From: Promethearchaeota archaeon
GTDB lineage: Archaea > Asgardarchaeota > Lokiarchaeia > Sigyniarchaeales > SOKP01
Direction of reading: 5' to 3'
Length of the DNA: 64,000 bases
Assembly (NCBI GenBank): GCA_016840165.1
Contig: JAEOSU010000070.1
Coordinates: 32,001 to 96,000, forward strand
Positions within the stretch are counted from its first letter, which is position 1. Each line of letters opens with the position of its first letter. The position numbers were made by a program, and so were the translations under genes. The notes under the pieces are model-generated. The model had not been told where the DNA came from. It saw nothing but the letters and a program-made list of their open reading frames with translations, and did not search any database. Below are positions 1-64,000 of this stretch, one piece after another.

Positions 1-938
1 CTTACAACAAGAATATCTCCAACTTCAATTTCTTCGATGGGGATCTCTATTTCTTTTCCATCCTTTAGGAGTGTTGCAGTTTTTGGCTGGAGACCAATAA
101 GTTTCTTTAAAGCTTCAGAAGTTTGGCCTTTAGTCTTATGTTCAAAGTATTTTCCGATTAAGAGGAATGACAAAATCATAGACATTGCTTCGTAGAATGT
201 TTTTCCATCAATAAAAAACGTAGTTAAAATAGAATAAACTAAAGCAGTAGTTGTACCTAGGGCGACTAAGACATCCATATTTGTAGATTTGTTTCTTAAT
301 GATTTATATGCTCCGATAAGGAAGAAGGATCCCGCAACACCATAATTCCCAATAGCCAAGAAAAAGAGGAGTAAATTTCTAATAAAAGACTCAGCTACAA
401 ACCAACTAATTGGTGTAATAACAAGTGTAAATGCTAATGATATGAATAAGATTCGAAGTCGATAATTCATTTCTTTTTTATGCTTTTCAATTTCCTTATC
501 AATCGCACCAGCAGCTTTTTCAATGTCATATCCTAATTTTTTAATGTGTGTATAAACTTTGATCTCATCAATTTTTAATTCATTGAATTCGATAAATAAC
601 TTAGAAGCTGCGAAATTACCACGAACACTGTGTATCCCTTCAATAGACTTCACTTTTCCAACTAATGAATTAAAATTATCCTCGGTGAGTATGTCATTTA
701 CTTTAATATCTACTTTAGCTAGAGTAGATTTATATCCTAAATCTTTTATAGCCTTGTTAAACTCGTCATAGTTGGTTACATCCGAATTATATTCCACTGT
801 AGCCTCTTCATTTGCGAAATTTACCACTGAACTGGAGACTCCTGGCATATCCTTCAGTTTTGTCTCTATTTTTAGCGCACATGATGCACATGTCATGCCG
901 CCTAGCTTAATTTTTATTTTTTCTTCCGTTGATTCCAC
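1..938 (-). CDS. copA: Copper-translocating P1B-type ATPase, N-terminal part (runs off the left edge)
   Basis: Not in the ORF track; translated by hand from GTG at 938 (GGTGA 6 nt upstream). HMA motif GMTCASC, a second degenerate HMA-like domain, TM segments with NMDVLVALGT and LIGKYFE, then KGQTSEALKKLIGLQPKTA and EIPIEEIEVGDILVV. Confidence 0.93.
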   Translation of the reverse strand, partial: MESTEEKIKIKLGGMTCASCALKIETKLKDMPGVSSSVVNFANEEATVEYNSDVTNYDEFNKAIKDLGYKSTLAKVDIKVNDILTEDNFNSLVGKVKSIEGIHSVRGNFAASKLFIEFNELKIDEIKVYTHIKKLGYDIEKAAGAIDKEIEKHKKEMNYRLRILFISLAFTLVITPISWFVAESFIRNLLLFFLAIGNYGVAGSFFLIGAYKSLRNKSTNMDVLVALGTTTALVYSILTTFFIDGKTFYEAMSMILSFLLIGKYFEHKTKGQTSEALKKLIGLQPKTATLLKDGKEIEIPIEEIEVGDILVV

Positions 939-1099
939 ATATATTCACCTTTCATCAAATAATCCTATTATAGTAATAGAAAATGATGTAGAAATAGCTA
1001 CTGATTATAATTTGAAATGATCAAAAGTTTTTTTCGATTATAAGGTTTAAATTTTGATGCTATAATCTATAAATTATTAATGATTCTAAGGGATTCATT

Positions 1100-1486
1100 T
1101 TATTGAGGTTCTTTTTTTGAGTAATATTTTTCAATAGCATCGTGGAGAGCATCAGCTGCCAAATTGCTACAATGGAGTTTTTGGGGTGGTAACCCACCTA
1201 AAGAATTAGCAATATCGTCCCTAGTTATTGTTTTGGCCTCCTCTAAAGTTTTACCTTTAGCTAATTCTGTAATCATCGATGAGGTCGCAATTGCAGCTGC
1301 GCACCCGAATGTCTGGAACGATATATCGTTAATGATATCCTTTCCATTCCTTCTATCCACTTTAATATAGATAAACATGAGATCCCCGCAAATGGGGTTT
1401 CCATATTCGCCACATGCATCTGCATCCTTCATCTCTCCCATATTACGGGGGTTTTTGAAATGATCGAGCACTTTATCGGAGTACAT
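1100..1486 (-). CDS. iscU: Fe-S cluster scaffold IscU/NifU
   Basis: YSDKVLDHFKNPRNMG, NPICGD, FQTFGCAAAIA, LPPQKLHCSNLA (three conserved Cys). Confidence 0.96.
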   Translation of the reverse strand: MYSDKVLDHFKNPRNMGEMKDADACGEYGNPICGDLMFIYIKVDRRNGKDIINDISFQTFGCAAAIATSSMITELAKGKTLEEAKTITRDDIANSLGGLPPQKLHCSNLAADALHDAIEKYYSKKEPQ

Positions 1487-1503
1487 TATCTTTGTAATTT
1501 TAT

Positions 1504-3807
1504 CTAATTTAGAATTAATAATTTTCTCTTTTGAGGTAAAGATACTTTTTCTACGCCTAATTCCTTAACATATTCCACAACTTCAAATAAATTTTTAGCA
1601 GATTGGTGAAAGAAGCATACTTCTTTGGGTTCGAGATTTTCAATCATTTTAGTGAGCTGTTTCTTGTCAGAATGAAGTATGATTTTCAACTGAGGAACAA
1701 ATGTATTTATGAGTAATGCTCTAAAGGGCGCTTTCCATGTTTCTGAGAATTCAATTTCTTCAGCTCCAGAAACTAAAGATAGCCCTGGTTCTTCATGCAC
1801 CGATCCTGCAAGATAAACTAAATTATGTGGATTGCGACCAATAACATTAATGATGTTTCTAATTATTCCATAAGATATATCGGGCGGATGAGAGATGATA
1901 ATGTTATTCTTATTCCTTAAAAATTCTAAATCATCCACGCCAAACCATCGAAATTTGATACTGTTAAAGGGGTTGGCTTTATCACGAATGAGTTTAGAGA
2001 TTGGTCCATATATATATTTATAACGGGTATTTATGACTTGGATGTTTTTCTTTACCATCATATCAACGTAGATGTTAGGGCGTTTTTTAAAGTTTTTTCT
2101 TAATTGTAGCTTTCGGAAATATCTCCAGAAAATCAACATAAAAGTAATTGCTAAACTCGAGGGATCTGCACCAATGAGCACGTTATCTTCATACTCAGCT
2201 TTTTGCTCTAAAAATAATATTAAACTATGAAATGTTTCATTTATATCTCCGTAATCATCCATAGCACAAGTACCATCTATGAGTAAATAATCAATAGGTT
2301 TTGAGATCTGTCCCAGAAATCTTTTTGTTCCAGCAAAAGGAGTTATATCGTAGTAAGTATAATCTCCCGTATATAAAAAGCGAAAATCTTTGACTTTTGC
2401 CAAAATCATTAAAGCTCCAGGCATATGACCAGCATGATAGAAAGAAAGATAACATTCTTTCTCTTTAAAGTCAACTTTAGTACCATTTTCAACATATATT
2501 ACATTACTGACAATCTTTCGATATTCCTCCTCTTCGATTTCAGATTGGGATTCTTGTTTCAAAAAATTAGAATCACGTAGGAGATATAAATCCAAAGTAA
2601 TCCTAGAACAAAGAATAGGGATATCTGGATAATGTTTAATTAATTCCTTTAATCCGGAGATATGATCATAATGAGAATGCGATAAAAATATTGCATCAAT
2701 GCTTGGTTTCGATGTACTATAAGGATTAGCTATACTATCTGAACCATATTTATTAGAAGCTTCTGCATCTTCATGTGATGAATTTTTTAATTCCTCCTCA
2801 AGAAGTTGAGGTAAATCGTCTAAATATTCTGTAATATAGTGGAAATCTCCTTCTTCTTCTGTTTCTTCATTAGGGGGAGTAAAACCACAATCAATTAGGA
2901 TATTTAATTTTCCCAATCCTAAAATATGGGCATTATGATTTGGTTTAAGAATAATTGGATAGATTGTTACCCTAATATCATTTTTATTCGTCTCGTCTGA
3001 AATTAAAGAGATATTTTGAAAATAAGTCTCATCCCATCGTTTTTCAATTTTATCAATAGCTAGTGAGATATCACTTTCTCCAACTGCTACTCCTGTGATA
3101 TAAAAATACCAACCATACTTTTTTACCAGTGATTCTAAATGCTCATACATTATGTCAGCATTTAAAGATTTGATGACAATGACTCTTTCTTTCTCATAAT
3201 AAATAATTTTCCTTATGGATTTCTTTTCTTTCTCTGGAATCAAAGTATTGTTATAAAAAATGTCTTTTATGACCTTTTCAAAATCAGTTTGCGTTATATT
3301 TTGTGATTTCATCAATTTAAAGTATTGGAAATACTCTCTTGTATGATATAGTGAACGCATATTCCTTTTTTGTTTGATGATAATCGAAAGCTCATCATAC
3401 TCAAACAAATCTTTAGATATTGTAACTTCTTCTCCTTTTTTTTCTTTCTTTTGTTCTTTCTTTTTTTCGCTTTTCTTAGTTTTATCAGTTTCAGAGACAA
3501 AAAAAAACCAACCATACTCTTTAACCAATTTCTCTCTGTTCCAGATTATTTGTTTACCAGATTTAGTGACCATGATTATAATTCTATCTTCTGGATTGTA
3601 AATGATCTTTGATATAGAAGCTTTAGTTTTTTCAGAAATTATATTGCTTGATAAAAAAAAGTGTTTTAAAACTTCGTGCACATCTTTTTGAGGAATTTCC
3701 TCCTTAATCATATATTCTAAATGCCTTTTATATGACTTGATTTTAAATTGTGAAGTTAACTTTTTCTTTTCAATAAGTGGTATTTTTTTAAATTCCTCAA
3801 TGTGCAT
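1504..3807 (-). CDS. Beta-CASP metallo-beta-lactamase ribonuclease, divergent aCPSF1-like, with two degenerate KH-like N-terminal repeats
   Basis: IDCG, HSHYDH, AGHMPG, YTGDY, DGT, LHSD and FFHQ motifs; duplicated N-terminal unit ending LVK(E/K)YGW(F/Y)F(F/Y). Confidence 0.8.
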   Translation of the reverse strand: MHIEEFKKIPLIEKKKLTSQFKIKSYKRHLEYMIKEEIPQKDVHEVLKHFFLSSNIISEKTKASISKIIYNPEDRIIIMVTKSGKQIIWNREKLVKEYGWFFFVSETDKTKKSEKKKEQKKEKKGEEVTISKDLFEYDELSIIIKQKRNMRSLYHTREYFQYFKLMKSQNITQTDFEKVIKDIFYNNTLIPEKEKKSIRKIIYYEKERVIVIKSLNADIMYEHLESLVKKYGWYFYITGVAVGESDISLAIDKIEKRWDETYFQNISLISDETNKNDIRVTIYPIILKPNHNAHILGLGKLNILIDCGFTPPNEETEEEGDFHYITEYLDDLPQLLEEELKNSSHEDAEASNKYGSDSIANPYSTSKPSIDAIFLSHSHYDHISGLKELIKHYPDIPILCSRITLDLYLLRDSNFLKQESQSEIEEEEYRKIVSNVIYVENGTKVDFKEKECYLSFYHAGHMPGALMILAKVKDFRFLYTGDYTYYDITPFAGTKRFLGQISKPIDYLLIDGTCAMDDYGDINETFHSLILFLEQKAEYEDNVLIGADPSSLAITFMLIFWRYFRKLQLRKNFKKRPNIYVDMMVKKNIQVINTRYKYIYGPISKLIRDKANPFNSIKFRWFGVDDLEFLRNKNNIIISHPPDISYGIIRNIINVIGRNPHNLVYLAGSVHEEPGLSLVSGAEEIEFSETWKAPFRALLINTFVPQLKIILHSDKKQLTKMIENLEPKEVCFFHQSAKNLFEVVEYVKELGVEKVSLPQKRKLLILN

Positions 3808-3927
3808 TAATTTATGATATACACAAAATAAAATAATGGTTTCGATTTAGTAGAAAGTGTTGTAATTTAATCTTCGAATGAGTGATTAGAAAAAGTAATA
3901 AAAAAATCTAGATGATGAATTTAAATT

Positions 3928-4506
3928 TTATACTTTCTTTCTCTTGTATAATTGCCAATGAAGCCTTTCTTTTGGAGGAAAATTACCTCCTTTAACAGAA
4001 CTCACTTGTTCTATTGAGATAAAGGCTTTGGGATTTATTACTCTAATGATACTCAATACTTTAGGGAGATTTTTTCTCTTAATTACAAGCAAAACTAATC
4101 TAACAATACCTTTTGTACCCTCTGCGGTCATTGTCGTCAATCCATAACCCTTTTCTTTTAACGCTTTAATTAACTCATCCGGATTTTCTTTAACAATTAA
4201 TTGAAGGTTTAATAATCCAATGGAAATTTTTTGCTCAATAATCAAACCTACATAATTTCCCATAGCAAATCCTCCTGCATATGCAAAATAATAAATGAAA
4301 TTAGTTAAATCACTGAAGATTTGACCGATAGCAAGTAGCCAAATCATAATTTCGAAAAAACCCACTAAAGGAGCTAGCTTTTTCTTGCCTTGTGATATAA
4401 AAACAATGCGAAGCGTACCTAAAGATACATCCCCTACTCGAGCAATAAAAATTAGTATTGGCAGAATTACCAACGAGAATATGAAATTTTCATACAAATT
4501 TATCAT
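3928..4506 (-). CDS. DUF2179/UPF0316-type membrane protein
   Basis: ARVGDVSLGTLR, GFFEIMIW, AYAGGFAMGNYVG, GYGLTTMTAEG and INPKAFI, all typical of this family. Confidence 0.85.
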   Translation of the reverse strand: MINLYENFIFSLVILPILIFIARVGDVSLGTLRIVFISQGKKKLAPLVGFFEIMIWLLAIGQIFSDLTNFIYYFAYAGGFAMGNYVGLIIEQKISIGLLNLQLIVKENPDELIKALKEKGYGLTTMTAEGTKGIVRLVLLVIKRKNLPKVLSIIRVINPKAFISIEQVSSVKGGNFPPKERLHWQLYKRKKV

Positions 4507-4618
4507 AGGAACTTACACCTTAAATTATAAAATATTTTTATTGAAAATCGATTCCATATTCTTTTCCCTATTTATTAGGTTCTCATTTATAAAATATTGA
4601 TTCTATATTAAATATATT

Positions 4619-5251
4619 TTATTTTTCATGTGCTTTTTCTATCTCATCTTTTAAATTTACGAGCTCAATTTTAATCTTATCTGTTTCATCTTTTAATTTA
4701 CGCCATTCTTGTTCAATTATGTTACAATCTTTTGTCAACTTTTCTTTATCTAAGTCATTGCAAGCGTTCTCCAATTTTTCTCTTGTTAAATCTAATTCTT
4801 CTCGTTTTTGATTTAACATTGATTCTAAAGCCTTTAAACCCTCTTCTTTAATTAAGATTTCTTTTAAAATCAATTCATTTTTGTCCATATCGATTAGTTC
4901 CTCAATTCTAGTGAGATAACGTTTGATGGGAGTCAGATTAATTTCTTTTGAATCTTCATTCTTAAAAAATAAACCAATATTACTGTCTTCCCCTAATTTC
5001 ACTAAAATAATTGTCACTTCTTCCATTTCAACTATGAGTTTTTTATAATCTTCTGGTTTAAACAGACAGATATCATTGATTTTTCGAGCATTATGTAAAA
5101 TTTTTGCTAATGTTTCTCCCAATTTAGGGATATTAGTTTCTTGTTCAAATGTGGACTGAAAAATCATACCATTATTATAAAACATAATGATATGAACCAC
5201 TTCTGGTAATGCGGCTTTAATCCGAACAATATTTTTAAATACTATATTCAA
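4619..5251 (-). CDS. Roadblock/LC7-like domain with C-terminal coiled coil
   Basis: Helix, two strands (HIIMFYNNGMIFQST), helix, three strands (KLIVEMEEVTIILVKLGEDSNIGLFF), then about 90 aa of E/K/L heptads; directly abuts the upstream permease stop. Confidence 0.68.
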   Translation of the reverse strand: MNIVFKNIVRIKAALPEVVHIIMFYNNGMIFQSTFEQETNIPKLGETLAKILHNARKINDICLFKPEDYKKLIVEMEEVTIILVKLGEDSNIGLFFKNEDSKEINLTPIKRYLTRIEELIDMDKNELILKEILIKEEGLKALESMLNQKREELDLTREKLENACNDLDKEKLTKDCNIIEQEWRKLKDETDKIKIELVNLKDEIEKAHEK

Positions 5252-6703
5252 TCACCCATAGAAAGTAGCTCTAATTCTACTTATTATATAATCGATTATT
5301 TTATTAACTTTTTTGATACCAGATTTTTTAAGGAGAAAGAAGATAATGATTATTAAAAGGATCACTAAGATAATTAATATTCCAATAGAGAAATTGAAAA
5401 TAAGCGTATAATAAATGGAAACTATTATTAGCTGATAGGTTGTAGTAAAGAATCCAATTTTAAAAAATTGCTTAAAACTGATTGGTCTTTTGTTTGCTTC
5501 AGCTATTTGAACAACTAGTATATTATCTCCTAAGGGAGTAAGATTATCACCCCAATTAGCTCCTATTGCTAAGCTGTAGTAAAATTGGTCACCATTAGTT
5601 GGAGGAAATTTACTTGAAATGGTTCCTATGACCGGAATTAAAACTTTGGTTATAGGAATATTATCTATTGTACTACTTAAAAATGCAGAAATCCATAGAA
5701 TGATAAGTACTTGAAAATAGAGATCTCCACCAGAAAGGTTAGCCATCATATCTCCAAGAAGTTGCACCACTCCGAGGAGTTCAAGACCACCTGCAATAAC
5801 GAAGATCCCTAAGAGATATAAAATCAATTCTAAATCTATTTTAGAGATTATCTCTTTTACTTCAATTCTACTAATCAATATTAGGATGAGGGCAATAATT
5901 AATGCTATTATATCAGTTGTTAACAATGATGTTGGAATGATAATAAACATGATAAATAAAATGATCAATGAAAATATTGATTTTAGTAATAAAGTCTTAT
6001 TTGGGACGAAATTCCACACATTAAATTCTCTCAGAACCTTGATTCCTTCTTGAGGAATTTCTAATGCCTTTTTAAACACAAAAATAAAGAGTAATAGTGT
6101 AAAAGCAAATATCACCAATGAAATGGTCCCAACATTCAGAAAGAAATCTATAAATTGAATTTCAGCATAATTACTTATCAATATGTTTGGTATAGAGGAT
6201 ATAGTAAAAAGTGTACCTCCAATATTTACTAAAATCGCTTGAGTGAGAATATATGGAGAAGGGTTTACATTTAAAATGCGAGATACCGTGATTGTAAGAG
6301 GTATTAGAATTATAACTGTTAAAATGTTATTCAACACCGCTGATATTAGAATAGTAATAAAGCAGAAAATAGACATTAGATAAAGAGGTTTTCCTTTTGA
6401 TAGCTTAATCAAATTTAAAGCAAAAAATTGAAAAAGCCCTGCTTCATTTGAAATTTGTACGATAAACATCATAGCGATTATTAGAATAAGCGAATGTAAG
6501 TTTACAAAACCTTCACTTTCAGATCCAAATAAAAGTTCAATGATTACTTTAAAATCCATACCCTCTAAAAATGTTAGCGTTAGGTATACGATTATGGCTC
6601 CTATTAATGCAGCTACTGCTCGATTCAATTTTTCAGTAACAATAAGAAGGATTACTCCAATAAAACATCCTAAAACGATTATGACACTAAGTATCATTAC
6701 CAA
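5252..6703 (-). CDS. ArsB/NhaD (IT superfamily; P-protein/OCA2-like) permease
   Basis: About 12 TM helices; SAVLNNILT, NIGGTLFTISSIPNI, STIDNIP, ANWGDNLTPLG. The true start may be the ATG at 6697. Confidence 0.85.
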   Translation of the reverse strand: MVMILSVIIVLGCFIGVILLIVTEKLNRAVAALIGAIIVYLTLTFLEGMDFKVIIELLFGSESEGFVNLHSLILIIAMMFIVQISNEAGLFQFFALNLIKLSKGKPLYLMSIFCFITILISAVLNNILTVIILIPLTITVSRILNVNPSPYILTQAILVNIGGTLFTISSIPNILISNYAEIQFIDFFLNVGTISLVIFAFTLLLFIFVFKKALEIPQEGIKVLREFNVWNFVPNKTLLLKSIFSLIILFIMFIIIPTSLLTTDIIALIIALILILISRIEVKEIISKIDLELILYLLGIFVIAGGLELLGVVQLLGDMMANLSGGDLYFQVLIILWISAFLSSTIDNIPITKVLIPVIGTISSKFPPTNGDQFYYSLAIGANWGDNLTPLGDNILVVQIAEANKRPISFKQFFKIGFFTTTYQLIIVSIYYTLIFNFSIGILIILVILLIIIIFFLLKKSGIKKVNKIIDYIISRIRATFYG

Positions 6704-6796
6704 TTCATCATTTAATTTTTTCTATGAGACTATCATAAAGTTCTGTAAAATAAAAACCTATTTTTTATTTAAAAATAAAAGAAGGCAAATATTAAT

Positions 6797-7462
6797 TTAA
6801 AACAATTTTGATAATTTCACAAGATCAATGGGTCCTTTAATATTGATTAAACTGACTAAATTTTTATCTATGGGTTGTATTTTCTCTTCTACAGAAACAT
6901 AATTGATGTTCCAACTTTTATCGATTAAATTCATTAATCCATAATTTTCATTCGTCAAAATTTCTTTTGCCTTTTGTAATCCTTTTTTAACAGGATAGAT
7001 AGATAAATATGGTTCTAAAAATCCATTTTTCCAGCGTGGAATAACGCATTCATAGCCCTCCGCTTGGTCAATCATAAGCGTAATAACTTCAGGCCTAATT
7101 AAAGGTATATCACAAGAGAAGAGAAAGGCTTTTTTAAAGTTCGCTCTCGATAACTCTTGAAATCCTGAAAAAATTCCAAGCATAGGTTTATATATATTCG
7201 GATGTTGAAATAAACTGCGGTCATCGACAATAAATGTGACCGCTTTAGGAAATTCGATTTCTTTTCTATATTGAAAGATTTGTTCTTCTGAATGGGCAAC
7301 CAGAAAAATATCTTGATCAAATTTTGCTAATGTCTCTATTTGATGTAAAATTAAAGGTTTCCCTAACAATTCTACTATTGCTTTCTCTGTTCCAAAACGA
7401 GTGCTTTTACCTCCAACTAATATTAAAATAGCTAAATCCTTTGAGTTATTTTCGTCAGCCAT
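6797..7462 (-). CDS. mobA: Molybdenum cofactor guanylyltransferase
   Basis: ILVGGKSTRFGTEKA, FSCDIP, LEPY, LININ-like terminal motif (LINIKGPIDL). Confidence 0.88.
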   Translation of the reverse strand: MADENNSKDLAILILVGGKSTRFGTEKAIVELLGKPLILHQIETLAKFDQDIFLVAHSEEQIFQYRKEIEFPKAVTFIVDDRSLFQHPNIYKPMLGIFSGFQELSRANFKKAFLFSCDIPLIRPEVITLMIDQAEGYECVIPRWKNGFLEPYLSIYPVKKGLQKAKEILTNENYGLMNLIDKSWNINYVSVEEKIQPIDKNLVSLINIKGPIDLVKLSKLF

Positions 7463-7596
7463 AACATTAAATATAAATAATTCGAATATATTTGTTTTGA
7501 ATAAAGAAGAAGCGTTTGAAAAAATTTTTTCTTAATTTACTCTTAGGATATATGAATCAAAGAGGGAATATTTGATAGACTTATAACATAATATTG

Positions 7597-7782
7597 TTAA
7601 TAATCATCATCTATATCGTCGTCATCGTCAATATCTTCATCCCAATCCTCGTCCTCATCCTCGTAATCATCATCGAAATCACCATCATTATCTTCATCCC
7701 AATCCTCGTCATCATCGATATCTTCATCCCAATCTTCATCGTCTTCATCTTTCTCCATATCAAGATCATATTCTAGCTCCAT
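7597..7782 (-). CDS. 61-aa hyper-acidic low-complexity peptide with three EDWDED motifs
   Basis: ATG at 7782 with GGAGA 7 nt upstream. MELEYDLDMEKDEDDEDWDEDIDDDEDWDEDNDGDFDDDYEDEDEDWDEDIDDDDDIDDDY has 44 of 61 residues D/E. Synonymous GAT/GAC and GAA/GAG variation points to coding constraint rather than a microsatellite. Confidence 0.7.
   Translation of the reverse strand: MELEYDLDMEKDEDDEDWDEDIDDDEDWDEDNDGDFDDDYEDEDEDWDEDIDDDDDIDDDY
7630..7745. repeat. Three imperfect copies of ATCTTCATCCCAATC(C/T)TC (EDWDED codons)
   Basis: Copies begin near 7633, 7690 and 7720. Confidence 0.8.
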
Positions 7783-8163
7783 ATCTTTCTCTCCTTTTTT
7801 TTTTATTCTTTTAGTATTATTAAAGTTATTATAATCAATTACAATAAAAATCAATATCAATATTTAAATATTTCTATATAAACTAGCGATTTTTAAAGTG
7901 TATTCCCTATTGTAGACTTACAAAAACTTTAAATAGAATTATAGGTATAATATTGTTTAATAAATCTAATAAAATTAAATAGATTTGTTATCAAAAAATA
8001 AAGCCAAAAAAGGAAAATAGAAAAAACTGTTGATGAGAGAGATACTTTACATAATTTTATTAATTTTTAGGCAAAGATTGTCTTATTCTATTGACATTTT
8101 TGTAAATCTGATTTTTTAAAAGTTTATGTATTTAAAATTACAAATTTAAATTAGCAAGAATAG

Positions 8164-10101
8164 ATGACAGAAAAACTAAATATTAATACATTGGGGAAAA
8201 AAAATCCTATTCGTAATCTGAATAACAAACCCATTTGTTTAGGTCCTATCGCAGATTTAGAGGAATATGTGAAAAAAGATTGGTGGAAAAAGATCTTTAA
8301 TGCATATTACTTAAAGACTGACGGGGATGTGGTTGAGGATCAATTAATTACAGAGCATGAAATTAGAATCTTTTCAGATATACTGAAATTGAAACCAGAA
8401 GAGCATATTTTAGATCTATGCTGCGGTCAAGGGCGACATAGTATTGAATTAGCAAGAAAAAGTTTTGAAAATGTTGAGGGTTTAGATAGATCCCATTATT
8501 TAATTCAGAAAGCGCGTGTTAATGCCAAAAAGAATGGTTTAATTTGCAAATTTCGTGAGGGGGATGCAAGAAAACTTCCTTATATCACTGATAATTTTGA
8601 TACTATCATGATCTTAGGTAATAGTTTTGGTTATTTTGAATCAATTAATGATGATTTTCGTGTATTAAAAGAGTCATTTCGAGTACTTAAACCATGGGGA
8701 AGAATTCTAATCGATATTACTGATGGAACTTATCTACGGAATAATTTCCAACAGCGTTCTTGGGAATGGATAGATAAGAATTTTTTTGTTTGTCGAGAAC
8801 GTTCCTTGTCTATGGATAAGCAACGATTGATCTCACGAGAGGTAATTACCCATGTAAATAAAGGAGTACTTGTCGATCAATTCTATGCTGAAAGATTATA
8901 TTCAATTGAAGAGATTACTGAAATTTTAGAAAAAGCAGGATTTAGCGAGATAACTTTTCACGGTAATTTATCACCCAATTCGCAGAAAGATCAAGATTTA
9001 GGGATGATGGAACAAAGAATTATTGTATCTGCTGTTGTTAAGAAAGAATGGACTCAAAAAGCTAAGAGATTACGAGCAGTTGATAAAAATATAATAGTTC
9101 TACTTGGAGATCCCCATAAACCTGATATTTTAAAGCCTTCTACTATTTTTGATGATGATGACTTTTACACTATTACACAATTAAAAGCAGCCCTTCAAGA
9201 GTTGAAAGGATATAATTTTATTTATATTGACAATCATGACATATTGATACAGGAATTGACCAAATTAAAAGGAAAAGTGGATTATGTATTTAATTTATGC
9301 GATGAGGGTTACTTTAATGACGCTTGTAAAGAACTACATATTCCTGCAATATTAGATATCTTGAAATATCAATATACGGGTTCTGGTCCTCAATGTTTAG
9401 CATTCTGTTATGATAAGTCTTTAGTTCGAGGCGTTGCAAAAGATTTAAACGTTCCCGTTCCTGAAGCGATTGTTTTGAAGCCAACTGATAAAATTATTGA
9501 TCTACCCTTATATTTTCCTGCAATTGTAAAGCCAAATTATGGTGATAGCTCCTATGGTATTACACAAGCCAATGTAGTGTCGAATGGGGAAGAATTACTA
9601 AATGCTGTACGTGATATCAGAGACAGGTTTGGTTATAACAATTCCATTCTAATAGAACAGTATTTAACAGGTAAAGATTTAACCATCGGAATCATTGGCA
9701 ACCCACCGTACGAGTATGTTGTTCTGCCAATACTGGAAGAAGATTATTCCTCATTACCTTCGGGATTACCTAAAATTTGCGGGTATGAGGCAAAATGGCT
9801 TCCTGATTCACCTTATTGGAACCTAAAGTCTATTCAAGCAGAACTTAAGCCAGAAGTTGTAGAAATTATTGAATCATGCTCCTTAAGACTTTTTGAACGA
9901 CTGGAATGCAAGGATTATGCCCGATTTGACTGGAGACTAGATTCTGAGGGAAATCCGAAGCTACTTGAAGTTAATCCCAATCCTGGTTGGTGTTGGGATG
10001 GGCATCTCGCAAAGATGGCAAAATATGCCGGAATGTCATATAAGGATATGCTTCAAAATATTCTTGAGGCAGCCGAGAAAAGATATGGAATAGAGAAATA
10101 G
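8164..10101 (+). CDS. Class I SAM methyltransferase fused to a D-Ala-D-Ala-ligase-like ATP-grasp domain
   Basis: N-half ILDLCCGQGRH, GLD, EGDAR, GNSFGYF, LKPWG; C-half VFNLCDEG, YTGSG, FPAIVKP..GDSSYGI, IEQYLTG, YARFDWR, LEVNPNPG. Confidence 0.9.
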   Translation: MTEKLNINTLGKKNPIRNLNNKPICLGPIADLEEYVKKDWWKKIFNAYYLKTDGDVVEDQLITEHEIRIFSDILKLKPEEHILDLCCGQGRHSIELARKSFENVEGLDRSHYLIQKARVNAKKNGLICKFREGDARKLPYITDNFDTIMILGNSFGYFESINDDFRVLKESFRVLKPWGRILIDITDGTYLRNNFQQRSWEWIDKNFFVCRERSLSMDKQRLISREVITHVNKGVLVDQFYAERLYSIEEITEILEKAGFSEITFHGNLSPNSQKDQDLGMMEQRIIVSAVVKKEWTQKAKRLRAVDKNIIVLLGDPHKPDILKPSTIFDDDDFYTITQLKAALQELKGYNFIYIDNHDILIQELTKLKGKVDYVFNLCDEGYFNDACKELHIPAILDILKYQYTGSGPQCLAFCYDKSLVRGVAKDLNVPVPEAIVLKPTDKIIDLPLYFPAIVKPNYGDSSYGITQANVVSNGEELLNAVRDIRDRFGYNNSILIEQYLTGKDLTIGIIGNPPYEYVVLPILEEDYSSLPSGLPKICGYEAKWLPDSPYWNLKSIQAELKPEVVEIIESCSLRLFERLECKDYARFDWRLDSEGNPKLLEVNPNPGWCWDGHLAKMAKYAGMSYKDMLQNILEAAEKRYGIEK

Positions 10102-10132
10102 TTTAATTTAATCATGTTTTTTATATGGTTAT

Positions 10133-11428
10133 ATGGATCTAATTCTTTTAATATTCATTTTTATTATATTTGGAATCATATTAATTAGTTATTCCTCAAA
10201 AAATATAGATTTCGTTGCGATTTCTCTTTTAGGATGCTTTTTAGCGGGATTTATCACCGGTGTCGTGTACAATCTATCTTTTTGGGATTTTATTAATTTT
10301 ATAGAATTTGATGCAATTATTATTATTTTAAGTATGAGTATTATTACAAAGATTGCACAAGATTCAAATATTTTAGAATATTTGGCTGTTAAGCTCTTTA
10401 AAGTTTCAAAAGGTAATCGAAGAGTATTTCTTTATATGATTTGTTTTATCACCACGATTCTTGCGGCGATTATAAATGATGTGATTGTAGTATTGATTTT
10501 AGGTCCCGTGGTGATACGTTTATGTCGATTTTTAAAGATTAGATCCGGTACATATTTGCTGGGAATGACGATATGCATAAATATAGGTAGTATTATAACA
10601 CCTTTCTCAAGCGGAGAAAATATTATTATTTCTACTGCTTTTTCATTAGATACTGTCTATTTTATAACTAATTATTGGATTTTTTCATTTTTCCTCTTGT
10701 TTATTACTATCTATCTCATAGATAGATTTATTTTAAGAAAAGAACCCGCGATTGAAGAACAACAAAAGCAATTTGTTTTAGAACTAGTAAATACAGATGT
10801 AATGATCTCTAATCGCAAGATGTTCTATATAAATAGCATTGGAATCATAGTTACAATTGTACTTTTTGCTATTTTACCATTATTATACCTTACTGCGGCT
10901 TTCGCGGCTTTTACCTTAGCGTTAATTAACATTAAATTTACCAAAAAGAAAACAATTGACCTATTGAAAGATGTAGAATGGGAAATCATTTTTTTCTTTA
11001 TATCTTTATATGTAGTAATTGGATGTTTATTAGAAGCAGGCTTTGAAGAACTTTTTACAGGTATTCCTTTTGGGACATTAGATCCATTCATAGTAAGCTT
11101 TATTATTCTACTACTTGTAAGCTTAATTTCTGGTTTTGTTGCCAACACTCCAACAGCTTTGATTTTTATTCCTATTGTCTCATTATTAATTAATGAGGGA
11201 TTTCCCTCTGTTCCTTTATTTTTCGCATTTATAATAAGTATTAATCTCGGAGGCAATCTAATACCACAAGGAGCTGCTTGTGACATGATGACCTTAAAAA
11301 TCGCACAAAATAATGCTGTAGAAAATCTCAATTTCAAGCGCCTTTTAAAAGTAGGAGCCACATTTGCAATTATCCATGTTGGACTATCAATAGGTTATTT
11401 ATTTCTCTTAACATTATTCACAGGATAA
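10133..11428 (+). CDS. Second ArsB/NhaD (P-protein-like) permease
   Basis: Multi-TM; AIINDV, NIGSIITPFSSGENI, SGFVANTP, NLGGNLIPQG; 31 nt downstream of the MTase-ATP-grasp gene. Confidence 0.85.
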   Translation: MDLILLIFIFIIFGIILISYSSKNIDFVAISLLGCFLAGFITGVVYNLSFWDFINFIEFDAIIIILSMSIITKIAQDSNILEYLAVKLFKVSKGNRRVFLYMICFITTILAAIINDVIVVLILGPVVIRLCRFLKIRSGTYLLGMTICINIGSIITPFSSGENIIISTAFSLDTVYFITNYWIFSFFLLFITIYLIDRFILRKEPAIEEQQKQFVLELVNTDVMISNRKMFYINSIGIIVTIVLFAILPLLYLTAAFAAFTLALINIKFTKKKTIDLLKDVEWEIIFFFISLYVVIGCLLEAGFEELFTGIPFGTLDPFIVSFIILLLVSLISGFVANTPTALIFIPIVSLLINEGFPSVPLFFAFIISINLGGNLIPQGAACDMMTLKIAQNNAVENLNFKRLLKVGATFAIIHVGLSIGYLFLLTLFTG

Positions 11429-11438
11429 TGAAAGAGAT

Positions 11439-12635
11439 CTAACTTTTCTCTTCTTTAAGAGGAGAGAGTTTCCTTAATCGTTGGACAATGGGAGGAAGTT
11501 TTTCAAGAAAATAGTTAATCTCCTCTTCGGTAGTAAACCTACCCAAGGTAATTCTTAGCGAACCATGTGCATCTTGGGGTTTTAGTCCAATAGCGAGTAA
11601 TACGTGTGATGGTTCTAATGATTTCGAAGAACATGCAGAACCTGTAGATACTCCAATCCCTTCAAAGTCTAAATCTAATACCATTGATTCTCCTTCAATA
11701 TATTGAATCGAAACGTTCACATTATTTGGAAGGCGCTTTGTAGGATGTCCATTTAGGAAACAATGATCAATATTTTCAGTAAGGTTATGTATAATTTTAT
11801 CCCTTAGAGCAGTTAATCGCTTAATTTCTTCAGGCATTTCTTTTTTTGCTAAATCTAAAGCTTTCACAAAAGCAGATATTCCTGGTACATTAACAGTGCT
11901 CGGACGTAAGTCTCCCTCATGACCTCCACCATACATTAATGGTTGGATATATTTTCCTCTTCCTTCTCGAATGCCTTTATTTCGGATATACAACATACCC
12001 ACTCCTTTTGGACCATAAATTTTATGGGCGGAAGCAGATAATAAGTCAATATTTAACTTATTTACATCAATTGGTATTTTTCCTAATGCTTGAACAGCAT
12101 CGGTATGAAAAATAATATTATGCTCTTTAGCAATTGTTCCAATCTCTTTAATTGGCTCTATAGTTCCAATTTCATTATTAGCAAACATAATACTTATAAG
12201 AATCGTCTTATCAGTGATGGTATCTTCTAATTGCTTCGTATCGATTAATCCATATTTATCGACCGGCAAAAAAGTAATTTCGAAACCATTTTTCTCCAAA
12301 TATTCGCAAGGCTTCTCGATCGCATGATGCTCAATAGAGCTGGTGATAATATGATTACCATGCCTTCTATTCTTTAATGCCACTCCCATTATAGCTAAAT
12401 TATCTGATTCAGTACCTGAAGACGTGAAAAAAATATCATTCCGCTCTGCATTTATTAAAGAAGCAACAAGTTCACGTGATTCAACTAAACTTTTTGCAGC
12501 TTTTTGACCCATCGAGTGCAAACTCGAGGAATTGCCATAATATTCATTTATACTATTTTTGTAGACCTCTATAACCTGGGGATCCATAGGTGTAGTTGCC
12601 GCATAATCTAAATACACATATTTGGACTCATTCAC
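11439..12635 (-). CDS. iscS: Cysteine desulfurase IscS/NifS (group I)
   Basis: YLDYAATTP, TSSGTESDN, SAHKIYGPKG (PLP Lys), STGSACSS (catalytic Cys). Confidence 0.96.
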   Translation of the reverse strand: MNESKYVYLDYAATTPMDPQVIEVYKNSINEYYGNSSSLHSMGQKAAKSLVESRELVASLINAERNDIFFTSSGTESDNLAIMGVALKNRRHGNHIITSSIEHHAIEKPCEYLEKNGFEITFLPVDKYGLIDTKQLEDTITDKTILISIMFANNEIGTIEPIKEIGTIAKEHNIIFHTDAVQALGKIPIDVNKLNIDLLSASAHKIYGPKGVGMLYIRNKGIREGRGKYIQPLMYGGGHEGDLRPSTVNVPGISAFVKALDLAKKEMPEEIKRLTALRDKIIHNLTENIDHCFLNGHPTKRLPNNVNVSIQYIEGESMVLDLDFEGIGVSTGSACSSKSLEPSHVLLAIGLKPQDAHGSLRITLGRFTTEEEINYFLEKLPPIVQRLRKLSPLKEEKS

Positions 12636-12749
12636 GATTCATCACTATAAGTATTAATTAATATTAAATTCACTTATATTCTTAAAATTAATATTAGATT
12701 TTATATTGTTAATATAATTCTTATAAAAATATTTTAAAAGGGAAAACAT

Positions 12750-13304
12750 ATGTTTAAGCTCTTATGGGGAATTACAGGAACTGGATATGTATTAGATGAA
12801 TCTATTGCCCTCATGGAAGATTTACAGAGCAATCATGAGATAAATATCACGGTAATACTTTCAAAGGAAGGAGCCGCAGTGGTTAAATGGTATAAAAAAT
12901 GGTTAAAATTGACTGAAACAGTCAAGAAAGTATCCATCGAGAAAACACCTAATATTCCGTTTTATGCGGGACCGGCGCAGATTGGAAAGTTCGATTTTTT
13001 TCTCGTATGTCCAGTATCCGCGAATAGTGTTGCCAAGATAGTATATGGACTTGCTGATACGTTAATTACTAATTGTGTTGCCCAGGCGATTAAGGGAGGC
13101 CAAAAAGTATACATTTTTCCCTCAGACCAAGATACTGAACCAATTGTGACTACTAGACCTGATGGAAGCCCATTAGTATTAAAGATTCGAGATATCGAGT
13201 TAGAAAACATCAAACGATTAAATCAATTGGAAGGTATCCATGTAATTTCCAACTTTTCTGAGATTAAAGAGCTTATTTTAGATGCACTCAAAGTAAAAGA
13301 ATAA
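12750..13304 (+). CDS. afpA: Archaeoflavoprotein AfpA (HFCD-type flavoprotein)
   Basis: WGITGTG, CPVSANSVAKIVYGLADTLITN, IFPSD, RDIELEN. Confidence 0.82.
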   Translation: MFKLLWGITGTGYVLDESIALMEDLQSNHEINITVILSKEGAAVVKWYKKWLKLTETVKKVSIEKTPNIPFYAGPAQIGKFDFFLVCPVSANSVAKIVYGLADTLITNCVAQAIKGGQKVYIFPSDQDTEPIVTTRPDGSPLVLKIRDIELENIKRLNQLEGIHVISNFSEIKELILDALKVKE

Positions 13305-13306
13305 TC

Positions 13307-13334
13307 ACAGCATTGCTCAACATTAAAATGCTGT
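13307..13334. terminator. 8-bp perfect inverted repeat filling the gap between convergent afpA and ferredoxin genes
   Basis: ACAGCATT-N12-AATGCTGT; function as terminator or stability hairpin is inferred. Confidence 0.4.
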
Positions 13335-13336
13335 AC

Positions 13337-13867
13337 TCATGATTTATACATTACTGGTTTAATAGCACCCTCAGGGCATAATAACTCGCATTTCAAACAT
13401 CCTTGACATTTTGCTATTTCTTTAAACTTGTATCGAATTCCAGTAATTTCTTTATCTCCCTTATGAATTTTTCCTAAATAAAACAAGTTTTTCGGACAGA
13501 ATTTACCACTATCTTCTAAACAAATACCGCACATATTGCATAATTCATGGTCAACTTTAATAGAAACAACCTGTTCTGGAACTGTCACGGAGGTGACTTC
13601 AATTGCATTGCGAGGACAGACAAGAACACAATTCAAACATGCCTTGCATTTCGAATAATCTACTTTTCTAATACTATTTTCGAAATAGATGGCTTCTGCC
13701 TTACAAGCTTTAACACAACGTTCGCAATGTAGACATAACTCTTGATTTATCTGAACGGGAACAAACTTTTCCTTAAAAGTAATAACCTCCCATTTACTAA
13801 TCTGATTTAGAAAATAATTGATTAAAAATAAACTTAGATCTAATGTAATATAAATTAATAATATCAT
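13337..13867 (-). CDS. Polyferredoxin with four 4Fe-4S motifs; true start probably near 13783
   Basis: CLHCERCVKAC, CKACLNCVLVCP, CNMCGIC...FCP, CQGCLKCELLCP. The first ~27 codons look like AT-rich non-coding sequence, and GGAGGT lies near 13785-13790. Confidence 0.88.
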   Translation of the reverse strand: MILLIYITLDLSLFLINYFLNQISKWEVITFKEKFVPVQINQELCLHCERCVKACKAEAIYFENSIRKVDYSKCKACLNCVLVCPRNAIEVTSVTVPEQVVSIKVDHELCNMCGICLEDSGKFCPKNLFYLGKIHKGDKEITGIRYKFKEIAKCQGCLKCELLCPEGAIKPVMYKS

Positions 13868-13912
13868 TTGATAAAAAATAGGAAAAAAAAAAATTTGGGA
13901 TACTTACACAGA

Positions 13913-14716
13913 TTATTGAAAATATTGAGTATAGCGTTCTTTAGGTTCTTGGGGTAATTGTTGCTGTCTCTGATATTGCTGAGCTTTTTCAGCCAACTCT
14001 AACATCTTAGCTTTAATCTCCTTCCCTTCTTCTATGAGCTTAGAAGTTTCTATATTTAAACTATAAATTTGATTCAATACTTCAATAATAGAAGCAGCAC
14101 CTTCCGGGGTAGGGATCTCTAATACCGGAGTAAATAGGGCATAAGCTCTTAGCTTATTAGTTAGAGCTTCATTAAGGATTGTAGCTTCAGGGCCAACAAT
14201 AATTCCCTTGTCTACTTTTTCCAAACCGTATTGCTCCAATCTGCCCATCACTTCCTCTTCAGCAGCATAATAGACAGGATAATCATCAATAATCCCTCTT
14301 TGGGGGATTCCCTGAAAAATTAAGACCTCTTTAGCTTTCACATCTTCTGATAATAACCAATTAGTTATTGTTTTGCTTAGATCATTATATGCCGTGGAAA
14401 CTTGAAATGGAACTTCTACAATTCCCACTATTAGATTATGCTGAGGAGAGTAATATAATCTGAATGGATGCTTTAAGACTCCCTGATAAAAAACAGAAAT
14501 TGGAGGAAGATATTCAGAGGTCACGAACCCAATTTCTTTAATATCTGGGATCTGTTCAATTAAAGCATTAGCTACGATAGGTCCGATTAATCCCACACCA
14601 GCAAATCCTAGTATCATAGTGGCTCCCTCCTTTATTTCAGTTTGTAAATCTTCGATGATCAGAGTGCTTCTTTTACCCTTTTCGCAAATATATTCCTTTT
14701 TAACCATAATCAACAC
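13913..14716 (-). CDS. PAC2-family proteasome assembly chaperone (Pba-like)
   Basis: GFAGVGLIGPIVAN, LPPIS, HPFRLY, PTPEGA, LIEEGKEI; ends in YFQ. Confidence 0.88.
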   Translation of the reverse strand: MLIMVKKEYICEKGKRSTLIIEDLQTEIKEGATMILGFAGVGLIGPIVANALIEQIPDIKEIGFVTSEYLPPISVFYQGVLKHPFRLYYSPQHNLIVGIVEVPFQVSTAYNDLSKTITNWLLSEDVKAKEVLIFQGIPQRGIIDDYPVYYAAEEEVMGRLEQYGLEKVDKGIIVGPEATILNEALTNKLRAYALFTPVLEIPTPEGAASIIEVLNQIYSLNIETSKLIEEGKEIKAKMLELAEKAQQYQRQQQLPQEPKERYTQYFQ

Positions 14717-14922
14717 ATGTAATTAAATGAATTTTAGGATATCTATTTGATATAGATAAAAATTATTTTATTACTATACTTAGTGAATAATTCGCTATAA
14801 AATTTGATCTCTTATAAATATTCAATTTTATAACAGATATTAATAAAAATGATAAAATAAACTATTAAAAAATCAAAGAATTATAAATAATAGAATTATT
14901 CAATTATTTTAATAGGTGAAAA

Positions 14923-15720
14923 ATGCTTCTAGAACTTAGGAATGTAACTATTCCCACTGAAGACAAAAAATGTGTTATTGTAAACAATATTTCTTTCGGT
15001 ATTAAAGAAAAATCTATTCACGCTATAATTGGTCCAAATGGGTCAGGTAAAAGTACACTTGCTTACACCATTATGGGCTTAGAAAATTATAAGATAAGCC
15101 AAGGACAGATTTTGTTTGATGGGAAAGATATTTCTGATATGAATATCACCGAAAGGGCTAAATTAGGGATTACCTTAGCCTGGCAAGAACCTGCAAGAAT
15201 AGATGGTCTATCGGTATTGAAATATATTTCTTTAGGAATGAAAGATAAGTTAAATCTTGTAAAACAGGTAAGTGAAACTTTAAAAATTGTCAATTTAGAA
15301 CCAGAAAGATATATTAATCGAAAGATAGATGAATCCCTAAGTGGTGGTGAACGAAAACGTATAGAACTTGCTGCCGCAATCGCCATGAAACCACGATTAA
15401 TCATCCTTGATGAGCCAAGTGCTGGTTTGGACTTTATCGTTATCGAAGATTTTATGAATATCTTTGCGAAAATAAAAAAATTGGATATGACTGTACTTCT
15501 AATAACTCATCGTGAAGATGTGGGATTGGTAGCAGAATATGGTACTCTTCTTTGGCGAGGTGATCACATTATAACTGATGAATTTCCTAAAGTAATGCTT
15601 AGATATTGTGCTAAAGCAGGACTTCGAGAATTTTGTAAAAGAACTCTATATAAGAATGGTGCTGCTTGTTTTGACGAGGATTATATTGAAAGAATTTTTC
15701 GGGAGGAAAGTACATCATGA
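14923..15720 (+). CDS. sufC: SufC-like ABC ATPase of the minimal SMS Fe-S system
   Basis: GPNGSGKSTLA, LAWQEP, LSGGERKRIELA, LDEP, LITH; three Cys in the C-terminal tail; ATGA overlap with the sufB-like gene. Confidence 0.88.
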   Translation: MLLELRNVTIPTEDKKCVIVNNISFGIKEKSIHAIIGPNGSGKSTLAYTIMGLENYKISQGQILFDGKDISDMNITERAKLGITLAWQEPARIDGLSVLKYISLGMKDKLNLVKQVSETLKIVNLEPERYINRKIDESLSGGERKRIELAAAIAMKPRLIILDEPSAGLDFIVIEDFMNIFAKIKKLDMTVLLITHREDVGLVAEYGTLLWRGDHIITDEFPKVMLRYCAKAGLREFCKRTLYKNGAACFDEDYIERIFREESTS

Positions 15721-16679
15721 GTAAAACTGAATATCCTGAAGAAATCTTACAAAGTCTTGAAGATTATAACATTGATATTCGAGATTTCATGCCAGGTCAT
15801 GGAAAAGGTGCCAAATTACTACTTAATTTCAACAAAATTTCCGGAATAGAACAAGTTGAGGGAATAATCTTACAAGGAAAGGAAATTCCAAATGGAATTA
15901 TTGCTGATGTTATAATCAAAAAGGGAACTAAACATGAGGAACCAATACATCTTTGTTTTGGTGTAAATAAAGAGTCGGGAATCCAAGAGATTTTTCCAAG
16001 AATTATCGCTGAAGATAATACCGATGTTAAAATTCAAGCACATTGTAGTTTTCCAAATGCAGATGGATTGATTCACAAAATGTTCGGTCATTTCTATGTA
16101 GGAAATAATTGTAATTTCGAATATAGCGAGACTCATTATCATGGAGAGAAGAGTGGAGCATTAGTTGCTCCAGTAGGTTATATGTATATCGGTGAGAATA
16201 GCGTTTTTGTTAATAATTTTAATTTGACGAAAGGTACTCCAGGTCAGGTAAAAATTCTAATTGATATCTATGCTATGAAAAACAGTGTGATAAAGTCAAA
16301 TATTAGAGCGTTCGGAAAAAATAAACATGATTCAATACGAATTCGAGATTCTGTATTCCTTGAAGGTGAAAGGGCAAGAAGCATTATAAAAATGAAAGCT
16401 GCAGCACGAGATGGTGGTGAAGTCTTGATGTATGGTGTAACAGAAGGAAATGCACCATATACAAATGGACATGTGGAGTGCAGCGAAATTGTTTTGGGGC
16501 AAGGTTCGATCTGTAGGGCACGTCCATTTATTAGAGCTACAGATCCCACATCAAGTGTTTCCCATGAAGCTTCTTTAGGAAGATTCCCTCAAAAATGGTT
16601 GAATGAGTTACAAGCAAAAGGTTTGACCGAAGAAGAGGCCACCGATATCTTAATCCAAGCAATGTTAGGTGAAGAGTAA
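15717..16679 (+). CDS. sufB: SufB/SufD-family scaffold (SmsB-like)
   Basis: PIHLCFG, AHCSFPNA, ETHYHG, GHVECSEIV, SHEASLG, LQAKGLTEEEA. Confidence 0.88.
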   Translation: MSKTEYPEEILQSLEDYNIDIRDFMPGHGKGAKLLLNFNKISGIEQVEGIILQGKEIPNGIIADVIIKKGTKHEEPIHLCFGVNKESGIQEIFPRIIAEDNTDVKIQAHCSFPNADGLIHKMFGHFYVGNNCNFEYSETHYHGEKSGALVAPVGYMYIGENSVFVNNFNLTKGTPGQVKILIDIYAMKNSVIKSNIRAFGKNKHDSIRIRDSVFLEGERARSIIKMKAAARDGGEVLMYGVTEGNAPYTNGHVECSEIVLGQGSICRARPFIRATDPTSSVSHEASLGRFPQKWLNELQAKGLTEEEATDILIQAMLGEE

Positions 16680-16720
16680 TAATTAATTAAATTTTGATTA
16701 ATATTAAAAAAAAGGTTTGA

Positions 16721-17242
16721 ATGATGGCAAAAAAAAATATAAAATTAGGGGATAAAGCCCCATTGTTTAAAAAAGATTCATTTAATGCAGGAGTCATTGA
16801 TTTAGGAAAATTGATAGGGGAAAAGAAAATAATACTAATTTTCTCCCGATATTTTGGTTGCCCTATATGTCAACTTGATTTTAACATACTTCTTGAAAAT
16901 CTCCAGGAGATTTACGAAAAGGGGGCAAAACTCTTATATATTACTCAATCGGGTGATAAAGTAGCAAATGAATATATCAAGAAATATCAAATTGATTTTC
17001 CTGTTATATCCTCTATAAAAGAGGATTTATATGCTGAGTACGGCTTAGGGATGATGAGTGTACGTACTTTTTCCAAAGTTCGCGGAAAATTAAAAGAAGC
17101 TAAATCACAAGGAATAGAACATGGTGATTATGAAGGATGGGAAAAACAAGAACCAGGGCAGTTTGTAATAGATGAGAAAGGTACAATTATCCATGCACAA
17201 ACAGGATGGTTATACCTTCCAGGAATATTTGAAGTATTATAA
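16721..17242 (+). CDS. AhpC/TSA-type redoxin (peroxiredoxin-like 2 type)
   Basis: GDKAPLF, FSRYFGCPICQ, PGQFVIDEKG. Confidence 0.8.
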   Translation: MMAKKNIKLGDKAPLFKKDSFNAGVIDLGKLIGEKKIILIFSRYFGCPICQLDFNILLENLQEIYEKGAKLLYITQSGDKVANEYIKKYQIDFPVISSIKEDLYAEYGLGMMSVRTFSKVRGKLKEAKSQGIEHGDYEGWEKQEPGQFVIDEKGTIIHAQTGWLYLPGIFEVL

Positions 17243-17277
17243 ATAAAAATATTAAAGATTGATAGGAGCAATAAGAA

Positions 17278-17922
17278 ATGAGGGAGAACACAAAATATCA
17301 TGGTCATCTTTTTAATGGAAAAAGAGTTATTGATGAGATTCAGCCTTGGTTCGACTTTGGAACAGGAAAACCTTGGGATGATGCAGATATTCCTTGGGTT
17401 TTAGATAATAAAGTCCGTAGAGAGATTTTAATTATTCTTGCGAGTGGTCCTAAAAGCTTAAAAGAAATTCATGAAAAAACAAACTTTTCACCAAAACCAT
17501 TACTCATAGATACAGATCAATATACACCAACAGTACAGTATCAATGGAGTGAAGAAACAATTCAAAATCATTTGATGAATCTCGAATGGTATAAATTAAT
17601 AAAATCTGTTGATGATAAGTATGAATTAACGTTTCCAATTTTCAAATATCAAGATAGTAATCAATTAGATCAATATGCTCTTAAGTTCGCTGATTACTGG
17701 ATAAAAATTGTTTTAGATATGAAAAACGAATTCCAAAAATTTTATACCAACTTTGATCAACAACCAGAATTATTAGAGATTATTATTGATAAAGCTGTTA
17801 ATAAGCTTTATGAACTTTTGAAAGAACAAAAGATGCTTCCTAATGAATCTAATTTAAAAGCGTTATGGGCAGAACAAATTAGAGCTATCAAATTTGAAGA
17901 TTGGGTAAAAAAAGCGTTTTAA
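17278..17922 (+). CDS. ArsR-like winged-helix protein
   Basis: LDNKVRREILIILASGPKSLKEIHEK ... ETIQNHLMNLEWYKLI...KYELT, with an insertion between the HTH helices. Confidence 0.6.
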   Translation: MRENTKYHGHLFNGKRVIDEIQPWFDFGTGKPWDDADIPWVLDNKVRREILIILASGPKSLKEIHEKTNFSPKPLLIDTDQYTPTVQYQWSEETIQNHLMNLEWYKLIKSVDDKYELTFPIFKYQDSNQLDQYALKFADYWIKIVLDMKNEFQKFYTNFDQQPELLEIIIDKAVNKLYELLKEQKMLPNESNLKALWAEQIRAIKFEDWVKKAF

Positions 17923-18098
17923 AATTAAGTTTAATATAGAATTTTTTACATTTTCCTCTAATATTACCTGCATATCACTTAATTTCAAAAGAGAAACTCT
18001 TATGTTCTTATTATATATATGTGGATATTTCTCTACTATTATACACATATCCGCTTGTAGATTGAAGATTTCAAATAGTACTTAGGTATGAAATTATC

Positions 18099-18362
18099 AT
18101 GATAAGTTCTGATCTAAATGAATCGGAGTCAATTTTAAACTTAAAAGACTTATTTTATGAAATTGATGTTTCGGCAGAGATAAAGCAAAAGATTGAGAAT
18201 ATTCCAAGAAATTCAATTAACGAAAACATGAAATTGCTGCAGCAAATTCAATCAATCCTCCAAAAATGCGCCCATTTAACAGAAAAGCAAAAACTCTTAT
18301 ATTGTGAAAGCCAAAGATATTTTATGAAACTCTATCTACGTGATGTAAATCGTCAAAAATAA
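18099..18362 (+). CDS. Small hypothetical protein
   Basis: 87-aa ATG ORF filling an intergenic gap, AGGT upstream; no motif recognised. Confidence 0.5.
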   Translation: MISSDLNESESILNLKDLFYEIDVSAEIKQKIENIPRNSINENMKLLQQIQSILQKCAHLTEKQKLLYCESQRYFMKLYLRDVNRQK

Positions 18363-18410
18363 TTGTATTTTCTTCAATATTTCCTTTCTCTTTAAGTAAA
18401 AAACACTTTC

Positions 18411-20144
18411 TTATTGGTAGCGATTAATGATTTCCTTGATGACTAAAGCAATCAAATCTTTAGATTTTTTAATAGGATAAAAACTCATTTTCGTGAGTAA
18501 ATCTTTAAATTTGGCTTTAGGAATTTCAGAAGAACCAATGAAAAATCCTACAACATGGTGTCCTTGTTCTAATAATTTTAAAAATGTTTTTTTTGATGAA
18601 TTCCAGTTATATATTCCAAAATCTGTAATAATAAAGACTAAAACCTTCTGATTTGCTTTCTGACACTGTTTAGATATCTCATTAAGTGGCAACTGTGTTC
18701 CCCCTCCTTGATATCGCAATAAAATTTTTTCAGCATCTTTATAATTTGTGGTCCAATCACAAATATCGGCTTTATTAGAGAAATTAATTACACTAAATTT
18801 TATAGCTTTTTTAGCAACATAATGAAGAGCAGCAAAAGCAGCGATTAGTGCTGTATGATACGTTCCTTTCGGATGTTTAGATTTATAATTCCAATTCATA
18901 GAACCAGAAGAATCAAGTACAATTAGCAAATCCGGGATATCTTTTTCTCTCAAGCGGACTCCGCTTTCTCTTTTAATCCATTTCCTTGTGGTTATATTAG
19001 GAATAATGATAGGACTATTTAATAAGCTTTGAGTTATATCTAATGAGTCTATAGGATCCCCTAATCGCCAGGTTTCAGGGTAAATAGGCAACTCATCACC
19101 TTTTTGTTCTTCATAGATCTCAATTTCAATGAGATTTTTTGCTTGGCCTCGGTACCAAGTAGCTAAAGGATCTAAATTTAGAAGGATTCCTGCTTGATTT
19201 GCGGGGGCTCCGAATTCTGAATATGGAATCTCTTTTGCAAATTCCTCGGCTTTTTGTATCAGTTCATCTTCATTTTCGAATTTTAATTTATCAATATTCC
19301 TACTTTCAAGTGGATTGTCCATTATTTCAATAACATCTTCAGGTATATCTATTTCTAATCGTTCTTTTCCTGGGTGTTTTTTCCTAACAAAATGGTTCTT
19401 TTTCTTGAAGGTTTTACCCACTAAATTAAAATTTTCTACAATTAATGGTTTTAACAGTAAAGCAAGTTTAGATACCTTCTTTTCCCATAAAGATTCATCC
19501 TCGAATTTGGTGTTAATAATTTTTTCTGCTTTTTCCGCAAGTGAATTTAAGTTCTTAACAACTTGAGATTTAGCATCTATTATTCTAATACTTAGTAGCC
19601 TTTCATAAACTTGAAATAAAAAGAGAGAAAAAGTGCTTATATGGTTATCATTAGCGTCTAAAATATGTTTATAGGTTGTTTTTAATTCCCATGATATGAG
19701 TTGAGGATATCTTATATGTAATTTTTTATCAATAATCAAATCGGCAAATATATTAACTACTATTGGCGCAAAAACTTCATTAACGTGCTTCATTGCAGCA
19801 TTTAATAATTTTGCATTAATTAAACCATCATAGGGAATAATCTGATAATGCGATACCTCATGAAGAGTTATGGCATGAAAATAATTAATGTAATCATGAT
19901 TATCTGTAAATAAAGGTGAGTTTGCTAGATTCATAGTAATTTGCCATTTATGGGCGGGATCAATATAAAATCCTTCTTTATTGGAATATTCAAAGACATA
20001 ATTAGGTTCACTTAAAGGGGGATAATAAAGATCTCTCATCGTTTTATTCCATGCTTCTTGAGCAAATTGGAGGAGTCTTTTTTCTTTTATAGTTAATTTT
20101 AGTTCCTTTTTTTTTATAGAATCTGACTTCTTTATTTCTGACAT
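18411..20144 (-). CDS. VWA-domain protein with N-terminal HExxH metallopeptidase-like domain
   Basis: LHEVSH and N..AD.II in the N-half; MIDAS DSSGSM, GGGT, ITDFG in the C-half. Confidence 0.85.
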   Translation of the reverse strand: MSEIKKSDSIKKKELKLTIKEKRLLQFAQEAWNKTMRDLYYPPLSEPNYVFEYSNKEGFYIDPAHKWQITMNLANSPLFTDNHDYINYFHAITLHEVSHYQIIPYDGLINAKLLNAAMKHVNEVFAPIVVNIFADLIIDKKLHIRYPQLISWELKTTYKHILDANDNHISTFSLFLFQVYERLLSIRIIDAKSQVVKNLNSLAEKAEKIINTKFEDESLWEKKVSKLALLLKPLIVENFNLVGKTFKKKNHFVRKKHPGKERLEIDIPEDVIEIMDNPLESRNIDKLKFENEDELIQKAEEFAKEIPYSEFGAPANQAGILLNLDPLATWYRGQAKNLIEIEIYEEQKGDELPIYPETWRLGDPIDSLDITQSLLNSPIIIPNITTRKWIKRESGVRLREKDIPDLLIVLDSSGSMNWNYKSKHPKGTYHTALIAAFAALHYVAKKAIKFSVINFSNKADICDWTTNYKDAEKILLRYQGGGTQLPLNEISKQCQKANQKVLVFIITDFGIYNWNSSKKTFLKLLEQGHHVVGFFIGSSEIPKAKFKDLLTKMSFYPIKKSKDLIALVIKEIINRYQ

Positions 20145-20162
20145 ATTATAAGTTTAATTAAT

Positions 20163-21887
20163 TCACTCTTTTTGGATGTATTCTAAACTTTCTAAAAGTG
20201 AGCGTAATTTCAAGGCATCTGCACCACCAGAAACCTGAATATTTACTATTGAATCGTCTTTAATTCCAGTTACATTCGTCTCAATTAAAATTTGTTCTGC
20301 TCGAATCTGTTTTGTTTGCCTTTTGCTAAATGCTTGTTTTAATGGTTGATCTAAGTTAGGAAATTCAGCTGCAATTTCTACCCAAACTTCTTTGTGATAG
20401 GAATACTTAAAGGTGAAATCAGAAACCGTTTGTTTATAAAGCTCTTGGTCGCACCAATTAATCAAGTAAGCGCGGTTTGGAAATTCGAGATCATCAATTA
20501 AGTTACTCCTAATTTCGGATAAGCTTTCTATATCTCCACTCTTTACAGATTTATCTATTTTTTCAGCTAATTTAGCATATTTCTTTATTTTTAGCGACTT
20601 ACTGAAAGGCAGTAAGTCATAATTTACAATTAAATCATTTTTTGCATATTCATTTAATATCTCTAAATCTTTATCTTCTGAAGCTCCATCGCGAAAGCGA
20701 GTGGCAATTTCATAACAAGGAATGCGATTTACAAATCGTTTATTAATCATATCAATGATATGATGAGTAAAATCATACTTATTACCCCAGAATGGTGCTT
20801 TTTCCAATTCTCGGGATGAATAATTAACACGATGAGAAATAACATATGGTGCAATAGAATTTACGATATTTATGTCAACTTCATTGAGATTCAGCAGCCA
20901 TGCTAATGCTTTTGAATATCTCAGAAGGTCTTTAGCTACGCGTACACTTAAAATCGAATCAATTTTATTACACACACTTTGATTTGTGTTATAGTGACAA
21001 CCAGAACATAGACCAGAACTTGGTTTAAGATTTTCGGAGTTACCTTTATCTACTCGGGCACACAATGTGAATTCTCGAATTATCGCATGAATGTAATTAT
21101 TTACTTCAGATTTAAATCTCATTCGGTTTACGTAATACCAAATTTCCATTAATGCATCAATACTTAGAATTTCAGGGACTTCAATTAATTCATCATATCC
21201 GGAATATTTTTCATCTTTACCCCTAAGGATGAGAGATAAATCATTACTACTAGGCATTGAGATGGGAACTGAGATTCCGAATCGATCAAGAAAGGGTTGA
21301 GACAATTCAAAGGTCCCTACATCTTGAGGATTTATAGTAGAGTAAAGCGTATATTTTTCGATTGTAGCAACTGCATCATAATATTTTACTTTTCCTTCTG
21401 CCAATAAAGATAAGAGGATGTCCTGAGAGTAAGGTGTTAAACGATTTACCTCATCAATTATCTTCCAAAAACCCGTAACAAATTGCCTCCAGACTACTTC
21501 TTCTATACCATCTTTCATTAATTTTCCTAACTTTAAAGTACCAGTTAGCTTTTCTTCTGTAAGTTGGGGGTGCCCCCGAACTATTGAGTTTTCAATTTCA
21601 TCTAATCGCATACCAGTAAACATGCGACCTAATAACTTCACTAGAGTTGTTTTACCTCCTCCATGCCCCCCGACTAAAAGCATAGCTGAATTTGGAACTA
21701 GAGCGTTTAACACACATAAGGATAAGATTTCTGGTAATACTTTTTTGTTAGTTTTATTTTTCTTGTCATCATAATACTTAATTTCCAAGTTTTTCGAATG
21801 GACGAATAATTGATTTGCTTGAATAAGATTTAAAGTATTCCATACTTTTTTCCTTAATAACTCTTCCTCTCCTAGAGTCTTTATCAT
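20163..21887 (-). CDS. MoxR-type AAA+ ATPase
   Basis: GGHGGGKTT, IIDEVNRL, TINP, FLDRFG, SVR; Cys-rich insert; 18 nt upstream of the VWA gene. Confidence 0.87.
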   Translation of the reverse strand: MIKTLGEEELLRKKVWNTLNLIQANQLFVHSKNLEIKYYDDKKNKTNKKVLPEILSLCVLNALVPNSAMLLVGGHGGGKTTLVKLLGRMFTGMRLDEIENSIVRGHPQLTEEKLTGTLKLGKLMKDGIEEVVWRQFVTGFWKIIDEVNRLTPYSQDILLSLLAEGKVKYYDAVATIEKYTLYSTINPQDVGTFELSQPFLDRFGISVPISMPSSNDLSLILRGKDEKYSGYDELIEVPEILSIDALMEIWYYVNRMRFKSEVNNYIHAIIREFTLCARVDKGNSENLKPSSGLCSGCHYNTNQSVCNKIDSILSVRVAKDLLRYSKALAWLLNLNEVDINIVNSIAPYVISHRVNYSSRELEKAPFWGNKYDFTHHIIDMINKRFVNRIPCYEIATRFRDGASEDKDLEILNEYAKNDLIVNYDLLPFSKSLKIKKYAKLAEKIDKSVKSGDIESLSEIRSNLIDDLEFPNRAYLINWCDQELYKQTVSDFTFKYSYHKEVWVEIAAEFPNLDQPLKQAFSKRQTKQIRAEQILIETNVTGIKDDSIVNIQVSGGADALKLRSLLESLEYIQKE

Positions 21888-21991
21888 AACGATTCACTTT
21901 CAAAGATTTGTTTTATTATTTAAATTATACTATAATTCTATTTATACGATAGTATTACATCATTAATCGAGGGAGTAATTAAAATTAGTAG

Positions 21992-23572
21992 TTAAAAAAA
22001 GTATACTTTCCTTTTTTGTGGTATTATAATATTACTTGAGAGCCCAAATTCCTTGAAGGTTTCTGGATTTTCAGTATGGACGGGAATAATGCTATCAGGC
22101 TGAATTGATGATAATGTATGGATCAGATCATCAACATTAACATGACCAGAAGAATGGATAGTTTCTGTTTTAATAACTCCAAATTTATTTAACCATGCAT
22201 TTAATTTCTTTTCTTGGATGACCATCTCTTCATTAAACGGATCTGTAGTCGAATTAATAAATAAAATAGAATCTTTTCTCTGATCCAGGTCAATTAATTC
22301 ATTCATCATAAAATAATCTAAATACATTAGATATTTTTCTGGTTCTACCTTAATATTTTTGTGATTAATGTAATTTCCATCATTTAATATATTGCGTTCA
22401 TACTTCTTATAATCTTGCGACTCAAATCTGCCCCAACCTTTCCTTGGTAAATATACAGATAAATAATCATCATTATATTCCGGAATATCATAATTTTTAT
22501 AAAACTCATTAATTTCATTCTCCCCAAAGGTGGCAAGCTTCTTTTTAAACCATTCAAGATATATATGAATCTTTGGAGTAATAGCAAGGATTCTGTTGTT
22601 TTTTTTTGCTAATTCATAATATAATAAAATTCTATCAAGATTTCTTGATGGACAATTAAACAAAATTAAATCATCATGATGACCTATTAATTCTCCTGAA
22701 ATTCTCTTTACTTCATCTTCAGATTGGGAATCATCCTCAAAATCATCACTCTTATATTTATCTATAGAAGGGACTCTTGTTCCTTCACTAATAATGGCTA
22801 TTGGATTAGATTTTTTAGCGGCTATAATAAAATTTTCGACCCATTCTTGATGCATTCCGTGTCTTCTAAAATCTCCTGTATAAATAATGCTTCTCCCATC
22901 TTCTTCAATAATATAAGCGCAAGATCCTGGAATGGAATGATCAACTAAATATTGAGTAATGATTACTTTCCCATTAACAGTATTGAATGATTTTTGTTCT
23001 CCTGGGTTTATGATATTAATATTTCGTGTAATATCTTGCTTTTTATAATCACCTTTTCGAGCTCTTTTATATTCAATTTCGCCATTGGCTGTTTTCTTTT
23101 TAGGGACAAGTTTAAATGCTTCATAAAAATGTAGCATATTAGGTACCAATGGATTTGATGAAGACTCATCTAAATAGTCTAATATGGATTCTGTTAGCCA
23201 ATTAATATATATTGGTGTATTTTGTTTAAAAAAGCCTAAAAACATACAATGATCAAGATGAGCATGTGTTAAAAAAGAAGCATCAATTAAGTTGTCTTTT
23301 GAAGGAACTATATTATATTTTCCTTTCATTAATTTCTCTTTAAAGGGGTTAATAAAATCATTTCGATATATTTTATTAATCGCTGGGATGAGTCCGAGAT
23401 ATAAATAATCAATTATACCATTTAGCTTTCGTGGATTTAAGAAAGTTGAGAAGTATTGATTCATGTCACGAAATGATAATCCAAAGTCAAAACAAAATGT
23501 CTTTTCACCGCTTTTAATAAAGATTTTATTTCCTCCAATCTCATTGATGCCACCATAAAAGGAGATCTGCAT
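21992..23572 (-). CDS. RNase J-like beta-CASP MBL hydrolase
   Basis: GGINEIGGN, FDFG, THAHLDH, DHSIPGS, TGDFRRHG, SEGT, HSSGH, PVHTE. Confidence 0.87.
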   Translation of the reverse strand: MQISFYGGINEIGGNKIFIKSGEKTFCFDFGLSFRDMNQYFSTFLNPRKLNGIIDYLYLGLIPAINKIYRNDFINPFKEKLMKGKYNIVPSKDNLIDASFLTHAHLDHCMFLGFFKQNTPIYINWLTESILDYLDESSSNPLVPNMLHFYEAFKLVPKKKTANGEIEYKRARKGDYKKQDITRNINIINPGEQKSFNTVNGKVIITQYLVDHSIPGSCAYIIEEDGRSIIYTGDFRRHGMHQEWVENFIIAAKKSNPIAIISEGTRVPSIDKYKSDDFEDDSQSEDEVKRISGELIGHHDDLILFNCPSRNLDRILLYYELAKKNNRILAITPKIHIYLEWFKKKLATFGENEINEFYKNYDIPEYNDDYLSVYLPRKGWGRFESQDYKKYERNILNDGNYINHKNIKVEPEKYLMYLDYFMMNELIDLDQRKDSILFINSTTDPFNEEMVIQEKKLNAWLNKFGVIKTETIHSSGHVNVDDLIHTLSSIQPDSIIPVHTENPETFKEFGLSSNIIIPQKRKVYFF

Positions 23573-23684
23573 AAATATGGACCCAATAATTGAGTTTTTG
23601 ATTGAACGTAATTTTGTTCTTTCTTAATTAATTATTACTAATACCAATTTAAAAGTACATGGTTTACATCAAAAGAGATATTAA

Positions 23685-24872
23685 TTAAAATAAGAAAATT
23701 ATAACGTAAATTAGCAATAGGAAGATAAAACATAGAAGAGCAGGTACATAAAGAATTTTAATGACCTTCTTATAATTTGTTTTGTAATAATTAGTACTAT
23801 AGGCTACACATGGATGGATGGGAGTAATTAAGTATCCTAAAAAGATAGAACAATATAGGAAAATTAATTCCATTATAGGCATGGGAAATATTGCATATTG
23901 CACTAAATAAATTGGGATTAATATTGATAATGGAAGCTGGATGCGACCTGTTGCAAATCCCAGGAAAAATCCAATTAAGATAAATAGAAAAAAGGATAGA
24001 TTAAGACTACCGATTTCATTAGCTACACCTGATCTAATGAAAATCTCCAAAAACCAAAACATAGCAAAAATTAAGAGTGGAAATCTCCATATTTTCATTT
24101 TTTTTGCGATTTTACTAATTTTTCTTATTTTCATATTCGAAAATTTCAATCCGATTACTATACTTATACATAATCCGATAACTAAGAAAATTTCTGGCAC
24201 AATTTGAGGAAAAAATGTTCTCCCGATGAAATCTATAATAGGAGCAATGATAATGGGAAGAGAATTATGAAAAACTCTTTTTAAATCACGATGAAACACC
24301 TCTTCATAGCTATCAACCTTTCTTACTAATGTATAATACCCTATAAAGATCATAATAATAAATGGAGGAAGGAGAAAAATAAATAATGAGTAAAGCGATA
24401 TTCCTGTCAATACACTCGCAACTATCATCGCCGAAGATATTGGATAAATAAAAATTAGAACATGGCGAAACCATACGTTTATTGCTACTTTTTTATTTAC
24501 GTCTAATTCAGTATCGATTTGTTCGAGAATGGGAGCAGACATTAAAGCTCCTCCTGCAACCGGTAAAAGCCCAAAAAATGCTGGGATCAACATTATCGAT
24601 AACTTTTTTGAGAGATTCATCTTTTGAACCAATTCGAGCATCAATCCAGATTCTTCCATGATTCCCCCTAAAATTGGGATTAATATCACCGCAATTGCTA
24701 AAAAGATAATCGAAAGATCAGTAAATATTGAAACTAATGAAGCAAATATATCAATTTGGGTCAATATAGCAAAAGTAAAGGCCCCAATAGTTAATATAAT
24801 GCTTAATTCATATTTTGAAAATATTAAAATGCATAAAATAATAATTAAGAAACTTAACCAAGCAGGTATCAC
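23685..24872 (-). CDS. DUF401-family membrane protein
   Basis: PAFFGLLPVAGGALMSAP, NVWFRH, GFATG, ITPIHPC. Confidence 0.82.
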   Translation of the reverse strand: MIPAWLSFLIIILCILIFSKYELSIILTIGAFTFAILTQIDIFASLVSIFTDLSIIFLAIAVILIPILGGIMEESGLMLELVQKMNLSKKLSIMLIPAFFGLLPVAGGALMSAPILEQIDTELDVNKKVAINVWFRHVLIFIYPISSAMIVASVLTGISLYSLFIFLLPPFIIMIFIGYYTLVRKVDSYEEVFHRDLKRVFHNSLPIIIAPIIDFIGRTFFPQIVPEIFLVIGLCISIVIGLKFSNMKIRKISKIAKKMKIWRFPLLIFAMFWFLEIFIRSGVANEIGSLNLSFFLFILIGFFLGFATGRIQLPLSILIPIYLVQYAIFPMPIMELIFLYCSIFLGYLITPIHPCVAYSTNYYKTNYKKVIKILYVPALLCFIFLLLIYVIIFLF

Positions 24873-24977
24873 TATTGAAGTAATATTTAATACTATAAAA
24901 ATTAAATTTCTTAAAAATCAGAAAGCAATTAATCCCCTTTATCTTGGAAATTTTTACTAAATCTAAATTTTGTTAGT

Positions 24978-25334
24978 CTAAAAATAGCCAAGGTGTCCTA
25001 AATTCTTTCCATTCTCATCCAAGATATAGACTATACCAAGCGAAAGTATATTTTCTTCATCATCAGATTTTTTGGGTTTCGCTACCCTTTTTAGTGTCTC
25101 AAGTTTTAAAATATAGGTTCCGTTACATTTTTTACATTTGATATGAATCTTTTTGGTTGTCTTCTCCTCGTCCTCTGATTCTTCTATCTTAAAAGGCTCA
25201 AGTAAATTTACATCTTCATTATCACAATTGGGTAAAAAACATTGATCCAAGGATATTTTTTCCATTCCTCTTCGAGCTAGTGAAATATAAGCATAACTAG
25301 GAATTTCTTGCCTTAAATCATTATAATCATCCAT
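24978..25334 (-). CDS. Hypothetical Zn-binding protein
   Basis: CFLPNC ... CKKC pair; no family recognised. Confidence 0.65.
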   Translation of the reverse strand: MDDYNDLRQEIPSYAYISLARRGMEKISLDQCFLPNCDNEDVNLLEPFKIEESEDEEKTTKKIHIKCKKCNGTYILKLETLKRVAKPKKSDDEENILSLGIVYILDENGKNLGHLGYF

Positions 25335-25475
25335 AGGTTAGAAAAAGGATGTGAGTTTTTAATTGTTATTATTATAAAAAAATATATAGAAGAATAGAAA
25401 CGTAAATATAAAAAAGCTTAATTGGAACAAATTACTATTTTTTTGATAGATATAACTACCCCAGTTAAGTAAAAG

Positions 25476-25784
25476 ATGAATAAAAAAGAACTATCTGAAG
25501 ACATATTGGATTACATTTCCAAATTAGCTCTTATAGAACTAAACGAGGAAGAGAAAGAAGAGTTCATTCTTCAATTAGAAAAGATACTACAGTATTTTAA
25601 GCAGTTAAATGATCTGAATACGGATAACGTTGAACCTACCAGACATCCAATTGATGACTTAAATAATGTTTTTCGTGAAGATGTCGCTGGGGAATCACTT
25701 TCTACTGAAGAAGCTTTGAAAAATGCGAAATACAGCAAGGATGGGTATTTTAAAGCCCCTAGAGTGTTAAAAGATAAAAGTTAA
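25476..25784 (+). CDS. gatC: Asp/Glu-tRNA amidotransferase subunit C
   Basis: ISKLALIEL, NVEPTRHP, NVFRED, LKNA, GYFKAPRV. Confidence 0.93.
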   Translation: MNKKELSEDILDYISKLALIELNEEEKEEFILQLEKILQYFKQLNDLNTDNVEPTRHPIDDLNNVFREDVAGESLSTEEALKNAKYSKDGYFKAPRVLKDKS

Positions 25785-26779
25785 TCAGCATATTCCTTAT
25801 TTAATAATTCAATGGCTTTTTCCATATCTTTTAACGCCTTCTTTCTTTCTTTAGGAGTCATGTTATAAAAATCTTCTTCTAAATCAGTCCCTATTTTTTG
25901 GGATTCAGCTATCGGTTTAAACTTTTTATAAACTAAAGCATTAATATATCGTTCATAATGTCCCAATGCTTTATTGAGTTCAGGGTTATCTTTGATATTA
26001 TCCCATAATTCTAACGTCTCTAATGACCGTATACCTATATCAATTCGGAACCAAGAAATTGGAAATAATAATTTCTTTTTAATTCCATATTCTATAATTT
26101 TTATATTTTCCTCATCGATATACATCTCAGCAATCTCATCCTTACTGAAAACAATATTATCACTCATAATGTAAAGATTTGCTGCATTTCTGGAAGTACA
26201 TACAATCCCAACCGCAAATCCTTTTGCTAATCTAAGTTTATTAATTAAGTCCTCAAGTTGAGACCCTTTTATGTGTACATTGTTTTTTTTAGTGCCTTGG
26301 AACTCAATCTTTATTTTACTTATACCTTCTTGATCTAGGATCTTTGGAAAAAGCTCTTTTTCTCTTGATCGTTTATGAGCATCCAATAATTTATTGATAA
26401 TTGAATAATCCAGTTTTAATTCAGGAATCACCGTATGCTTTTCATCCATAAATGCATCCACTTCAAAATCGACAACTCCATAGAAAATTTTGCGGTTGTT
26501 AATTATTTGATATATAGTTTTTACGATGACATCTACAAGAGCTTCGGGATCTTCACGAATGGAATCAAACTCAGTAGTCATAAATGTGTCTATTTGATCC
26601 TCTAGTCCCTCCTCTTCATAAAACGCAGCCCAAGACATTTCGGTGTAAATATTTCCTTCATTAAAAAAATTATGATCTCTATCAATACTTATTATCGATT
26701 TTGAGCCACCAATTTCTACCCCTTTTTTTGTACCGGATGCTAAAATTGCAGAAGGAGGATTAAAGAATTCTATCGACAC
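25781..26779 (-). CDS. Hypothetical protein
   Basis: 332-aa ORF, GTG start with GTGA upstream; 4-nt convergent overlap with gatC. Confidence 0.75.
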   Translation of the reverse strand: MSIEFFNPPSAILASGTKKGVEIGGSKSIISIDRDHNFFNEGNIYTEMSWAAFYEEEGLEDQIDTFMTTEFDSIREDPEALVDVIVKTIYQIINNRKIFYGVVDFEVDAFMDEKHTVIPELKLDYSIINKLLDAHKRSREKELFPKILDQEGISKIKIEFQGTKKNNVHIKGSQLEDLINKLRLAKGFAVGIVCTSRNAANLYIMSDNIVFSKDEIAEMYIDEENIKIIEYGIKKKLLFPISWFRIDIGIRSLETLELWDNIKDNPELNKALGHYERYINALVYKKFKPIAESQKIGTDLEEDFYNMTPKERKKALKDMEKAIELLNKEYAD

Positions 26780-26868
26780 AATATATTCACGATCAAGTTT
26801 ATTAATTAATAGTAGATTCTCATTTTAAATTTAGAGTTTTTGATTAATGCACATAAATTAGAGAATGC

Positions 26869-29505
26869 TCATTCATTGAATGATAATCGAACAATAAAGG
26901 TAGATCCTTTGTTCTTTCCTTCAGATTTGACTTCAATTGTGCCGCCATGCAATTCAATAATTTCTTTTGCAAGATGAAGTCCTAATCCTGTACTTCCTAA
27001 TTGATTATCCAATTCCTTATCTAATGGGGTTTGTATTTTACTAAATTTTTTAAATAATCTTCCTATTTCATTTGTGGTTAAACCAATTCCTGTATCTTTG
27101 ACTTGAATTTCAGCATAATCATCATTTTCCTTCAAAGTTATATGAATAGTCCCTTTTTTCGGAGTGTATTTTATCGCATTGGTTAAAAGGTTCATAATGA
27201 CTAATTCTATTCGAGATTCGTCTAAGTTTAGAAATAAATTATCAGGCATATCTAAGATAAGGTTATACTCACCCCTTTTAAAAAAGTAGGTTAATTCCTT
27301 CACACATTCTGAAATTAATTGACTCAAATTAGCATTACGCTTATCGAGGGTAAATTTTTTAGATTCTATACGTGATACGTCTAAAAGTTCATCTACCAGT
27401 TTTTTTAGCCGCTTAGTGCTATTAATAGCCATATCAAAAATTTCTTGAGCTTCTTGACTTAATTCATGTCGGTATAAACTATCAAGCAACTGATATGCAC
27501 CATAGATCGTGGTAATTGGAGTCTTTAATTCATGTGAAGCTTTATCAATAAAATCTTTTCTCATCTCATCTAATTCTTTTAAACCTTGCTCTGCTTTTTT
27601 CTTTTCAGATATATTATGCATCATTATGATGATAAAGGGTTTATTGTCAATTTTAACAAAGGAGGATTCAATATTGACCCATATTTTTATTCCATCTTTT
27701 CTAATCAATTTGATATCAAGGGGAGGTATCGAAATACCCTTAGAAATTTTCTCAAGCCTCTCTAGTAACATAGGGATATATTCAGGGGATACAACGGGTA
27801 AATTTTTATATTTTTTACCAATCAACTCTTCTCTGCTATAACCAATTAAGTTTTGCAGAGAGGGATTGAAATCTACAATCCTCCCTGAGGTTTCGATTAA
27901 CAAGATGGCAAAAGGGGAATTCTGGAATAAAAATCGATATTTTTCCTCTGATTCTCTTAATCTTTCCTGAGCTTCCTTTCTGTCACTAATATCAATGAAA
28001 GAAATAAGAAATGCTGGTTTTTCTTCATATAAAATAATTTTATAGTATACATCTACCCAGATTGTATTTCCTTCCTTAGTTATTCCTCGAGCTTCATAAT
28101 GTTGGGAATAACTTTTATCATTATATTCAATGGAGGTAGCTAAGCTAATGATTTGTTTTTTATCCTCGGGATGAATGGTTTTAAAGAACTCACCTTTCTT
28201 CCAATTTAATAATTCTTCAACATCATAACCAAGTAAATTTGCTAGATTTTTATTAACATATTTAACAACTTCATCTTGGATAATACAAATACCCATTAAC
28301 GATTGATCTGCTATTGTCCTAAACTTTTCTTCTGATTCTTTTATCTTATTTTCTGCTTCCTTCATGTCAGAAATATCATGAATAACGCTTCGAATTCCAA
28401 CGATCTCTTCTCCCTTATAAATAGGCGTTGCATAAATGCTTGAATAGAAGGTACTCCCATCTTTTTTTCTTAACTTGTATGTTTGGGCTTCTAGGATCTC
28501 GCCTTTAAATAATTTTTTCAATACATTCTCAACAAGACTCCTTTCTTCGGGGATGACAAAATCATAAACCGTTAAACCTTTTTTAAAATCCTCATGGCTG
28601 TAACCGAATATTTTAGAGGCAATAGAATTTGTATATATTAAATTATAATCAGTATCAAGTTCAAAAACAACCTCCAACAATGAATCCGTTAGATCTCTAT
28701 ATCGTTCTTTTGATTCTCGTAATATTTCAGCGTGTTTTTTTCGCTCTGATATATCTCTAGTGACTAATAAGAATTTTATATTTCCCTCATCATCTTTATA
28801 CAGTTTTCCGCTAGTTTCAGTCCATATATATTCGCCGTTTTTGTTCTTAATTCTTACTTCAATCATCCGTGCATTTCCATCATAAGCTTCCTTAAATGTG
28901 GTTAATACCTTTTCTTTATCATCAGGATGAATTAAATTAAGAGAATTAATACCAATTAAATCCTTGTTTTTATAACTCATTGTTTTAAAGTGTATATCCT
29001 CGTTAATGTATTCAATCTGCATTTTAGAATTAACGACAGTTATCATTTCACTGACATTTTTGGTTAATAATCGATAATTTTCCTCAGATTTGCGCAGTTT
29101 AATTTCTAAAGACTTTCTCAGAGTTATATCTTGAGATAAAACTTGTATTAAGGTTTGATTTTCTAACTTTACTAATGAGCTTATGCTGCTAATCCATAAT
29201 CGTTTATTACTACGTGTGACAATCTGCATTTCTAATGGACCAACAGATTGCCCCTTAAGTAGATTATTGAATAAATTTTTTAATTCTGAAGGTGTTCTTT
29301 CGGGAATTAATCCTAGTTTTAAATAATGAGTACCAATAAGTTGTTTTCTATCTAATTCGCATAATTGCTCAGTTGCAGAATTAACATCAATAATCTGACC
29401 ATTAAGATCTAATAATGTAATTGAGATTGGAGATTTTTCAAAAATTAATCGAAAAATTTCACTGTGATTCTTTTGATTAAGGTGATTTTTTTCTGGAATT
29501 GACAC
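26869..29505 (-). CDS. Soluble sensor histidine kinase with five PAS/PAC domains
   Basis: Five PAS units ending DIT/DIS/NIS; ASHELKTP; NLLTNAIKYT; DTGIG; GLGL; GSTF; no TM segment. Confidence 0.93.
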   Translation of the reverse strand: MSIPEKNHLNQKNHSEIFRLIFEKSPISITLLDLNGQIIDVNSATEQLCELDRKQLIGTHYLKLGLIPERTPSELKNLFNNLLKGQSVGPLEMQIVTRSNKRLWISSISSLVKLENQTLIQVLSQDITLRKSLEIKLRKSEENYRLLTKNVSEMITVVNSKMQIEYINEDIHFKTMSYKNKDLIGINSLNLIHPDDKEKVLTTFKEAYDGNARMIEVRIKNKNGEYIWTETSGKLYKDDEGNIKFLLVTRDISERKKHAEILRESKERYRDLTDSLLEVVFELDTDYNLIYTNSIASKIFGYSHEDFKKGLTVYDFVIPEERSLVENVLKKLFKGEILEAQTYKLRKKDGSTFYSSIYATPIYKGEEIVGIRSVIHDISDMKEAENKIKESEEKFRTIADQSLMGICIIQDEVVKYVNKNLANLLGYDVEELLNWKKGEFFKTIHPEDKKQIISLATSIEYNDKSYSQHYEARGITKEGNTIWVDVYYKIILYEEKPAFLISFIDISDRKEAQERLRESEEKYRFLFQNSPFAILLIETSGRIVDFNPSLQNLIGYSREELIGKKYKNLPVVSPEYIPMLLERLEKISKGISIPPLDIKLIRKDGIKIWVNIESSFVKIDNKPFIIIMMHNISEKKKAEQGLKELDEMRKDFIDKASHELKTPITTIYGAYQLLDSLYRHELSQEAQEIFDMAINSTKRLKKLVDELLDVSRIESKKFTLDKRNANLSQLISECVKELTYFFKRGEYNLILDMPDNLFLNLDESRIELVIMNLLTNAIKYTPKKGTIHITLKENDDYAEIQVKDTGIGLTTNEIGRLFKKFSKIQTPLDKELDNQLGSTGLGLHLAKEIIELHGGTIEVKSEGKNKGSTFIVRLSFNE

Positions 29506-29666
29506 AATTAAAGCCTTTTTTAATGGTAAGATTATTTATCATAAATTAGGTTTTTAATTTATTTAATAAATTAAAAAAAAACTTTTTTTTTAATGTTCGC
29601 ACTTTTTATGAAGTTTGTTATAATAAGCAATTTTTAAATTAAAAATAAAAATAGACATTATGGAAA

Positions 29667-31187
29667 TTAGGTTGAGTTATTTAACCTTTCTCTTCGATAT
29701 CGAGCATAATTACAGAGTATATTCAAGTTTTTGGTAGGCAAATCCCACAATTCAAATATTGGAATGTCATGGGAGATAAACTTCTGAAACCATGGATATT
29801 TATAAGGGAGGGGGCCTGCATAATATACGGGAATTGAAAATTTTTTCATTAAACGTTTGATAGGTTTAAGTACTGCTCTTTCTATCATCAGGTTAATTCC
29901 TTTCATTTTTTCATCTAAAATCATGCCCGATTGCTCCATCGTATCTAAAACTTCATCAAAATCAAAAACTCCATACACTATTATGGCATCAACTTCTCCA
30001 GATTTCATTACAAGTTTCGGTAGTTTATATAGAAGATTAACAAAATTAACATCAAAAGTGACATCAATAGGATTATTAGCACTTGCAGTTGGTGGTATTA
30101 TTTCAAATATCGTGTTTTTTAATTCCCGTGAAAACTCTGGTACACTTAGACCATATAGTTCTGCAGTTTTAGCCATCATGCTTCCACTTCCACCTGAATC
30201 TGTAACTATTCCAACTTTATTACCTTTTGGAAAGATATTATACTCTTGAGCAAAAGAGAGTGTTCTGAGGTAATGCAAAAAATCCATTATGGAATTTGTG
30301 GAGATTATACCAGAACTGTCAAACACAGCCTTTACTATTTTCTCGTTTGCTCCTAATGAACCTGTATGGCTCATAATCGATCGTGAAGCTGCCTTAGTAC
30401 CACCCGCATACATCGCAACTATTGGTTTCTTGGGAGTTATCTTTTTTGTCATATCAATAAATTCTTTACCCCGCTTAATCTCTTCAATATAAAGCCCAAT
30501 TACTTGTGTATATCCATCATCTTTAAAATATTCTAAAAAGTCAACTAGATCAATATTCCTTTCATTACCAACAGAGATAGATTTACTAATTTTAACGCCG
30601 ATTTCTTTTGCATGCCAGAAGGTTTGGGCTGCAATAGTACCCGACTGACTAATAATAGAAATATTGCCTCTCTTTGGAATCATATACGGCCAGAAAGTAT
30701 TAATGAATGCCTCCTTTTTCTCAGGATAGCGATACCATGCATTATAGATCCCCAGGCAATTTGGTCCGATAAACCTCATATTATATTTCTTTGCGATCTG
30801 GTCAAGTTTATTTGATAGTTCAATTCCTTCAGTTCCTATTTCCCTAAAACCTCCAGATGTGATTAAAAGACGTTTAATTCCCTTTTGACCACACTCTTCC
30901 ATTACTTCTATAACGGCTTTTGGTGGTAATATTAAGAATGCAAAATCAGGAATAACTGGAACATCAAATACAGATTTATACGCCTTATATCCTTGGATTA
31001 TTTCTAATCGCGGATGGATAGGATAGATCTCCTGAATTCCCTTCCCTGCACGAATATTTCTTAATTGCATCGAACCCATGGTACTCATTAGATTATTATT
31101 TGCTCCAAATATAGCAATACTCTTTGGATTTAAAAAGGAATATAAAAAATGATCTTTATTGGGCAAAATTTGTTCGGACTTTGACAT
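29667..31187 (-). CDS. ADP-forming acyl-CoA synthetase alpha subunit (ACD)
   Basis: NPKSIAIFGA, SGGFREIG, FIGPNCLG, ISQSG, SVGNE, SHTG (phospho-His), SGG, NNPID. Confidence 0.88.
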   Translation of the reverse strand: MSKSEQILPNKDHFLYSFLNPKSIAIFGANNNLMSTMGSMQLRNIRAGKGIQEIYPIHPRLEIIQGYKAYKSVFDVPVIPDFAFLILPPKAVIEVMEECGQKGIKRLLITSGGFREIGTEGIELSNKLDQIAKKYNMRFIGPNCLGIYNAWYRYPEKKEAFINTFWPYMIPKRGNISIISQSGTIAAQTFWHAKEIGVKISKSISVGNERNIDLVDFLEYFKDDGYTQVIGLYIEEIKRGKEFIDMTKKITPKKPIVAMYAGGTKAASRSIMSHTGSLGANEKIVKAVFDSSGIISTNSIMDFLHYLRTLSFAQEYNIFPKGNKVGIVTDSGGSGSMMAKTAELYGLSVPEFSRELKNTIFEIIPPTASANNPIDVTFDVNFVNLLYKLPKLVMKSGEVDAIIVYGVFDFDEVLDTMEQSGMILDEKMKGINLMIERAVLKPIKRLMKKFSIPVYYAGPLPYKYPWFQKFISHDIPIFELWDLPTKNLNILCNYARYRRERLNNST

Positions 31188-31218
31188 GGTTCAAGAAATT
31201 ATTTCCATATTTATTAAA

Positions 31219-31234
31219 ATGCATACAAATGCAT
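31219..31234. promoter_or_regulatory. Candidate operator ATGCAT-N4-ATGCAT
   Basis: Dyad 32-47 nt upstream of the ACD start, downstream of a minus-strand TTTATA near 31289-31294. Confidence 0.3.
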
Positions 31235-31331
31235 CAGAAATTAAGATGTAGAATTAAGTAAAGAATTTGAATGTTATTTTATTTCTGATATAAATTTAGA
31301 GAGAAAAAAGAGAGTTTTTGAGTACTTTCAC

Positions 31332-31862
31332 TCATGATTTACCCGTTGATCCGAAACCTCCTAATCCTCGATCGGATGTGGGTAAATTTTCTGTTGAGAC
31401 AAATTCATAATCAAATAGTTTTCCCAGAATTAATTGGCAAATACGGTCTCCTTTTTTGAGTGAGACCTCTTTATTTGATAAATTAACCACAATAGCCATC
31501 CACTCATTTCTATAACCAGAATCAATAGTTCCCGGGCTATTTACAATCGAAATACCTTCCCATAGTGCTAATCCACTTCGAGGTACTACTTTAAAGTAAT
31601 AGCCCTCTGGAATGGCAGTTGAAAAACCAAGTAAACATCCAACTCTCTCAAGTGGTTTTAGAACATATATTTCACTAGTAATCTCGATTAATTCTTTTTT
31701 ATCTCCTTCAGAGATTATTTCTTTAAAACCCATAATTCGGGCATCTACACCTGCATCTCCTGGTTTTGAAAATTTAGGGGTTTTTACTTCATTATTCAAT
31801 TTTTTGAAGGGAATTTTTAATTTTTCATTTTTTTCCTGGTTAATCTTATTTTTCTCATTCAT
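31332..31862 (-). CDS. dut: Trimeric dUTP diphosphatase
   Basis: DAGVDA, PRSGLA, GTIDSGYR, GDRICQ, RGLGGFGSTG. Confidence 0.95.
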   Translation of the reverse strand: MNEKNKINQEKNEKLKIPFKKLNNEVKTPKFSKPGDAGVDARIMGFKEIISEGDKKELIEITSEIYVLKPLERVGCLLGFSTAIPEGYYFKVVPRSGLALWEGISIVNSPGTIDSGYRNEWMAIVVNLSNKEVSLKKGDRICQLILGKLFDYEFVSTENLPTSDRGLGGFGSTGKS

Positions 31863-31973
31863 TTAACTTCGATTTCATTTATTTATCAAATCTAATTAAG
31901 ACTTTTTATTAAAGCTTAATTAATATATTAAAGAAAAAATATTATAAAATATATCAAAGTCTAATGAAGAATC

Positions 31974-32429
31974 ATGATAGTGATTGATAGATATGATCCA
32001 CGAGTGGATAGAGATGCTTTGAAAGAGATCTTTGATGATTTCATTAAAAATAAAAGCTTTTTCTTCTCTCACTGGCAAAAATTTGAACAAGAATTAAACA
32101 AACGGGTATTAGATTTACTATATAGAAATTCTATGATTGTAGCAAAAGAGGAAGGCAAAGTAGTAGGGTGGGGCACTTATACATCTTTCAAAGATTATTT
32201 AGGGAATGAGTGGGCTATTGTTCATCAAGTCTTAACCAAAAAAGAAGATTCCTATAAAAAAGGAATCGAAGAATTAATTATCCGCGAACTACAGCTTTAT
32301 ATAAAAAAAACTCTTAAAATAGATAAAGTGTATTATTTCTGTCCGGATTCGGATTCGGCTTTACGGAGTGTATTCATGAAGATTGGCATTAAAAAATCTA
32401 AATACATACTTTATGAAAATACGATTTAA
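31974..32429 (+). CDS. GNAT-fold-like protein
   Basis: IVAKEEGKVVGWG, YKKGIEELII, FMKIGIK: degenerate GNAT motifs A and B. Confidence 0.55.
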   Translation: MIVIDRYDPRVDRDALKEIFDDFIKNKSFFFSHWQKFEQELNKRVLDLLYRNSMIVAKEEGKVVGWGTYTSFKDYLGNEWAIVHQVLTKKEDSYKKGIEELIIRELQLYIKKTLKIDKVYYFCPDSDSALRSVFMKIGIKKSKYILYENTI

Positions 32430-32457
32430 ATTATGAAATCGATTTATTATTATTATC

Positions 32458-32565
32458 CTATTTCTTAAGCAATCGGTTATGGATAATACAACAGATAATA
32501 ATTATTATTAATATTACTACACCCGCAAGAATATACCCCCCAAAAGCCTCTATTATATCAACCAA
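32458..32565 (-). CDS. Candidate 35-aa single-pass membrane microprotein
   Basis: Hand translation MVDIIEAFGGYILAGVVILIIIIICCIIHNRLLKK*; TTG start with GTGA upstream; below the ORF-track cutoff. Confidence 0.5.
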   Translation of the reverse strand: MVDIIEAFGGYILAGVVILIIIIICCIIHNRLLKK

Positions 32566-32766
32566 TCTATTTCACTTTTTTAGTCCTTTTGGAACTTATT
32601 TCAATCTATAAAATTAGTTTAAAATATAAGTATATTTAAAATTATTTTTAATGTAACAAATTTATCAAAAAATTAAGTAAGAAAAAAGAAAAAAACAAAA
32701 ATTTAAGTAATTTTGGGTCGTTTTTTAATTTAATTTTGCGTAGATTACTTCCGATCGCTAAATTTC

Positions 32767-32979
32767 TTAATCCATTTTTTCCAATTGGAAATTTACCTGA
32801 ATCCGAACACGATATATCAATTTATCTTGATCTTCCTTGACTTTTACATCACTTTCAATAATTTGTATGTTGCGAATTCCTCGTAAAGTTTTCTTTGCTT
32901 CATCATAACCCGCTTTGACAGCATCTGCCCAGTTCTTATCACTGGTAGCTACTAGTTGAATACTTTTATAGACTGGCAT
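32767..32979 (-). CDS. Dodecin-family flavin-binding protein
   Basis: VYKSIQLVATSDKNWADAV, AKKTLRGI, YRVRIQVNFQLE; GGTG RBS. Confidence 0.9.
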   Translation of the reverse strand: MPVYKSIQLVATSDKNWADAVKAGYDEAKKTLRGIRNIQIIESDVKVKEDQDKLIYRVRIQVNFQLEKMD

Positions 32980-33219
32980 TTTTAATACACCTTTTCATTT
33001 AATTATTATTCATTGATTTCTTGTGTAAGTCATATTTTTATTGTTTGATATTTAAATATTTCGCTAATTATAATTAGAAACCTACCAGTTTTTGAATGAA
33101 AACGTAAATCTGATTCATTGAAATAAATATTGGTTAATTTTGGAATAAAAAATGACTAAATTAATTTATAGTCTAAACTTAACTATCATATTTTAAACAT
33201 ATCAATTTCATTTTGAATT

Positions 33220-33840
33220 ATGAATGATATGCAGGATAAAATAGAGCAAGCTCTTGAACTTAAGAGGGAGGAGAAATTTGAAGGGTCTCTACAGATTTTG
33301 AATGAACTCCTTTCGAATGAACCTACCTCGACAGCAGTAAAAAATGCACTAATTGAAGTACTCTTGGAATATGGTGCCTACTTAAATGATGATTGGGTGG
33401 AGGATTTTCAGGGAGCTGCTGATTGTTTTACTAGAATCATTGAATTAGATGCAAAAAATTATAGAGCATGGTATAATTTAGGAATCTCCTATTTCCGTTT
33501 AAAGCAAACAAAAAAATCCTTAGAGGCATATGAACAAGCTCTCAAGATAAGGCCAGATTATGAATATATATATTATAATATCGGATTACTTTATGAGATC
33601 CTAAAAGGTGATTTTGAGAGTGCTATTAAGTATTATGAAGAGGCATTAAGATTAAATGAGAAATTTACTTATGCCATCCAGGCTCTTCGAGATGTCCGAA
33701 AGAAATTCGAACACATGAAATTACATAAAGAAAAAAACACATCTTCTCAATTTGAATCACAGATTATTTGTAAGAATTGTGGGAATATTAATAGAACCAC
33801 TGCAAAATATTGCGATAAATGCGGCAACCCAATTAAATAA
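33220..33840 (+). CDS. TPR protein with C-terminal zinc ribbon
   Basis: AWYNLGISY, YEQALKIRP, IYYNIG; CKNC...CDKC. Confidence 0.88.
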   Translation: MNDMQDKIEQALELKREEKFEGSLQILNELLSNEPTSTAVKNALIEVLLEYGAYLNDDWVEDFQGAADCFTRIIELDAKNYRAWYNLGISYFRLKQTKKSLEAYEQALKIRPDYEYIYYNIGLLYEILKGDFESAIKYYEEALRLNEKFTYAIQALRDVRKKFEHMKLHKEKNTSSQFESQIICKNCGNINRTTAKYCDKCGNPIK

Positions 33841-33880
33841 AAGATTAATAATAAAAAAAAGATTTTTAAAAAGAGAAAGA

Positions 33881-35191
33881 TTATGCGTCAGGATTCTCAA
33901 GTAGAATTGCTACGCCTTGGCCTCCACCGCAACAAGCATTTGCAATTCCATATTTAGCTTTCTTTGCTTTTAGAATACGTGCTAAAGTGCCTGGTAATCG
34001 AACCATGGTAGAACCTAAGGGATGACCTATTGCTGTTGAACCCCCCATAATATTAACTTTTTCTTCAGGAATGTTGAAATAGTGCATACATCCAAGGGTA
34101 ACTATACAAAAAGCTTCATTAATCTCCCAGAAATCGATTTGGTCAGCTGTCATACCAGCATGTTTCAAAGCCATTTCAGTCGCCGGAATTGGTCCCCAGC
34201 CCATAATGGTCGGATCCACTCCTGCCCAACCTATACTCACAACTTTAGCCATTGGTTCAATACCCCGTCTTTTAGCCTCCTCTGCTTCCATTAAGATCGC
34301 TGCGGTTGCACCGGCATTTAAAGGACTGGAATTACCTGCTGTGATAACACCATCTTTTGTCCCTTCCCTCTCAAGGTATCCTTGTTTACCTCCAATATCT
34401 TCACCTTTCCAATTCTTTTTAAGATAAAAAGGTTTTGAGAGTCTGCGTAAACCGGCTACTTGTTCTAAAACAGATTTTCGAGCAGCCATATCTTTTGTAA
34501 TCATCATCTTTTCGTCAGGATTGCCTTCTGCATGACCTTCAATCGGAATAATCTCACCATCAAACCAACCCTTTTCTTGATTTTCAACTGTTAGGTTATG
34601 ACTTCTAGTTCCAAATTTATCAAGGTCTTCTTTAGTAAATACCGGTGTAAGAAATTCATACAATTTCTGGGCTGTTTGTAGCATATTAGTGGTTGTAAGT
34701 AAATCGTATTCTGGTCTATACCATTTACTGCTCTTATTAATCATCAGTAAATTTGGTTTAATATGGGGGTTGCTTTTAAGATCCATACCTACGCGAGTCA
34801 TATGCTCAAAACCGGTGGCTAATGTACATTTACTGTAACCAGTCATGATCTCCATAGCACCCACATGAAAACCACTTCCAGCTGAGCCACATTGGCGATC
34901 GACAAATAAACCAGGGACAGTTACAGGAAAGCTAGCCATAAAAAGAGGCATTCGACCACCATAGGTCCAATTTTCACCTACACCCATTGCAGCACCAACA
35001 GTATATTCATCAATATCTTTTTTTTCAATTCCCTTATCTGCTAATTTATCTTCAAAAAATTTCATAAGTAATTGTGCCATTAATTCATCCGCTCGTTGAT
35101 CCCCAAACACATCTCGTTCAGGAGTTCCGGGTCGTGAACGGGAGAATGCAGTACGTGCATAATCAATGAGCCATACATCTTTAGTTTCCAT
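33881..35191 (-). CDS. Acetyl-CoA C-acyltransferase (thiolase)
   Basis: RQCGSA, TAGNSSPLN, EINEAF, GHPLG, CCGGGQG. Confidence 0.95.
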   Translation of the reverse strand: METKDVWLIDYARTAFSRSRPGTPERDVFGDQRADELMAQLLMKFFEDKLADKGIEKKDIDEYTVGAAMGVGENWTYGGRMPLFMASFPVTVPGLFVDRQCGSAGSGFHVGAMEIMTGYSKCTLATGFEHMTRVGMDLKSNPHIKPNLLMINKSSKWYRPEYDLLTTTNMLQTAQKLYEFLTPVFTKEDLDKFGTRSHNLTVENQEKGWFDGEIIPIEGHAEGNPDEKMMITKDMAARKSVLEQVAGLRRLSKPFYLKKNWKGEDIGGKQGYLEREGTKDGVITAGNSSPLNAGATAAILMEAEEAKRRGIEPMAKVVSIGWAGVDPTIMGWGPIPATEMALKHAGMTADQIDFWEINEAFCIVTLGCMHYFNIPEEKVNIMGGSTAIGHPLGSTMVRLPGTLARILKAKKAKYGIANACCGGGQGVAILLENPDA

Positions 35192-35426
35192 TCTTTATTT
35201 TCCCTCAATATTTTGATTTAATTTTTAATTAAATTCAAATTAATTTTATTTAGGTTAAGGAATCGTAAAAATATATTAAACTTTTTGACAGAATAGAGTC
35301 TGAAGATAGACAATTTAATTAGTCTTTTTGAAAATTTATCACTTACTTTTTAAGTATTTTTAGAATTATTTTTATTTTTGAAAATTTTAGTTAAAATATG
35401 ACTAATTCGATGGAGAAAAAAATAAT

Positions 35427-35822
35427 ATGGCACTAATTTCTATTATTGCGGGAAGTACTTCTGATAAGGAAGTCTTTGAAAAAGCGGAAAAGGTATTAAA
35501 AGAAAATAATATAGACTATGATTTGCAAATTTTATCCGCTCACCGTGATCCTGAAAAACTTGATAAATATATAGAATCTTGTGATTCGCTTGTTTATATT
35601 GCTGTTGCGGGGTTATCTGCCGCATTACCGGGAGTTATTGCTTCAAAAACTGATAAGCCAGTAATTGGAGTACCTGTTAGTGCTAAATTAGGAGGTTTAG
35701 ATGCATTATTATCCATTGTACAAATGCCTCCTCGTGTACCAGTGGCGTGTGTCGGAATAGACAGAGGTGATAATGCTGCCTATTTAGCTATTAAAATTAT
35801 TAATCTCTTAAAGAAGAAATAG
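35427..35822 (+). CDS. purE: N5-CAIR mutase/AIR carboxylase PurE
   Basis: [36 protein letters not shown]. Confidence 0.95.
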
Positions 35823-35831
35823 GATGAAATT

Positions 35832-36542
35832 ATGAATGATAACTTAATTGAACAAGGAAAAAAGAATGCTGCACTAAAAGCAGTTGATGAAAATATTAAA
35901 AAAGATCTAATTATTGGAATAGGAAGCGGATCCACTATAGTGTATGCGGTCAATAGAATCGGAGAAATAAATCAGGAAAATGATCTCAATCTTATATGTA
36001 TTCCATCTTCATTTCAAGCTCGTCAATTAATCTTAGAGAATAATTTAAAAATAGCTTCATTGGATGAGTACCCTGAAATTGACATTGATCTTGATGGTGC
36101 TGACGAAATTGATCAAAACCTCAATCTTATCAAGGGTGGTGGTGGTTGTTTGGTCCAAGAGAAGATACTAGCATCGAATTCAAAGAAGTTAATCATTATC
36201 GTGGATTATCGAAAAAATTCGAAAAAATTGGGTCAACAATGGAAAAAGGGAGTTCCTATTGAAGTTATTCCAATGTCATATGTTCCACTTTTAAGAAAAT
36301 TTTCTAAAATGGGTGGAAAACCCACTTTACGGATGGCTCAAGCGAAAGCAGGACCACTTGTTAGCGACAATAATAATTTCATCATTGATGTTGACTTTGG
36401 GATTATTAAAAATCCACAAGAACTTAATATAAAATTATTGAGTCTTCCAGGTGTTGTAGACACCGGTTTGTTTTTAGATATGACCAATAAGGCATATATA
36501 GGACAACAGAATGGACAAGTACTAGTTCTAAATAAAAAATAA
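35832..36542 (+). CDS. rpiA: Ribose-5-phosphate isomerase A
   Basis: GIGSGST, DGADE, IKGGGG, QEK, PGVVDTGLF. Confidence 0.96.
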   Translation: MNDNLIEQGKKNAALKAVDENIKKDLIIGIGSGSTIVYAVNRIGEINQENDLNLICIPSSFQARQLILENNLKIASLDEYPEIDIDLDGADEIDQNLNLIKGGGGCLVQEKILASNSKKLIIIVDYRKNSKKLGQQWKKGVPIEVIPMSYVPLLRKFSKMGGKPTLRMAQAKAGPLVSDNNNFIIDVDFGIIKNPQELNIKLLSLPGVVDTGLFLDMTNKAYIGQQNGQVLVLNKK

Positions 36543-36563
36543 AAAGAGAAATAAAAAAAATTA

Positions 36564-39500
36564 TTAGGTTTCAAAATAAAGCGATCTTCCACAATTTGGA
36601 CAGAAACTCTTTGGAGTACCAATATCATATCCACAATAAGGACAATAAAATCCGGATCTATACCCTTGAGAGTCAGCGGGTGTAGAATCATAAGACGCGT
36701 TCTCTATAGGGATTGTGTGGTAATCTTGTGAATAGTAATCCGATGGTTCCTGAGGTGCTTGTGATCTTCTTGATTTAAGTAGATATACAATCAATATTAT
36801 TGAACCTGTAGCTACTATCAAACCTATTATAAGTATTATTAGAAGAAGTTCGAAGGGTATTGAAGCCCTTATTGACAAAGCAATCCAAAATTCTTGAGAA
36901 CCTCCCTCACTATCAATTAGCGTTATTATCAATATTGCCAGGTAGCCCTCACCTGTTGCGGTATTATAGTTAGTAGCAGAAGTGATTTCTTTTGTCCCGA
37001 TAATTGAACCATACGCAATTGTGAAGGGTACGATGAATGTTCCTTGATGAGTATCAGTTAAAGGTTCATAACTCAATTCTTTAAGAGGGAATAATTGGGG
37101 ATATACTATGTTAAGAAATCCATCATCCGTCGCAGAAGCTATAAATAAATTAACTGAAACCCTCATAGAGGAGCCATCGACATCTTCATAGTCCACATCA
37201 CTAGATGTAACCGTAAAATCTAAATTATCACCTTGAGAAACTGGAATAATTAAAGTAGATTCCCCCTCATATGTATCATCAAAAGCATATGTATCTTGTC
37301 CTGCGATGGTAATATATGAACTGGATTCAATGAATGAAGGATCATTATTTCTCACCTCAAACGCATAACGTGGGGAGTATGGGTTGGTATAATTTGATAT
37401 TCCATCCTTCGGAAAGACATAATATATTGCAATCCCTGCAGGATCAGAAATAGAAGGATCGTAGTTATATCGATATAGTGTAGCAGAATAACTCAATGGA
37501 AATGTTTTATTTATAGTTTGTTTAGTATTATAGAAAGAATAGGAATAGATAGACATGTAAGCATTTACACTATATGAGGAACTATCTAAATCAACTCGAA
37601 GTTGAGTAAAATCTCCTGATTCTCTAGTTACAGGACTCTTTGATACTGCTAAAGAATTTATTATAGGTATAGATGTAGGATTGAAGTATAATAGCTTAGA
37701 AGTTTTTTGATAAGTCTTAGAACCGAAAGTGAAATTAACTATGATATCATAGGGTTTATAATCGGTACTTGAAAGAGAATAAGTGGAATTGTAGGCGATA
37801 CCGTTTTCAAGAGAAATTGTTTCTATGGATTCTGAAAATCCAGAATTACTAATGGTTATACTCAGATTAGTATTTAACACACTCGAAGCAATAGGAGTTC
37901 CTAAAGAAAGATCTTTTACATATACACTTATGTTAAATTGAGAATTTGAAGTCCTTTCTGAATTTAAAACCACTTGGATGGAAACATCATCATTAGAGAA
38001 AAAATAATCCATTAGATTTCGAGCTAAATTACTATGATCAAGTTGATAACTTGATGAACTATATAATTCACTTATCCAATGTAGATCACCAAATGCCACT
38101 AATTTCCCTCCAGATGTTGTTTCATTATATGTTGCAGCTACGGTTTTATCGTTAAGTGTAGCAATCGATTCTGAACCTGAGCCAACATTAAAGGTATTTC
38201 CATAATACCATTCAAATTTCTCCACACCATCAAATATTAATGGTGAATTTAGTTCAATAACACTCTGGGAATTGATACTAGCTCCTACTCCAAACCAATT
38301 CTCTGAATATTCATTTTCTTGATTGATTGTAATATCAGAACCTAAAACTGAAAATAATTCATTAATGTTATCAAGGCATAAATCTTGATATCGTGTCCCC
38401 AAAAATAAGATATTCCCACCATTATCGAAATAATCCTTAATATTGTTCATCTCATCAGTAGTATATGGTAATATAGGATTTTGTAATAAAATTAAATCAT
38501 ACTGTGCTAAGCGTTCCTCGGTTAGAAGGGAGTTATTATAATTCGCATCATAATAAGGAGTCCAATATTCGGCACTATAATCGAAAGAGATATTTAAATT
38601 AGTCATATCCTTCATGAAATCATAGAAGTCCATCTGATAAAATGAAGTCTCTGGAATCCAATCATTTAGGCCATGAAAAGACTCCATTAAAACCTTATAT
38701 TCAGGAAACTTAATATCTATCGTTATGTTGATTGAATCATACTCAACTATGCCATCAGTAAGATTTAACTCAAAATTTCGTACTCCAGGTCGAGCATCCT
38801 GTTCAATTTCTATATCTAAGGTTACAAATTTTACATTCTCTTCAGAAAAGGTAAGAGCAGTATTGTCTAGTTTTAATTTTAATCCGTCAACCTTATCTGG
38901 TATATTTATATTGTAGCTATTCGCTCTTCCTGAAATAACTGTGATATTAAAGGATTGCTTATCACCAGGGAAATGGAGTAAATCAAAGGGTTGGGGTGGA
39001 ATAACATCTGGAAAGAATCGTGCTGTATCGTTTATATCTGAAGATAAAGATTCCATAAATTCTAATGATGCTGACACATTAATTAAGCCAGCCCCAAACT
39101 TTAAAGTATCATCATCTTCATAATTAGATAATGGTTGGGCTCCGTCTAATAAAGCTATTCGTGCTGTTTCAGGAGTAATAGAAGGATATGCTTCTTTCAG
39201 AATCGCTAATGCTCCTGCGACTACGGGACATGACATACTAGTTCCGCTTAAAGGAATATAATCTCCATCACCACTGAAGTCAAAATAATCTCCAATATAT
39301 CGCTTGCGATCAGAAAGAGCGGAATTAGGTGCTTCTGCAGCAATTATATTAACACCAGGTGCAACAACATCTGGATATCCTAAATATGTCAAAGTTGGGC
39401 CCCAACTTGTAAAAGATGCAAGATTATTATTAATATCTGTAGCTCCCACTGAGATTACATCATTACCAGAAGCAGGGCTTCCTCCTGTAAAATAATCTGG

Positions 39501-40532
39501 ACCTTCATTTCCAGCAGAAGAGACCAATATAACTCCATAATTATTTGCCACACTTGAGATTGCCAAAGTCATCGGATCATTAAATTCTGGCAAGCCTCCC
39601 CCAAAGCTCATGGAAATTATGTCTGCTCCCGCAGTTAATACAGCCCATTCAATCGCATCGATGATATCAGTATCATTTAAACCTTCGAAATTGCCAGCCC
39701 TTGCATTAATTAATGAAACTCCAGGTGCGATACCCCTATATTTACCACCAGAAGAGATACCGCTTCCTCCAATGATACCAGCCGCATGGGTACCGTGACC
39801 ATAGTCATCATTTGAATCTAATAAATCTCCGGTAACAAAACTTTGATTTGCGATTATATTTAAATCAGGGTGATCGTATATACCAGTATCTACCACAGCA
39901 ACTTTGACTCCAGTGCCATCAAAAGCTAGATCTTCAGCACCTATTGCAGAAATCCACCAATTGGAAAAATAATTGTAATCAAGGCTACTTGTAGTCGGAG
40001 ACTCTTCTGTGTATTCAGGATTCTCATAAAACTGAGACTTATATATTTTAGTTAATCCCTCAACATCTCTTAGAGCTTCTTGCTTTGAAATTAACTCTGC
40101 AGAATTACAAATTAAGGAAACACCAGAGATAATATCATAATTGTGTATGAGTTCATAGTCCTCTAAGAGATTATCAATTTTAGTAATTCGATCTGATTTA
40201 GAAACCTCCTCTTTGAATAGCATAATCACTTTAACTTTTTCTGCTTCCGATTTGTATTTCAATGAATAGTTTAAAAGAAATTCGGTAAGAGGTGAGTCAA
40301 AAATATTGTCTTGACTGATATTGTCAAGGCTAGATTCTGCGATTGAATTATCTTCTCTTAATGAAGAAATGAGAGTCAAATCGTCGTTATTCAGATTTAT
40401 AGCTGAATCAAAGCTCTTAGTATCACGTAAACCATAACTATATACTATAAATGGAAGATTAACTAAGTTGAATAGAACAAAAGTTAAGACTAATACTTTT
40501 TTGAATATTTTGAAATGTTTCATGGTTATCAA
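36564..40532 (-). CDS. Large membrane-anchored S8 subtilase (prodomain, catalytic domain, GIFT/GldG-like domain, beta-rich region, TM, zinc ribbon)
   Basis: N-terminal hydrophobic signal; triad VVDTG, HGTHAAG, SGTSMS with oxyanion AGNEG; QYDLILL..P...Y...E...I..YFDNGGNILFLG; C-terminal TM; CPYC...CPNC. Confidence 0.92.
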   Translation of the reverse strand: MITMKHFKIFKKVLVLTFVLFNLVNLPFIVYSYGLRDTKSFDSAINLNNDDLTLISSLREDNSIAESSLDNISQDNIFDSPLTEFLLNYSLKYKSEAEKVKVIMLFKEEVSKSDRITKIDNLLEDYELIHNYDIISGVSLICNSAELISKQEALRDVEGLTKIYKSQFYENPEYTEESPTTSSLDYNYFSNWWISAIGAEDLAFDGTGVKVAVVDTGIYDHPDLNIIANQSFVTGDLLDSNDDYGHGTHAAGIIGGSGISSGGKYRGIAPGVSLINARAGNFEGLNDTDIIDAIEWAVLTAGADIISMSFGGGLPEFNDPMTLAISSVANNYGVILVSSAGNEGPDYFTGGSPASGNDVISVGATDINNNLASFTSWGPTLTYLGYPDVVAPGVNIIAAEAPNSALSDRKRYIGDYFDFSGDGDYIPLSGTSMSCPVVAGALAILKEAYPSITPETARIALLDGAQPLSNYEDDDTLKFGAGLINVSASLEFMESLSSDINDTARFFPDVIPPQPFDLLHFPGDKQSFNITVISGRANSYNINIPDKVDGLKLKLDNTALTFSEENVKFVTLDIEIEQDARPGVRNFELNLTDGIVEYDSINITIDIKFPEYKVLMESFHGLNDWIPETSFYQMDFYDFMKDMTNLNISFDYSAEYWTPYYDANYNNSLLTEERLAQYDLILLQNPILPYTTDEMNNIKDYFDNGGNILFLGTRYQDLCLDNINELFSVLGSDITINQENEYSENWFGVGASINSQSVIELNSPLIFDGVEKFEWYYGNTFNVGSGSESIATLNDKTVAATYNETTSGGKLVAFGDLHWISELYSSSSYQLDHSNLARNLMDYFFSNDDVSIQVVLNSERTSNSQFNISVYVKDLSLGTPIASSVLNTNLSITISNSGFSESIETISLENGIAYNSTYSLSSTDYKPYDIIVNFTFGSKTYQKTSKLLYFNPTSIPIINSLAVSKSPVTRESGDFTQLRVDLDSSSYSVNAYMSIYSYSFYNTKQTINKTFPLSYSATLYRYNYDPSISDPAGIAIYYVFPKDGISNYTNPYSPRYAFEVRNNDPSFIESSSYITIAGQDTYAFDDTYEGESTLIIPVSQGDNLDFTVTSSDVDYEDVDGSSMRVSVNLFIASATDDGFLNIVYPQLFPLKELSYEPLTDTHQGTFIVPFTIAYGSIIGTKEITSATNYNTATGEGYLAILIITLIDSEGGSQEFWIALSIRASIPFELLLIILIIGLIVATGSIILIVYLLKSRRSQAPQEPSDYYSQDYHTIPIENASYDSTPADSQGYRSGFYCPYCGYDIGTPKSFCPNCGRSLYFET

Positions 40533-40669
40533 AAACCAATAGAACTATTTATTTTTAATTTTAATAATCCAAAAACCATAATTTTTTTTAAAAATTAATT
40601 ATTATTAAATTTACAGCTAACTTTCTTTACGTGTGCCAAAATGCTGATATAAAGCAAAAACATGATAAC

Positions 40670-40769
40670 GGGGCTGTGGATTAGTCGAAGATCGTTCGCT
40701 TGGCATGCGAAAGTTAGGGCACTTTTACCTAACCGTAAAAGGCCGGGGGTTCAATTCCCCCCAGCTCCA
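40670..40769 (+). tRNA. tRNA-Ala(GGC) with a 28-nt intron at position 43/44 (40712-40739); CCA not encoded
   Basis: Acceptor GGGGCTG/CAGCTCC with G3:U70; anticodon arm TTCGC-TTGGCAT-GCGAA; T arm GGGGG-TTCAATT-CCCCC; 33 nt sit where a 5-nt variable loop belongs and fold as a bulge-helix-bulge. Confidence 0.92.
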
Positions 40770-40951
40770 CTCTATCTTTTTGTTAATTCATCAAAAAGAG
40801 TATTTTTAAGGTCTTTAGCGCTTAAAATTTTAGAAAATCCTCTAATTTTAATAAAAGCAATTAATTATATACAAAACCATAGAATAAAAAAAAGTAACTC
40901 TCCTAAATCAAGTAAAATTGGTTGTTTTTAAACTCTTTAAGATTTAATTAA

Positions 40952-41575
40952 TTGCATTTCACGATTAATAAAGATTTAAGCCTCGACTTAATTTTTATTC
41001 TTATGAAGAGAAATAGGCAATTTCTGAAAATAATAATTGTCATTTTTCTCTCAGTTCTTTATGTGCTTGCGATTATCTTCTCATGGAACTATTATCCTTC
41101 ATTGAAGTTATGGAGATCGATAGATTGGGTACTATTAAATGGGTTTTTGGAGATTAGCCTCTTTAGAATAATTCATTTGATCATCGGGCTACCGATTTTC
41201 ATCTATAGTTTTATAAATGTTATTGAAATCGTAATTATTAATCAAAAGGCTCAATTAAGAAAAAATTTCCCTAGCTATCTTTTAAAAGAGGGTTTTTATA
41301 GTAAAATAAGGCATCCTATGTATACTATGATAATATTGATTCAATTCAGTTTGTTCTTTTCTTTATGTTCTTTATTAGGAATATTTTTTGGATTATTATT
41401 TACATTATTATTCATGTTATTCGGGTTATACGAAGAGAAATATCAACTTTTGCCAATACTGGGTAAGGAATATAAAGAATATTCAAAAAAAGTAAAAGTA
41501 AGATTTTTTCCTTTCCCTCTAAAGATACTTTTACTTCTTTTATATTTATTAATATTTCTCGGTATTTTTTTGTAA
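40952..41575 (+). CDS. ICMT/PEMT-family membrane methyltransferase
   Basis: L..EGFYSKIRHPMY, EEK.L....G.EYKEY.KKV.RFFP; multi-TM; true start likely the ATG at 41003. Confidence 0.82.
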   Translation: MHFTINKDLSLDLIFILMKRNRQFLKIIIVIFLSVLYVLAIIFSWNYYPSLKLWRSIDWVLLNGFLEISLFRIIHLIIGLPIFIYSFINVIEIVIINQKAQLRKNFPSYLLKEGFYSKIRHPMYTMIILIQFSLFFSLCSLLGIFFGLLFTLLFMLFGLYEEKYQLLPILGKEYKEYSKKVKVRFFPFPLKILLLLLYLLIFLGIFL

Positions 41576-41686
41576 AAGGAAATTAGTATTTTGGTTGCAA
41601 TTTCATATGATTATTCAAAAAAAAACATATTAAAAGCTTTTTTTAAGTCCCAAGTGCTATTTAATATTAAATATAGATTAAGGTAA

Positions 41687-43963
41687 TTGCACATTAGACG
41701 CTTTAAACTTACTAAAATTAGAATAAAGGATTTCACACCGATTATTTTAGTAATGCTATTGCTTTTTGTATCAATAGCATGTGCAAATATGCTTATTCCC
41801 AGTTATGCTTCAGTCCAGTTGGAATTTCTTGTCCCAGAAGCATTATTAGCGATCCCAGATGCTTTTTTTGTATTAGTTAGTGCGTTTTTTGCATTAATCT
41901 GGGGCTATTACACGGATCGTGTTGATAGATCCAAATTAATTATGGCTGGAGCATTTTCATGGACGATTGGGATGCTACTAACCGCTTTTTCTATAAATTA
42001 TGAAATGCTCATCATTTCAAGGATGCTTTCAGGGGCAGGACTTGGTTGTGTCTTACCAGTTGGATATTCAATTATCTCCGATTCTATTCCTCCTGATGAA
42101 CGATCAGGATGGTTTGGTACGCTAGCGATCCTTAGTTCTGTTTCAAATGGTATCGGACAAGCGTTATCATCCTTTTTAGGACCAATATTGACTTGGCGCT
42201 TCCCCTTTTTTTTACTTTCAGTAATAAGTATTGTAATTGTTTTTATCCTATTTTTTGTTAAAATACCACAGCGAGGTGCGAGAGAAGAGGAATTGATAGA
42301 ATTAGCCCAAATGGATTTAGAATATCAATACACGATTTCAAAAAAAGATTTATCAAGTATCGTTAAAAAAAAAACTAATAGGTACTTAATAATTCAAAGC
42401 TTCTTTTCGATTATTCCTGGTACTATTACTATATTTTTTCTTACTTCAATGCTAAATATTTATTACTTTAATGAATTGCCAATAGAAATACGATTACAAA
42501 CAGCAACGATCTTCGCAGGTTTATTAGGAGTCGGCTATATATTGGGAAATTCAATTCTCTCCTATCTCGGAGATATTTTATACAGAAAAAATAAAAAAAA
42601 TCGCACAAGATTAGCCGCAATATGCTTAATACTCTCTGTACCTTTTTATGTTATAACTCTATTATTAATCAGTCCTATACAAATAGCCAATTTAGATATT
42701 TCCTATCCCACAGGACCAATAGAAACCTCGGAAATAGCTAGATATATGTTTCTAACGATTGGAGAAATTTTTTCTAAATATCCAAATTATATTTACTATT
42801 TAATTTTTGGTTTGATTGGTACAATCTTTAGTGCAGGACCTGTAGCAAATAGAAATGCAGTGATGATCGATATAAATTTACCAGAGCATAGAGGCACCTC
42901 TGTCTCATTTTTGAACTTATCAGAGCAGGTAGGTAAAGGATTAACCCTCTTAATCTCCTATTTTTTAATTACTTTTCTAGGAAGTATTTTTCAGATGATG
43001 CTCTTTTCTACTTTATTCTGGATTCCAGCAATCGTTATGTGGATCCTCGCTACACGAACAGTTGGAAAAGATTTAAATGTTAAATCCATGATTTTATCTG
43101 AAAGAAAGCAAATTAGTTTATTAGATTACATTTTCGAATTAGAAATCCAAATGGACAGAGGAATTCAAAAAATACACGATGCACGATATTATATTTTTTC
43201 TGACTCTAAGAAATTTGATGCTTTATTATCGGATGCAATCAAAATTTTCAATTACTGCGAAAGAGAAGGAGAAAATCGAAGTATTACGAACATTGGAGAA
43301 AAATGTCGAAAATTGAATGTAAGAGCTAAATCCATTAAACAGATGGCGAATCAGATATTTAAAATATTGAAAAATGAGGACTTATCGGCAAAGGAAAGAG
43401 ACATTTTAAGTGAGGATTTGCGACAAATTGATTTAATGATTGCGGAAGGGAAAAAAAGTACTTTTGGAGAGCTTCAAATCTATTATGAAGATGCTTATCT
43501 AAAGATTATTGAAGCACGGCTCCTACGGAAAAATGATTTATTAAAATGTATGTCAAAAATTATTGATGCAATTAAAATTTATGAGAGAGTTAAAAATCTT
43601 TTAAATGAGAGGTTAGAAGTAATAAATGATACTTCTGACTTACCTCAAGAAGATTTAGTGGCATATGAAAAAGAGAAAAAGCTATATCATAAGGCTTCAG
43701 AATCATTGAAGGCAACAATCAAATTAAAAGAAGAATTTAAGGGAATTTTTAAAAAACTTGAAGAAAAAGGCATTATGAAAGCAGATTTAATGAAAATCTC
43801 AGAATTAACCAATGAATATGATGTAAATCTGTCAGATATCATATTAGAAACATTTGGACAGGATAAAGAAACAAAAAACGCGATTCTTAAAATAATAAAA
43901 GAGATAGATATCGTTTTTAATAAATATGATGATTGGAAAGAAGTAGAGTTAAATGTTTTTTAA
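41687..43963 (+). CDS. MFS transporter (Spinster-like) fused to a ~300-aa cytosolic helical domain
   Basis: WGYYTDRVDR, RMLSGAG, ISDSIPPDERSGWFG, WRFPF, DINLPEHRGT; charged helical extension after TM12. Confidence 0.88.
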   Translation: MHIRRFKLTKIRIKDFTPIILVMLLLFVSIACANMLIPSYASVQLEFLVPEALLAIPDAFFVLVSAFFALIWGYYTDRVDRSKLIMAGAFSWTIGMLLTAFSINYEMLIISRMLSGAGLGCVLPVGYSIISDSIPPDERSGWFGTLAILSSVSNGIGQALSSFLGPILTWRFPFFLLSVISIVIVFILFFVKIPQRGAREEELIELAQMDLEYQYTISKKDLSSIVKKKTNRYLIIQSFFSIIPGTITIFFLTSMLNIYYFNELPIEIRLQTATIFAGLLGVGYILGNSILSYLGDILYRKNKKNRTRLAAICLILSVPFYVITLLLISPIQIANLDISYPTGPIETSEIARYMFLTIGEIFSKYPNYIYYLIFGLIGTIFSAGPVANRNAVMIDINLPEHRGTSVSFLNLSEQVGKGLTLLISYFLITFLGSIFQMMLFSTLFWIPAIVMWILATRTVGKDLNVKSMILSERKQISLLDYIFELEIQMDRGIQKIHDARYYIFSDSKKFDALLSDAIKIFNYCEREGENRSITNIGEKCRKLNVRAKSIKQMANQIFKILKNEDLSAKERDILSEDLRQIDLMIAEGKKSTFGELQIYYEDAYLKIIEARLLRKNDLLKCMSKIIDAIKIYERVKNLLNERLEVINDTSDLPQEDLVAYEKEKKLYHKASESLKATIKLKEEFKGIFKKLEEKGIMKADLMKISELTNEYDVNLSDIILETFGQDKETKNAILKIIKEIDIVFNKYDDWKEVELNVF

Positions 43964-43970
43964 TTACATA

Positions 43971-44267
43971 TTAATTGTTCATTAATTCAGAGGACAAAAT
44001 CTGTTTGAAAGTATGTTTTTCTCCTTGAGATAATTCTTCTACAGCTTTCCCTTTATTATTATAGTGATCTGCATTATCATGATTGTCAAATAAGTTAATC
44101 AATACGATGAGACAATTACGTAATTCTAAACTATTACTATTTCCGTTAAATTTTGACATTATCTTTATTAATAGATTGCTCAACCATAATCTGTTTAAAT
44201 CTGACTGAACTAGACCTTCTTTTTCTTTTTTCTCATAGAATTCTAAAACTCTGGCTAAACAATCCAT
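43971..44267 (-). CDS. Hypothetical helical protein
   Basis: ORF track 43971..44327; the ATG at 44267 with AGGT upstream is the likelier start. Confidence 0.55.
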   Translation of the reverse strand: MDCLARVLEFYEKKEKEGLVQSDLNRLWLSNLLIKIMSKFNGNSNSLELRNCLIVLINLFDNHDNADHYNNKGKAVEELSQGEKHTFKQILSSELMNN

Positions 44268-44520
44268 TATCTTCTTACCTAAAATCCAATTTAAAATCCA
44301 ACAGTTAAATAAACTGTAAGATCCCACACATCAACCGAAATATATATTCTTCAGTAATACAGATGATAGTTTACCTTTAAAAATATTTTTGGTTGAAATT
44401 CACGAGATTTTAATGAAATGTACAAATCTTTGGAAATTAATTAGAATAGATCAGATTATAGAAAATATTACTTCTTATTTTGAAACGTTAGAGAGTAAAT
44501 TGTAACAAATATAAGTAGAT

Positions 44521-45075
44521 TTATAATTCAACTTCAATACTTTCAACAAAATTGTCAATAGATTGCTCCAAATCAATCAAATCTTCGACTTCTCTTATAT
44601 CTGAGCTAGCGAGCTTTTTTAAAAACTCCTTTAATAGTTTTTCTTTATGCTTGTCATGTGGAAAGATGAGACTACTTTTATAGTGCTCCCAATCAAGGAT
44701 AGAAGTAAAGACTAAAAATAATTTTTCAATATGGCTATAATCAATCAAACTGTGCAGTTTTTCTCTTGTGATAAGGGTCTGAGTCTGATCCTTATAAAAT
44801 CCAGATAAATCATTATAATAATTTGTGAGACGAGCAATATTATCTAATTGAGCTCTTAAAGCTGCCTGATTAATAGGACTTTCTTCATCTTTATACATAA
44901 TTTCAAAATATTGATTAATGAAATCTTTTAGCTTTTGGAGCTTCTGTTGGAACACGCGCGTCTTTACGATGCGCTCAAACATAGGCGAAGCTTTATCTTT
45001 GTAAAACCTTAATTCGAACTTAACGATAGCGAGAATGTCCAAGAAGAGTTCGCGTATATCTATGTTCTGGTCCAT
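44521..45075 (-). CDS. Hypothetical alpha-helical protein
   Basis: 184-aa ORF with GGTGA RBS. Confidence 0.75.
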   Translation of the reverse strand: MDQNIDIRELFLDILAIVKFELRFYKDKASPMFERIVKTRVFQQKLQKLKDFINQYFEIMYKDEESPINQAALRAQLDNIARLTNYYNDLSGFYKDQTQTLITREKLHSLIDYSHIEKLFLVFTSILDWEHYKSSLIFPHDKHKEKLLKEFLKKLASSDIREVEDLIDLEQSIDNFVESIEVEL

Positions 45076-45146
45076 TTAATCACCATTTCGGTTAATCTCC
45101 TTAAAGTTTAGAATAATTCAACCCATATTTTCGGGGTTCACAAAAA

Positions 45147-45164
45147 TAATTGCAATTGCAATTA
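45147..45164. promoter_or_regulatory. Perfect 18-bp palindrome TAATTGCAATTGCAATTA, candidate operator
   Basis: Self-complementary; lies just downstream (minus strand) of TTTAAA at 45168-45173, upstream of the 44521..45075 gene. Confidence 0.5.
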
Positions 45165-45255
45165 CAATTTAAAAAGAATTTTACAATATTTATATTTTTA
45201 TGTGTTTCTAGAGCACAAGAGATTATTTATTTAACAGATTTTTAAAACTTAATCA

Positions 45256-46233
45256 TTAAAATTGTAGAGGAAATGAATGACTTGGATCAGTTTGATATCG
45301 TGGTTTTGATGGAATTTGAATTTTTTTCACTGCCTTTCGGAATTTAATTGCTTTGATATGTATTTTGAGTATTCTAATTGGACAACGTAAAATAAATCTT
45401 AAATTATTATAGGGTTCTTTTCTTAGTTTTAAGAAATCCTGATAAAATAAGTGTGCTTTTTGCTGTAATGAATATTTTTCAAAAGAAATAAATCGTTCAA
45501 TAATTTTATCTAAATTCTCAGTGTCGCGGAAACAGTAATAATTTGATGATCTTAAAGACCATTTAATAGCCTCTAATTGAAATTTAATTGACTTTAACTT
45601 TTTAAACGGAAATAATAATAATGAGAAAAAAGATATAAAAAGGTTCATTACCATGCTTTTAAACATTTCAAAAACAGAAACTCTAATCTTCTTTCTAATC
45701 AAATTTCTCAAATCACTACCATATAAAACAGTACTATTAATAATAACATTACTGAGAACAATATTTCGGGGAGCAAATATTGCAGAAAACACTTTATTTA
45801 CTTGAAAGATTTTATGAAATGTAGCATTCTTCCAATACTTCTCTTTGGTTAAAAAATGGCTAATAAACATCCCAGTGGCATGTTGGATCGAGGAAATCAA
45901 ATTCCTTATTACATTTTTATTTCCAGACTCAAAATTATGCTTAATTTCAAGTGCTATAAAATATTTTTCAATTTCACGAATATGATGTGAAGAGACCCTA
46001 TCCTTAAAGATAAATAAAAGATCGCAATCTGAAATAGAAGTATTTTCTCCTTTTGCTTTGTTTTGTTGGCTCCCAAATAATAAAATAGAAATGATTTTAT
46101 TGACACCTATTTCTCTATTTACAAGAATAACAATATCTTTAACGTAATTTCTTGTTTTCTCATTAACCGCTTTTAGTTTATGAGAAATTTTCTCTTTTAC
46201 ATCTTGCGAATCTGTTTTTTGCAATTTAATCAA
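45256..46233 (-). CDS. Pol-beta-superfamily nucleotidyltransferase domain protein with helical C-terminal domain
   Basis: ILLFGSQ...SDCDLLFI signature. Confidence 0.72.
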   Translation of the reverse strand: MIKLQKTDSQDVKEKISHKLKAVNEKTRNYVKDIVILVNREIGVNKIISILLFGSQQNKAKGENTSISDCDLLFIFKDRVSSHHIREIEKYFIALEIKHNFESGNKNVIRNLISSIQHATGMFISHFLTKEKYWKNATFHKIFQVNKVFSAIFAPRNIVLSNVIINSTVLYGSDLRNLIRKKIRVSVFEMFKSMVMNLFISFFSLLLFPFKKLKSIKFQLEAIKWSLRSSNYYCFRDTENLDKIIERFISFEKYSLQQKAHLFYQDFLKLRKEPYNNLRFILRCPIRILKIHIKAIKFRKAVKKIQIPSKPRYQTDPSHSFPLQF

Positions 46234-46298
46234 TAAATTACATTTTCCATATTTTAATATTTTGATAAAAAAAATGAAAAATTTAGAATTTGTATATA

Positions 46299-48311
46299 TT
46301 ATTCATTATTGCCAATTTTATATCCTCTACTTACTGCTTCCATAACGGTTTCTGGTTTTCGGGCATCTCCAATTTTTTCAATTTTGATATTCCCTAAATC
46401 TTTTATTTGATTAGCGAGTTCTTCATTTGGAATTACCCCTGTTGCATAGTATACATAATCTACTTCATTGATAATCTGATCACGTCCGTTTGCATCAGTG
46501 TAATTAACGTAGTCAATACCAATCTCAGTCACATCAACATTTTTAAGTAAATTTATTCCTAAAGCGTCACACTTATCTAATAAGACCCATTTAGTAGTCT
46601 TTCCCAACGCTGAACCCAATTTTGGCAACTTTTCTAAAACGGTTACCTTATTTCTCCCCTCATGAAGCATTCTTAAGGCTACATCCGGTTCTAACGCCTT
46701 ATAAAAAGTTAGAAAATCAAATGCTTCGCGACTTAATGTACCAAATTTTGAGATATAGATAGCTAGCTCTATTCCTGTTGCTCCACCACCAATTATGACA
46801 TTATTTTTTCCAATAGGAGCATCACCGCTAAATACATCATTTGCCCAGAATACATTATTATTTTCAATACCTTTAATTGGGGGTTTGATTGGTATAGACC
46901 CTGCTGCGTAAAAAATTGTATCTGGATTAAATTCCTTAACTGTTTCAATGGTTACATTTGACTGCAAATGAGTATGGATTCCATATTTTTGTATCCAGTA
47001 TGTGTAATTCTCAATCATTCTTTTAAATTCATTTCTACCTGGAGGGACCCATATAATATTTAAAAGACCACCAATTTTATCATCTTTTTCAAAAATATGG
47101 ACTTCATGACCACGTATAGCAGCAATTCTTGCAGCTTCTAATCCTCCTGGCCCAGAACCTATTATCATTATCTTTTTCTTTTGTTTTAGGGGTTTTAACT
47201 CGGTTCTTGCCTCATTTCCCGCTCTGGCATTCCTTAAGCATGTTACTGGCATCATTCTAAATACATTGTCAAAACATCCTTGATTACAACCCACACAGTT
47301 CATAATATCTCTGAGTTCTCCCTTTTTTGCTTTCATAGGTAAGAATGGATCTGCGATCAATGCACGTCCCATACATATAGCATCAGCTTTTCCCGCCATC
47401 AAAACCTGCTCTGCTAACTCGGGATTATTAATCCTATTAGACGAGAAAATGGGAATCTTCACGTGTTTTTTGATGTTTTCTGCTAAATAAGTATAACATC
47501 CTTCTGGAACATCCATAGTTAGTTGAGGCGTTTTAGTTTCATGCCATCCTCCAGTAACATTGAAATAATCGAGATTTTTGCTTAATTCCTCTGCTATAAT
47601 TGCTTTTTCTTTATATGTATTGCTTCCTGGTACAAAATCATCACCAGAAATTCTATATCCGAGTATAAAATCATCGATATTAGTTCTAATTTGTTCAATA
47701 GTTTCAAGGGGGAACCTTAAACGATTTTCAAGTTCTCCACCATATTTATCCGTACGTTTATTGGTTTTTGGAGAAATAAATTGATCCAATAGATATCCCG
47801 CATTTGCGCAAATCTCAACTGCATCAAATCCTGCTTTTTTAGCCCGTACCGCAGCATCAGCAAATGCTTGTTGTTCTCTTTTAATATCTTCAAGGTTCAT
47901 TTCTCGAGGAGTAGTTTTACTAAACTTGCTATATACTGCTGAGGGTGCAATTGGAGTTGTTCCAATTATTTGGGGAAATGCATAGGCACCACCATGATAT
48001 AATTGGCAGCAGATTTTTACATCATCTCGAGCAGCATGAACTTCATTCGTAAATTCAGTAAGTTTTGGTAAATATTTATCGTCATCGACTGCAATCATGG
48101 AAGGTAAACCTTTTCCATATATATCAACATAGCATCCTCCAATAATCAAGAGTCCTGCTCCCCCCTTTGCTCTCTCAACATAAAAATCTATTAATTTCTT
48201 GTCGATAAAACCATTCTTTGCTAAGTTAAGGTGCATCGCGGGCATTACTATACGATTAGATGACTCTAAATGTTTTAATTTCAACGGTTTGAAAAGTTTA
48301 TAAAATTTCAT
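46299..48311 (-). CDS. fadH: NADPH-dependent 2,4-dienoyl-CoA reductase (FadH-like OYE/Fe-S flavoenzyme)
   Basis: NRIVMPAMH, ERAKGG, GYLLDQFISP.TN.RTD.YGG, GWHE, CVGCNQGC...C, GSGPGG, GGGATG. Confidence 0.85.
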   Translation of the reverse strand: MKFYKLFKPLKLKHLESSNRIVMPAMHLNLAKNGFIDKKLIDFYVERAKGGAGLLIIGGCYVDIYGKGLPSMIAVDDDKYLPKLTEFTNEVHAARDDVKICCQLYHGGAYAFPQIIGTTPIAPSAVYSKFSKTTPREMNLEDIKREQQAFADAAVRAKKAGFDAVEICANAGYLLDQFISPKTNKRTDKYGGELENRLRFPLETIEQIRTNIDDFILGYRISGDDFVPGSNTYKEKAIIAEELSKNLDYFNVTGGWHETKTPQLTMDVPEGCYTYLAENIKKHVKIPIFSSNRINNPELAEQVLMAGKADAICMGRALIADPFLPMKAKKGELRDIMNCVGCNQGCFDNVFRMMPVTCLRNARAGNEARTELKPLKQKKKIMIIGSGPGGLEAARIAAIRGHEVHIFEKDDKIGGLLNIIWVPPGRNEFKRMIENYTYWIQKYGIHTHLQSNVTIETVKEFNPDTIFYAAGSIPIKPPIKGIENNNVFWANDVFSGDAPIGKNNVIIGGGATGIELAIYISKFGTLSREAFDFLTFYKALEPDVALRMLHEGRNKVTVLEKLPKLGSALGKTTKWVLLDKCDALGINLLKNVDVTEIGIDYVNYTDANGRDQIINEVDYVYYATGVIPNEELANQIKDLGNIKIEKIGDARKPETVMEAVSRGYKIGNNE

Positions 48312-48422
48312 TATACAACTATCCCATTTTGTTAATATTGTAAAATATAATTAGGTAATAAAATTGATAGCAATATAAAATTTTAACTTTTAAAGAAATT
48401 AGTCAGATATGTCACACAAATA

Positions 48423-49214
48423 TTATCGAAAGTATGAATCAGGACCGCGATCTTCTTGTAGATTTTTCATTAAATGATCAGTTTGTTTTTTATAGGAGTT
48501 GATAATTTTTTCCATTTCTTCAATCTGTTTATTTAATTCATCGAAGTTCATTTTAATGTTAAAATAATTTTTTAATATAGTGACCAAAGCTTTCGAAGCC
48601 CTTGGATCTAATGCCATCATGGGAAGAGGGAGCGTTTCAGCTAATAGGCAAATGCCAGGAGCATGTCCTTTCTGTCCTGCCCATGCAGGTAGGATTCCAT
48701 TTGCTCCAGCAATAACTCCATTTTCCATTAATTTCGTATTTTTAAATTGTAAAAAGGATCTTACAAGTTCGGGATCTGTTCCACAAATATGTACCTTAGG
48801 TGTTGAATCTACTCGTTCAGAGATCATGGCTCCAGTACTTATATACATCTTTATTTTACCCCCTGTTATTTTATCCATCGCTTCACAAAATTTTTGAGAG
48901 AATTCAAAAACACCTTCAGAAGATTGGGGTTGATAATTTGCTGTCAATATAAAAAAATCATTATTATTTTTATCACTCTTTTTAACATAATATACATCTG
49001 CGGTTGGAACCTTCAACTCGCCTTTTTCTACATTTGATTTTGGAGGAAAATCAAAATATTCAATGGTCATATATTCTTTAGCATCTAATGAATCTCTTAT
49101 TGACGTTGTTGCTAATTTAGCTACTAAAGCAATACCAGGCCACCCGATTAATACAATAGGATCGTTTATATCTTCCGGTTTTATTTCAAAATTGCAATTT
49201 ATATTAAAATACAT
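48423..49214 (-). CDS. Second PAC2-family proteasome assembly chaperone
   Basis: IGWPGIALVAKLA, FPP, QPQS, IAGANGIL, CLLAET, DPRASK; ends in YFR. Confidence 0.88.
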   Translation of the reverse strand: MYFNINCNFEIKPEDINDPIVLIGWPGIALVAKLATTSIRDSLDAKEYMTIEYFDFPPKSNVEKGELKVPTADVYYVKKSDKNNNDFFILTANYQPQSSEGVFEFSQKFCEAMDKITGGKIKMYISTGAMISERVDSTPKVHICGTDPELVRSFLQFKNTKLMENGVIAGANGILPAWAGQKGHAPGICLLAETLPLPMMALDPRASKALVTILKNYFNIKMNFDELNKQIEEMEKIINSYKKQTDHLMKNLQEDRGPDSYFR

Positions 49215-49234
49215 AAAATACCCTTAAAGATTAT

Positions 49235-50245
49235 TCATGATTCAAAATCCAACGATTCACCACAGTTTGCACAAAATTTCAATTTAGCTGGCATATGAAA
49301 TCCGCAAAAAGGACAATAGAAACCTTCTTCATCTTGTGAAGCTTGAGCATAGCGTTGCTGCATAACATAGCTTCCTTTTTGAAAACTATATCCTAATTGT
49401 TTTCTTGCTTTTATTGATGTATAGAATGAAGTCAATATACATATAAATAATGGTGAGAAAATCAAGCTTATCATTTGATAATAGATTAAATCATCTAATA
49501 TTATCATGAGGTAATTTCTTGTGCTTGGATTGTACCAAGAAACGTAAGTTGTTGAATTAAAATTCCATACAAAAGTAATAAGATATTGGTAAATGAAATT
49601 AATGAAACCTATCATGATAGAAACCAATAGGAAGAGCCCAATTATTTTCATGAAATTTCCACGAGATAAGTTGCGGGCTTCTTTTAAGGGTGATTCAATA
49701 GATTTTTCACGATAAGTAAAAAAGAGAAATATATAAAAACCTAATAGTATAATGCTTGGAATGAAAAGAAGTAAAGTTCCTAAAGGTACAAAAATACCAA
49801 AAATTAGGAGGATAATCAGTAAATTTTTATTAAAACTACCTTTAAATTCCTCCTTAAAATTGCCATTAGTCTGGGTATATTCTCTATAAAGAGGTACTCC
49901 CACTGTACTCATTGCTAATGCCGTAAAAAACGCTCCAGAGATGCTCGTTATTAAACTTATAAGATATGTTATCACTAAATATTCAAGTAATATATTCATA
50001 TCTGCGTCGGTAATAAGTGTTGGATCCTTTTGATAAATTGCCTCGACAGTTGGAGTCATTTGATAATATTGCCAATTTAAATCAATAACTAATAAATTTG
50101 TAATTATAATTGAAATTAGCGTAAAGAGCAAGAAAGGAAGGATTATTTTAAACCAATTTTTAGCAAAAAGTCTGAGTCCGTCCAATATGACTTGGCTGAC
50201 CCTCATGTTTGCATATCTTTGTAGTTTTTGATTATCTTCCGACAT
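49235..50245 (-). CDS. Polytopic membrane protein with C-terminal zinc ribbon
   Basis: About six TM segments, LKEARNLSRGNF, FYTSIKAR; tail FYCPFCG...FCANCG. Confidence 0.8.
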   Translation of the reverse strand: MSEDNQKLQRYANMRVSQVILDGLRLFAKNWFKIILPFLLFTLISIIITNLLVIDLNWQYYQMTPTVEAIYQKDPTLITDADMNILLEYLVITYLISLITSISGAFFTALAMSTVGVPLYREYTQTNGNFKEEFKGSFNKNLLIILLIFGIFVPLGTLLLFIPSIILLGFYIFLFFTYREKSIESPLKEARNLSRGNFMKIIGLFLLVSIMIGFINFIYQYLITFVWNFNSTTYVSWYNPSTRNYLMIILDDLIYYQMISLIFSPLFICILTSFYTSIKARKQLGYSFQKGSYVMQQRYAQASQDEEGFYCPFCGFHMPAKLKFCANCGESLDFES

Positions 50246-50378
50246 AATTCGTAATATTTTTGAAATTATTTATAATTTTTCAATAAAAAACATAATTAAA
50301 CAAATTCTTCATATCAATATATGAGGTTTTAATCGAAAAAGATAAATTTAGCAAAAAAATATTATATAATCAGTAGTA

Positions 50379-52295
50379 ATGTTTACACAAAAACCCCCTT
50401 CTCGCCAGATTCCCGGAATTCTCTCGTATATGGAATATTTTTCTTCCAAAAAGGCAGCATTTTCGATTTATTTTAGTATAATTGGGATCATCGGGTTTCT
50501 ATCCTTTATTTTTAATTCAATTTACAGTGATGTTTGGAATTTTATTTACCTACTTATAGTTATTGGTATGTTTCTCATAATTTCGGGTTCTGGTATGTTA
50601 ATTTCGATTTTTTATTATTCGAAACGTGCTCCAATACTTGCAGCTCCGCCTAAAGGATGGGCAGTTCAATTAAATGCATTTTTAACCGCAATAATAGGGA
50701 TTTCTTTGTTAATTGGACATGGTTTAGTGATATTCCTGAGAAATATAGCTTTCCAAGAAGTTTTCTTTATTTTGGGCACAATTGTTGCTTATATTATTGG
50801 TTTTGTAATCTATTATTCATTTACAACCGTAGGTAGTTATGGGAATCTAATTCTAGCATTAACCCAACCAGTAGTTGGGATTTTATTATATAGCATATTT
50901 ACAGCACAAATAAATTTCTTGTTCCTAATAAAAGCAATAATTTTCTTTTGCTCATGTGCTTTTATATTCGCTATCCCTTATGCCCATAGTATGTCTCGCG
51001 TAAGTAATATTTATCGCGAGGCGACAGGTATAGGAGGATATCCTTTTATTCGTGCCTTTATCTTGTCGATGATGACTGATGGAAATGACCAAATGATCGA
51101 AAGTTTTTTTGAACGAATAGGTATAGACGAGGAGATAAAAATTCAATACCTAGCAATTCGTAACAGTACCAGTAAGAAGATAAAGGGTTTATTAATAATT
51201 CCAAATATCCATTTTGGTCCATTCAAAACTTGTGGATCTTCGGATTTACCAGAACACATATATAAAAAATTCAGCAATATTACTGGGACAACTGTATACC
51301 ACACTACTAATGATCATACACAAAATTTAACTTCTCAAAAAGAAGTGGATAAAGTTCTCAATCAAATAATCAAGGATGTAGATAAAATTAAAAATAATGA
51401 TTCTCTTACGTGGACAAAACAGATTAGAAAGGTGACTAGGAAAATCTCAAATTCTGCAAAATTAATTGGAACTGTGGTTGATAATACAGCTATCATTTTC
51501 GTGACTCGACATCCTTTACCTTCCGATGATATTCAAGCAGCGATAGGGGAGAAAATTAGCCGAATCGCAACTGATTCTGGGTATGATGATATTGTTATTA
51601 TTGATTCACACAATTCGATCATTGGAGATGAAATTTTAATCAAACCAAAATCATATGAAGCACAGGATATAATCAGCGTTTCAGAAAAATTTTTGCGATC
51701 TATAAAAAAGGAAAGGAATAACGGACAGGAAGTAAATAAAGTTCAATATGGTGTGGCAAGAGATCCTTTAAATCAATATAATGAAAAAGATGGTATTGGA
51801 TATGGAGGATTAGTAGTTCACATGTTTAAGGATACCATTTCAAACCAAAAAACAGCATTTATCCATTTTGATGCAAATAATGCCTATGCAGATATTAGAT
51901 CATATATCCTTAATATGCTACAAAATAGAGGAATTGAAAGAGGTGAGGTCACTACCTCCGATTCGCATACCGTTGCAAGAAAGTTTACTCGAAGAGCTTA
52001 TTCCCCGATAGGAGAAAAAATTAAACTCCAAACCATTTTAGAGAAGTTAGATTCATTAATTTCCGAAGCAAACCAAGATCTAGAGGAAGTAGAATTTTGT
52101 TATTATAAATCTTTTATACCTCATACTAAAATTTGGGGAGATCCTAAATATTTTGATGTGATTATGAATACTCTTCAAGAATGCATTAGAATTTCACAAA
52201 GATTATTAACTCTTAGCTTAATATTGCCTACATTCTTTTCATTAATCTTACTTTTATTCTTCTATCAAATTACGGATATTTTTAATTTATTCTAA
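50379..52295 (+). CDS. DUF2070-family membrane protein
   Basis: N-terminal TMs; PNIHFGPF, GSSDLP, HTTNDH..NL, IDSHN, DANN, TTSDSH. Confidence 0.85.
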   Translation: MFTQKPPSRQIPGILSYMEYFSSKKAAFSIYFSIIGIIGFLSFIFNSIYSDVWNFIYLLIVIGMFLIISGSGMLISIFYYSKRAPILAAPPKGWAVQLNAFLTAIIGISLLIGHGLVIFLRNIAFQEVFFILGTIVAYIIGFVIYYSFTTVGSYGNLILALTQPVVGILLYSIFTAQINFLFLIKAIIFFCSCAFIFAIPYAHSMSRVSNIYREATGIGGYPFIRAFILSMMTDGNDQMIESFFERIGIDEEIKIQYLAIRNSTSKKIKGLLIIPNIHFGPFKTCGSSDLPEHIYKKFSNITGTTVYHTTNDHTQNLTSQKEVDKVLNQIIKDVDKIKNNDSLTWTKQIRKVTRKISNSAKLIGTVVDNTAIIFVTRHPLPSDDIQAAIGEKISRIATDSGYDDIVIIDSHNSIIGDEILIKPKSYEAQDIISVSEKFLRSIKKERNNGQEVNKVQYGVARDPLNQYNEKDGIGYGGLVVHMFKDTISNQKTAFIHFDANNAYADIRSYILNMLQNRGIERGEVTTSDSHTVARKFTRRAYSPIGEKIKLQTILEKLDSLISEANQDLEEVEFCYYKSFIPHTKIWGDPKYFDVIMNTLQECIRISQRLLTLSLILPTFFSLILLLFFYQITDIFNLF

Positions 52296-52408
52296 AAAGT
52301 ATGATATCCAATTAATAATAATACCATGATATTATGCGGATATCATGCAGATTCATATAAAGAATTAGCTCTTTTTGTGTTAATAAATTCTTTTCAATTG
52401 AATATTGT

Positions 52409-52945
52409 ATGTTAAGTACTGAATTGAATAAATTAGTAAAAGTCTCATTTTTAGGAGCCCCCGCAGTCGGTAAAACAACAATGTTAAAGTTATTAGCCAA
52501 AAATACTATTGATCGTATCTATATGCCTACACATGGATTTGATTTGAAAACTGTTCAGATAGAAAGTTTTACTCTCAAAGTATGGGATTTAGCAGGTCAA
52601 AGGAATTATTTAAAAATGTATAGTAAAGATCATCTATTAGGATCGGATATTATTATTGTAGTCACTGACTCGACTCCGCGTAATGTTTTGAGCTCACGAG
52701 AATTAATCAATTATGCTACTCACTTCGTTGGGAAGGATTGTCCGATAATTGCCATCGCGAATAAACAGGATTTGAAATCTGTCGATGGAAGGATGAATCC
52801 CAAAAGAGTAGGAGAAATTCTCAGGGTAGAAACGTATGGCCTTACAGCAATTAATCCTGAAGAGCGTATGGTTCTTATAAATATTATTAGAAAAGAATTA
52901 GAACGAGTAGCAATTAAAAGAGGTATGCGTGAAGATGAATTTTAA
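52409..52945 (+). CDS. Small Arf/Ras-like GTPase
   Basis: G1 GAPAVGKT, G2 YMPTHG, G3 WDLAGQ, G4 NKQD, G5 LTA; no lipidation motif. Confidence 0.92.
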   Translation: MLSTELNKLVKVSFLGAPAVGKTTMLKLLAKNTIDRIYMPTHGFDLKTVQIESFTLKVWDLAGQRNYLKMYSKDHLLGSDIIIVVTDSTPRNVLSSRELINYATHFVGKDCPIIAIANKQDLKSVDGRMNPKRVGEILRVETYGLTAINPEERMVLINIIRKELERVAIKRGMREDEF

Positions 52946-53489
52946 TGAAAAAGAGCTTTTTGGAGCAGCTCTCATTGGTTTTGATATGATAGATGGCCCT
53001 TTTTTAAAATGGAAACGAGAATATGCGAAATCGGAAGATATGATGAATTTAGACGATTTTGCGATGAATTTTTATTTGGCATTCCGAGGAGGGAATGCAG
53101 GTAAGAAACCAAGGGCAATCTTATATGATAAATTCTATATCGTTGCTTTCCCTAAAGATCTAGAACTTTGCTGTCTTTTTATGAAGCCCCAAGGTATCGA
53201 AAACAATATTAAGCAACTCAATAAGATCGCTTTTAGAATTATTAATGAAATGGAGGTTGATGAGGAGCATGAAGAGGGACCAGATCAATCTGATGAAGAT
53301 ACAATGGAAGAAGTAAAACGACTGGTTGTGAACTTACTAAATGGTACTGAAATGTCCACTCCGGAATTAAGACGTTATTTTAAGTTAACAAACGCAGAAA
53401 TATGGAAAGTAATGTCAGATCTTGAAAACGATAATAAAATTAAGCGTACAAGGAAAAAAGGAAGAGCTATACTCTGGACAAGCTGTTAA
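52929..53489 (+). CDS. Longin/uDENN-like domain, acidic linker, C-terminal winged helix
   Basis: LFGAALIGFDMIDGPFLKW hairpin; EEHEEGPDQSDED linker; MSTPELRRYFKLTNAEIWKVMSDLENDNKIKR; overlaps the GTPase stop (alternative ATG at 52935). Confidence 0.68.
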   Translation: MKMNFNEKELFGAALIGFDMIDGPFLKWKREYAKSEDMMNLDDFAMNFYLAFRGGNAGKKPRAILYDKFYIVAFPKDLELCCLFMKPQGIENNIKQLNKIAFRIINEMEVDEEHEEGPDQSDEDTMEEVKRLVVNLLNGTEMSTPELRRYFKLTNAEIWKVMSDLENDNKIKRTRKKGRAILWTSC

Positions 53490-53545
53490 AAACTTAATTT
53501 TTTCTTTCATTTTAACTTTTTTAAATTGAAAGATAAGAGATTAAA

Positions 53546-54358
53546 TCATCTAGTTCTGTGTTCCCAACCTTTTTGTTTTGTGAACATTCGGGAAAACATG
53601 ATATGACATATATCGGGAAGTGCTTTATCTTCATTATTTATGGTAATGTAACGAAGTATATGATTGATGATAAATATACCAATCAATTCAGCATGATAAC
53701 TACCCATATTAGTAAGTTTTTTTCCTGAGAAGATGATATCCAACCCATCATTTTCAGTCCAGATAATTTCGGCAAACATTTGAGGAAAAAATTCTTTTTT
53801 TATTCTCCAACCATTTTCAGTCTTCCATATCTTTGCTCCAATGAATTCAGATAATTCATCTTTATCTTCATTCTTTAAGTATGTAAATGGTTTAGAACGC
53901 TGTGTTAATACTTTTTCCATTAGCTCAGTTTTCTTACTATAATCTCTTTCGAAGGGTTCTTTATCTTTTAATAACCTTTCGATGAAATCCATAACGATAT
54001 CTATATATGTGGCAGTATCTTCACCGGGAACCCAGTATGAACGATCTCCCGAGAAGAAAAACTTAATTTCAGCCTCAATATCATCCCCAAATTCATCTCC
54101 AAAATAATTGTAGGTAATGTGGATCATAACATCTGGAAATAGCTCAATACTTATTGTCCAATCGTCATCCATTCCTAGATCTTGAAATTTTGCTCCCAAT
54201 TCGTTAATAATAATTTTTTCAAATATATTTGGATCAAGATTGATAAAGAGGGGATATTTATTCTTACTAATATTTTCTAATTCAACCTCATGGGGTCCTC
54301 GTACGCCCGTTGCGTCGATTTGACCTACAGTCCACAATTTAATGTTATTTTTGGCCAT
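53546..54358 (-). CDS. Hypothetical protein with two DUF3786-like repeats
   Basis: LGAK...W.I...LFP.....I....FFSG repeated as IGAK...W.I...FFP.....I....IFSG. Confidence 0.6.
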   Translation of the reverse strand: MAKNNIKLWTVGQIDATGVRGPHEVELENISKNKYPLFINLDPNIFEKIIINELGAKFQDLGMDDDWTISIELFPDVMIHITYNYFGDEFGDDIEAEIKFFFSGDRSYWVPGEDTATYIDIVMDFIERLLKDKEPFERDYSKKTELMEKVLTQRSKPFTYLKNEDKDELSEFIGAKIWKTENGWRIKKEFFPQMFAEIIWTENDGLDIIFSGKKLTNMGSYHAELIGIFIINHILRYITINNEDKALPDICHIMFSRMFTKQKGWEHRTR

Positions 54359-54404
54359 AGCATTAACCTAGTATAATATTAATTATCAAAATTATGCTTA
54401 ATTT

Positions 54405-55709
54405 TTATTTTTTTTTTAATCTGCTCACAAAAAAACCTTGAGTATTATGAATTGAAGGAAAAAGTCTTCCTGTTCCTTTTAGAATTGTATTATTGATCTT
54501 ATAGCTCTTAGAAAAATATTTAGGCAAATCCAAAGGTGTTATTTGATCATATATTTCGTTTATCTGATATTCTCCCTCTTCTGGATATAAACTACATGTT
54601 GAATAAACTAAATTTCCTCCTTTTTTTAAAAGATTTAGGCCAGACTCAATCAATTTCTTTTGTATTACTACATTCTGATTAAGAAACTCATTATTTTGAC
54701 GCCATTTTAGTTCTGGATGGGAAAGAAAGGTTCCACTTCCGGTACAAGGAGCATCAATTAAAATCTTGTCAAATTTAAAATCGAATTTCACAGGAAAGTT
54801 TGTTCCATCAGAATTTAAAATACATATATCTATGTTTTTAAATAGACTAAAGAAGTCTTTTGTAAATTGTAATCTGGAATTGCTAAAGTCATTGCAGAGA
54901 AGTCTGTATCGATTCTTACTTAACTGTACTATTAGGCTCGACTTGATTCCTGGAGCTGCACATAAATCGCATATTAAACCTCCTTGATGTGGTTCTAATA
55001 ATTCTACTATTGCTGCCGAAGCCCAGTCTTGGAATAATAGAGTATTATCCTTATAAAGTTTGTTTGAAATTATCAGTCTTTTGTATTGCGCTTGAGTATG
55101 GAGAATATAGGGGATTTTTTCATCTTGTTGAATTTTAATTCCTTCTTTCTGAAATTCGCTTTTAATTAGATCCTTTAAAGTTTCCAATGAGTTATTCGAA
55201 GTTAAACTATTAATTCTTAAACTTACTGTCGTTTGGGAACTATAGTAGTTCATGTATTTGAGATTATCTTTTAAAAAACTTAGTTTCATAACTGGCAATA
55301 AACGTTCAATAAAAAAACTAGGAATTGCCTCATTAATGCTTAGAACCTCTACGTCTTTTTTGTTTCTTAAAGCTATATCCCAGGAGAAATCTTTTAATCG
55401 TTCTAAATAAAGAGAAAGTTTTTCATTTGGTTCAACTTCCATTATGATTTCTTGAGCCTCCGCTTTCTCAAACATAGACCGGTAGGTGACAAACAGTAAA
55501 ATTTCTGCTCTAGGTGGAGTGGTGAGCTTTAATGAACGGAGTGTTTTTTTAATCGTAAAATTTAATTTACTCCAGAATCTAATAATTTCATTAAAATAAT
55601 GAGTAATCTCAGAACTTTGTCGATCTTGTATATTAATTATTTGAGTCTTACCTTGAATAAATTCAGATAATAAATTTAAAATGGTATTAACAGTATTCTT
55701 AGGGAGTAT
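54405..55709 (-). CDS. RsmB/NOL1/NOP2/Sun RNA m5C methyltransferase; N-terminus extended 78 codons beyond the ORF-track ATG (55475)
   Basis: FQD, DLCAAPGIKS, IDAPCTGSG, PELKW, YSTCS, QGFF. The frame is open upstream to an ATA at 55709, preceded by GGTGG. Confidence 0.88.
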   Translation of the reverse strand: MLPKNTVNTILNLLSEFIQGKTQIINIQDRQSSEITHYFNEIIRFWSKLNFTIKKTLRSLKLTTPPRAEILLFVTYRSMFEKAEAQEIIMEVEPNEKLSLYLERLKDFSWDIALRNKKDVEVLSINEAIPSFFIERLLPVMKLSFLKDNLKYMNYYSSQTTVSLRINSLTSNNSLETLKDLIKSEFQKEGIKIQQDEKIPYILHTQAQYKRLIISNKLYKDNTLLFQDWASAAIVELLEPHQGGLICDLCAAPGIKSSLIVQLSKNRYRLLCNDFSNSRLQFTKDFFSLFKNIDICILNSDGTNFPVKFDFKFDKILIDAPCTGSGTFLSHPELKWRQNNEFLNQNVVIQKKLIESGLNLLKKGGNLVYSTCSLYPEEGEYQINEIYDQITPLDLPKYFSKSYKINNTILKGTGRLFPSIHNTQGFFVSRLKKK

Positions 55710-55780
55710 TTTTAACCACCTATTATTGAATATTAAATCAATGATATAATTAAAAGACCTTAAAAAAATATCATTTCACT

Positions 55781-56302
55781 TTAGCCACTTATCTTATACT
55801 TGGTTTTTATATATGAAAAAATGGCTACTCCAGAAACTGCTAGTATTACTTCGGAAAATAATACTTTAATAAACGAAAACCAAACAGGTTGAATTCCTAA
55901 ACTAAGATATAAAATAATAGCAACATATAAAGAAATCATATTTGCATACAATACTGCTCCAAGATATCTCAATTTTGAACTTCCCCTAAACAGAATTATA
56001 CAATATAAAGCGGGAATATTAACCACAACACTAACCAAGTCAATAAGACCTAATGGTGAGAATAAATTAACAAAAAACACTCCTATGACTTTTCCAACTA
56101 ATCCCTCATATGGGAATAGAATACACATTCCAACAACGATTTCTGCTATTCGAAATTGAATATCTAAAAAACCTATAGGCACACTTATGAAACCTAATGC
56201 AACGTATAATGCACCGGTGATGGAAATTATCGCTATTTTTAAGCTAATTCCTCTCTCTTCGAAAGAAACAAGTTTCTTCTCGTCAACGTTAATCTCATTC
56301 AT
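55781..56302 (-). CDS. queT: QueT-family (queuosine precursor ECF S-component) transporter
   Basis: ALYVAL...PIGFLDIQFRIAE, NLFSPLGLIDL. Confidence 0.82.
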   Translation of the reverse strand: MNEINVDEKKLVSFEERGISLKIAIISITGALYVALGFISVPIGFLDIQFRIAEIVVGMCILFPYEGLVGKVIGVFFVNLFSPLGLIDLVSVVVNIPALYCIILFRGSSKLRYLGAVLYANMISLYVAIILYLSLGIQPVWFSFIKVLFSEVILAVSGVAIFSYIKTKYKISG

Positions 56303-56424
56303 TATAGATAGGAACCTATGATATGAAAATTATCTAAACTATAGCTAAGATATTAATTGAATTTGTAAAAAAGTTTATGGTGAAAAAATAGGAAAAAATA
56401 GAATTATTGTTTTTTAAAAGTTAT

Positions 56425-57276
56425 TTATCTCTTTCTTTTCATATATAATACTAAGCCAATCATTGTTATTACAGAAACTCCAATGAATATAGACAATTCA
56501 TATCCAGAAATTTGAGCGCCAGGTAATACAATGCTGTATTGATACACTACTTTACTTTCATTATTTACTAAAGAATAGCCAATAAGAGCGCCATTGTCAT
56601 AGTAAGTCCATGTTTCCGTACAATCCTCGAGATAAGTGAAAGTAGTAAATGGAACTGTATATCCAGCTGTTACGTCATGAATTATTTTCGCACCCGCACT
56701 ATACCAACCAGCATCCCATATGATATCAGCTAGATAATCTCCCGGTGGTACGGGTAATTGCGCTAAATAGGGACTATATGCTACATCAGCAGCCCATGGC
56801 ACGGTTACATTTCCAGGTTGGGCTAAAAAGGCCCTAACTCCTTGTACAAAGGCGGTTAAATTTGCTGGATCCTTTATGACGTAAACCTGTGAGGTTGTTT
56901 TATTTGCCTCGAGAAATTCTCCGGTAGTAAATGCCCAAGAATCTACAGTGATGTTACAGACGGAAACTATTCCTGCTCCCCAGAATGAATAATCTATTGA
57001 ATCGTTGGTTCTTATCCCCTGTACAACTGTTTTGAATTTAGCTCCTAAAGTTGAAGCATCTCCAGAAAATGAAGTATTTAATACCGTTTTCCAATCAGCT
57101 CCAAAAATATCTTCTAAACCAGCCGCATCAACAACAGTTACTTCTAATATTTTTGTGTCTCCCGCTGATGTACTGGGACATGCATAAAGATCTCCACGAA
57201 CAGCTACAATCGGACTTAATACAAAAAGAAACGAGATAACTAGCAATAAAATTGAATTTAATTTTTTATTTCTCAT
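56425..57276 (-). CDS. Secreted surface protein with Loki-CTERM-type sorting tail
   Basis: Signal peptide; several N-x-S/T sequons; C-terminal ISGYEL + TM + MKRKR. Confidence 0.78.
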   Translation of the reverse strand: MRNKKLNSILLLVISFLFVLSPIVAVRGDLYACPSTSAGDTKILEVTVVDAAGLEDIFGADWKTVLNTSFSGDASTLGAKFKTVVQGIRTNDSIDYSFWGAGIVSVCNITVDSWAFTTGEFLEANKTTSQVYVIKDPANLTAFVQGVRAFLAQPGNVTVPWAADVAYSPYLAQLPVPPGDYLADIIWDAGWYSAGAKIIHDVTAGYTVPFTTFTYLEDCTETWTYYDNGALIGYSLVNNESKVVYQYSIVLPGAQISGYELSIFIGVSVITMIGLVLYMKRKR

Positions 57277-57440
57277 TTTCTTTTATAAATTTAGTTTGTT
57301 TTTTAGGTTTCTAAATAGATTTAATATAATCAATAAATTTATTTTTCTAATATAAAAATATTTTCTTTAAAAGATATCAATTAAGTAATTTTTGAGATAA
57401 AGTAAAAATTAACTTATAAAATATCAGCTAAAATAGCAGA

Positions 57441-57671
57441 TTAAATTGATGCCTTAAAGGTCCTTGATGAGTATGACCAAATAATAAATGCTATCCCAAT
57501 TCCAAAGACTATCGAGATTGATAAAAGGAAATTAACCGCAAATGGCTCATCAACGAATTGCCAAAGATTAATAAGATTAACATGCCCCAAGTAAAGCATA
57601 ATAAAACATAAAATACAGTCTACAAATAGAATAATTAATCCGATGAGAAATTGATAATTTAGCTTTTTCAT
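57441..57671 (-). CDS. Small two-TM membrane protein
   Basis: 76 aa, two hydrophobic segments, GAGGT RBS. Confidence 0.65.
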   Translation of the reverse strand: MKKLNYQFLIGLIILFVDCILCFIMLYLGHVNLINLWQFVDEPFAVNFLLSISIVFGIGIAFIIWSYSSRTFKASI

Positions 57672-57879
57672 TATATAACCTCTGATGAATGAGATAAGTT
57701 AATTATATGATTATTGAGATATCTTAGTATAAAAATATTTATATTTTCAATCAATCTTCGTGAGAGATGGTTTATCATGAAAAGAACCAACAAGAAAGTT
57801 TTTTAAATTTGATTTACAAACTATTTAATGATTATAATTAATGTCAACAATAATTGAAAAATTAAAATGGTAGACTATC

Positions 57880-58656
57880 ATGGAATATTTTTCCTTAGAA
57901 AATGGATTTAAAATAGCATATGAAATTAGTGGAAATGAATCGGGTGCAAAAATGGTTTTGCTACATGGTTTATTTATAAATAGTGATTGCTGGCGCGAAC
58001 AACTTAAATATTTTGAAAATGATTTTCATATTCTACGATTTGATTTAAGAGGACATGGCAGGAGCAGTAAACCAGTAGAGAGATTTACAATTAAAGATTA
58101 CGTTAAAGATATGCATCTACTTCTGGAGCATTTAGGTTGGGATAATGGCTTATATCTTGTTGGTCATTCATTGGGAGCGATGATAAGTTTAGCCTATAGT
58201 CTTCTTTATCCTTCCCACGTTAAAAAGATAATCTGTGCTAGCGGATTTTGTTTCATTAGTTTTGAAGCAGAAACAGATGTTTTAGGAAGAGTCGATAAAT
58301 ATCAATTAGAAAGATTTGCTTTAGGAATTAGCAAAAGAGGATTAAATCCTTATAATGAAGAAACAGCGCAATTTGTTGCGGCTCAAGTAACAGATCATCT
58401 TACAAAAGAACAATGCCTTAAAGCTACAGCGGCATCGGCAGGATTCAATATTTGCGAGTATCTTAAATCTATCGAAATCCCAACATTACTTATTGTCGGT
58501 GAGAGAGATATTACAACACCAATGTGGGCAAGCGAGATGCTTCATGATTGGTTAGGTAATTCTGAGATTGCTATTATTCCAGATGCAGGGCATTTAGTAA
58601 TTTTAGATCATGCTAATGAATTTAATGAGCTAGTAGCTTCATTCTGGAAAAAATAA
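57880..58656 (+). CDS. Alpha/beta hydrolase (PcaD/enol-lactonase-like)
   Basis: LLHG, DLRGHGRS, GHSLG, GERD, AGH. Confidence 0.9.
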   Translation: MEYFSLENGFKIAYEISGNESGAKMVLLHGLFINSDCWREQLKYFENDFHILRFDLRGHGRSSKPVERFTIKDYVKDMHLLLEHLGWDNGLYLVGHSLGAMISLAYSLLYPSHVKKIICASGFCFISFEAETDVLGRVDKYQLERFALGISKRGLNPYNEETAQFVAAQVTDHLTKEQCLKATAASAGFNICEYLKSIEIPTLLIVGERDITTPMWASEMLHDWLGNSEIAIIPDAGHLVILDHANEFNELVASFWKK

Positions 58657-58697
58657 GAAATTATAATAAATAAAACAATATAATTTTATACTTCTCT

Positions 58698-59726
58698 TTA
58701 TTTTTGAGTACCCCATTTAATAACTCCAGCATTCCAAGCCCAACCGATTCCAGCGGCAGCAATAACAACAAGATCACCATTTTTAATCTTGCCTTGTTGA
58801 ACTCCAAATTCAATAGAAAGAATGCCATCATTTTGGCCATTATGCCCTAATCTATTAAAATATGTGGATTGTTCATATGGATTAATCCCTACAGCATTAC
58901 AAACGTATTCAAATGCGCTTCTTTTCATGTGTAATAGGGCAAGATAATCAATGTCCTCCCTTTTATAACCAGAACGAGTGAGTGCTTGATCTATAACCCT
59001 TTCAAATGATTTCATTGAAAAAGCATCGAGCCTTTGTTTTAAACCTTCTGGATCTGGGACATCTAAATAAATTTTGCCCTCTTCAATCGCTTTACAGGAT
59101 ATAGGTTCAACTGTTCCTCCTGCGGGAACATATACATCGTCAGCAAATCTTCCATCCGTAATTGCGGATATATCTAATATTTCATTCACTCTGGAATCTG
59201 CTTTTAGAACAGCTGCTACACCACTCGCTGCAAGACTATACATAAAGCGTGAATTTTCATTTTGATAATTAATCAGATCCGAATTTCGATATCCACTTGC
59301 AACTAAAATTCGATCCATTTCAGGGTAAATTTGAATTAAACTTTTTGCCATCAACATCCCAACTAAAAATGTCCCACAACGTTGATTCACGTCGAATGCC
59401 CATGGCTTTTTTGGAGATCCAAGATACTTTTGTAACTTTATCCCATTAATCTGCATTGGTCTTTCACTATAGACTTCACCAGCCCAGATAATTAGATCCA
59501 GATCTTCAGGACTAATATTAGCTCGTTCTAATGCTTGAAAACTTGCCTTAGCGCCCATTGCAACAGTATGATCTTCAGGTCCAGGAACCGTTTTACTAGT
59601 AAGTCCAAATTTATCTTCAAGAATATCTTTAGGTATCCCTGTTTCTTCCGAGATAAATTTACTTGTATGTCGTTTATCAGGTAAATAAATACCCCATGAT
59701 TCCAATCCAATGGGACGATTTTTCAC
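58698..59726 (-). CDS. FabH/KAS III-like condensing enzyme (PRK06840-like)
   Basis: QRCGT (Cys), LLHMKRS, GHNGQND, AAAGIGWAW; GTGA overlap with the ligase. Confidence 0.87.
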   Translation of the reverse strand: MKNRPIGLESWGIYLPDKRHTSKFISEETGIPKDILEDKFGLTSKTVPGPEDHTVAMGAKASFQALERANISPEDLDLIIWAGEVYSERPMQINGIKLQKYLGSPKKPWAFDVNQRCGTFLVGMLMAKSLIQIYPEMDRILVASGYRNSDLINYQNENSRFMYSLAASGVAAVLKADSRVNEILDISAITDGRFADDVYVPAGGTVEPISCKAIEEGKIYLDVPDPEGLKQRLDAFSMKSFERVIDQALTRSGYKREDIDYLALLHMKRSAFEYVCNAVGINPYEQSTYFNRLGHNGQNDGILSIEFGVQQGKIKNGDLVVIAAAGIGWAWNAGVIKWGTQK

Positions 59727-61297
59727 AATTTTTCCTCCTTTTCCAATTCTTTCTTAAGAATTTTTCCTGTTCCGCTAGTGGGCAATGAATCTTTTATTTC
59801 ATAATACTTTGGAATTTTATATTTTGCCAATTTATCAATTAAATATTGTCTAATCTCATCAGCAGTTGTTGATTGCCCTTTTTTTAAAGTAAGAAATGCT
59901 TTTCCGACTTCTCCCCATTTCTCATCGGGAACCCCAATCACCGCCGCTTGATCAATTGCGGGATGTTTATAAAGTAACTCTTCAATTTCGACAGGAAATA
60001 CATTCTCACCCCCGCTAATATACATTTCTTTCCTACGACCGACTATATAATAATAACCCTCTTCATCTTGTTTTGCTAAATCTCCAGTATGCACGAATCC
60101 ATCATCCTCTATTGCGCTCTTCGTTTCTTCAGGCTCATTCCAATATTTAGAGAAGATATGAGGACCCTTTAATAAAAGTTCTCCAACTTCACCCTGTTTT
60201 ACTTCCTGATCCGTTTCTGGATCTAATAATTTCATGTCACAATGAAATACTGGTAATCCGACAGAAGTAGGTTTTTCTTTTATACGATCTTCAGGTAAAT
60301 AAAAATTATTTGGACCAACTTCAGTAAGACCATAACCCATCTTGAAAGGTTTCCCTCTGTCCCAATAATGCTCCATAATCGCAACTGGACATGGAGCACC
60401 CCCAGAAATAAAAATTCTCACAGAATCAAAATTTGCAGCTTTGAATTCTTCTTTATTTGCCATCATATGAAACATGGTTGGAACCCCAATGATAATTGTA
60501 CATTTCTCTCTCTCAATGACATTTAATGTTTCTATAGGATCAAAATCACCCATTAAAATAGACTTTGCTCCCATATGGAAAAAAGGTAGAAGTAAGACAT
60601 TCCATCCACCCGTATGAAACAAGGGAAAGAGAAGAGGCTGTATATCATCCGGTTTGAGTCCCCAACTCATAATTGTATTTATGGAATTCCAGAAAATTAA
60701 TCTATGAGATAATGTCGCACCTTTTGGTAAACCAGTAGTACCACCAGTGAAAAGTATTAGATGAGGATCTTCAAAATTTAAAATAGGCCGTTCTACAGGT
60801 GATTCTGAGACTTTATTAACAAGATTGTAATAATTTTTATCACCTTTTAGGTCCTCATTCTCAAATTGTATATATTTATGAATTAAATCCAAATCTTTGA
60901 TTGTTTGTACTTTTTCTTGAAATTTATTTTCATAAAATATTATTTTTGGATTCATTTTTATAGCTAATTGCTCAATTTCAGCGGGAGCAAGACGTATATT
61001 AAAGGGTACAAAAATAGCTCCTATTTTACCAGTTGCGAAAAAAATATCAATTAATTCCATTTTATTAGTCGAGAAAGCAGCAACTCTATCTCCTTTTCTG
61101 ATATCCATATTCAATAGCACTCTGGCTAATCTATTTGCCCTATTGTCTATTTTTTTAAAAGTGTACCTTTTATTCTCCATATTATCGAATATCGCTTCTT
61201 TATTTGGAGTCAACATAGCTCTACGAGCTGACCAATTACCAATCCATGAAAATTCCATTGGAAAAGTAAAATCATCTGCTTTATACACTTTATTCAC
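59723..61297 (-). CDS. Long-chain acyl-CoA synthetase (AMP-forming)
   Basis: FTGGTTGLPKG, YGLTE, HTGD, YISGGENVFP, KYKIPK, GTGKI. Confidence 0.93.
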   Translation of the reverse strand: MNKVYKADDFTFPMEFSWIGNWSARRAMLTPNKEAIFDNMENKRYTFKKIDNRANRLARVLLNMDIRKGDRVAAFSTNKMELIDIFFATGKIGAIFVPFNIRLAPAEIEQLAIKMNPKIIFYENKFQEKVQTIKDLDLIHKYIQFENEDLKGDKNYYNLVNKVSESPVERPILNFEDPHLILFTGGTTGLPKGATLSHRLIFWNSINTIMSWGLKPDDIQPLLFPLFHTGGWNVLLLPFFHMGAKSILMGDFDPIETLNVIEREKCTIIIGVPTMFHMMANKEEFKAANFDSVRIFISGGAPCPVAIMEHYWDRGKPFKMGYGLTEVGPNNFYLPEDRIKEKPTSVGLPVFHCDMKLLDPETDQEVKQGEVGELLLKGPHIFSKYWNEPEETKSAIEDDGFVHTGDLAKQDEEGYYYIVGRRKEMYISGGENVFPVEIEELLYKHPAIDQAAVIGVPDEKWGEVGKAFLTLKKGQSTTADEIRQYLIDKLAKYKIPKYYEIKDSLPTSGTGKILKKELEKEEKL

Positions 61298-62520
61298 CGA
61301 AACGTTTTATAAAATGGCCAATTTTTCCATACGTATGAATAGAGTAATTCAATCCATAAAAACCAAAGAACAAATGGAGTTGGATTAATATTCCAATATT
61401 CATTTGGCTGACCACCAACAGGATCACCCACGAGATATGGAGCAAAGAAATAATATCCGAAGAACATTAGAGTGCCTAATCCTATAACGAGCAAGAATCT
61501 AAAGATCAAATTTTTTGCTTGACTAAAACGTTTTGGCCAATTATCAAAAAATAAGGATACCATAACTATTGCTAAAATTAGAAAAATAGCATAAGATATC
61601 GACATAACATACCATCCTTTGAATTGAGTTAGCCCATAATCTAATTCAAGTTTAGGATCTCCACCAGCGGCAAGAAAGATTGGATCAAATACATATTGTA
61701 TGATAAATGGGAAAACTAAAGATAAAATAAAACCTAATATTGCACAAACTAAAAAGCATAGGATCCCCATATATGGTTGTTTTCTTGCTAAAGTTTTCCA
61801 AGGCCAATATTCATATACAAGTTGAGTGAGTAAAGAGAAAAATATTACCCATTGAGTCCATCCAAGTGAATATGCATATTGTCTATATACCACTTCACCT
61901 GCATTAGTAGCAGTTGGATTACCAGCAGGCAAGAATAATATAAGCCAAACAATTAGACCTACAATAGTGCCTATTATCCATACAATAATGCCCCTTTTAG
62001 GTTGTTTGATTTTAAAAAACGGCCAATACATTGTTCCCGCTACAAATAGTACACCAAATGAAAATGTTGAGCCGCTTAGAGAACCAAATATAGAAGCTCC
62101 TATGTACCAGGAGAGAAATTCATCAGGATTTTGGACAGAGGGCTCATAAAAACTATTAAATAATGGTAATAGTATATAGGTAAAAAGTAATGCAATAGCA
62201 ATATTTATAAGAGTACCCACCAACCCAATTTGCCAGGGTTTTTTAAATTTTCCATAATATGGCCAATTTTCAAACCATATTGCCCATACAACTCCAACTA
62301 ATCCAAATCCTCCTATTAATGATGCATAATGAACCAGATCTGGACCATATATTCGTGGATCAAAAAATAGATACCAAGTTCCTAAACTAATGAAAAAAAC
62401 TACAATTAACGCTAAAACTCCTGAAAATGGTTGCTTAAAACGCGGCATAAATATAAGGGGTTGTTCTTCAGCAGAGGGCAGTCCACGAAGTTCTTTAGTG
62501 TTTGTATTTTTACTTTTCAA
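61294..62520 (-). CDS. Polytopic putative transporter with five WP-motif repeats
   Basis: FENWP, TMYWP, YEYWP, FDNWP, WKNWP, each between TM pairs; GTGA overlap with the ligase. Confidence 0.72.
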   Translation of the reverse strand: MKSKNTNTKELRGLPSAEEQPLIFMPRFKQPFSGVLALIVVFFISLGTWYLFFDPRIYGPDLVHYASLIGGFGLVGVVWAIWFENWPYYGKFKKPWQIGLVGTLINIAIALLFTYILLPLFNSFYEPSVQNPDEFLSWYIGASIFGSLSGSTFSFGVLFVAGTMYWPFFKIKQPKRGIIVWIIGTIVGLIVWLILFLPAGNPTATNAGEVVYRQYAYSLGWTQWVIFFSLLTQLVYEYWPWKTLARKQPYMGILCFLVCAILGFILSLVFPFIIQYVFDPIFLAAGGDPKLELDYGLTQFKGWYVMSISYAIFLILAIVMVSLFFDNWPKRFSQAKNLIFRFLLVIGLGTLMFFGYYFFAPYLVGDPVGGQPNEYWNINPTPFVLWFLWIELLYSYVWKNWPFYKTFR

Positions 62521-62746
62521 GATTTTTCCTCTTTAAAATTTTTGTTTTTAAAATATAGTATCATACTTAGTAACAAATATATTTACTCATTTTTTCTTAA
62601 AAAGATTTTGTTCAAAAACATTTGTTAACAGAAGACTAATTTAGAAAATCCTAGTTAACCAAATATTATGTATAAAAAGATTAAATAGAAAAAAATTAAT
62701 AGAAATTAGATATTGAATTAGCCTATTTATAAAATTCCTGTCTCAT

Positions 62747-63604
62747 CTAAAGCTTAAGAAGCTTTTTCGCATTATCATAAAGGATTTTTTGTTTAAATCC
62801 ATCAGAAATGGGTAATTCTCTTACTGCAGGGATTATTTCATTCCAATGGATAAGAGGATGATCCGACGCGAATAAGACCCTGTCTTCCAGAGTGTAATTA
62901 GAATATGCGTCAAAAGGGAACCAGGGATATAATTTGGCATATGCAGAAATGTCAATATAGACGTTAGCATTCCTTTCTACCACTGACCATGCATCCCACA
63001 TCCACGGAACCCCCATATGTCCCATAATAATGATTAATTCCGGAAATCTTATTGCCAATTCATCCACGAGTAAAGGATGACCGTATTTGGTTATAGGATT
63101 AATAATACTTTTTAATTGAGAGGTATGTGTCCAAAGAGGGATATTAAGATCAATCATTTTTTCCCAAATAGGATTATATTTTGTATCAGAGATATCAAAT
63201 TTTTGTCCCGGAGGTAAAACTTTTACTCCTTTGAGATCTAATGACTCAATCGCATACTCAAGCTGATTTAACGCATCTGGAGCAGGGATATCAATACAAG
63301 CATATCCAATGAACCTGTTAGGATATTGAGCTACAAAATCTGCAAGATCATCATTAGTTACAACACAAACACCATAGGCAGTAGTAAGGTTATACGATAC
63401 AATAACCGCCTTTTCAATATCCCATTTATCCATTTGCTCAATATAATCCTTAATCGAGACTTTAGTACGTAAGACATCGAAAAACTTTTCCATCGCACGT
63501 CTTCCTCTCTTATTCTCACCTAAGAGGGAACGCGCAACAAATTCAACATCTTCACCCCAATTTGCTTCTTTACAAAAAGGATGAATATGTATGTCAATAA
63601 TCAA
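62747..63604 (-). CDS. Amidohydrolase_2 family protein
   Basis: IIDIHIH, P.RF.G, WTH, GHMG, YIDIS, FASDHP. Confidence 0.88.
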   Translation of the reverse strand: MIIDIHIHPFCKEANWGEDVEFVARSLLGENKRGRRAMEKFFDVLRTKVSIKDYIEQMDKWDIEKAVIVSYNLTTAYGVCVVTNDDLADFVAQYPNRFIGYACIDIPAPDALNQLEYAIESLDLKGVKVLPPGQKFDISDTKYNPIWEKMIDLNIPLWTHTSQLKSIINPITKYGHPLLVDELAIRFPELIIIMGHMGVPWMWDAWSVVERNANVYIDISAYAKLYPWFPFDAYSNYTLEDRVLFASDHPLIHWNEIIPAVRELPISDGFKQKILYDNAKKLLKL

Positions 63605-63665
63605 TTTAATCCCTAAATAAGAAAATATGATAAACTAACTAATTTAAGTACTCAAATTGGGAACG

Positions 63666-64000
63666 CTATAAAAAATTATCGATTGTTCGTTGAGTCTTTA
63701 TGAAATTAATAATTTTACTACTCTTTTTCCAATACTTTAAATCCACCATAAATCCTTTTGCCATATTAAAAACCGCATCATCGAAATTATCAAGAATCTT
63801 TGGTTGCGTGGCATTCATTGCATTTTTAACCGTTTCTCGTATAACCCAGACTCCTAAGGGAACCACATAGCCACCTCTTACCTCTCGAAAGATTAATACT
63901 CGTGCTTGACGCCCAATTCTATAAAGATACTCACAAACTTCCTTCCGAGCAGCATAATACGCACCAGTGATATTACTTGCATACTTTTTTCGGCCTGGAT
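63666..64000 (-). CDS. nreA: Nre-family PCNA-interacting DNA repair protein, C-terminal part (runs off the right edge)
   Basis: Hand translation GRKKYASNITGAYYAAR...RQARVLIFREV..GY.VPLGVWVIRETV; C-terminal PIP box QRTIDNFL. Confidence 0.9.
   Translation of the reverse strand, partial: PGRKKYASNITGAYYAARKEVCEYLYRIGRQARVLIFREVRGGYVVPLGVWVIRETVKNAMNATQPKILDNFDDAVFNMAKGFMVDLKYWKKSSKIINFIKTQRTIDNFL

Follow-up and report, generated by a model that had tools for sequence, protein, structure and literature searches.

A conserved methyltransferase–ATP-grasp ligase fusion of patchy distribution and a linked acidic tryptophan miniprotein gene in Lokiarchaeia

The DNA analysed here, referred to as the window, is a region of 64,000 nt from a Promethearchaeota archaeon (GCA_016840165.1, contig JAEOSU010000070.1), and all coordinates are window positions. 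The open reading frame listing places every gene of the original prediction at its coordinates, with the 31-nt and 381-nt gaps, and the locus is organized as follows.

3928-4506, minus strand: small membrane protein with DUF5698 and DUF2179 (UPF0316-type; Pfam)
4619-5251, minus strand: Roadblock/LC7-fold protein with a C-terminal coiled coil (AF2 and Foldseek)
5252-6703, minus strand: perm1, CitMHS/ArsB-type permease, a distant paralog of perm2 (Pfam)
6797-7462, minus strand: MobA-like nucleotidyltransferase (NTP_transf_3), on the same strand as the miniprotein gene and downstream of it
7597-7782, minus strand: acidic Trp miniprotein gene, 61 aa from the ATG, 72% Asp+Glu, with three E/D-D-W-D-E-D motifs and a C-terminal Tyr
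7783-8163, no strand: divergent intergenic region of 381 nt, AT-rich, separating the fusion from the miniprotein gene, presumed bidirectional promoter region
8164-10101, plus strand: the fusion, 645 aa, NmbA-like methyltransferase plus Ddl-type ATP-grasp ligase (Pfam/NCBIfam, PDB profile, AF2, Foldseek)
10133-11428, plus strand: perm2, CitMHS/ArsB-type permease (ion-transporter superfamily), 31 nt 3' of the fusion (Pfam)
11439-12635, minus strand: NifS-like cysteine desulfurase, the right-hand border of the presence/absence block

Rfam searches of the 381-nt intergenic region returned zero families at E<=0.1. Twelve fusion loci with long leaders had no riboswitch ahead of the gene, and none was found in window positions 1-16000. 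Absent from the original prediction were the NmbA homology of the methyltransferase half, the cross-domain conservation and patchiness of the fusion, and the DUF5698/DUF2179 gene, which lies just outside the range 4619-11428 that it covered.

The fusion protein has a disordered N-terminal tail (aa 1-23), a methyltransferase with a four-strand cap (aa ~25-295), and a complete ligase (aa ~305-645); Pfam and NCBIfam assign class I methyltransferase domains to aa ~47-290 and Dala_Dala_lig_C to aa ~449-635. The AF2 model (pLDDT 85.5) places the cap strands at 198-244 and has a pTM of 0.57, with the relative orientation of the two domains not fixed by the model. A sequence profile of the fusion matches VanA and Ddl structures in the PDB at E=1e-24 to 1e-35, and the ligase half aligns by Foldseek with Ddl-type enzymes (DdlB 2DLN/1IOW, VanA 1E4E, B. 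anthracis 3R23) over the complete three-subdomain fold at TM 0.81-0.84. These searches bear out the predicted joining of a methyltransferase to a Ddl-like ligase. Pfam matches to the ligase half are Dala_Dala_lig_C and a weak ATP-grasp_4 only, with no RimK (PF08443) or TTL (PF03133) type, and the ligase is thus Ddl-like rather than LysX-like, as had been proposed.

Residue equivalences, mapped through sequence alignments rather than model coordinates, show that the ligase half is a complete Ddl-type ATP-grasp ligase in which the ATP/Mg2+ catalytic residues are kept and the D-Ala-specific residues are replaced. Equivalents of Ddl residues K97, K144, S150, K215, R255, D257, E270, and N272, which form the ATP/Mg2+ and acyl-phosphate machinery, are retained, and the fusion residues K418, K456, R587, D589, E602, and N604 are conserved over 90 orthologs. 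Unlike in Ddl, the N-terminal GGxSxE is GDPxKPD...FDDDDFY, DdlB Y216 is Trp (within YEAKW), and S281/L282 are G613/H614 within the invariant motif NPNPGWCWDGH.

Sequence alignment identifies the methyltransferase half as a full-length homolog of NmbA. The fusion profile matches 9ri2 (NmbA) at E=9e-35, with positions 23-273 aligned to NmbA residues 14-263, and 9ri2 is the sole solved methyltransferase aligning over both the cap and the Rossmann core (123 bits, versus <=82 for the others). Both are class I SAM methyltransferases with a four-strand cap, and the alignment extends to an aromatic strand at the N-terminus and to a pair of cleft arginines (R213 and R244 in the fusion). NmbA (CT1040; PDB 9RI2) was shown biochemically in 2025 to N-methylate the alpha-amine of the bacillithiol cysteinyl group (PMC12719100), and the fusion may share this substrate logic, N-directed and acting on the alpha-amine of a small-molecule aminoacyl moiety. 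However, NmbA is a stand-alone protein of 266 aa that co-occurs with bshABC, whereas the fusion domain is joined to a ligase, is distant (77 bits when the fusion is compared as a single sequence), and probably falls outside the authors' ortholog cluster, defined at >=35% identity; the same study found no BshA/B/C homologs in archaea (PMC12719100).

The fusion forms a single-gene family; at least 554 species genomes carry it, with identities of 62-93%. Members from Asgard archaea are 70-93% identical, and those from other archaea and about 20 bacterial phyla 62-68%. Identities above 60% span Asgard archaea, Nitrososphaerota, Planctomycetota, Atribacterota, and many other phyla, and zoosporic (chytrid-type) fungi also carry the gene, in agreement with the earlier statement that the fusion occurs in other microbes. 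Literature searches found no characterised member. The gene is present in 80 of the 151 genomes of the Lokiarchaeia class and is patchy even inside the host genus, being absent from some congeners. In a FastTree phylogeny there is one Promethearchaeotal clade, and the other archaea are scattered among bacteria. Extreme cross-domain conservation is found alongside a patchy, HGT-shaped distribution, and the best explanation is a slowly evolving accessory gene that has been transferred horizontally between domains.

Apart from DUF2179 and lineage-specific partners, no partner gene conserved across phyla was found in 66 non-Loki fusion loci. The DUF5698/DUF2179 gene is the only fusion neighbour that recurs across phyla: an HMM search placed a DUF2179 gene within 2.7 kb of the fusion in four of these loci, in Aminicenantes, Nitrospira, Cloacimonadota, and an unclassified bacterium. 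Lineage-specific neighbours include TrmD/S16 in Planctomycetota and PAN in genus g2, where many loci have PAN as the gene immediately downstream of the fusion. Elsewhere, RimK-like, ATPgrasp_ST, M32 carboxypeptidase, and MFS genes, all encoding further amide-bond enzymes or transporters, are translationally coupled to the fusion, and CorA (three cases), MscS (two cases), and MFS genes are among its neighbours. One Lokiarchaeial ligase paralog is fused to LRR repeats. A polyamine link was considered and left as weak: spermidine synthase is encoded by two of 131 second or third neighbours, and the host's own genome (99.7% complete) has no PF01564 match.

The permease, MobA-like, and roadblock genes behave as local synteny, essentially restricted to genera g1 and g2 (perm1 partly also g6), and the conserved multi-gene system originally envisaged finds no support in the 66 non-Loki loci. 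The two permeases are paralogs as described, about 27% identical, with CitMHS Pfam scores of 155 and 180 bits against a gathering cut-off of 31.9; their ArsB-specific NCBIfam scores are far below the cut-offs, so by that test they are not arsenite pumps. The roadblock assignment was also sustained, although Pfam gave no match: in the AF2 model (pLDDT 80) a Roadblock/LC7/MglB fold makes up the N-terminal part and a coiled coil of ~100 aa follows, and Foldseek matches the fold with MglB and with the roadblock structures 9jue and 7f8m from Asgard archaea (E 6e-8, TM 0.67-0.75). The MobA-like gene is retained (58% identity) directly beside nifS in fusion-less congeners and so is not part of the module. 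Orthologs of perm1 (only 24-29% identical paralogs), the roadblock-like gene, and the DUF5698/DUF2179 gene were not found in five fusion-less congeners; these five may be one clade, and the co-absence could then be a single event.

The acidic Trp open reading frame is, by its sequence features, a real gene beyond chance expectation. It has GGAG 8-11 nt before the ATG and mixed GAT/GAC/GAA/GAG codons; among its orthologs the frame, the length, and the invariant Trp positions are maintained, and third-position changes are in excess; and a doubled [DE]2-W-[DE]2 motif occurs only once in the 3.6-Mb host genome. Of 40 loci sampled from the Lokiarchaeial family, 25, spread over four genera, have the gene no more than 1.1 kb upstream of the fusion. 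Both orientations occur: it is divergent in g1 and g2, whereas in g3 and g6 it is co-directional, at -92 to -544 nt. The fusion is present in 24 of 25 motif-bearing genomes, compared with the 80 of 151 overall, and at the syntenic site of fusion-less congeners the miniprotein gene is missing along with the fusion. A non-random linkage within this family is thus supported, and adjacency despite the orientation flip, together with joint loss, suggests a functional tie. Of the two kinds of neighbour whose recurrence the original prediction had raised, the acidic open reading frame recurs within this family, and the CitMHS/ArsB permeases are largely confined to g1/g2 (perm2 in 16 of 29 g1/g2 loci, permeases in two of 66 non-Loki loci).

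Relationships of the miniprotein to known proteins are limited to resemblance. Eight miniproteins matched no Pfam family, and sequence comparison with PDB chains gave no match, both at E<=10, and homology to LysW and to DSS1/Sem1 was rejected on this basis. DSS1/Sem1 is a small, acidic, Trp-containing disordered partner of the proteasome and BRCA2 with the motif WEDNWDD, and the miniprotein is similar in size, acidity, and a W-x3-W-[DE]-D motif, with PAN nearby in g2. The LysW tail is EDWGE, and here too a small protein with an acidic Trp segment is encoded beside an ATP-grasp ligase; however, the miniprotein has no Cys or His and no zinc-ribbon domain, its C-terminus is variable with no conserved Glu, the ligase is not of RimK/LysX type, and no LysY/Z/J/K-like or other Lys/Arg pathway enzymes accompany the fusion, whose neighbours are MobA, permeases, and PAN. 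The proposed LysW/LysX analogy accordingly fails. The analogy to MysB/MysD also finds no genomic counterpart, as DDGS/EEVS (MysA) and MysC genes are absent from the window region and from the neighbours at 80 loci. As functional analogies only, Ngg (GNAT plus ATP-grasp, making the osmolyte NAGGN), MysB/MysD, and beta-lactone peptide pathways with cryptic methylation each combine a group-transfer enzyme with an ATP-grasp ligase to yield a small dipeptide-like metabolite. DsyGD (DMSP synthesis) was dismissed as a methyltransferase plus ATP-grasp parallel; its published second domain is ureidoglycolate-lyase-like (PF04115).

We favor the interpretation, to which we assign a probability of roughly 55%, that the fusion is a self-contained bifunctional enzyme that ligates and N-methylates, making a small N-methylated aminoacyl or dipeptide-like metabolite. 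The ligase domain would proceed through an acyl-phosphate to couple an amino acid (or a similar carboxylate) with an amine acceptor, after which the free amine of the aminoacyl product would be N-methylated by the NmbA-like domain; the order of the two reactions is suggested only by the precedent of BshC acting before NmbA. A product made from common precursors would explain the absence of conserved partner enzymes, and one Lokiarchaeial family would have gained the neighbouring miniprotein gene. Several observations count against a small metabolite, namely the position of the fusion in an ffh-rpsP-trmD operon in Planctomycetota, the occasional bacterial coupling to RimK-like ligases and carboxypeptidases, the LRR-fused paralog, and the functional tie to the miniprotein that adjacency and joint loss suggest. 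The 62-68% identity between domains is also unusually high for a small-molecule enzyme, and a conserved macromolecular substrate would fit as well.

Among more specific interpretations, it is extremely improbable that the protein is an ordinary D-Ala-D-Ala (or D-Ala-D-X) ligase fused by chance to a methyltransferase. For the C-terminal half, Pfam, NCBIfam, and PDB searches all rank Ddl and Van ligases first, but the highest NCBIfam Ddl-type score, 134 bits, is far short of the cut-off of 243, the D-Ala2-binding residues (with Tyr216 as Trp) are replaced, and the hosts include archaea and fungi, which have no peptidoglycan; these findings support the view, also taken originally, that the fusion cannot be a cell-wall Ddl. 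The product might instead be an undescribed N-methylated low-molecular-weight thiol, with cysteine added to an acceptor by the ligase and then N-methylated on its amine, as the full-length NmbA homology (cap and cleft arginines included) and the BshC-NmbA parallel could suggest; to our knowledge, the thiol cofactors of most host lineages of the fusion are not known. We regard this as very unlikely, in that the NmbA match is distant and by eye below the 35% identity that defines orthologs, neighbour surveys show no consistent redox genes, and nothing marks cysteine as the substrate. Specific transport of the fusion product, as an osmolyte or other metabolite, by the two permeases, with all six genes forming one unit, is also quite unlikely. 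The 31-nt gap suggests co-transcription, and perm2 is probably co-transcribed with the fusion at this locus; the joint absence of perm1, roadblock, and DUF2179 genes from the five congeners, a distant CitMHS permease 1.2 kb downstream of the fusion in two 'Halobacteria' MAGs, and the DUF2179, CorA, MscS, and MFS neighbours point the same way. Yet perm2 lies within 3 kb downstream only in g1/g2, where PAN or other genes often intervene, a perm2-like gene (64-65% identical) persists elsewhere in fusion-less congeners, as MobA does at the locus, and fusion loci in g3-g12 (perm1 in part of g6 excepted), f3, f4, Odin, Jord, and 64 of 66 non-Loki cases have no permeases. A link to membrane transport through the UPF0316-type protein and the permeases is possible but weak.

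The acidic peptide raises the question as to whether it is itself the substrate or carrier, with the ligase adding an amino acid to its C-terminus or Asp/Glu side chains, in the manner of RimK, TTL/TTLL, or LysX, and the methyltransferase methylating the new amine. Alpha-tubulin ends in -EEY, RimK and TTL are ATP-grasp enzymes acting on acidic C-terminal tails, and 20 of 26 miniproteins end in Tyr or Phe after an acidic run, mostly as -EEY, -DDY, or -DFF; this ending, the linkage data, the RimK-like and M32 carboxypeptidase coupling in bacteria, and the LRR-ligase paralog are all consistent with tail modification. Nonetheless, the fusion mostly occurs without any miniprotein-like peptide: none was found near the enzyme in the roughly 20 other phyla, about a third of class loci lack it, and acidic open reading frames ending -DEY or -EEF in one Chloroflexia and one Nitrososphaeria locus are within chance (about 0.5 expected). 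Miniprotein paralogs also lie off-site beside unrelated genes, one motif-bearing genome has no fusion, and conservation is lacking at the C-terminus of the peptide. The ligase belongs to a different ATP-grasp subfamily from RimK/TTL, with the Ddl omega-loop kept; all characterised Ddl-type members known to us use small substrates, and NmbA, the closest homolog of the methyltransferase half, likewise has a small-molecule substrate. A peptide-directed enzyme is therefore possible if doubtful, and it is rather unlikely that the Lokiarchaeial miniprotein is a genuine substrate or carrier whose acidic tail would be aminoacylated by the Ddl-type domain and the added residue N-methylated by the NmbA-like domain. 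More likely, the miniprotein is a co-regulated or accessory partner rather than an obligate substrate.

The fusion is thus a strikingly conserved, uncharacterised protein of 645 residues that is nevertheless dispensable within a single genus, and the 2025 NmbA result supports a testable chemistry for it, ligation of an amino acid followed by N-methylation of the amine. Its product could be a widespread new metabolite, for instance a signalling dipeptide, an osmolyte, or a thiol. Should the miniprotein be the target, the locus would represent a new protein-tail modification in archaeal relatives of eukaryotes; tail editing of this kind, comparable to LysW carriage or to the tyrosination of tubulin, would be new archaeal chemistry in the prokaryotes most closely related to eukaryotes.

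All of the genes named in the original prediction lie where it had placed them, and a membrane protein gene sits just outside its range:

3928-4506, minus strand: DUF5698+DUF2179 (UPF0316-type) membrane protein
4619-5251, minus strand: roadblock protein
5252-6703, minus strand: perm1, a CitMHS/ArsB-superfamily permease and paralog of perm2 (about 27% identity)
6797-7462, minus strand: MobA-like nucleotidyltransferase
7597-7782, minus strand: 61-aa acidic Trp miniprotein
8164-10101, plus strand: 645-aa fusion of class I methyltransferase domains (residues ~47-290) and a D-Ala-D-Ala-ligase C-terminal domain
10133-11428, plus strand: perm2, a CitMHS/ArsB-superfamily permease, starting 31 nt after the fusion gene

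The 4619-5251 product has no Pfam match, and its roadblock label holds because AlphaFold (pLDDT 80) predicts a Roadblock/LC7/MglB fold at the N-terminus and a long coiled coil after it; the fold is nearest to the Asgard roadblock structures 9jue and 7f8m. The miniprotein open reading frame has a GGAG motif 8-11 nt ahead of its ATG, and its Asp and Glu codons are mixed. Farther out, a 767-aa metallo-beta-lactamase/beta-CASP protein (1504-3807, minus strand) has an internal duplication within its N-terminal ~240 residues; residues 1-215 and ~130-238 both map to overlapping coordinates of orthologous genes by tblastn.

A six-gene, transport-coupled system had been proposed here, but it is not conserved beyond two genera. 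Neither unsupervised clustering of neighbors in 80 loci nor Pfam tallies of the first, second, and third neighbors in 66 non-Loki loci revealed a universal partner of the fusion, and there is no conserved multigene system around it. The permease gene perm2 lies within 3 kb downstream of the fusion in 16 of 29 loci from Lokiarchaeial genera g1 and g2 and in no other genera, perm1 and the roadblock gene are found near it more rarely, and MobA stays in place where the fusion is absent. Five genomes of the same genus lacking the fusion have the gene order bCASP-mobA-nifS-flavoprotein-ferredoxin; the fusion, miniprotein, perm1, roadblock, and DUF2179 genes were not found in them, and a perm2-like gene is located elsewhere. 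This co-absence is only suggestive, because the five genomes may represent a single clade. The DUF5698/DUF2179 protein is the sole neighbor recurring across phyla: four of the 66 non-Loki loci, representing four bacterial phyla, have it no more than 2.7 kb from the fusion (chance expectation about 0.1, a rough figure that assumes a single-copy gene).

Other contexts are lineage-specific, as in Planctomycetota, where the fusion sits in the ffh-rpsP-trmD operon; in Pirellulales and Phycisphaerae (loci L027, L042, L049, L061, L064, L074, L075, and L079) it lies inside this translation operon, abutting trmD. In many Promethearchaeota, including many g2 genomes, a PAN-type proteasome-activating AAA ATPase gene follows 25-39 nt after the fusion on the same strand (L005:11891-13111 and g2 loci L107-L119); it is absent from this position in the window. 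Genes translationally coupled to the fusion in various bacteria encode a RimK-like ligase, ATPgrasp_ST ligases, an M32 carboxypeptidase, an MFS transporter, and an aldo-keto reductase, and second Ddl-like genes and GGACT-like genes are also among the neighbors. The recurrent theme of the coupled genes is amide-bond chemistry and transport.

The ligase half (residues ~305-645) is modeled by AlphaFold as a complete three-subdomain Ddl fold (mean pLDDT 85.5; TM 0.81-0.84 to Ddl structures), and the ATP/Mg2+ and acyl-phosphate residues (K418, K456, the DSS serines, the lysine of YEAKW, R587, D589, E602, and N604) are kept across 90 orthologs; we predict from these residues that it is an active amide-forming ligase. 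Although the fusion shares the Ddl fold and ATP/Mg2+ residues, it differs at the positions specifying D-alanine: DdlB Tyr216 is replaced by Trp, Ser281-Leu282 by Gly613-His614 within NPNPGWCWDGH, which is invariant in the 90 orthologs, and the N-terminal GGxSxE motif by GDPxKPD...FDDDDFY. Given these replacements, and NCBIfam Ddl scores about half of the family cut-offs, a D-Ala-D-Ala ligase identity was rejected.

In the methyltransferase half the SAM motifs are intact. Among solved structures, PDB 9RI2 (E=9e-35) is by far its best relative and the sole one to align over both the cap and the Rossmann core. The protein in 9RI2 is NmbA; work from 2025 showed that it N-methylates bacillithiol on the cysteine amine, and its four-strand cap forms a narrow 'basket' with conserved arginines in the cleft (PMC12719100). 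In the fusion, which is a distant paralog rather than an ortholog of NmbA, the invariant residues R213 and R244 align with two of these arginines. From this homology, the probable reaction is N-methylation of a small molecule at an aminoacyl amine, and analogy with the succession of BshC and NmbA suggests that ligation would precede N-methylation.

As a single gene, the fusion is widely distributed, mobile, and slow to evolve. Relatives are present in at least 554 species genomes; identity is 70-93% across Promethearchaeota and other Asgard lineages, and 62-68% in Planctomycetota, Atribacterota, Sumerlaeota, Thermotogota, Cloacimonadota, Chloroflexota, Spirochaetota, Nitrososphaerota, and Methanosarcinaceae, among others; fungal relatives occur in the zoosporic Paraphysoderma and Quaeritorhiza and in an Ascomycota branch. 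Among the representatives of a library clustered at 50% identity, P0121 (60%) is the only full-length one above 55%. In a FastTree phylogeny the Promethearchaeotal sequences form one well-supported clade, and those of Odin, Jord, Nitrososphaerota, 'Halobacteria', and methanogens are interspersed with those of bacterial phyla, the backbone being very short; we therefore read the fusion as a strongly constrained gene that probably moved by horizontal transfer. It is an accessory gene: 80 of 151 class genomes and 22 of 39 genomes in the genus carry it, and among the congeners without it several are 97-100% complete. The ligase also occurs apart from the methyltransferase: P0144 (Lokiarchaeia, 1210 aa) joins leucine-rich repeats to a ligase of the same Ddl-like clade (54% identity to residues 300-643) with no methyltransferase, and in family f3 genomes the full fusion is accompanied by a separate Ddl-like paralog that is about 50% identical to the ligase half and lies about 3 kb away in L131 (G090:C257) and on a different contig in G130. 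As a separate observation, spermidine synthase (PF01564) was not detected in the source genome (99.7% complete), while control genomes gave matches; its polyamine and hypusine metabolism may be unusual.

The acidic Trp miniprotein is a real gene, linked to the fusion, although not exclusively. The double [DE]2-W-[DE]2 motif occurs once in the source genome, which has only two open reading frames that reach both 30 aa and 50% Asp+Glu. The orthologs at L005, L007, L009, and L011 all have 45 codons, no indels, three invariant Trp residues, and an excess of third-position changes. Of the 151 class genomes, 25 match a DNA pattern encoding two W-D-E-D motifs (reversed control, zero); 24 of these carry the fusion, and in 19 the match lies divergently within about 1 kb upstream of it. 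An acidic Trp reading frame is found no more than 1.1 kb upstream of the fusion in 25 of 40 fetched loci (g1, 5/10; g2, 17/19; g3, 2/2; g6, 1/1), but none was found at fusion loci of g5, g11, g12, f3, f4, Odin, Jord, or essentially all bacteria. Orientation is divergent in g1 and g2 and same-strand in g3 and g6, so the adjacency outlasted a flip while MobA, PAN, and permease genes came and went. Short acidic reading frames in Chloroflexia (L056:9633-9722, plus strand, 222 nt upstream of the fusion, same strand) and Nitrososphaeria (L067:3919-4059, minus strand, 5.7 kb away), ending in -DEY or -EEF, are within chance expectation.

Could the miniprotein be the target of the fusion, its tail being modified? 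The persistent adjacency would fit, as would the aromatic C-termini (20 of 26 peptides have an acidic run followed by a final Tyr or Phe), the RimK and M32 genes coupled to the fusion elsewhere, and the one LRR-ligase paralog; a dedicated enzyme-substrate pair is disfavored by the many lineages whose fusion loci lack the peptide, by one genome that has the motif without the fusion, and by paralogous copies in other gene contexts. These adjoin peroxiredoxin/amidase genes, a DUF255 thioredoxin-like gene, a HEAT protein and ADP-forming acetyl-CoA synthetase, or a BNR protein, and in G125 a copy is flanked by nifS and a MobA-like gene at a site without the fusion. We consider this explanation rather unlikely. 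Neither Pfam nor PDB recognizes the peptides. The source genome has a second paralog (L139; G000:C39:3-128, minus strand) with a Lys-rich N-terminus and acidic core, at a contig edge beside a BNR-repeat protein, and comparable copies away from the fusion site are present in G093, G094, G125, G013, and G022.

We favor instead, with a probability of about 0.55, a self-contained bifunctional enzyme, in which the ligase half would couple an amine to an amino acid or a comparable carboxylate, and the methyltransferase half would then N-methylate the ligation product. The enzyme would thereby yield a small metabolite from common precursors, and the Lokiarchaeial miniprotein would be a co-regulated or accessory partner.

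Follow-up and report, generated by a model that had tools for sequence, protein, structure and literature searches.

A small GTPase gene and the gene directly downstream of it form a two-gene, translationally coupled operon typical of Lokiarchaeia-type Asgard archaea, described here from a window of 64,000 nucleotides of a Promethearchaeota archaeon (contig JAEOSU010000070.1). The downstream gene encodes a partner protein with an N-terminal domain of predicted longin/roadblock fold and a C-terminal winged helix-turn-helix (wHTH). On the reading favoured here, which is about as likely as not, the partner binds the GTPase through its N-terminal domain and DNA through its wHTH, the pair acting as a division-linked transcription switch.

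The first gene (52409..52945, plus strand; stop codon TAA at 52943-52945) encodes a 178 amino acid protein whose G1 to G5 motifs are intact in the family alignment. These are GAPAVGKT (residues 16-23), T41, DLAGQ (60-64, including the catalytic Gln64), NKQD (118-121) and TAI (146-148). The protein matches the Pfam Arf model with an E-value of 1.3e-19 (70.7 bits, cut-off 22.3); the Roc and Ras models likewise exceed their cut-offs, and TIGR00231 (small_GTP) also matches. Its nearest relatives in the PDB are Arl3 (6.6e-17), Arl2 and Arf, and its interswitch has the length of that of Arl3. Judged by motifs and model matches, the product is a Ras-superfamily small GTPase of Arf-family-like character. 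An N-terminal extension of 10 residues (MLSTELNKLV) is shorter than that of Arf and is missing in orthologues at 36-46% identity. The Asgard ArfR GTPases (bioRxiv 10.1101/2024.02.28.582541, PMC11914678) resemble it in Arf-family-like sequence, in WDxxGQ and in an Arl3-length interswitch, whereas the GTPase of the window has only its 10-residue extension, and the likeness to ArfR rests on best matches. Gene neighbours of ArfR GTPases are not a topic of those two papers.

The partner gene (52935..53489, plus strand) is present once in the genome and encodes 184 amino acids from an ATG at 52935, or 186 from an alternative GTG at 52929. The initial annotation had described a GTPase stop codon overlapped by the start of a 186 amino acid reading frame, and the frames are as it described them, with the GTG as start. 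The ATG is the more likely start because a length of 184 amino acids and an initial MNF are found in most of the 515 homologues. The overlap of the two genes is 11 nt with the ATG and 17 nt with the GTG, and a Shine-Dalgarno-like box (GAGGT, 52920-52924) lies ahead of the partner start. A T-rich tract (T6, T4, T6) at 53498..53522 on the plus strand, 3' of the partner stop, reads as a possible archaeal terminator. No Pfam model covers the partner family, and its N-terminal domain has no Pfam or NCBIfam match. A language-model atlas returned sub-threshold leads only for the partner, the nearest cluster scoring 0.77, below the reliable range, with NPR2 on 19% of its members.

The partner family is seen in Asgard archaea only, as a single-copy gene, and is near-universal in its own class: it was found in 122 of 134 genomes of its own family, in 17 of 19 from the rest of the order and in all seven from the rest of the class. 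Orthologues are also encoded by the cultured Lokiarchaea MK-D1 and L. ossiferum. The same GTPase lies directly upstream on the same strand in 45 of 45 informative loci, that is, loci with enough flank, drawn from families f1, f3, f5, f6, f7, f28 and f29 as well as from metagenome contigs whose identity is 30-48%. In these loci the two genes overlap or are at most 13 nt apart. Both genes are kept at 65-90% identity across hundreds of contigs and are adjacent in every informative locus, so conservation of the pair is far beyond chance. The outer neighbours vary between loci, and the pair persists across several Asgard classes despite these changing flanks, as the initial annotation had proposed to check by synteny. 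An upstream co-oriented gene for a DUF2070 membrane protein was considered as a further member of the module and rejected, because just 12 of 46 loci have it as a neighbour and because the candidate operator and TATA-box-like element described below lie between it and the GTPase gene.

Comparison of the variant architectures identifies the N-terminal domain as the constant part of the partner. Partners in f10 consist of this domain alone, still encoded 3' of the GTPase, and in both f10 and f11 a separate, divergent gene for a PF0610-like wHTH/Zn-ribbon protein adjoins the N-domain gene, which is a fission/fusion pattern. In f28 and f29 the partner ends in a different, non-wHTH C-terminus. This C-terminus appears HhH-like by eye (IxGLGxKRxxxI); it has no Pfam match, and the AlphaFold2 model of the partner P0144 is weak there (pLDDT 30-70). 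The family thus carries a wHTH, a helical HhH-like domain or a poly-Arg tail as its C-terminal module. Weak matches of the family alignment in f13 and f16 (E about 1e-4) cover the wHTH only and fall in unrelated proteins.

AlphaFold2 predicts a bbabbba topology for residues 1-113 of the partner (52935..53273), with strands at 8-17, 21-29, 60-63, 68-74 and 77-83 and helices at 39-51 and 92-113. Structural matches include the TRAPP longin 7u05_D (Z 10.1), synbindin 2zmv_B (Z 10.0), the Loki longin 8yqg (Z 9.8), MglB (Z 9.8 over 104 residues), the GATOR1 chain 7t3b_C (Z 9.4 over 98 residues) and 5ldd_D (Z 8.7), and Foldseek matches the domain to LAMTOR with an E-value of 4.5e-4. Just seven residues precede beta1, hence there is no N-terminal helix of the kind found in roadblock/LC7 domains of the MglB type. 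The absence of this helix is longin-like, and TRAPP longins match at Z 9.5-10.1, but the last longin helix, alpha3, is missing. By predicted fold, the domain belongs to the longin/roadblock superfamily with a longin-like topology, which agrees with the longin domain proposed at the outset. The hhhxFDxxxGP hairpin noted at the same time is present as LIGFDMIDGP. F16, D17, G21, P22, Y47, F50, G53, P59 and F67 are invariant in the family; G21 and P22, invariant in 19-20 sequences, stand at the start of beta2. The invariant residues cluster in the beta1-beta2 hairpin (FDxxxGP) and in the alpha1-beta3 loop (GG...[KR]P), where a basic residue before P59 (K58 here) is conserved, R60 and K58 as such only partly. 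The sheet topology of the model suggests that hairpin and loop lie together at one end of the domain.

An acidic linker, also named in the initial annotation, spans residues 105-127 (53247..53315) and contains 13 D/E and no K/R (pI 4.05). It is predicted to be disordered (pLDDT below 50 at residues 111-119) and differs in length and sequence among homologues. The C-terminal 57 residues of the partner are basic, with a pI of 10.2. Residues 121-184 (53295..53486; pLDDT 84-95) are modelled by AlphaFold2 as three helices (121-135, 142-149 and 153-165) and a beta hairpin (169-175 and 178-183), with a basic wing, KRTRKKGR. The closest structural matches of this domain are the ArsR-like PH1932 (2cwe, Z 10.6), NolR-DNA (Z 10.4) and Zalpha (Z 10.4). 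HTH_11 matches 10 of 19 family members (best 7.3e-08), HTH_5 is matched at 1.1e-07 and DeoR at 1.3e-07; the wHTH of the window itself stays under the Pfam cut-off (HTH_11, E 0.09), and a PDB profile search reached AdcR at 7e-4. The recognition helix of the wHTH is conserved. The modelled fold and these matches bear out the earlier call of a C-terminal wHTH and indicate a winged helix of the ArsR/HTH_11 type, the ordinary prokaryotic transcription-factor kind. Winged helices can also act as protein-binding modules; here, the basic wing, the pI of 10.2 and a conserved palindrome in the partner's own promoter point indirectly to DNA binding.

This palindrome was recognized in aligned orthologous promoters as a candidate operator at 52318..52346. 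It consists of three ATAWTAT-type half-sites with a spacing of 11 bp (ATAATAC at 52318-24, ATATTAT at 52329-35 and ATATCAT at 52340-46), and orthologous loci carry ATAATAT-N4-ATATTAT at this position. The element TTCATATAAA (52352..52361, plus strand) follows the operator after five nucleotides and precedes the start codon of the GTPase by about 48 nt; by eye it is probably an archaeal TATA box, and about 20 orthologous loci share the block GATTCATAT almost unchanged at equal offset. Scored with a matrix from 16 other sites, held-out distant loci gave operator p values of 0.0003-0.009. When the 3273 upstream regions of the genome were ranked with a matrix built from other genomes, the operon came 2nd, ftsZ2 10th and ftsZ1 12th. 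As judged from these alignments and scores, different classes have kept a palindrome next to the putative TATA box, which is described here as new. It lies in the very promoter singled out in the initial annotation (52296-52408) and lends indirect support to the GTPase-controlled transcription factor suggested there. The operator element is AT-rich, as is the genome (31.6% GC). Tallied by spacer length over the whole genome, palindromes with the 4-nt spacing were not enriched; the claim of a regulon therefore draws on the ranks and on conservation between genomes rather than on the number of copies.

By chance, the two ftsZ genes would both rank among the first 12 of 3273 upstream regions with a probability of about 1e-5. 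Across this genome and G216, G135, G124, G126 and G307, eight of nine ftsZ promoters scored at p 0.003-0.07, and the ninth at p 0.82. In all 13 genera compared, the xerA orthologue is preceded by the element at -54 to -59, with p<0.02 in 11 genera; just 8% of nearby control promoters score 10 or more. The element is also found upstream of a few genes of uncharacterised product and in the promoters of other wHTH genes, namely those for a 122 amino acid protein, a 255 amino acid roadblock-like-wHTH protein and PadR. Full-length orthologues of the 122 and 255 amino acid candidates were not found in f5-f7, whereas the partner family spans f5-f7. G016, a genome without the partner family, has a motif-like site before ftsZ. 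The actin gene, 8th in the ranking of this genome, was tried as a regulon member and rejected, its site not being conserved in G216, G135 and G126 (p 0.35-0.98).

Together, these results suggest a mechanism in which the partner's N-terminal domain would serve as a GTPase-binding platform, probably dimeric like the platforms of MglB, TRAPP and the longin GAP complexes. The dimeric partner would occupy the 11-bp-spaced palindrome beside the TATA box of its own promoter through its ArsR/PF0610-like winged helix, and the same element ahead of ftsZ1, ftsZ2, xerA and a few genes of uncharacterised product would extend its reach. The nucleotide state of the GTPase would alter DNA binding by the partner, with transcription of a division-linked regulon as the output. 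We infer binding between GTPase and partner, dimerisation, DNA binding, recognition of the operator by this particular wHTH and the direction in which it regulates. Several observations speak against the model: the element stands before other wHTH genes too, f28 keeps an operator-like site although its partner has no wHTH, G016 has a site before ftsZ but no partner family, the element is AT-rich with no genome-wide enrichment of its spacing, and the wHTH of the window scores under the Pfam cut-off. The most specific form of this proposal, that an Arf-like GTPase gates a longin-wHTH factor and that GTP and GDP switch its palindrome binding at the operon, both ftsZ genes, xerA and a few other genes, is tentative.

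A competing explanation, possible though somewhat doubtful, is that the partner is merely a regulator of the MglB/TRAPP kind, a GAP or GEF platform, whose wHTH serves as a protein-interaction domain or a non-specific nucleoid tether, while the operon falls under the division-linked regulon of another factor. Its N-terminal domain fits MglB as well as it fits LAMTOR and the TRAPP longins (Z 9.1-10.1), and operons of a small GTPase with a roadblock protein are common in prokaryotes (PMC4316618, PMC13621833). The interchangeable C-termini of the family would suit general polyanion binding, the f28 operon retains an operator-like site (p 0.004) though its partner has no wHTH, and the element also occurs at the other wHTH genes. 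Against this, the partner's wHTH is of the DNA-reading ArsR/DeoR/HTH_11 type, with its conserved recognition helix and basic wing; the best and most widely kept copy of the operator stands before the operon itself, a common arrangement for factors that control their own genes; and the other candidate factors are narrower in range.

The initial annotation had compared the pair to an NPRL2/GATOR1-like layout. The GP hairpin, the longin-like fold and the wHTH of that comparison stand, whereas profile membership does not, and the C-terminus is not that of NPRL2. The GP motif at the beta1-beta2 hairpin has been called diagnostic of GAP longins (Traffic 2025, PMC12290439), and G21/P22 of the partner occupy the position given there for FLCN, NPRL2 and SMCR8. 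The loop that would carry the arginine finger is short and Arg-free in the partner, as had been noted: its beta4-beta5 turn reads P73-K74-D75, compared with DEKARGGER in Asgard folliculin-like longins, and position 74 varies (K/R/N/S/H/D/E/V) in the family. Asgard longins found with the Folliculin model carry D-x-x-A-R-G at this turn. Pfam NPR2 (PF06218), searched at E<=1, matches nothing in the genome, PF20364 (DUF6659) likewise matches nothing there, and the Folliculin model (PF11704) detects other Asgard longins but not the partner locus. In an hhalign comparison with 11 Asgard Folliculin-model longins the alignment was confined to the hairpin, with a probability of 5.8% (P 0.0066). Since the Pfam models miss the partner, hhalign recovers the hairpin only and the C-terminus is an ordinary wHTH, the NPRL2/GATOR1-like layout holds as an analogy only.

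That the partner is a true arginine-finger GAP longin of the FLCN/NPRL2/SMCR8 kind, with GAP activity towards the Arf-like GTPase, is accordingly improbable. The invariant GP at the hairpin, the GATOR1 match and the NPR2 label in the nearest language-model cluster speak for it, and C9orf72-SMCR8 targets Arf1. The lack of a conserved Arg in the beta4-beta5 turn and of any NPR2 or Folliculin match argues against it, as do the absence of a DENN or NPRL2 C-terminal domain and of a second longin gene in the operon. Still more improbable is that the N-terminal domain is the small-molecule sensor of a one-component factor, like GAF in CodY, with the GTPase adjacent for non-binding reasons: Foldseek aligns the whole model with CodY (GAF + wHTH; 198 columns, E 1.9e-3) and a sensor domain with a wHTH is the commonest layout of prokaryotic regulators, but pairing with one GTPase lineage is strict even in forms without the wHTH, and all well-matching fold relatives are GTPase platforms.

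The proposed GTPase/longin-wHTH module differs from each known system that it resembles. MglA/MglB and the prokaryotic GTPase-Roadblock/LC7 operons, including the actinobacterial conservon (AGPS, Cvn/Mfp), likewise place a Ras-superfamily GTPase beside a small alpha/beta platform, and dimeric platforms serve as GAPs in MglA/MglB-type systems (PMC4316618, PMC13621833, PMC9481161). In contrast to MglA/MglB, the GTPase of the window is Arf/Arl-like with a catalytic Gln, not MglA-like, and the platform is without the N-terminal roadblock helix; the operon includes neither a histidine kinase gene nor one for a DUF742 GEF, and fusion to a DNA-binding-type wHTH is seen in none of these systems. FLCN-FNIP, NPRL2-NPRL3, C9orf72-SMCR8 and the Asgard folliculin-like longins (PMC12290439; Liu et al. 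bioRxiv 10.1101/2020.10.19.343400) share a longin-type fold, GP at the first hairpin and a GTPase of the Arf/Rag kind, but the partner has no arginine-finger loop, no Folliculin/NPR2 signal, no DENN/NPRL2 C-terminus and no sign of a heterodimeric second longin. The TRAPP core longins (Bet5/Trs23/synbindin, Tca17/sedlin) and Mon1-Ccz1, GEF platforms for Rab GTPases, supply the best structural matches of the N-terminal domain, with no sequence similarity detected. They are subunits of large GEFs and have a third helix, whereas in the partner a domain of 113 residues is joined to a wHTH. One-component wHTH regulators (CodY; ArsR/PF0610-like archaeal factors) also connect an alpha/beta input domain through a linker to a C-terminal wHTH and use a palindrome by the core promoter, but the input of the partner is a GTPase-platform fold with its own GTPase instead of a small-ligand pocket.

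Asgard genomes encode dozens of small GTPases and longin/roadblock proteins, and to our knowledge almost none has been matched to a partner or an output. In MK-D1, GTPase genes as a rule do not share operons with genes for roadblock or longin proteins (PMC10933270). The module described here offers a one-to-one, strictly conserved GTPase-longin pair with an assayable output domain, the wHTH, and a defined candidate DNA target common to ftsZ1, ftsZ2 and xerA. It makes several questions testable at the bench, namely whether the role of Asgard longins is that of a GAP, a GEF or an effector, whether the GP hairpin is of importance where an arginine finger is missing, and whether an Arf-like GTPase feeds into the control of cell-division genes; the materials would be a pair of small soluble proteins and a DNA of 50 bp. 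If the proposed reading is true, the module would provide a native partner and output for an Asgard Arf-like GTPase, which is not yet known, and would constitute a GTPase-driven cell-division regulon in archaeal relatives of eukaryotes.

The first gene of the module (52409-52945, forward strand) encodes a small GTPase of 178 aa in which the five G motifs are all present. A Pfam search matched it to Arf (1.3e-19), with Roc and Ras likewise exceeding their cut-offs, and TIGR00231 also matched. Its nearest solved structures are Arl3 (6.6e-17), Arl2, and Arf1/6, and the interswitch aligns without gaps. The second gene, on the same strand, encodes the partner and starts at ATG 52935 or GTG 52929, behind a GAGGT box at 52920-24; depending on the start, it overlaps the GTPase gene, whose TAA stop lies at 52943-45, by 11-17 nt. 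ATG 52935 appears the more likely start because most homologues are 184 aa long and begin with MNF. In the partner, an FDMIDGP hairpin is followed by an acidic linker and then by a C-terminus that is basic. The ORFs and motifs read from the window agree with the initial annotation, which described a GTPase overlapped by a partner with an FDxxxGP hairpin, an acidic linker, and a C-terminal wHTH.

In 45/45 loci whose contig extends far enough, the gene immediately before the partner is an Arf-like GTPase in the same orientation; the two overlap or are no more than 13 nt apart. This pairing is kept where the partner is only 30-48% identical and the outer neighbours are unrelated, and the two proteins very probably form a dedicated functional pair. 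A DUF2070 polytopic membrane protein is encoded in the same orientation 113 nt upstream of the GTPase (50379-52295, forward strand). It adjoins the operon in only 12/46 loci, and the operator and TATA box stand between it and the GTPase, so it probably does not belong to the module. A convergent 270-aa gene (53546-54358, reverse strand) belongs to no Pfam family; within the window's own taxonomic family it adjoins the operon at each of 31 loci, and it is absent as a neighbour in more distant lineages.

No Pfam or NCBIfam model matches the N-terminal two thirds of the partner. A word-index search returned 515 homologues, nearly all of 182-187 aa and 73-99% identical, and every one with a named source organism carries an Asgard MAG label. 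Searching 1.8 billion cluster representatives exhaustively with HMMER matched only 28 clusters; therefore, the family is narrow. Nine positions are invariant in the family alignment (F16, D17, G21, P22, Y47, F50, G53, P59, and F67). The AlphaFold2 model (mean pLDDT 78) contains strands 8-17 and 21-29, helix 39-51, strands 60-63, 68-74, and 77-83, and helix 92-113, followed by a disordered acidic stretch. The N-domain lacks an N-terminal helix, which makes its topology longin-like; the last longin helix, however, is missing. Foldseek matched this domain to LAMTOR, MglB, and roadblock proteins (best 4.5e-4). VIA-align gave Z values of 10.0-10.1 for TRAPP longins, 9.8 for a Lokiarchaeal longin and for MglB, 9.5 for Tca17, 9.4 for the GATOR1 chain 7t3b_C, 9.1-9.4 for roadblocks, and 8.7 for Mon1-Ccz1. 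Because these values are tied, the safe statement is that the modelled N-domain belongs to the longin/roadblock superfamily. The C-domain (121-183) is modelled as three helices and a beta hairpin (pLDDT 84-95), and its structural matches are ArsR-like PH1932 (Z 10.6), NolR on DNA (10.4), and Zalpha (10.4). The best values among family members are 7.3e-08 for HTH_11, 1.1e-07 for HTH_5, and 1.3e-07 for DeoR, and the partner profile matched AdcR, Lrs14, and HlyU in the PDB.

Among 400 genomes searched from the phylum, the partner occurs in 122/134 genomes of the window's own taxonomic family, 17/19 of the order's remaining genomes, and 7/7 of those remaining in the class; outside the class it is patchy, and many lineages gave no match. 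The window's own genome (G000; 3.6 Mb, 99.7% complete) has one copy. Comparison of the C-terminal variants identifies the N-domain as the constant element of the module. In families f28 and f29, the partner has a different helical C-terminus, HhH-like by eye. In f10 and f11, the N-domain stands alone with a poly-Arg tail, and in f10 its gene is still downstream of the GTPase. Beside this wHTH-less partner, both families carry a divergent gene for a PF0610-like regulator with a wHTH and a Zn-ribbon (L040 in genome G005, 2430-2771; L039 in G006, 997-1320). Set against the fused form, this is a fission/fusion pattern linking the N-domain to a wHTH. Distant stand-alone N-domain homologues (f20, f21, and f32) have no adjoining GTPase. 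The chances are about even that the partner is a DNA-binding regulator with GTPase-dependent activity. It is rather unlikely to be a purely MglB-like regulator whose wHTH binds proteins or binds non-specifically.

The GAP longins FLCN, NPRL2, SMCR8, and C9orf72 are reported to be marked by a GP motif in their first hairpin, and some Asgard longins have both this motif and an arginine finger (Traffic 2025, PMC12290439). The partner's GP occupies the same hairpin position, and the NPRL2-like layout proposed initially holds only as an analogy. In contrast, the tight P-K-D of its beta4-beta5 turn has no conserved Arg in the alignment, as the initial reading of a short, Arg-free loop had it, whereas Asgard proteins detected by the Pfam Folliculin model have D-E-K-A-R-G-G-E-R there. 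Neither that model nor Pfam NPR2 matches the partner, and profile-profile comparison with the Asgard Folliculin-model longins aligned the hairpin alone (probability 5.8%, P 0.0066). For these reasons, membership in the FLCN/NPRL2 family was rejected, and an arginine-finger GAP of this type is highly improbable. The residue before invariant P59, in the alpha1-beta3 loop, is K/R in all aligned sequences but one. Judged from the sheet topology, this loop would lie at the same end of the N-domain as the GP hairpin, and we infer that the residue is a candidate functional one. A separate locus, L098 (G117:C1:639125-642370), has a tandem array of three genes detected by the Folliculin longin model. 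Two encode about 380-396 aa and the third 173 aa, and each product has an FDExxGP hairpin and an ARG loop; they are Asgard folliculin-like longins distinct from the partner family.

Many Asgard roadblock/longin families have been listed, together with NPRL2-like longins fused to prokaryotic signalling domains (Liu et al., bioRxiv 10.1101/2020.10.19.343400). MK-D1 GTPases are generally outside operons with roadblock/longin genes (Tran et al., PMC10933270), and the ArfR preprint (bioRxiv 10.1101/2024.02.28.582541) does not treat gene neighbours. A small GTPase with a platform protein is an already known kind of system. A literature search on Asgard longin-winged helix-GTPase found no paper describing this pair, nor, in the literature searched, the wHTH fusion, the strict Arf-like GTPase pairing, or the shared operator.

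Orthologous upstream regions were aligned by anchoring on the near-invariant TATA-like GATTCATAT, and a conserved palindrome, ATAATAT-N4-ATATTAT, ends 5 nt before it. The window has three half-sites 11 bp apart (52318-24, 52329-35, and 52340-46). A 19-nt matrix was built from 16 distinct sites from other genomes, leaving out G000. Held-out distant loci scored at p 0.0003-0.009, for example L003 (34% protein identity), f5, f6, and f28, and control promoters in the same loci reached a score of 10 in 7/83. The operon ranks 2 among 3273 upstream regions in G000.

In the same ranking, ftsZ2 (L057, C58:91332-92468) is 10th, ftsZ1 (L056, C49:15614-16720) 12th, and xerA (L075/L103, C36:21130-22053), a tyrosine recombinase (Pfam Phage_integrase 4e-41), 13th; by chance, the two ftsZ genes would both be among the first 12 with a probability of about 1e-5. 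All three promoters carry ATAWTAY-N4-RTATTAY 55-90 nt ahead of the start codon, with a TATA-like box shortly after the element. The ftsZ element is kept in most Lokiarchaeia tested. The ftsZ promoters score at p 0.008-0.047 in G216, G124, and G126 and 0.07 in G135, and the two in f28 (G307) at 0.03 and 0.82. The xerA element lies at -54 to -59 in 13/13 genera (p<0.02 in 11). Rank 1 belongs to a 115-aa gene of no family (L066, G000:C81:16864-17211), with the element at -53 to -68 in 8/8 genomes (p<0.02 in 5). Rank 5 is a 255-aa gene (L069, G000:C2:11820-12587; p<0.02 in 9/13) whose product matches TrmB only at E 0.19 and by eye has a roadblock-type N-domain and a C-terminal wHTH. Also placed high are L068, a 122-aa wHTH-like gene, and L071, a PadR gene. 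Lokiactin (L072, G000:C77:24266-25411; Pfam Actin 5.9e-133) ranks 8 but was rejected as a member, with p 0.35-0.98 in three other genomes.

Roadblock and longin domains dimerise, and the 11-bp-spaced palindrome fits a dimeric wHTH, which makes the partner's wHTH a candidate for the operator. The operon's copy of the element is among the best and the most widely conserved. Single-sequence queries with the 122-aa and 255-aa wHTH candidates turned up no full-length orthologues in f5-f7, and the partner family spans f5-f7; this wider range counts for the partner. However, f28 retains the operon site although its partner lacks a wHTH, and in G016, a genome that lacks the partner, ftsZ (L145, G016:C1:2128730-2132206) is preceded by a motif-like site (score 13.3) some 73 nt upstream of its first ATG, reflecting either chance or another factor reading the element. 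The element is also AT-rich, and its spacing counts across the genome are not distinctive. The odds that the partner, as a putative DNA-binding regulator, is the factor of the ftsZ/xerA palindrome are below even. The ftsZ1, ftsZ2, and xerA promoters look like a division/segregation regulon.
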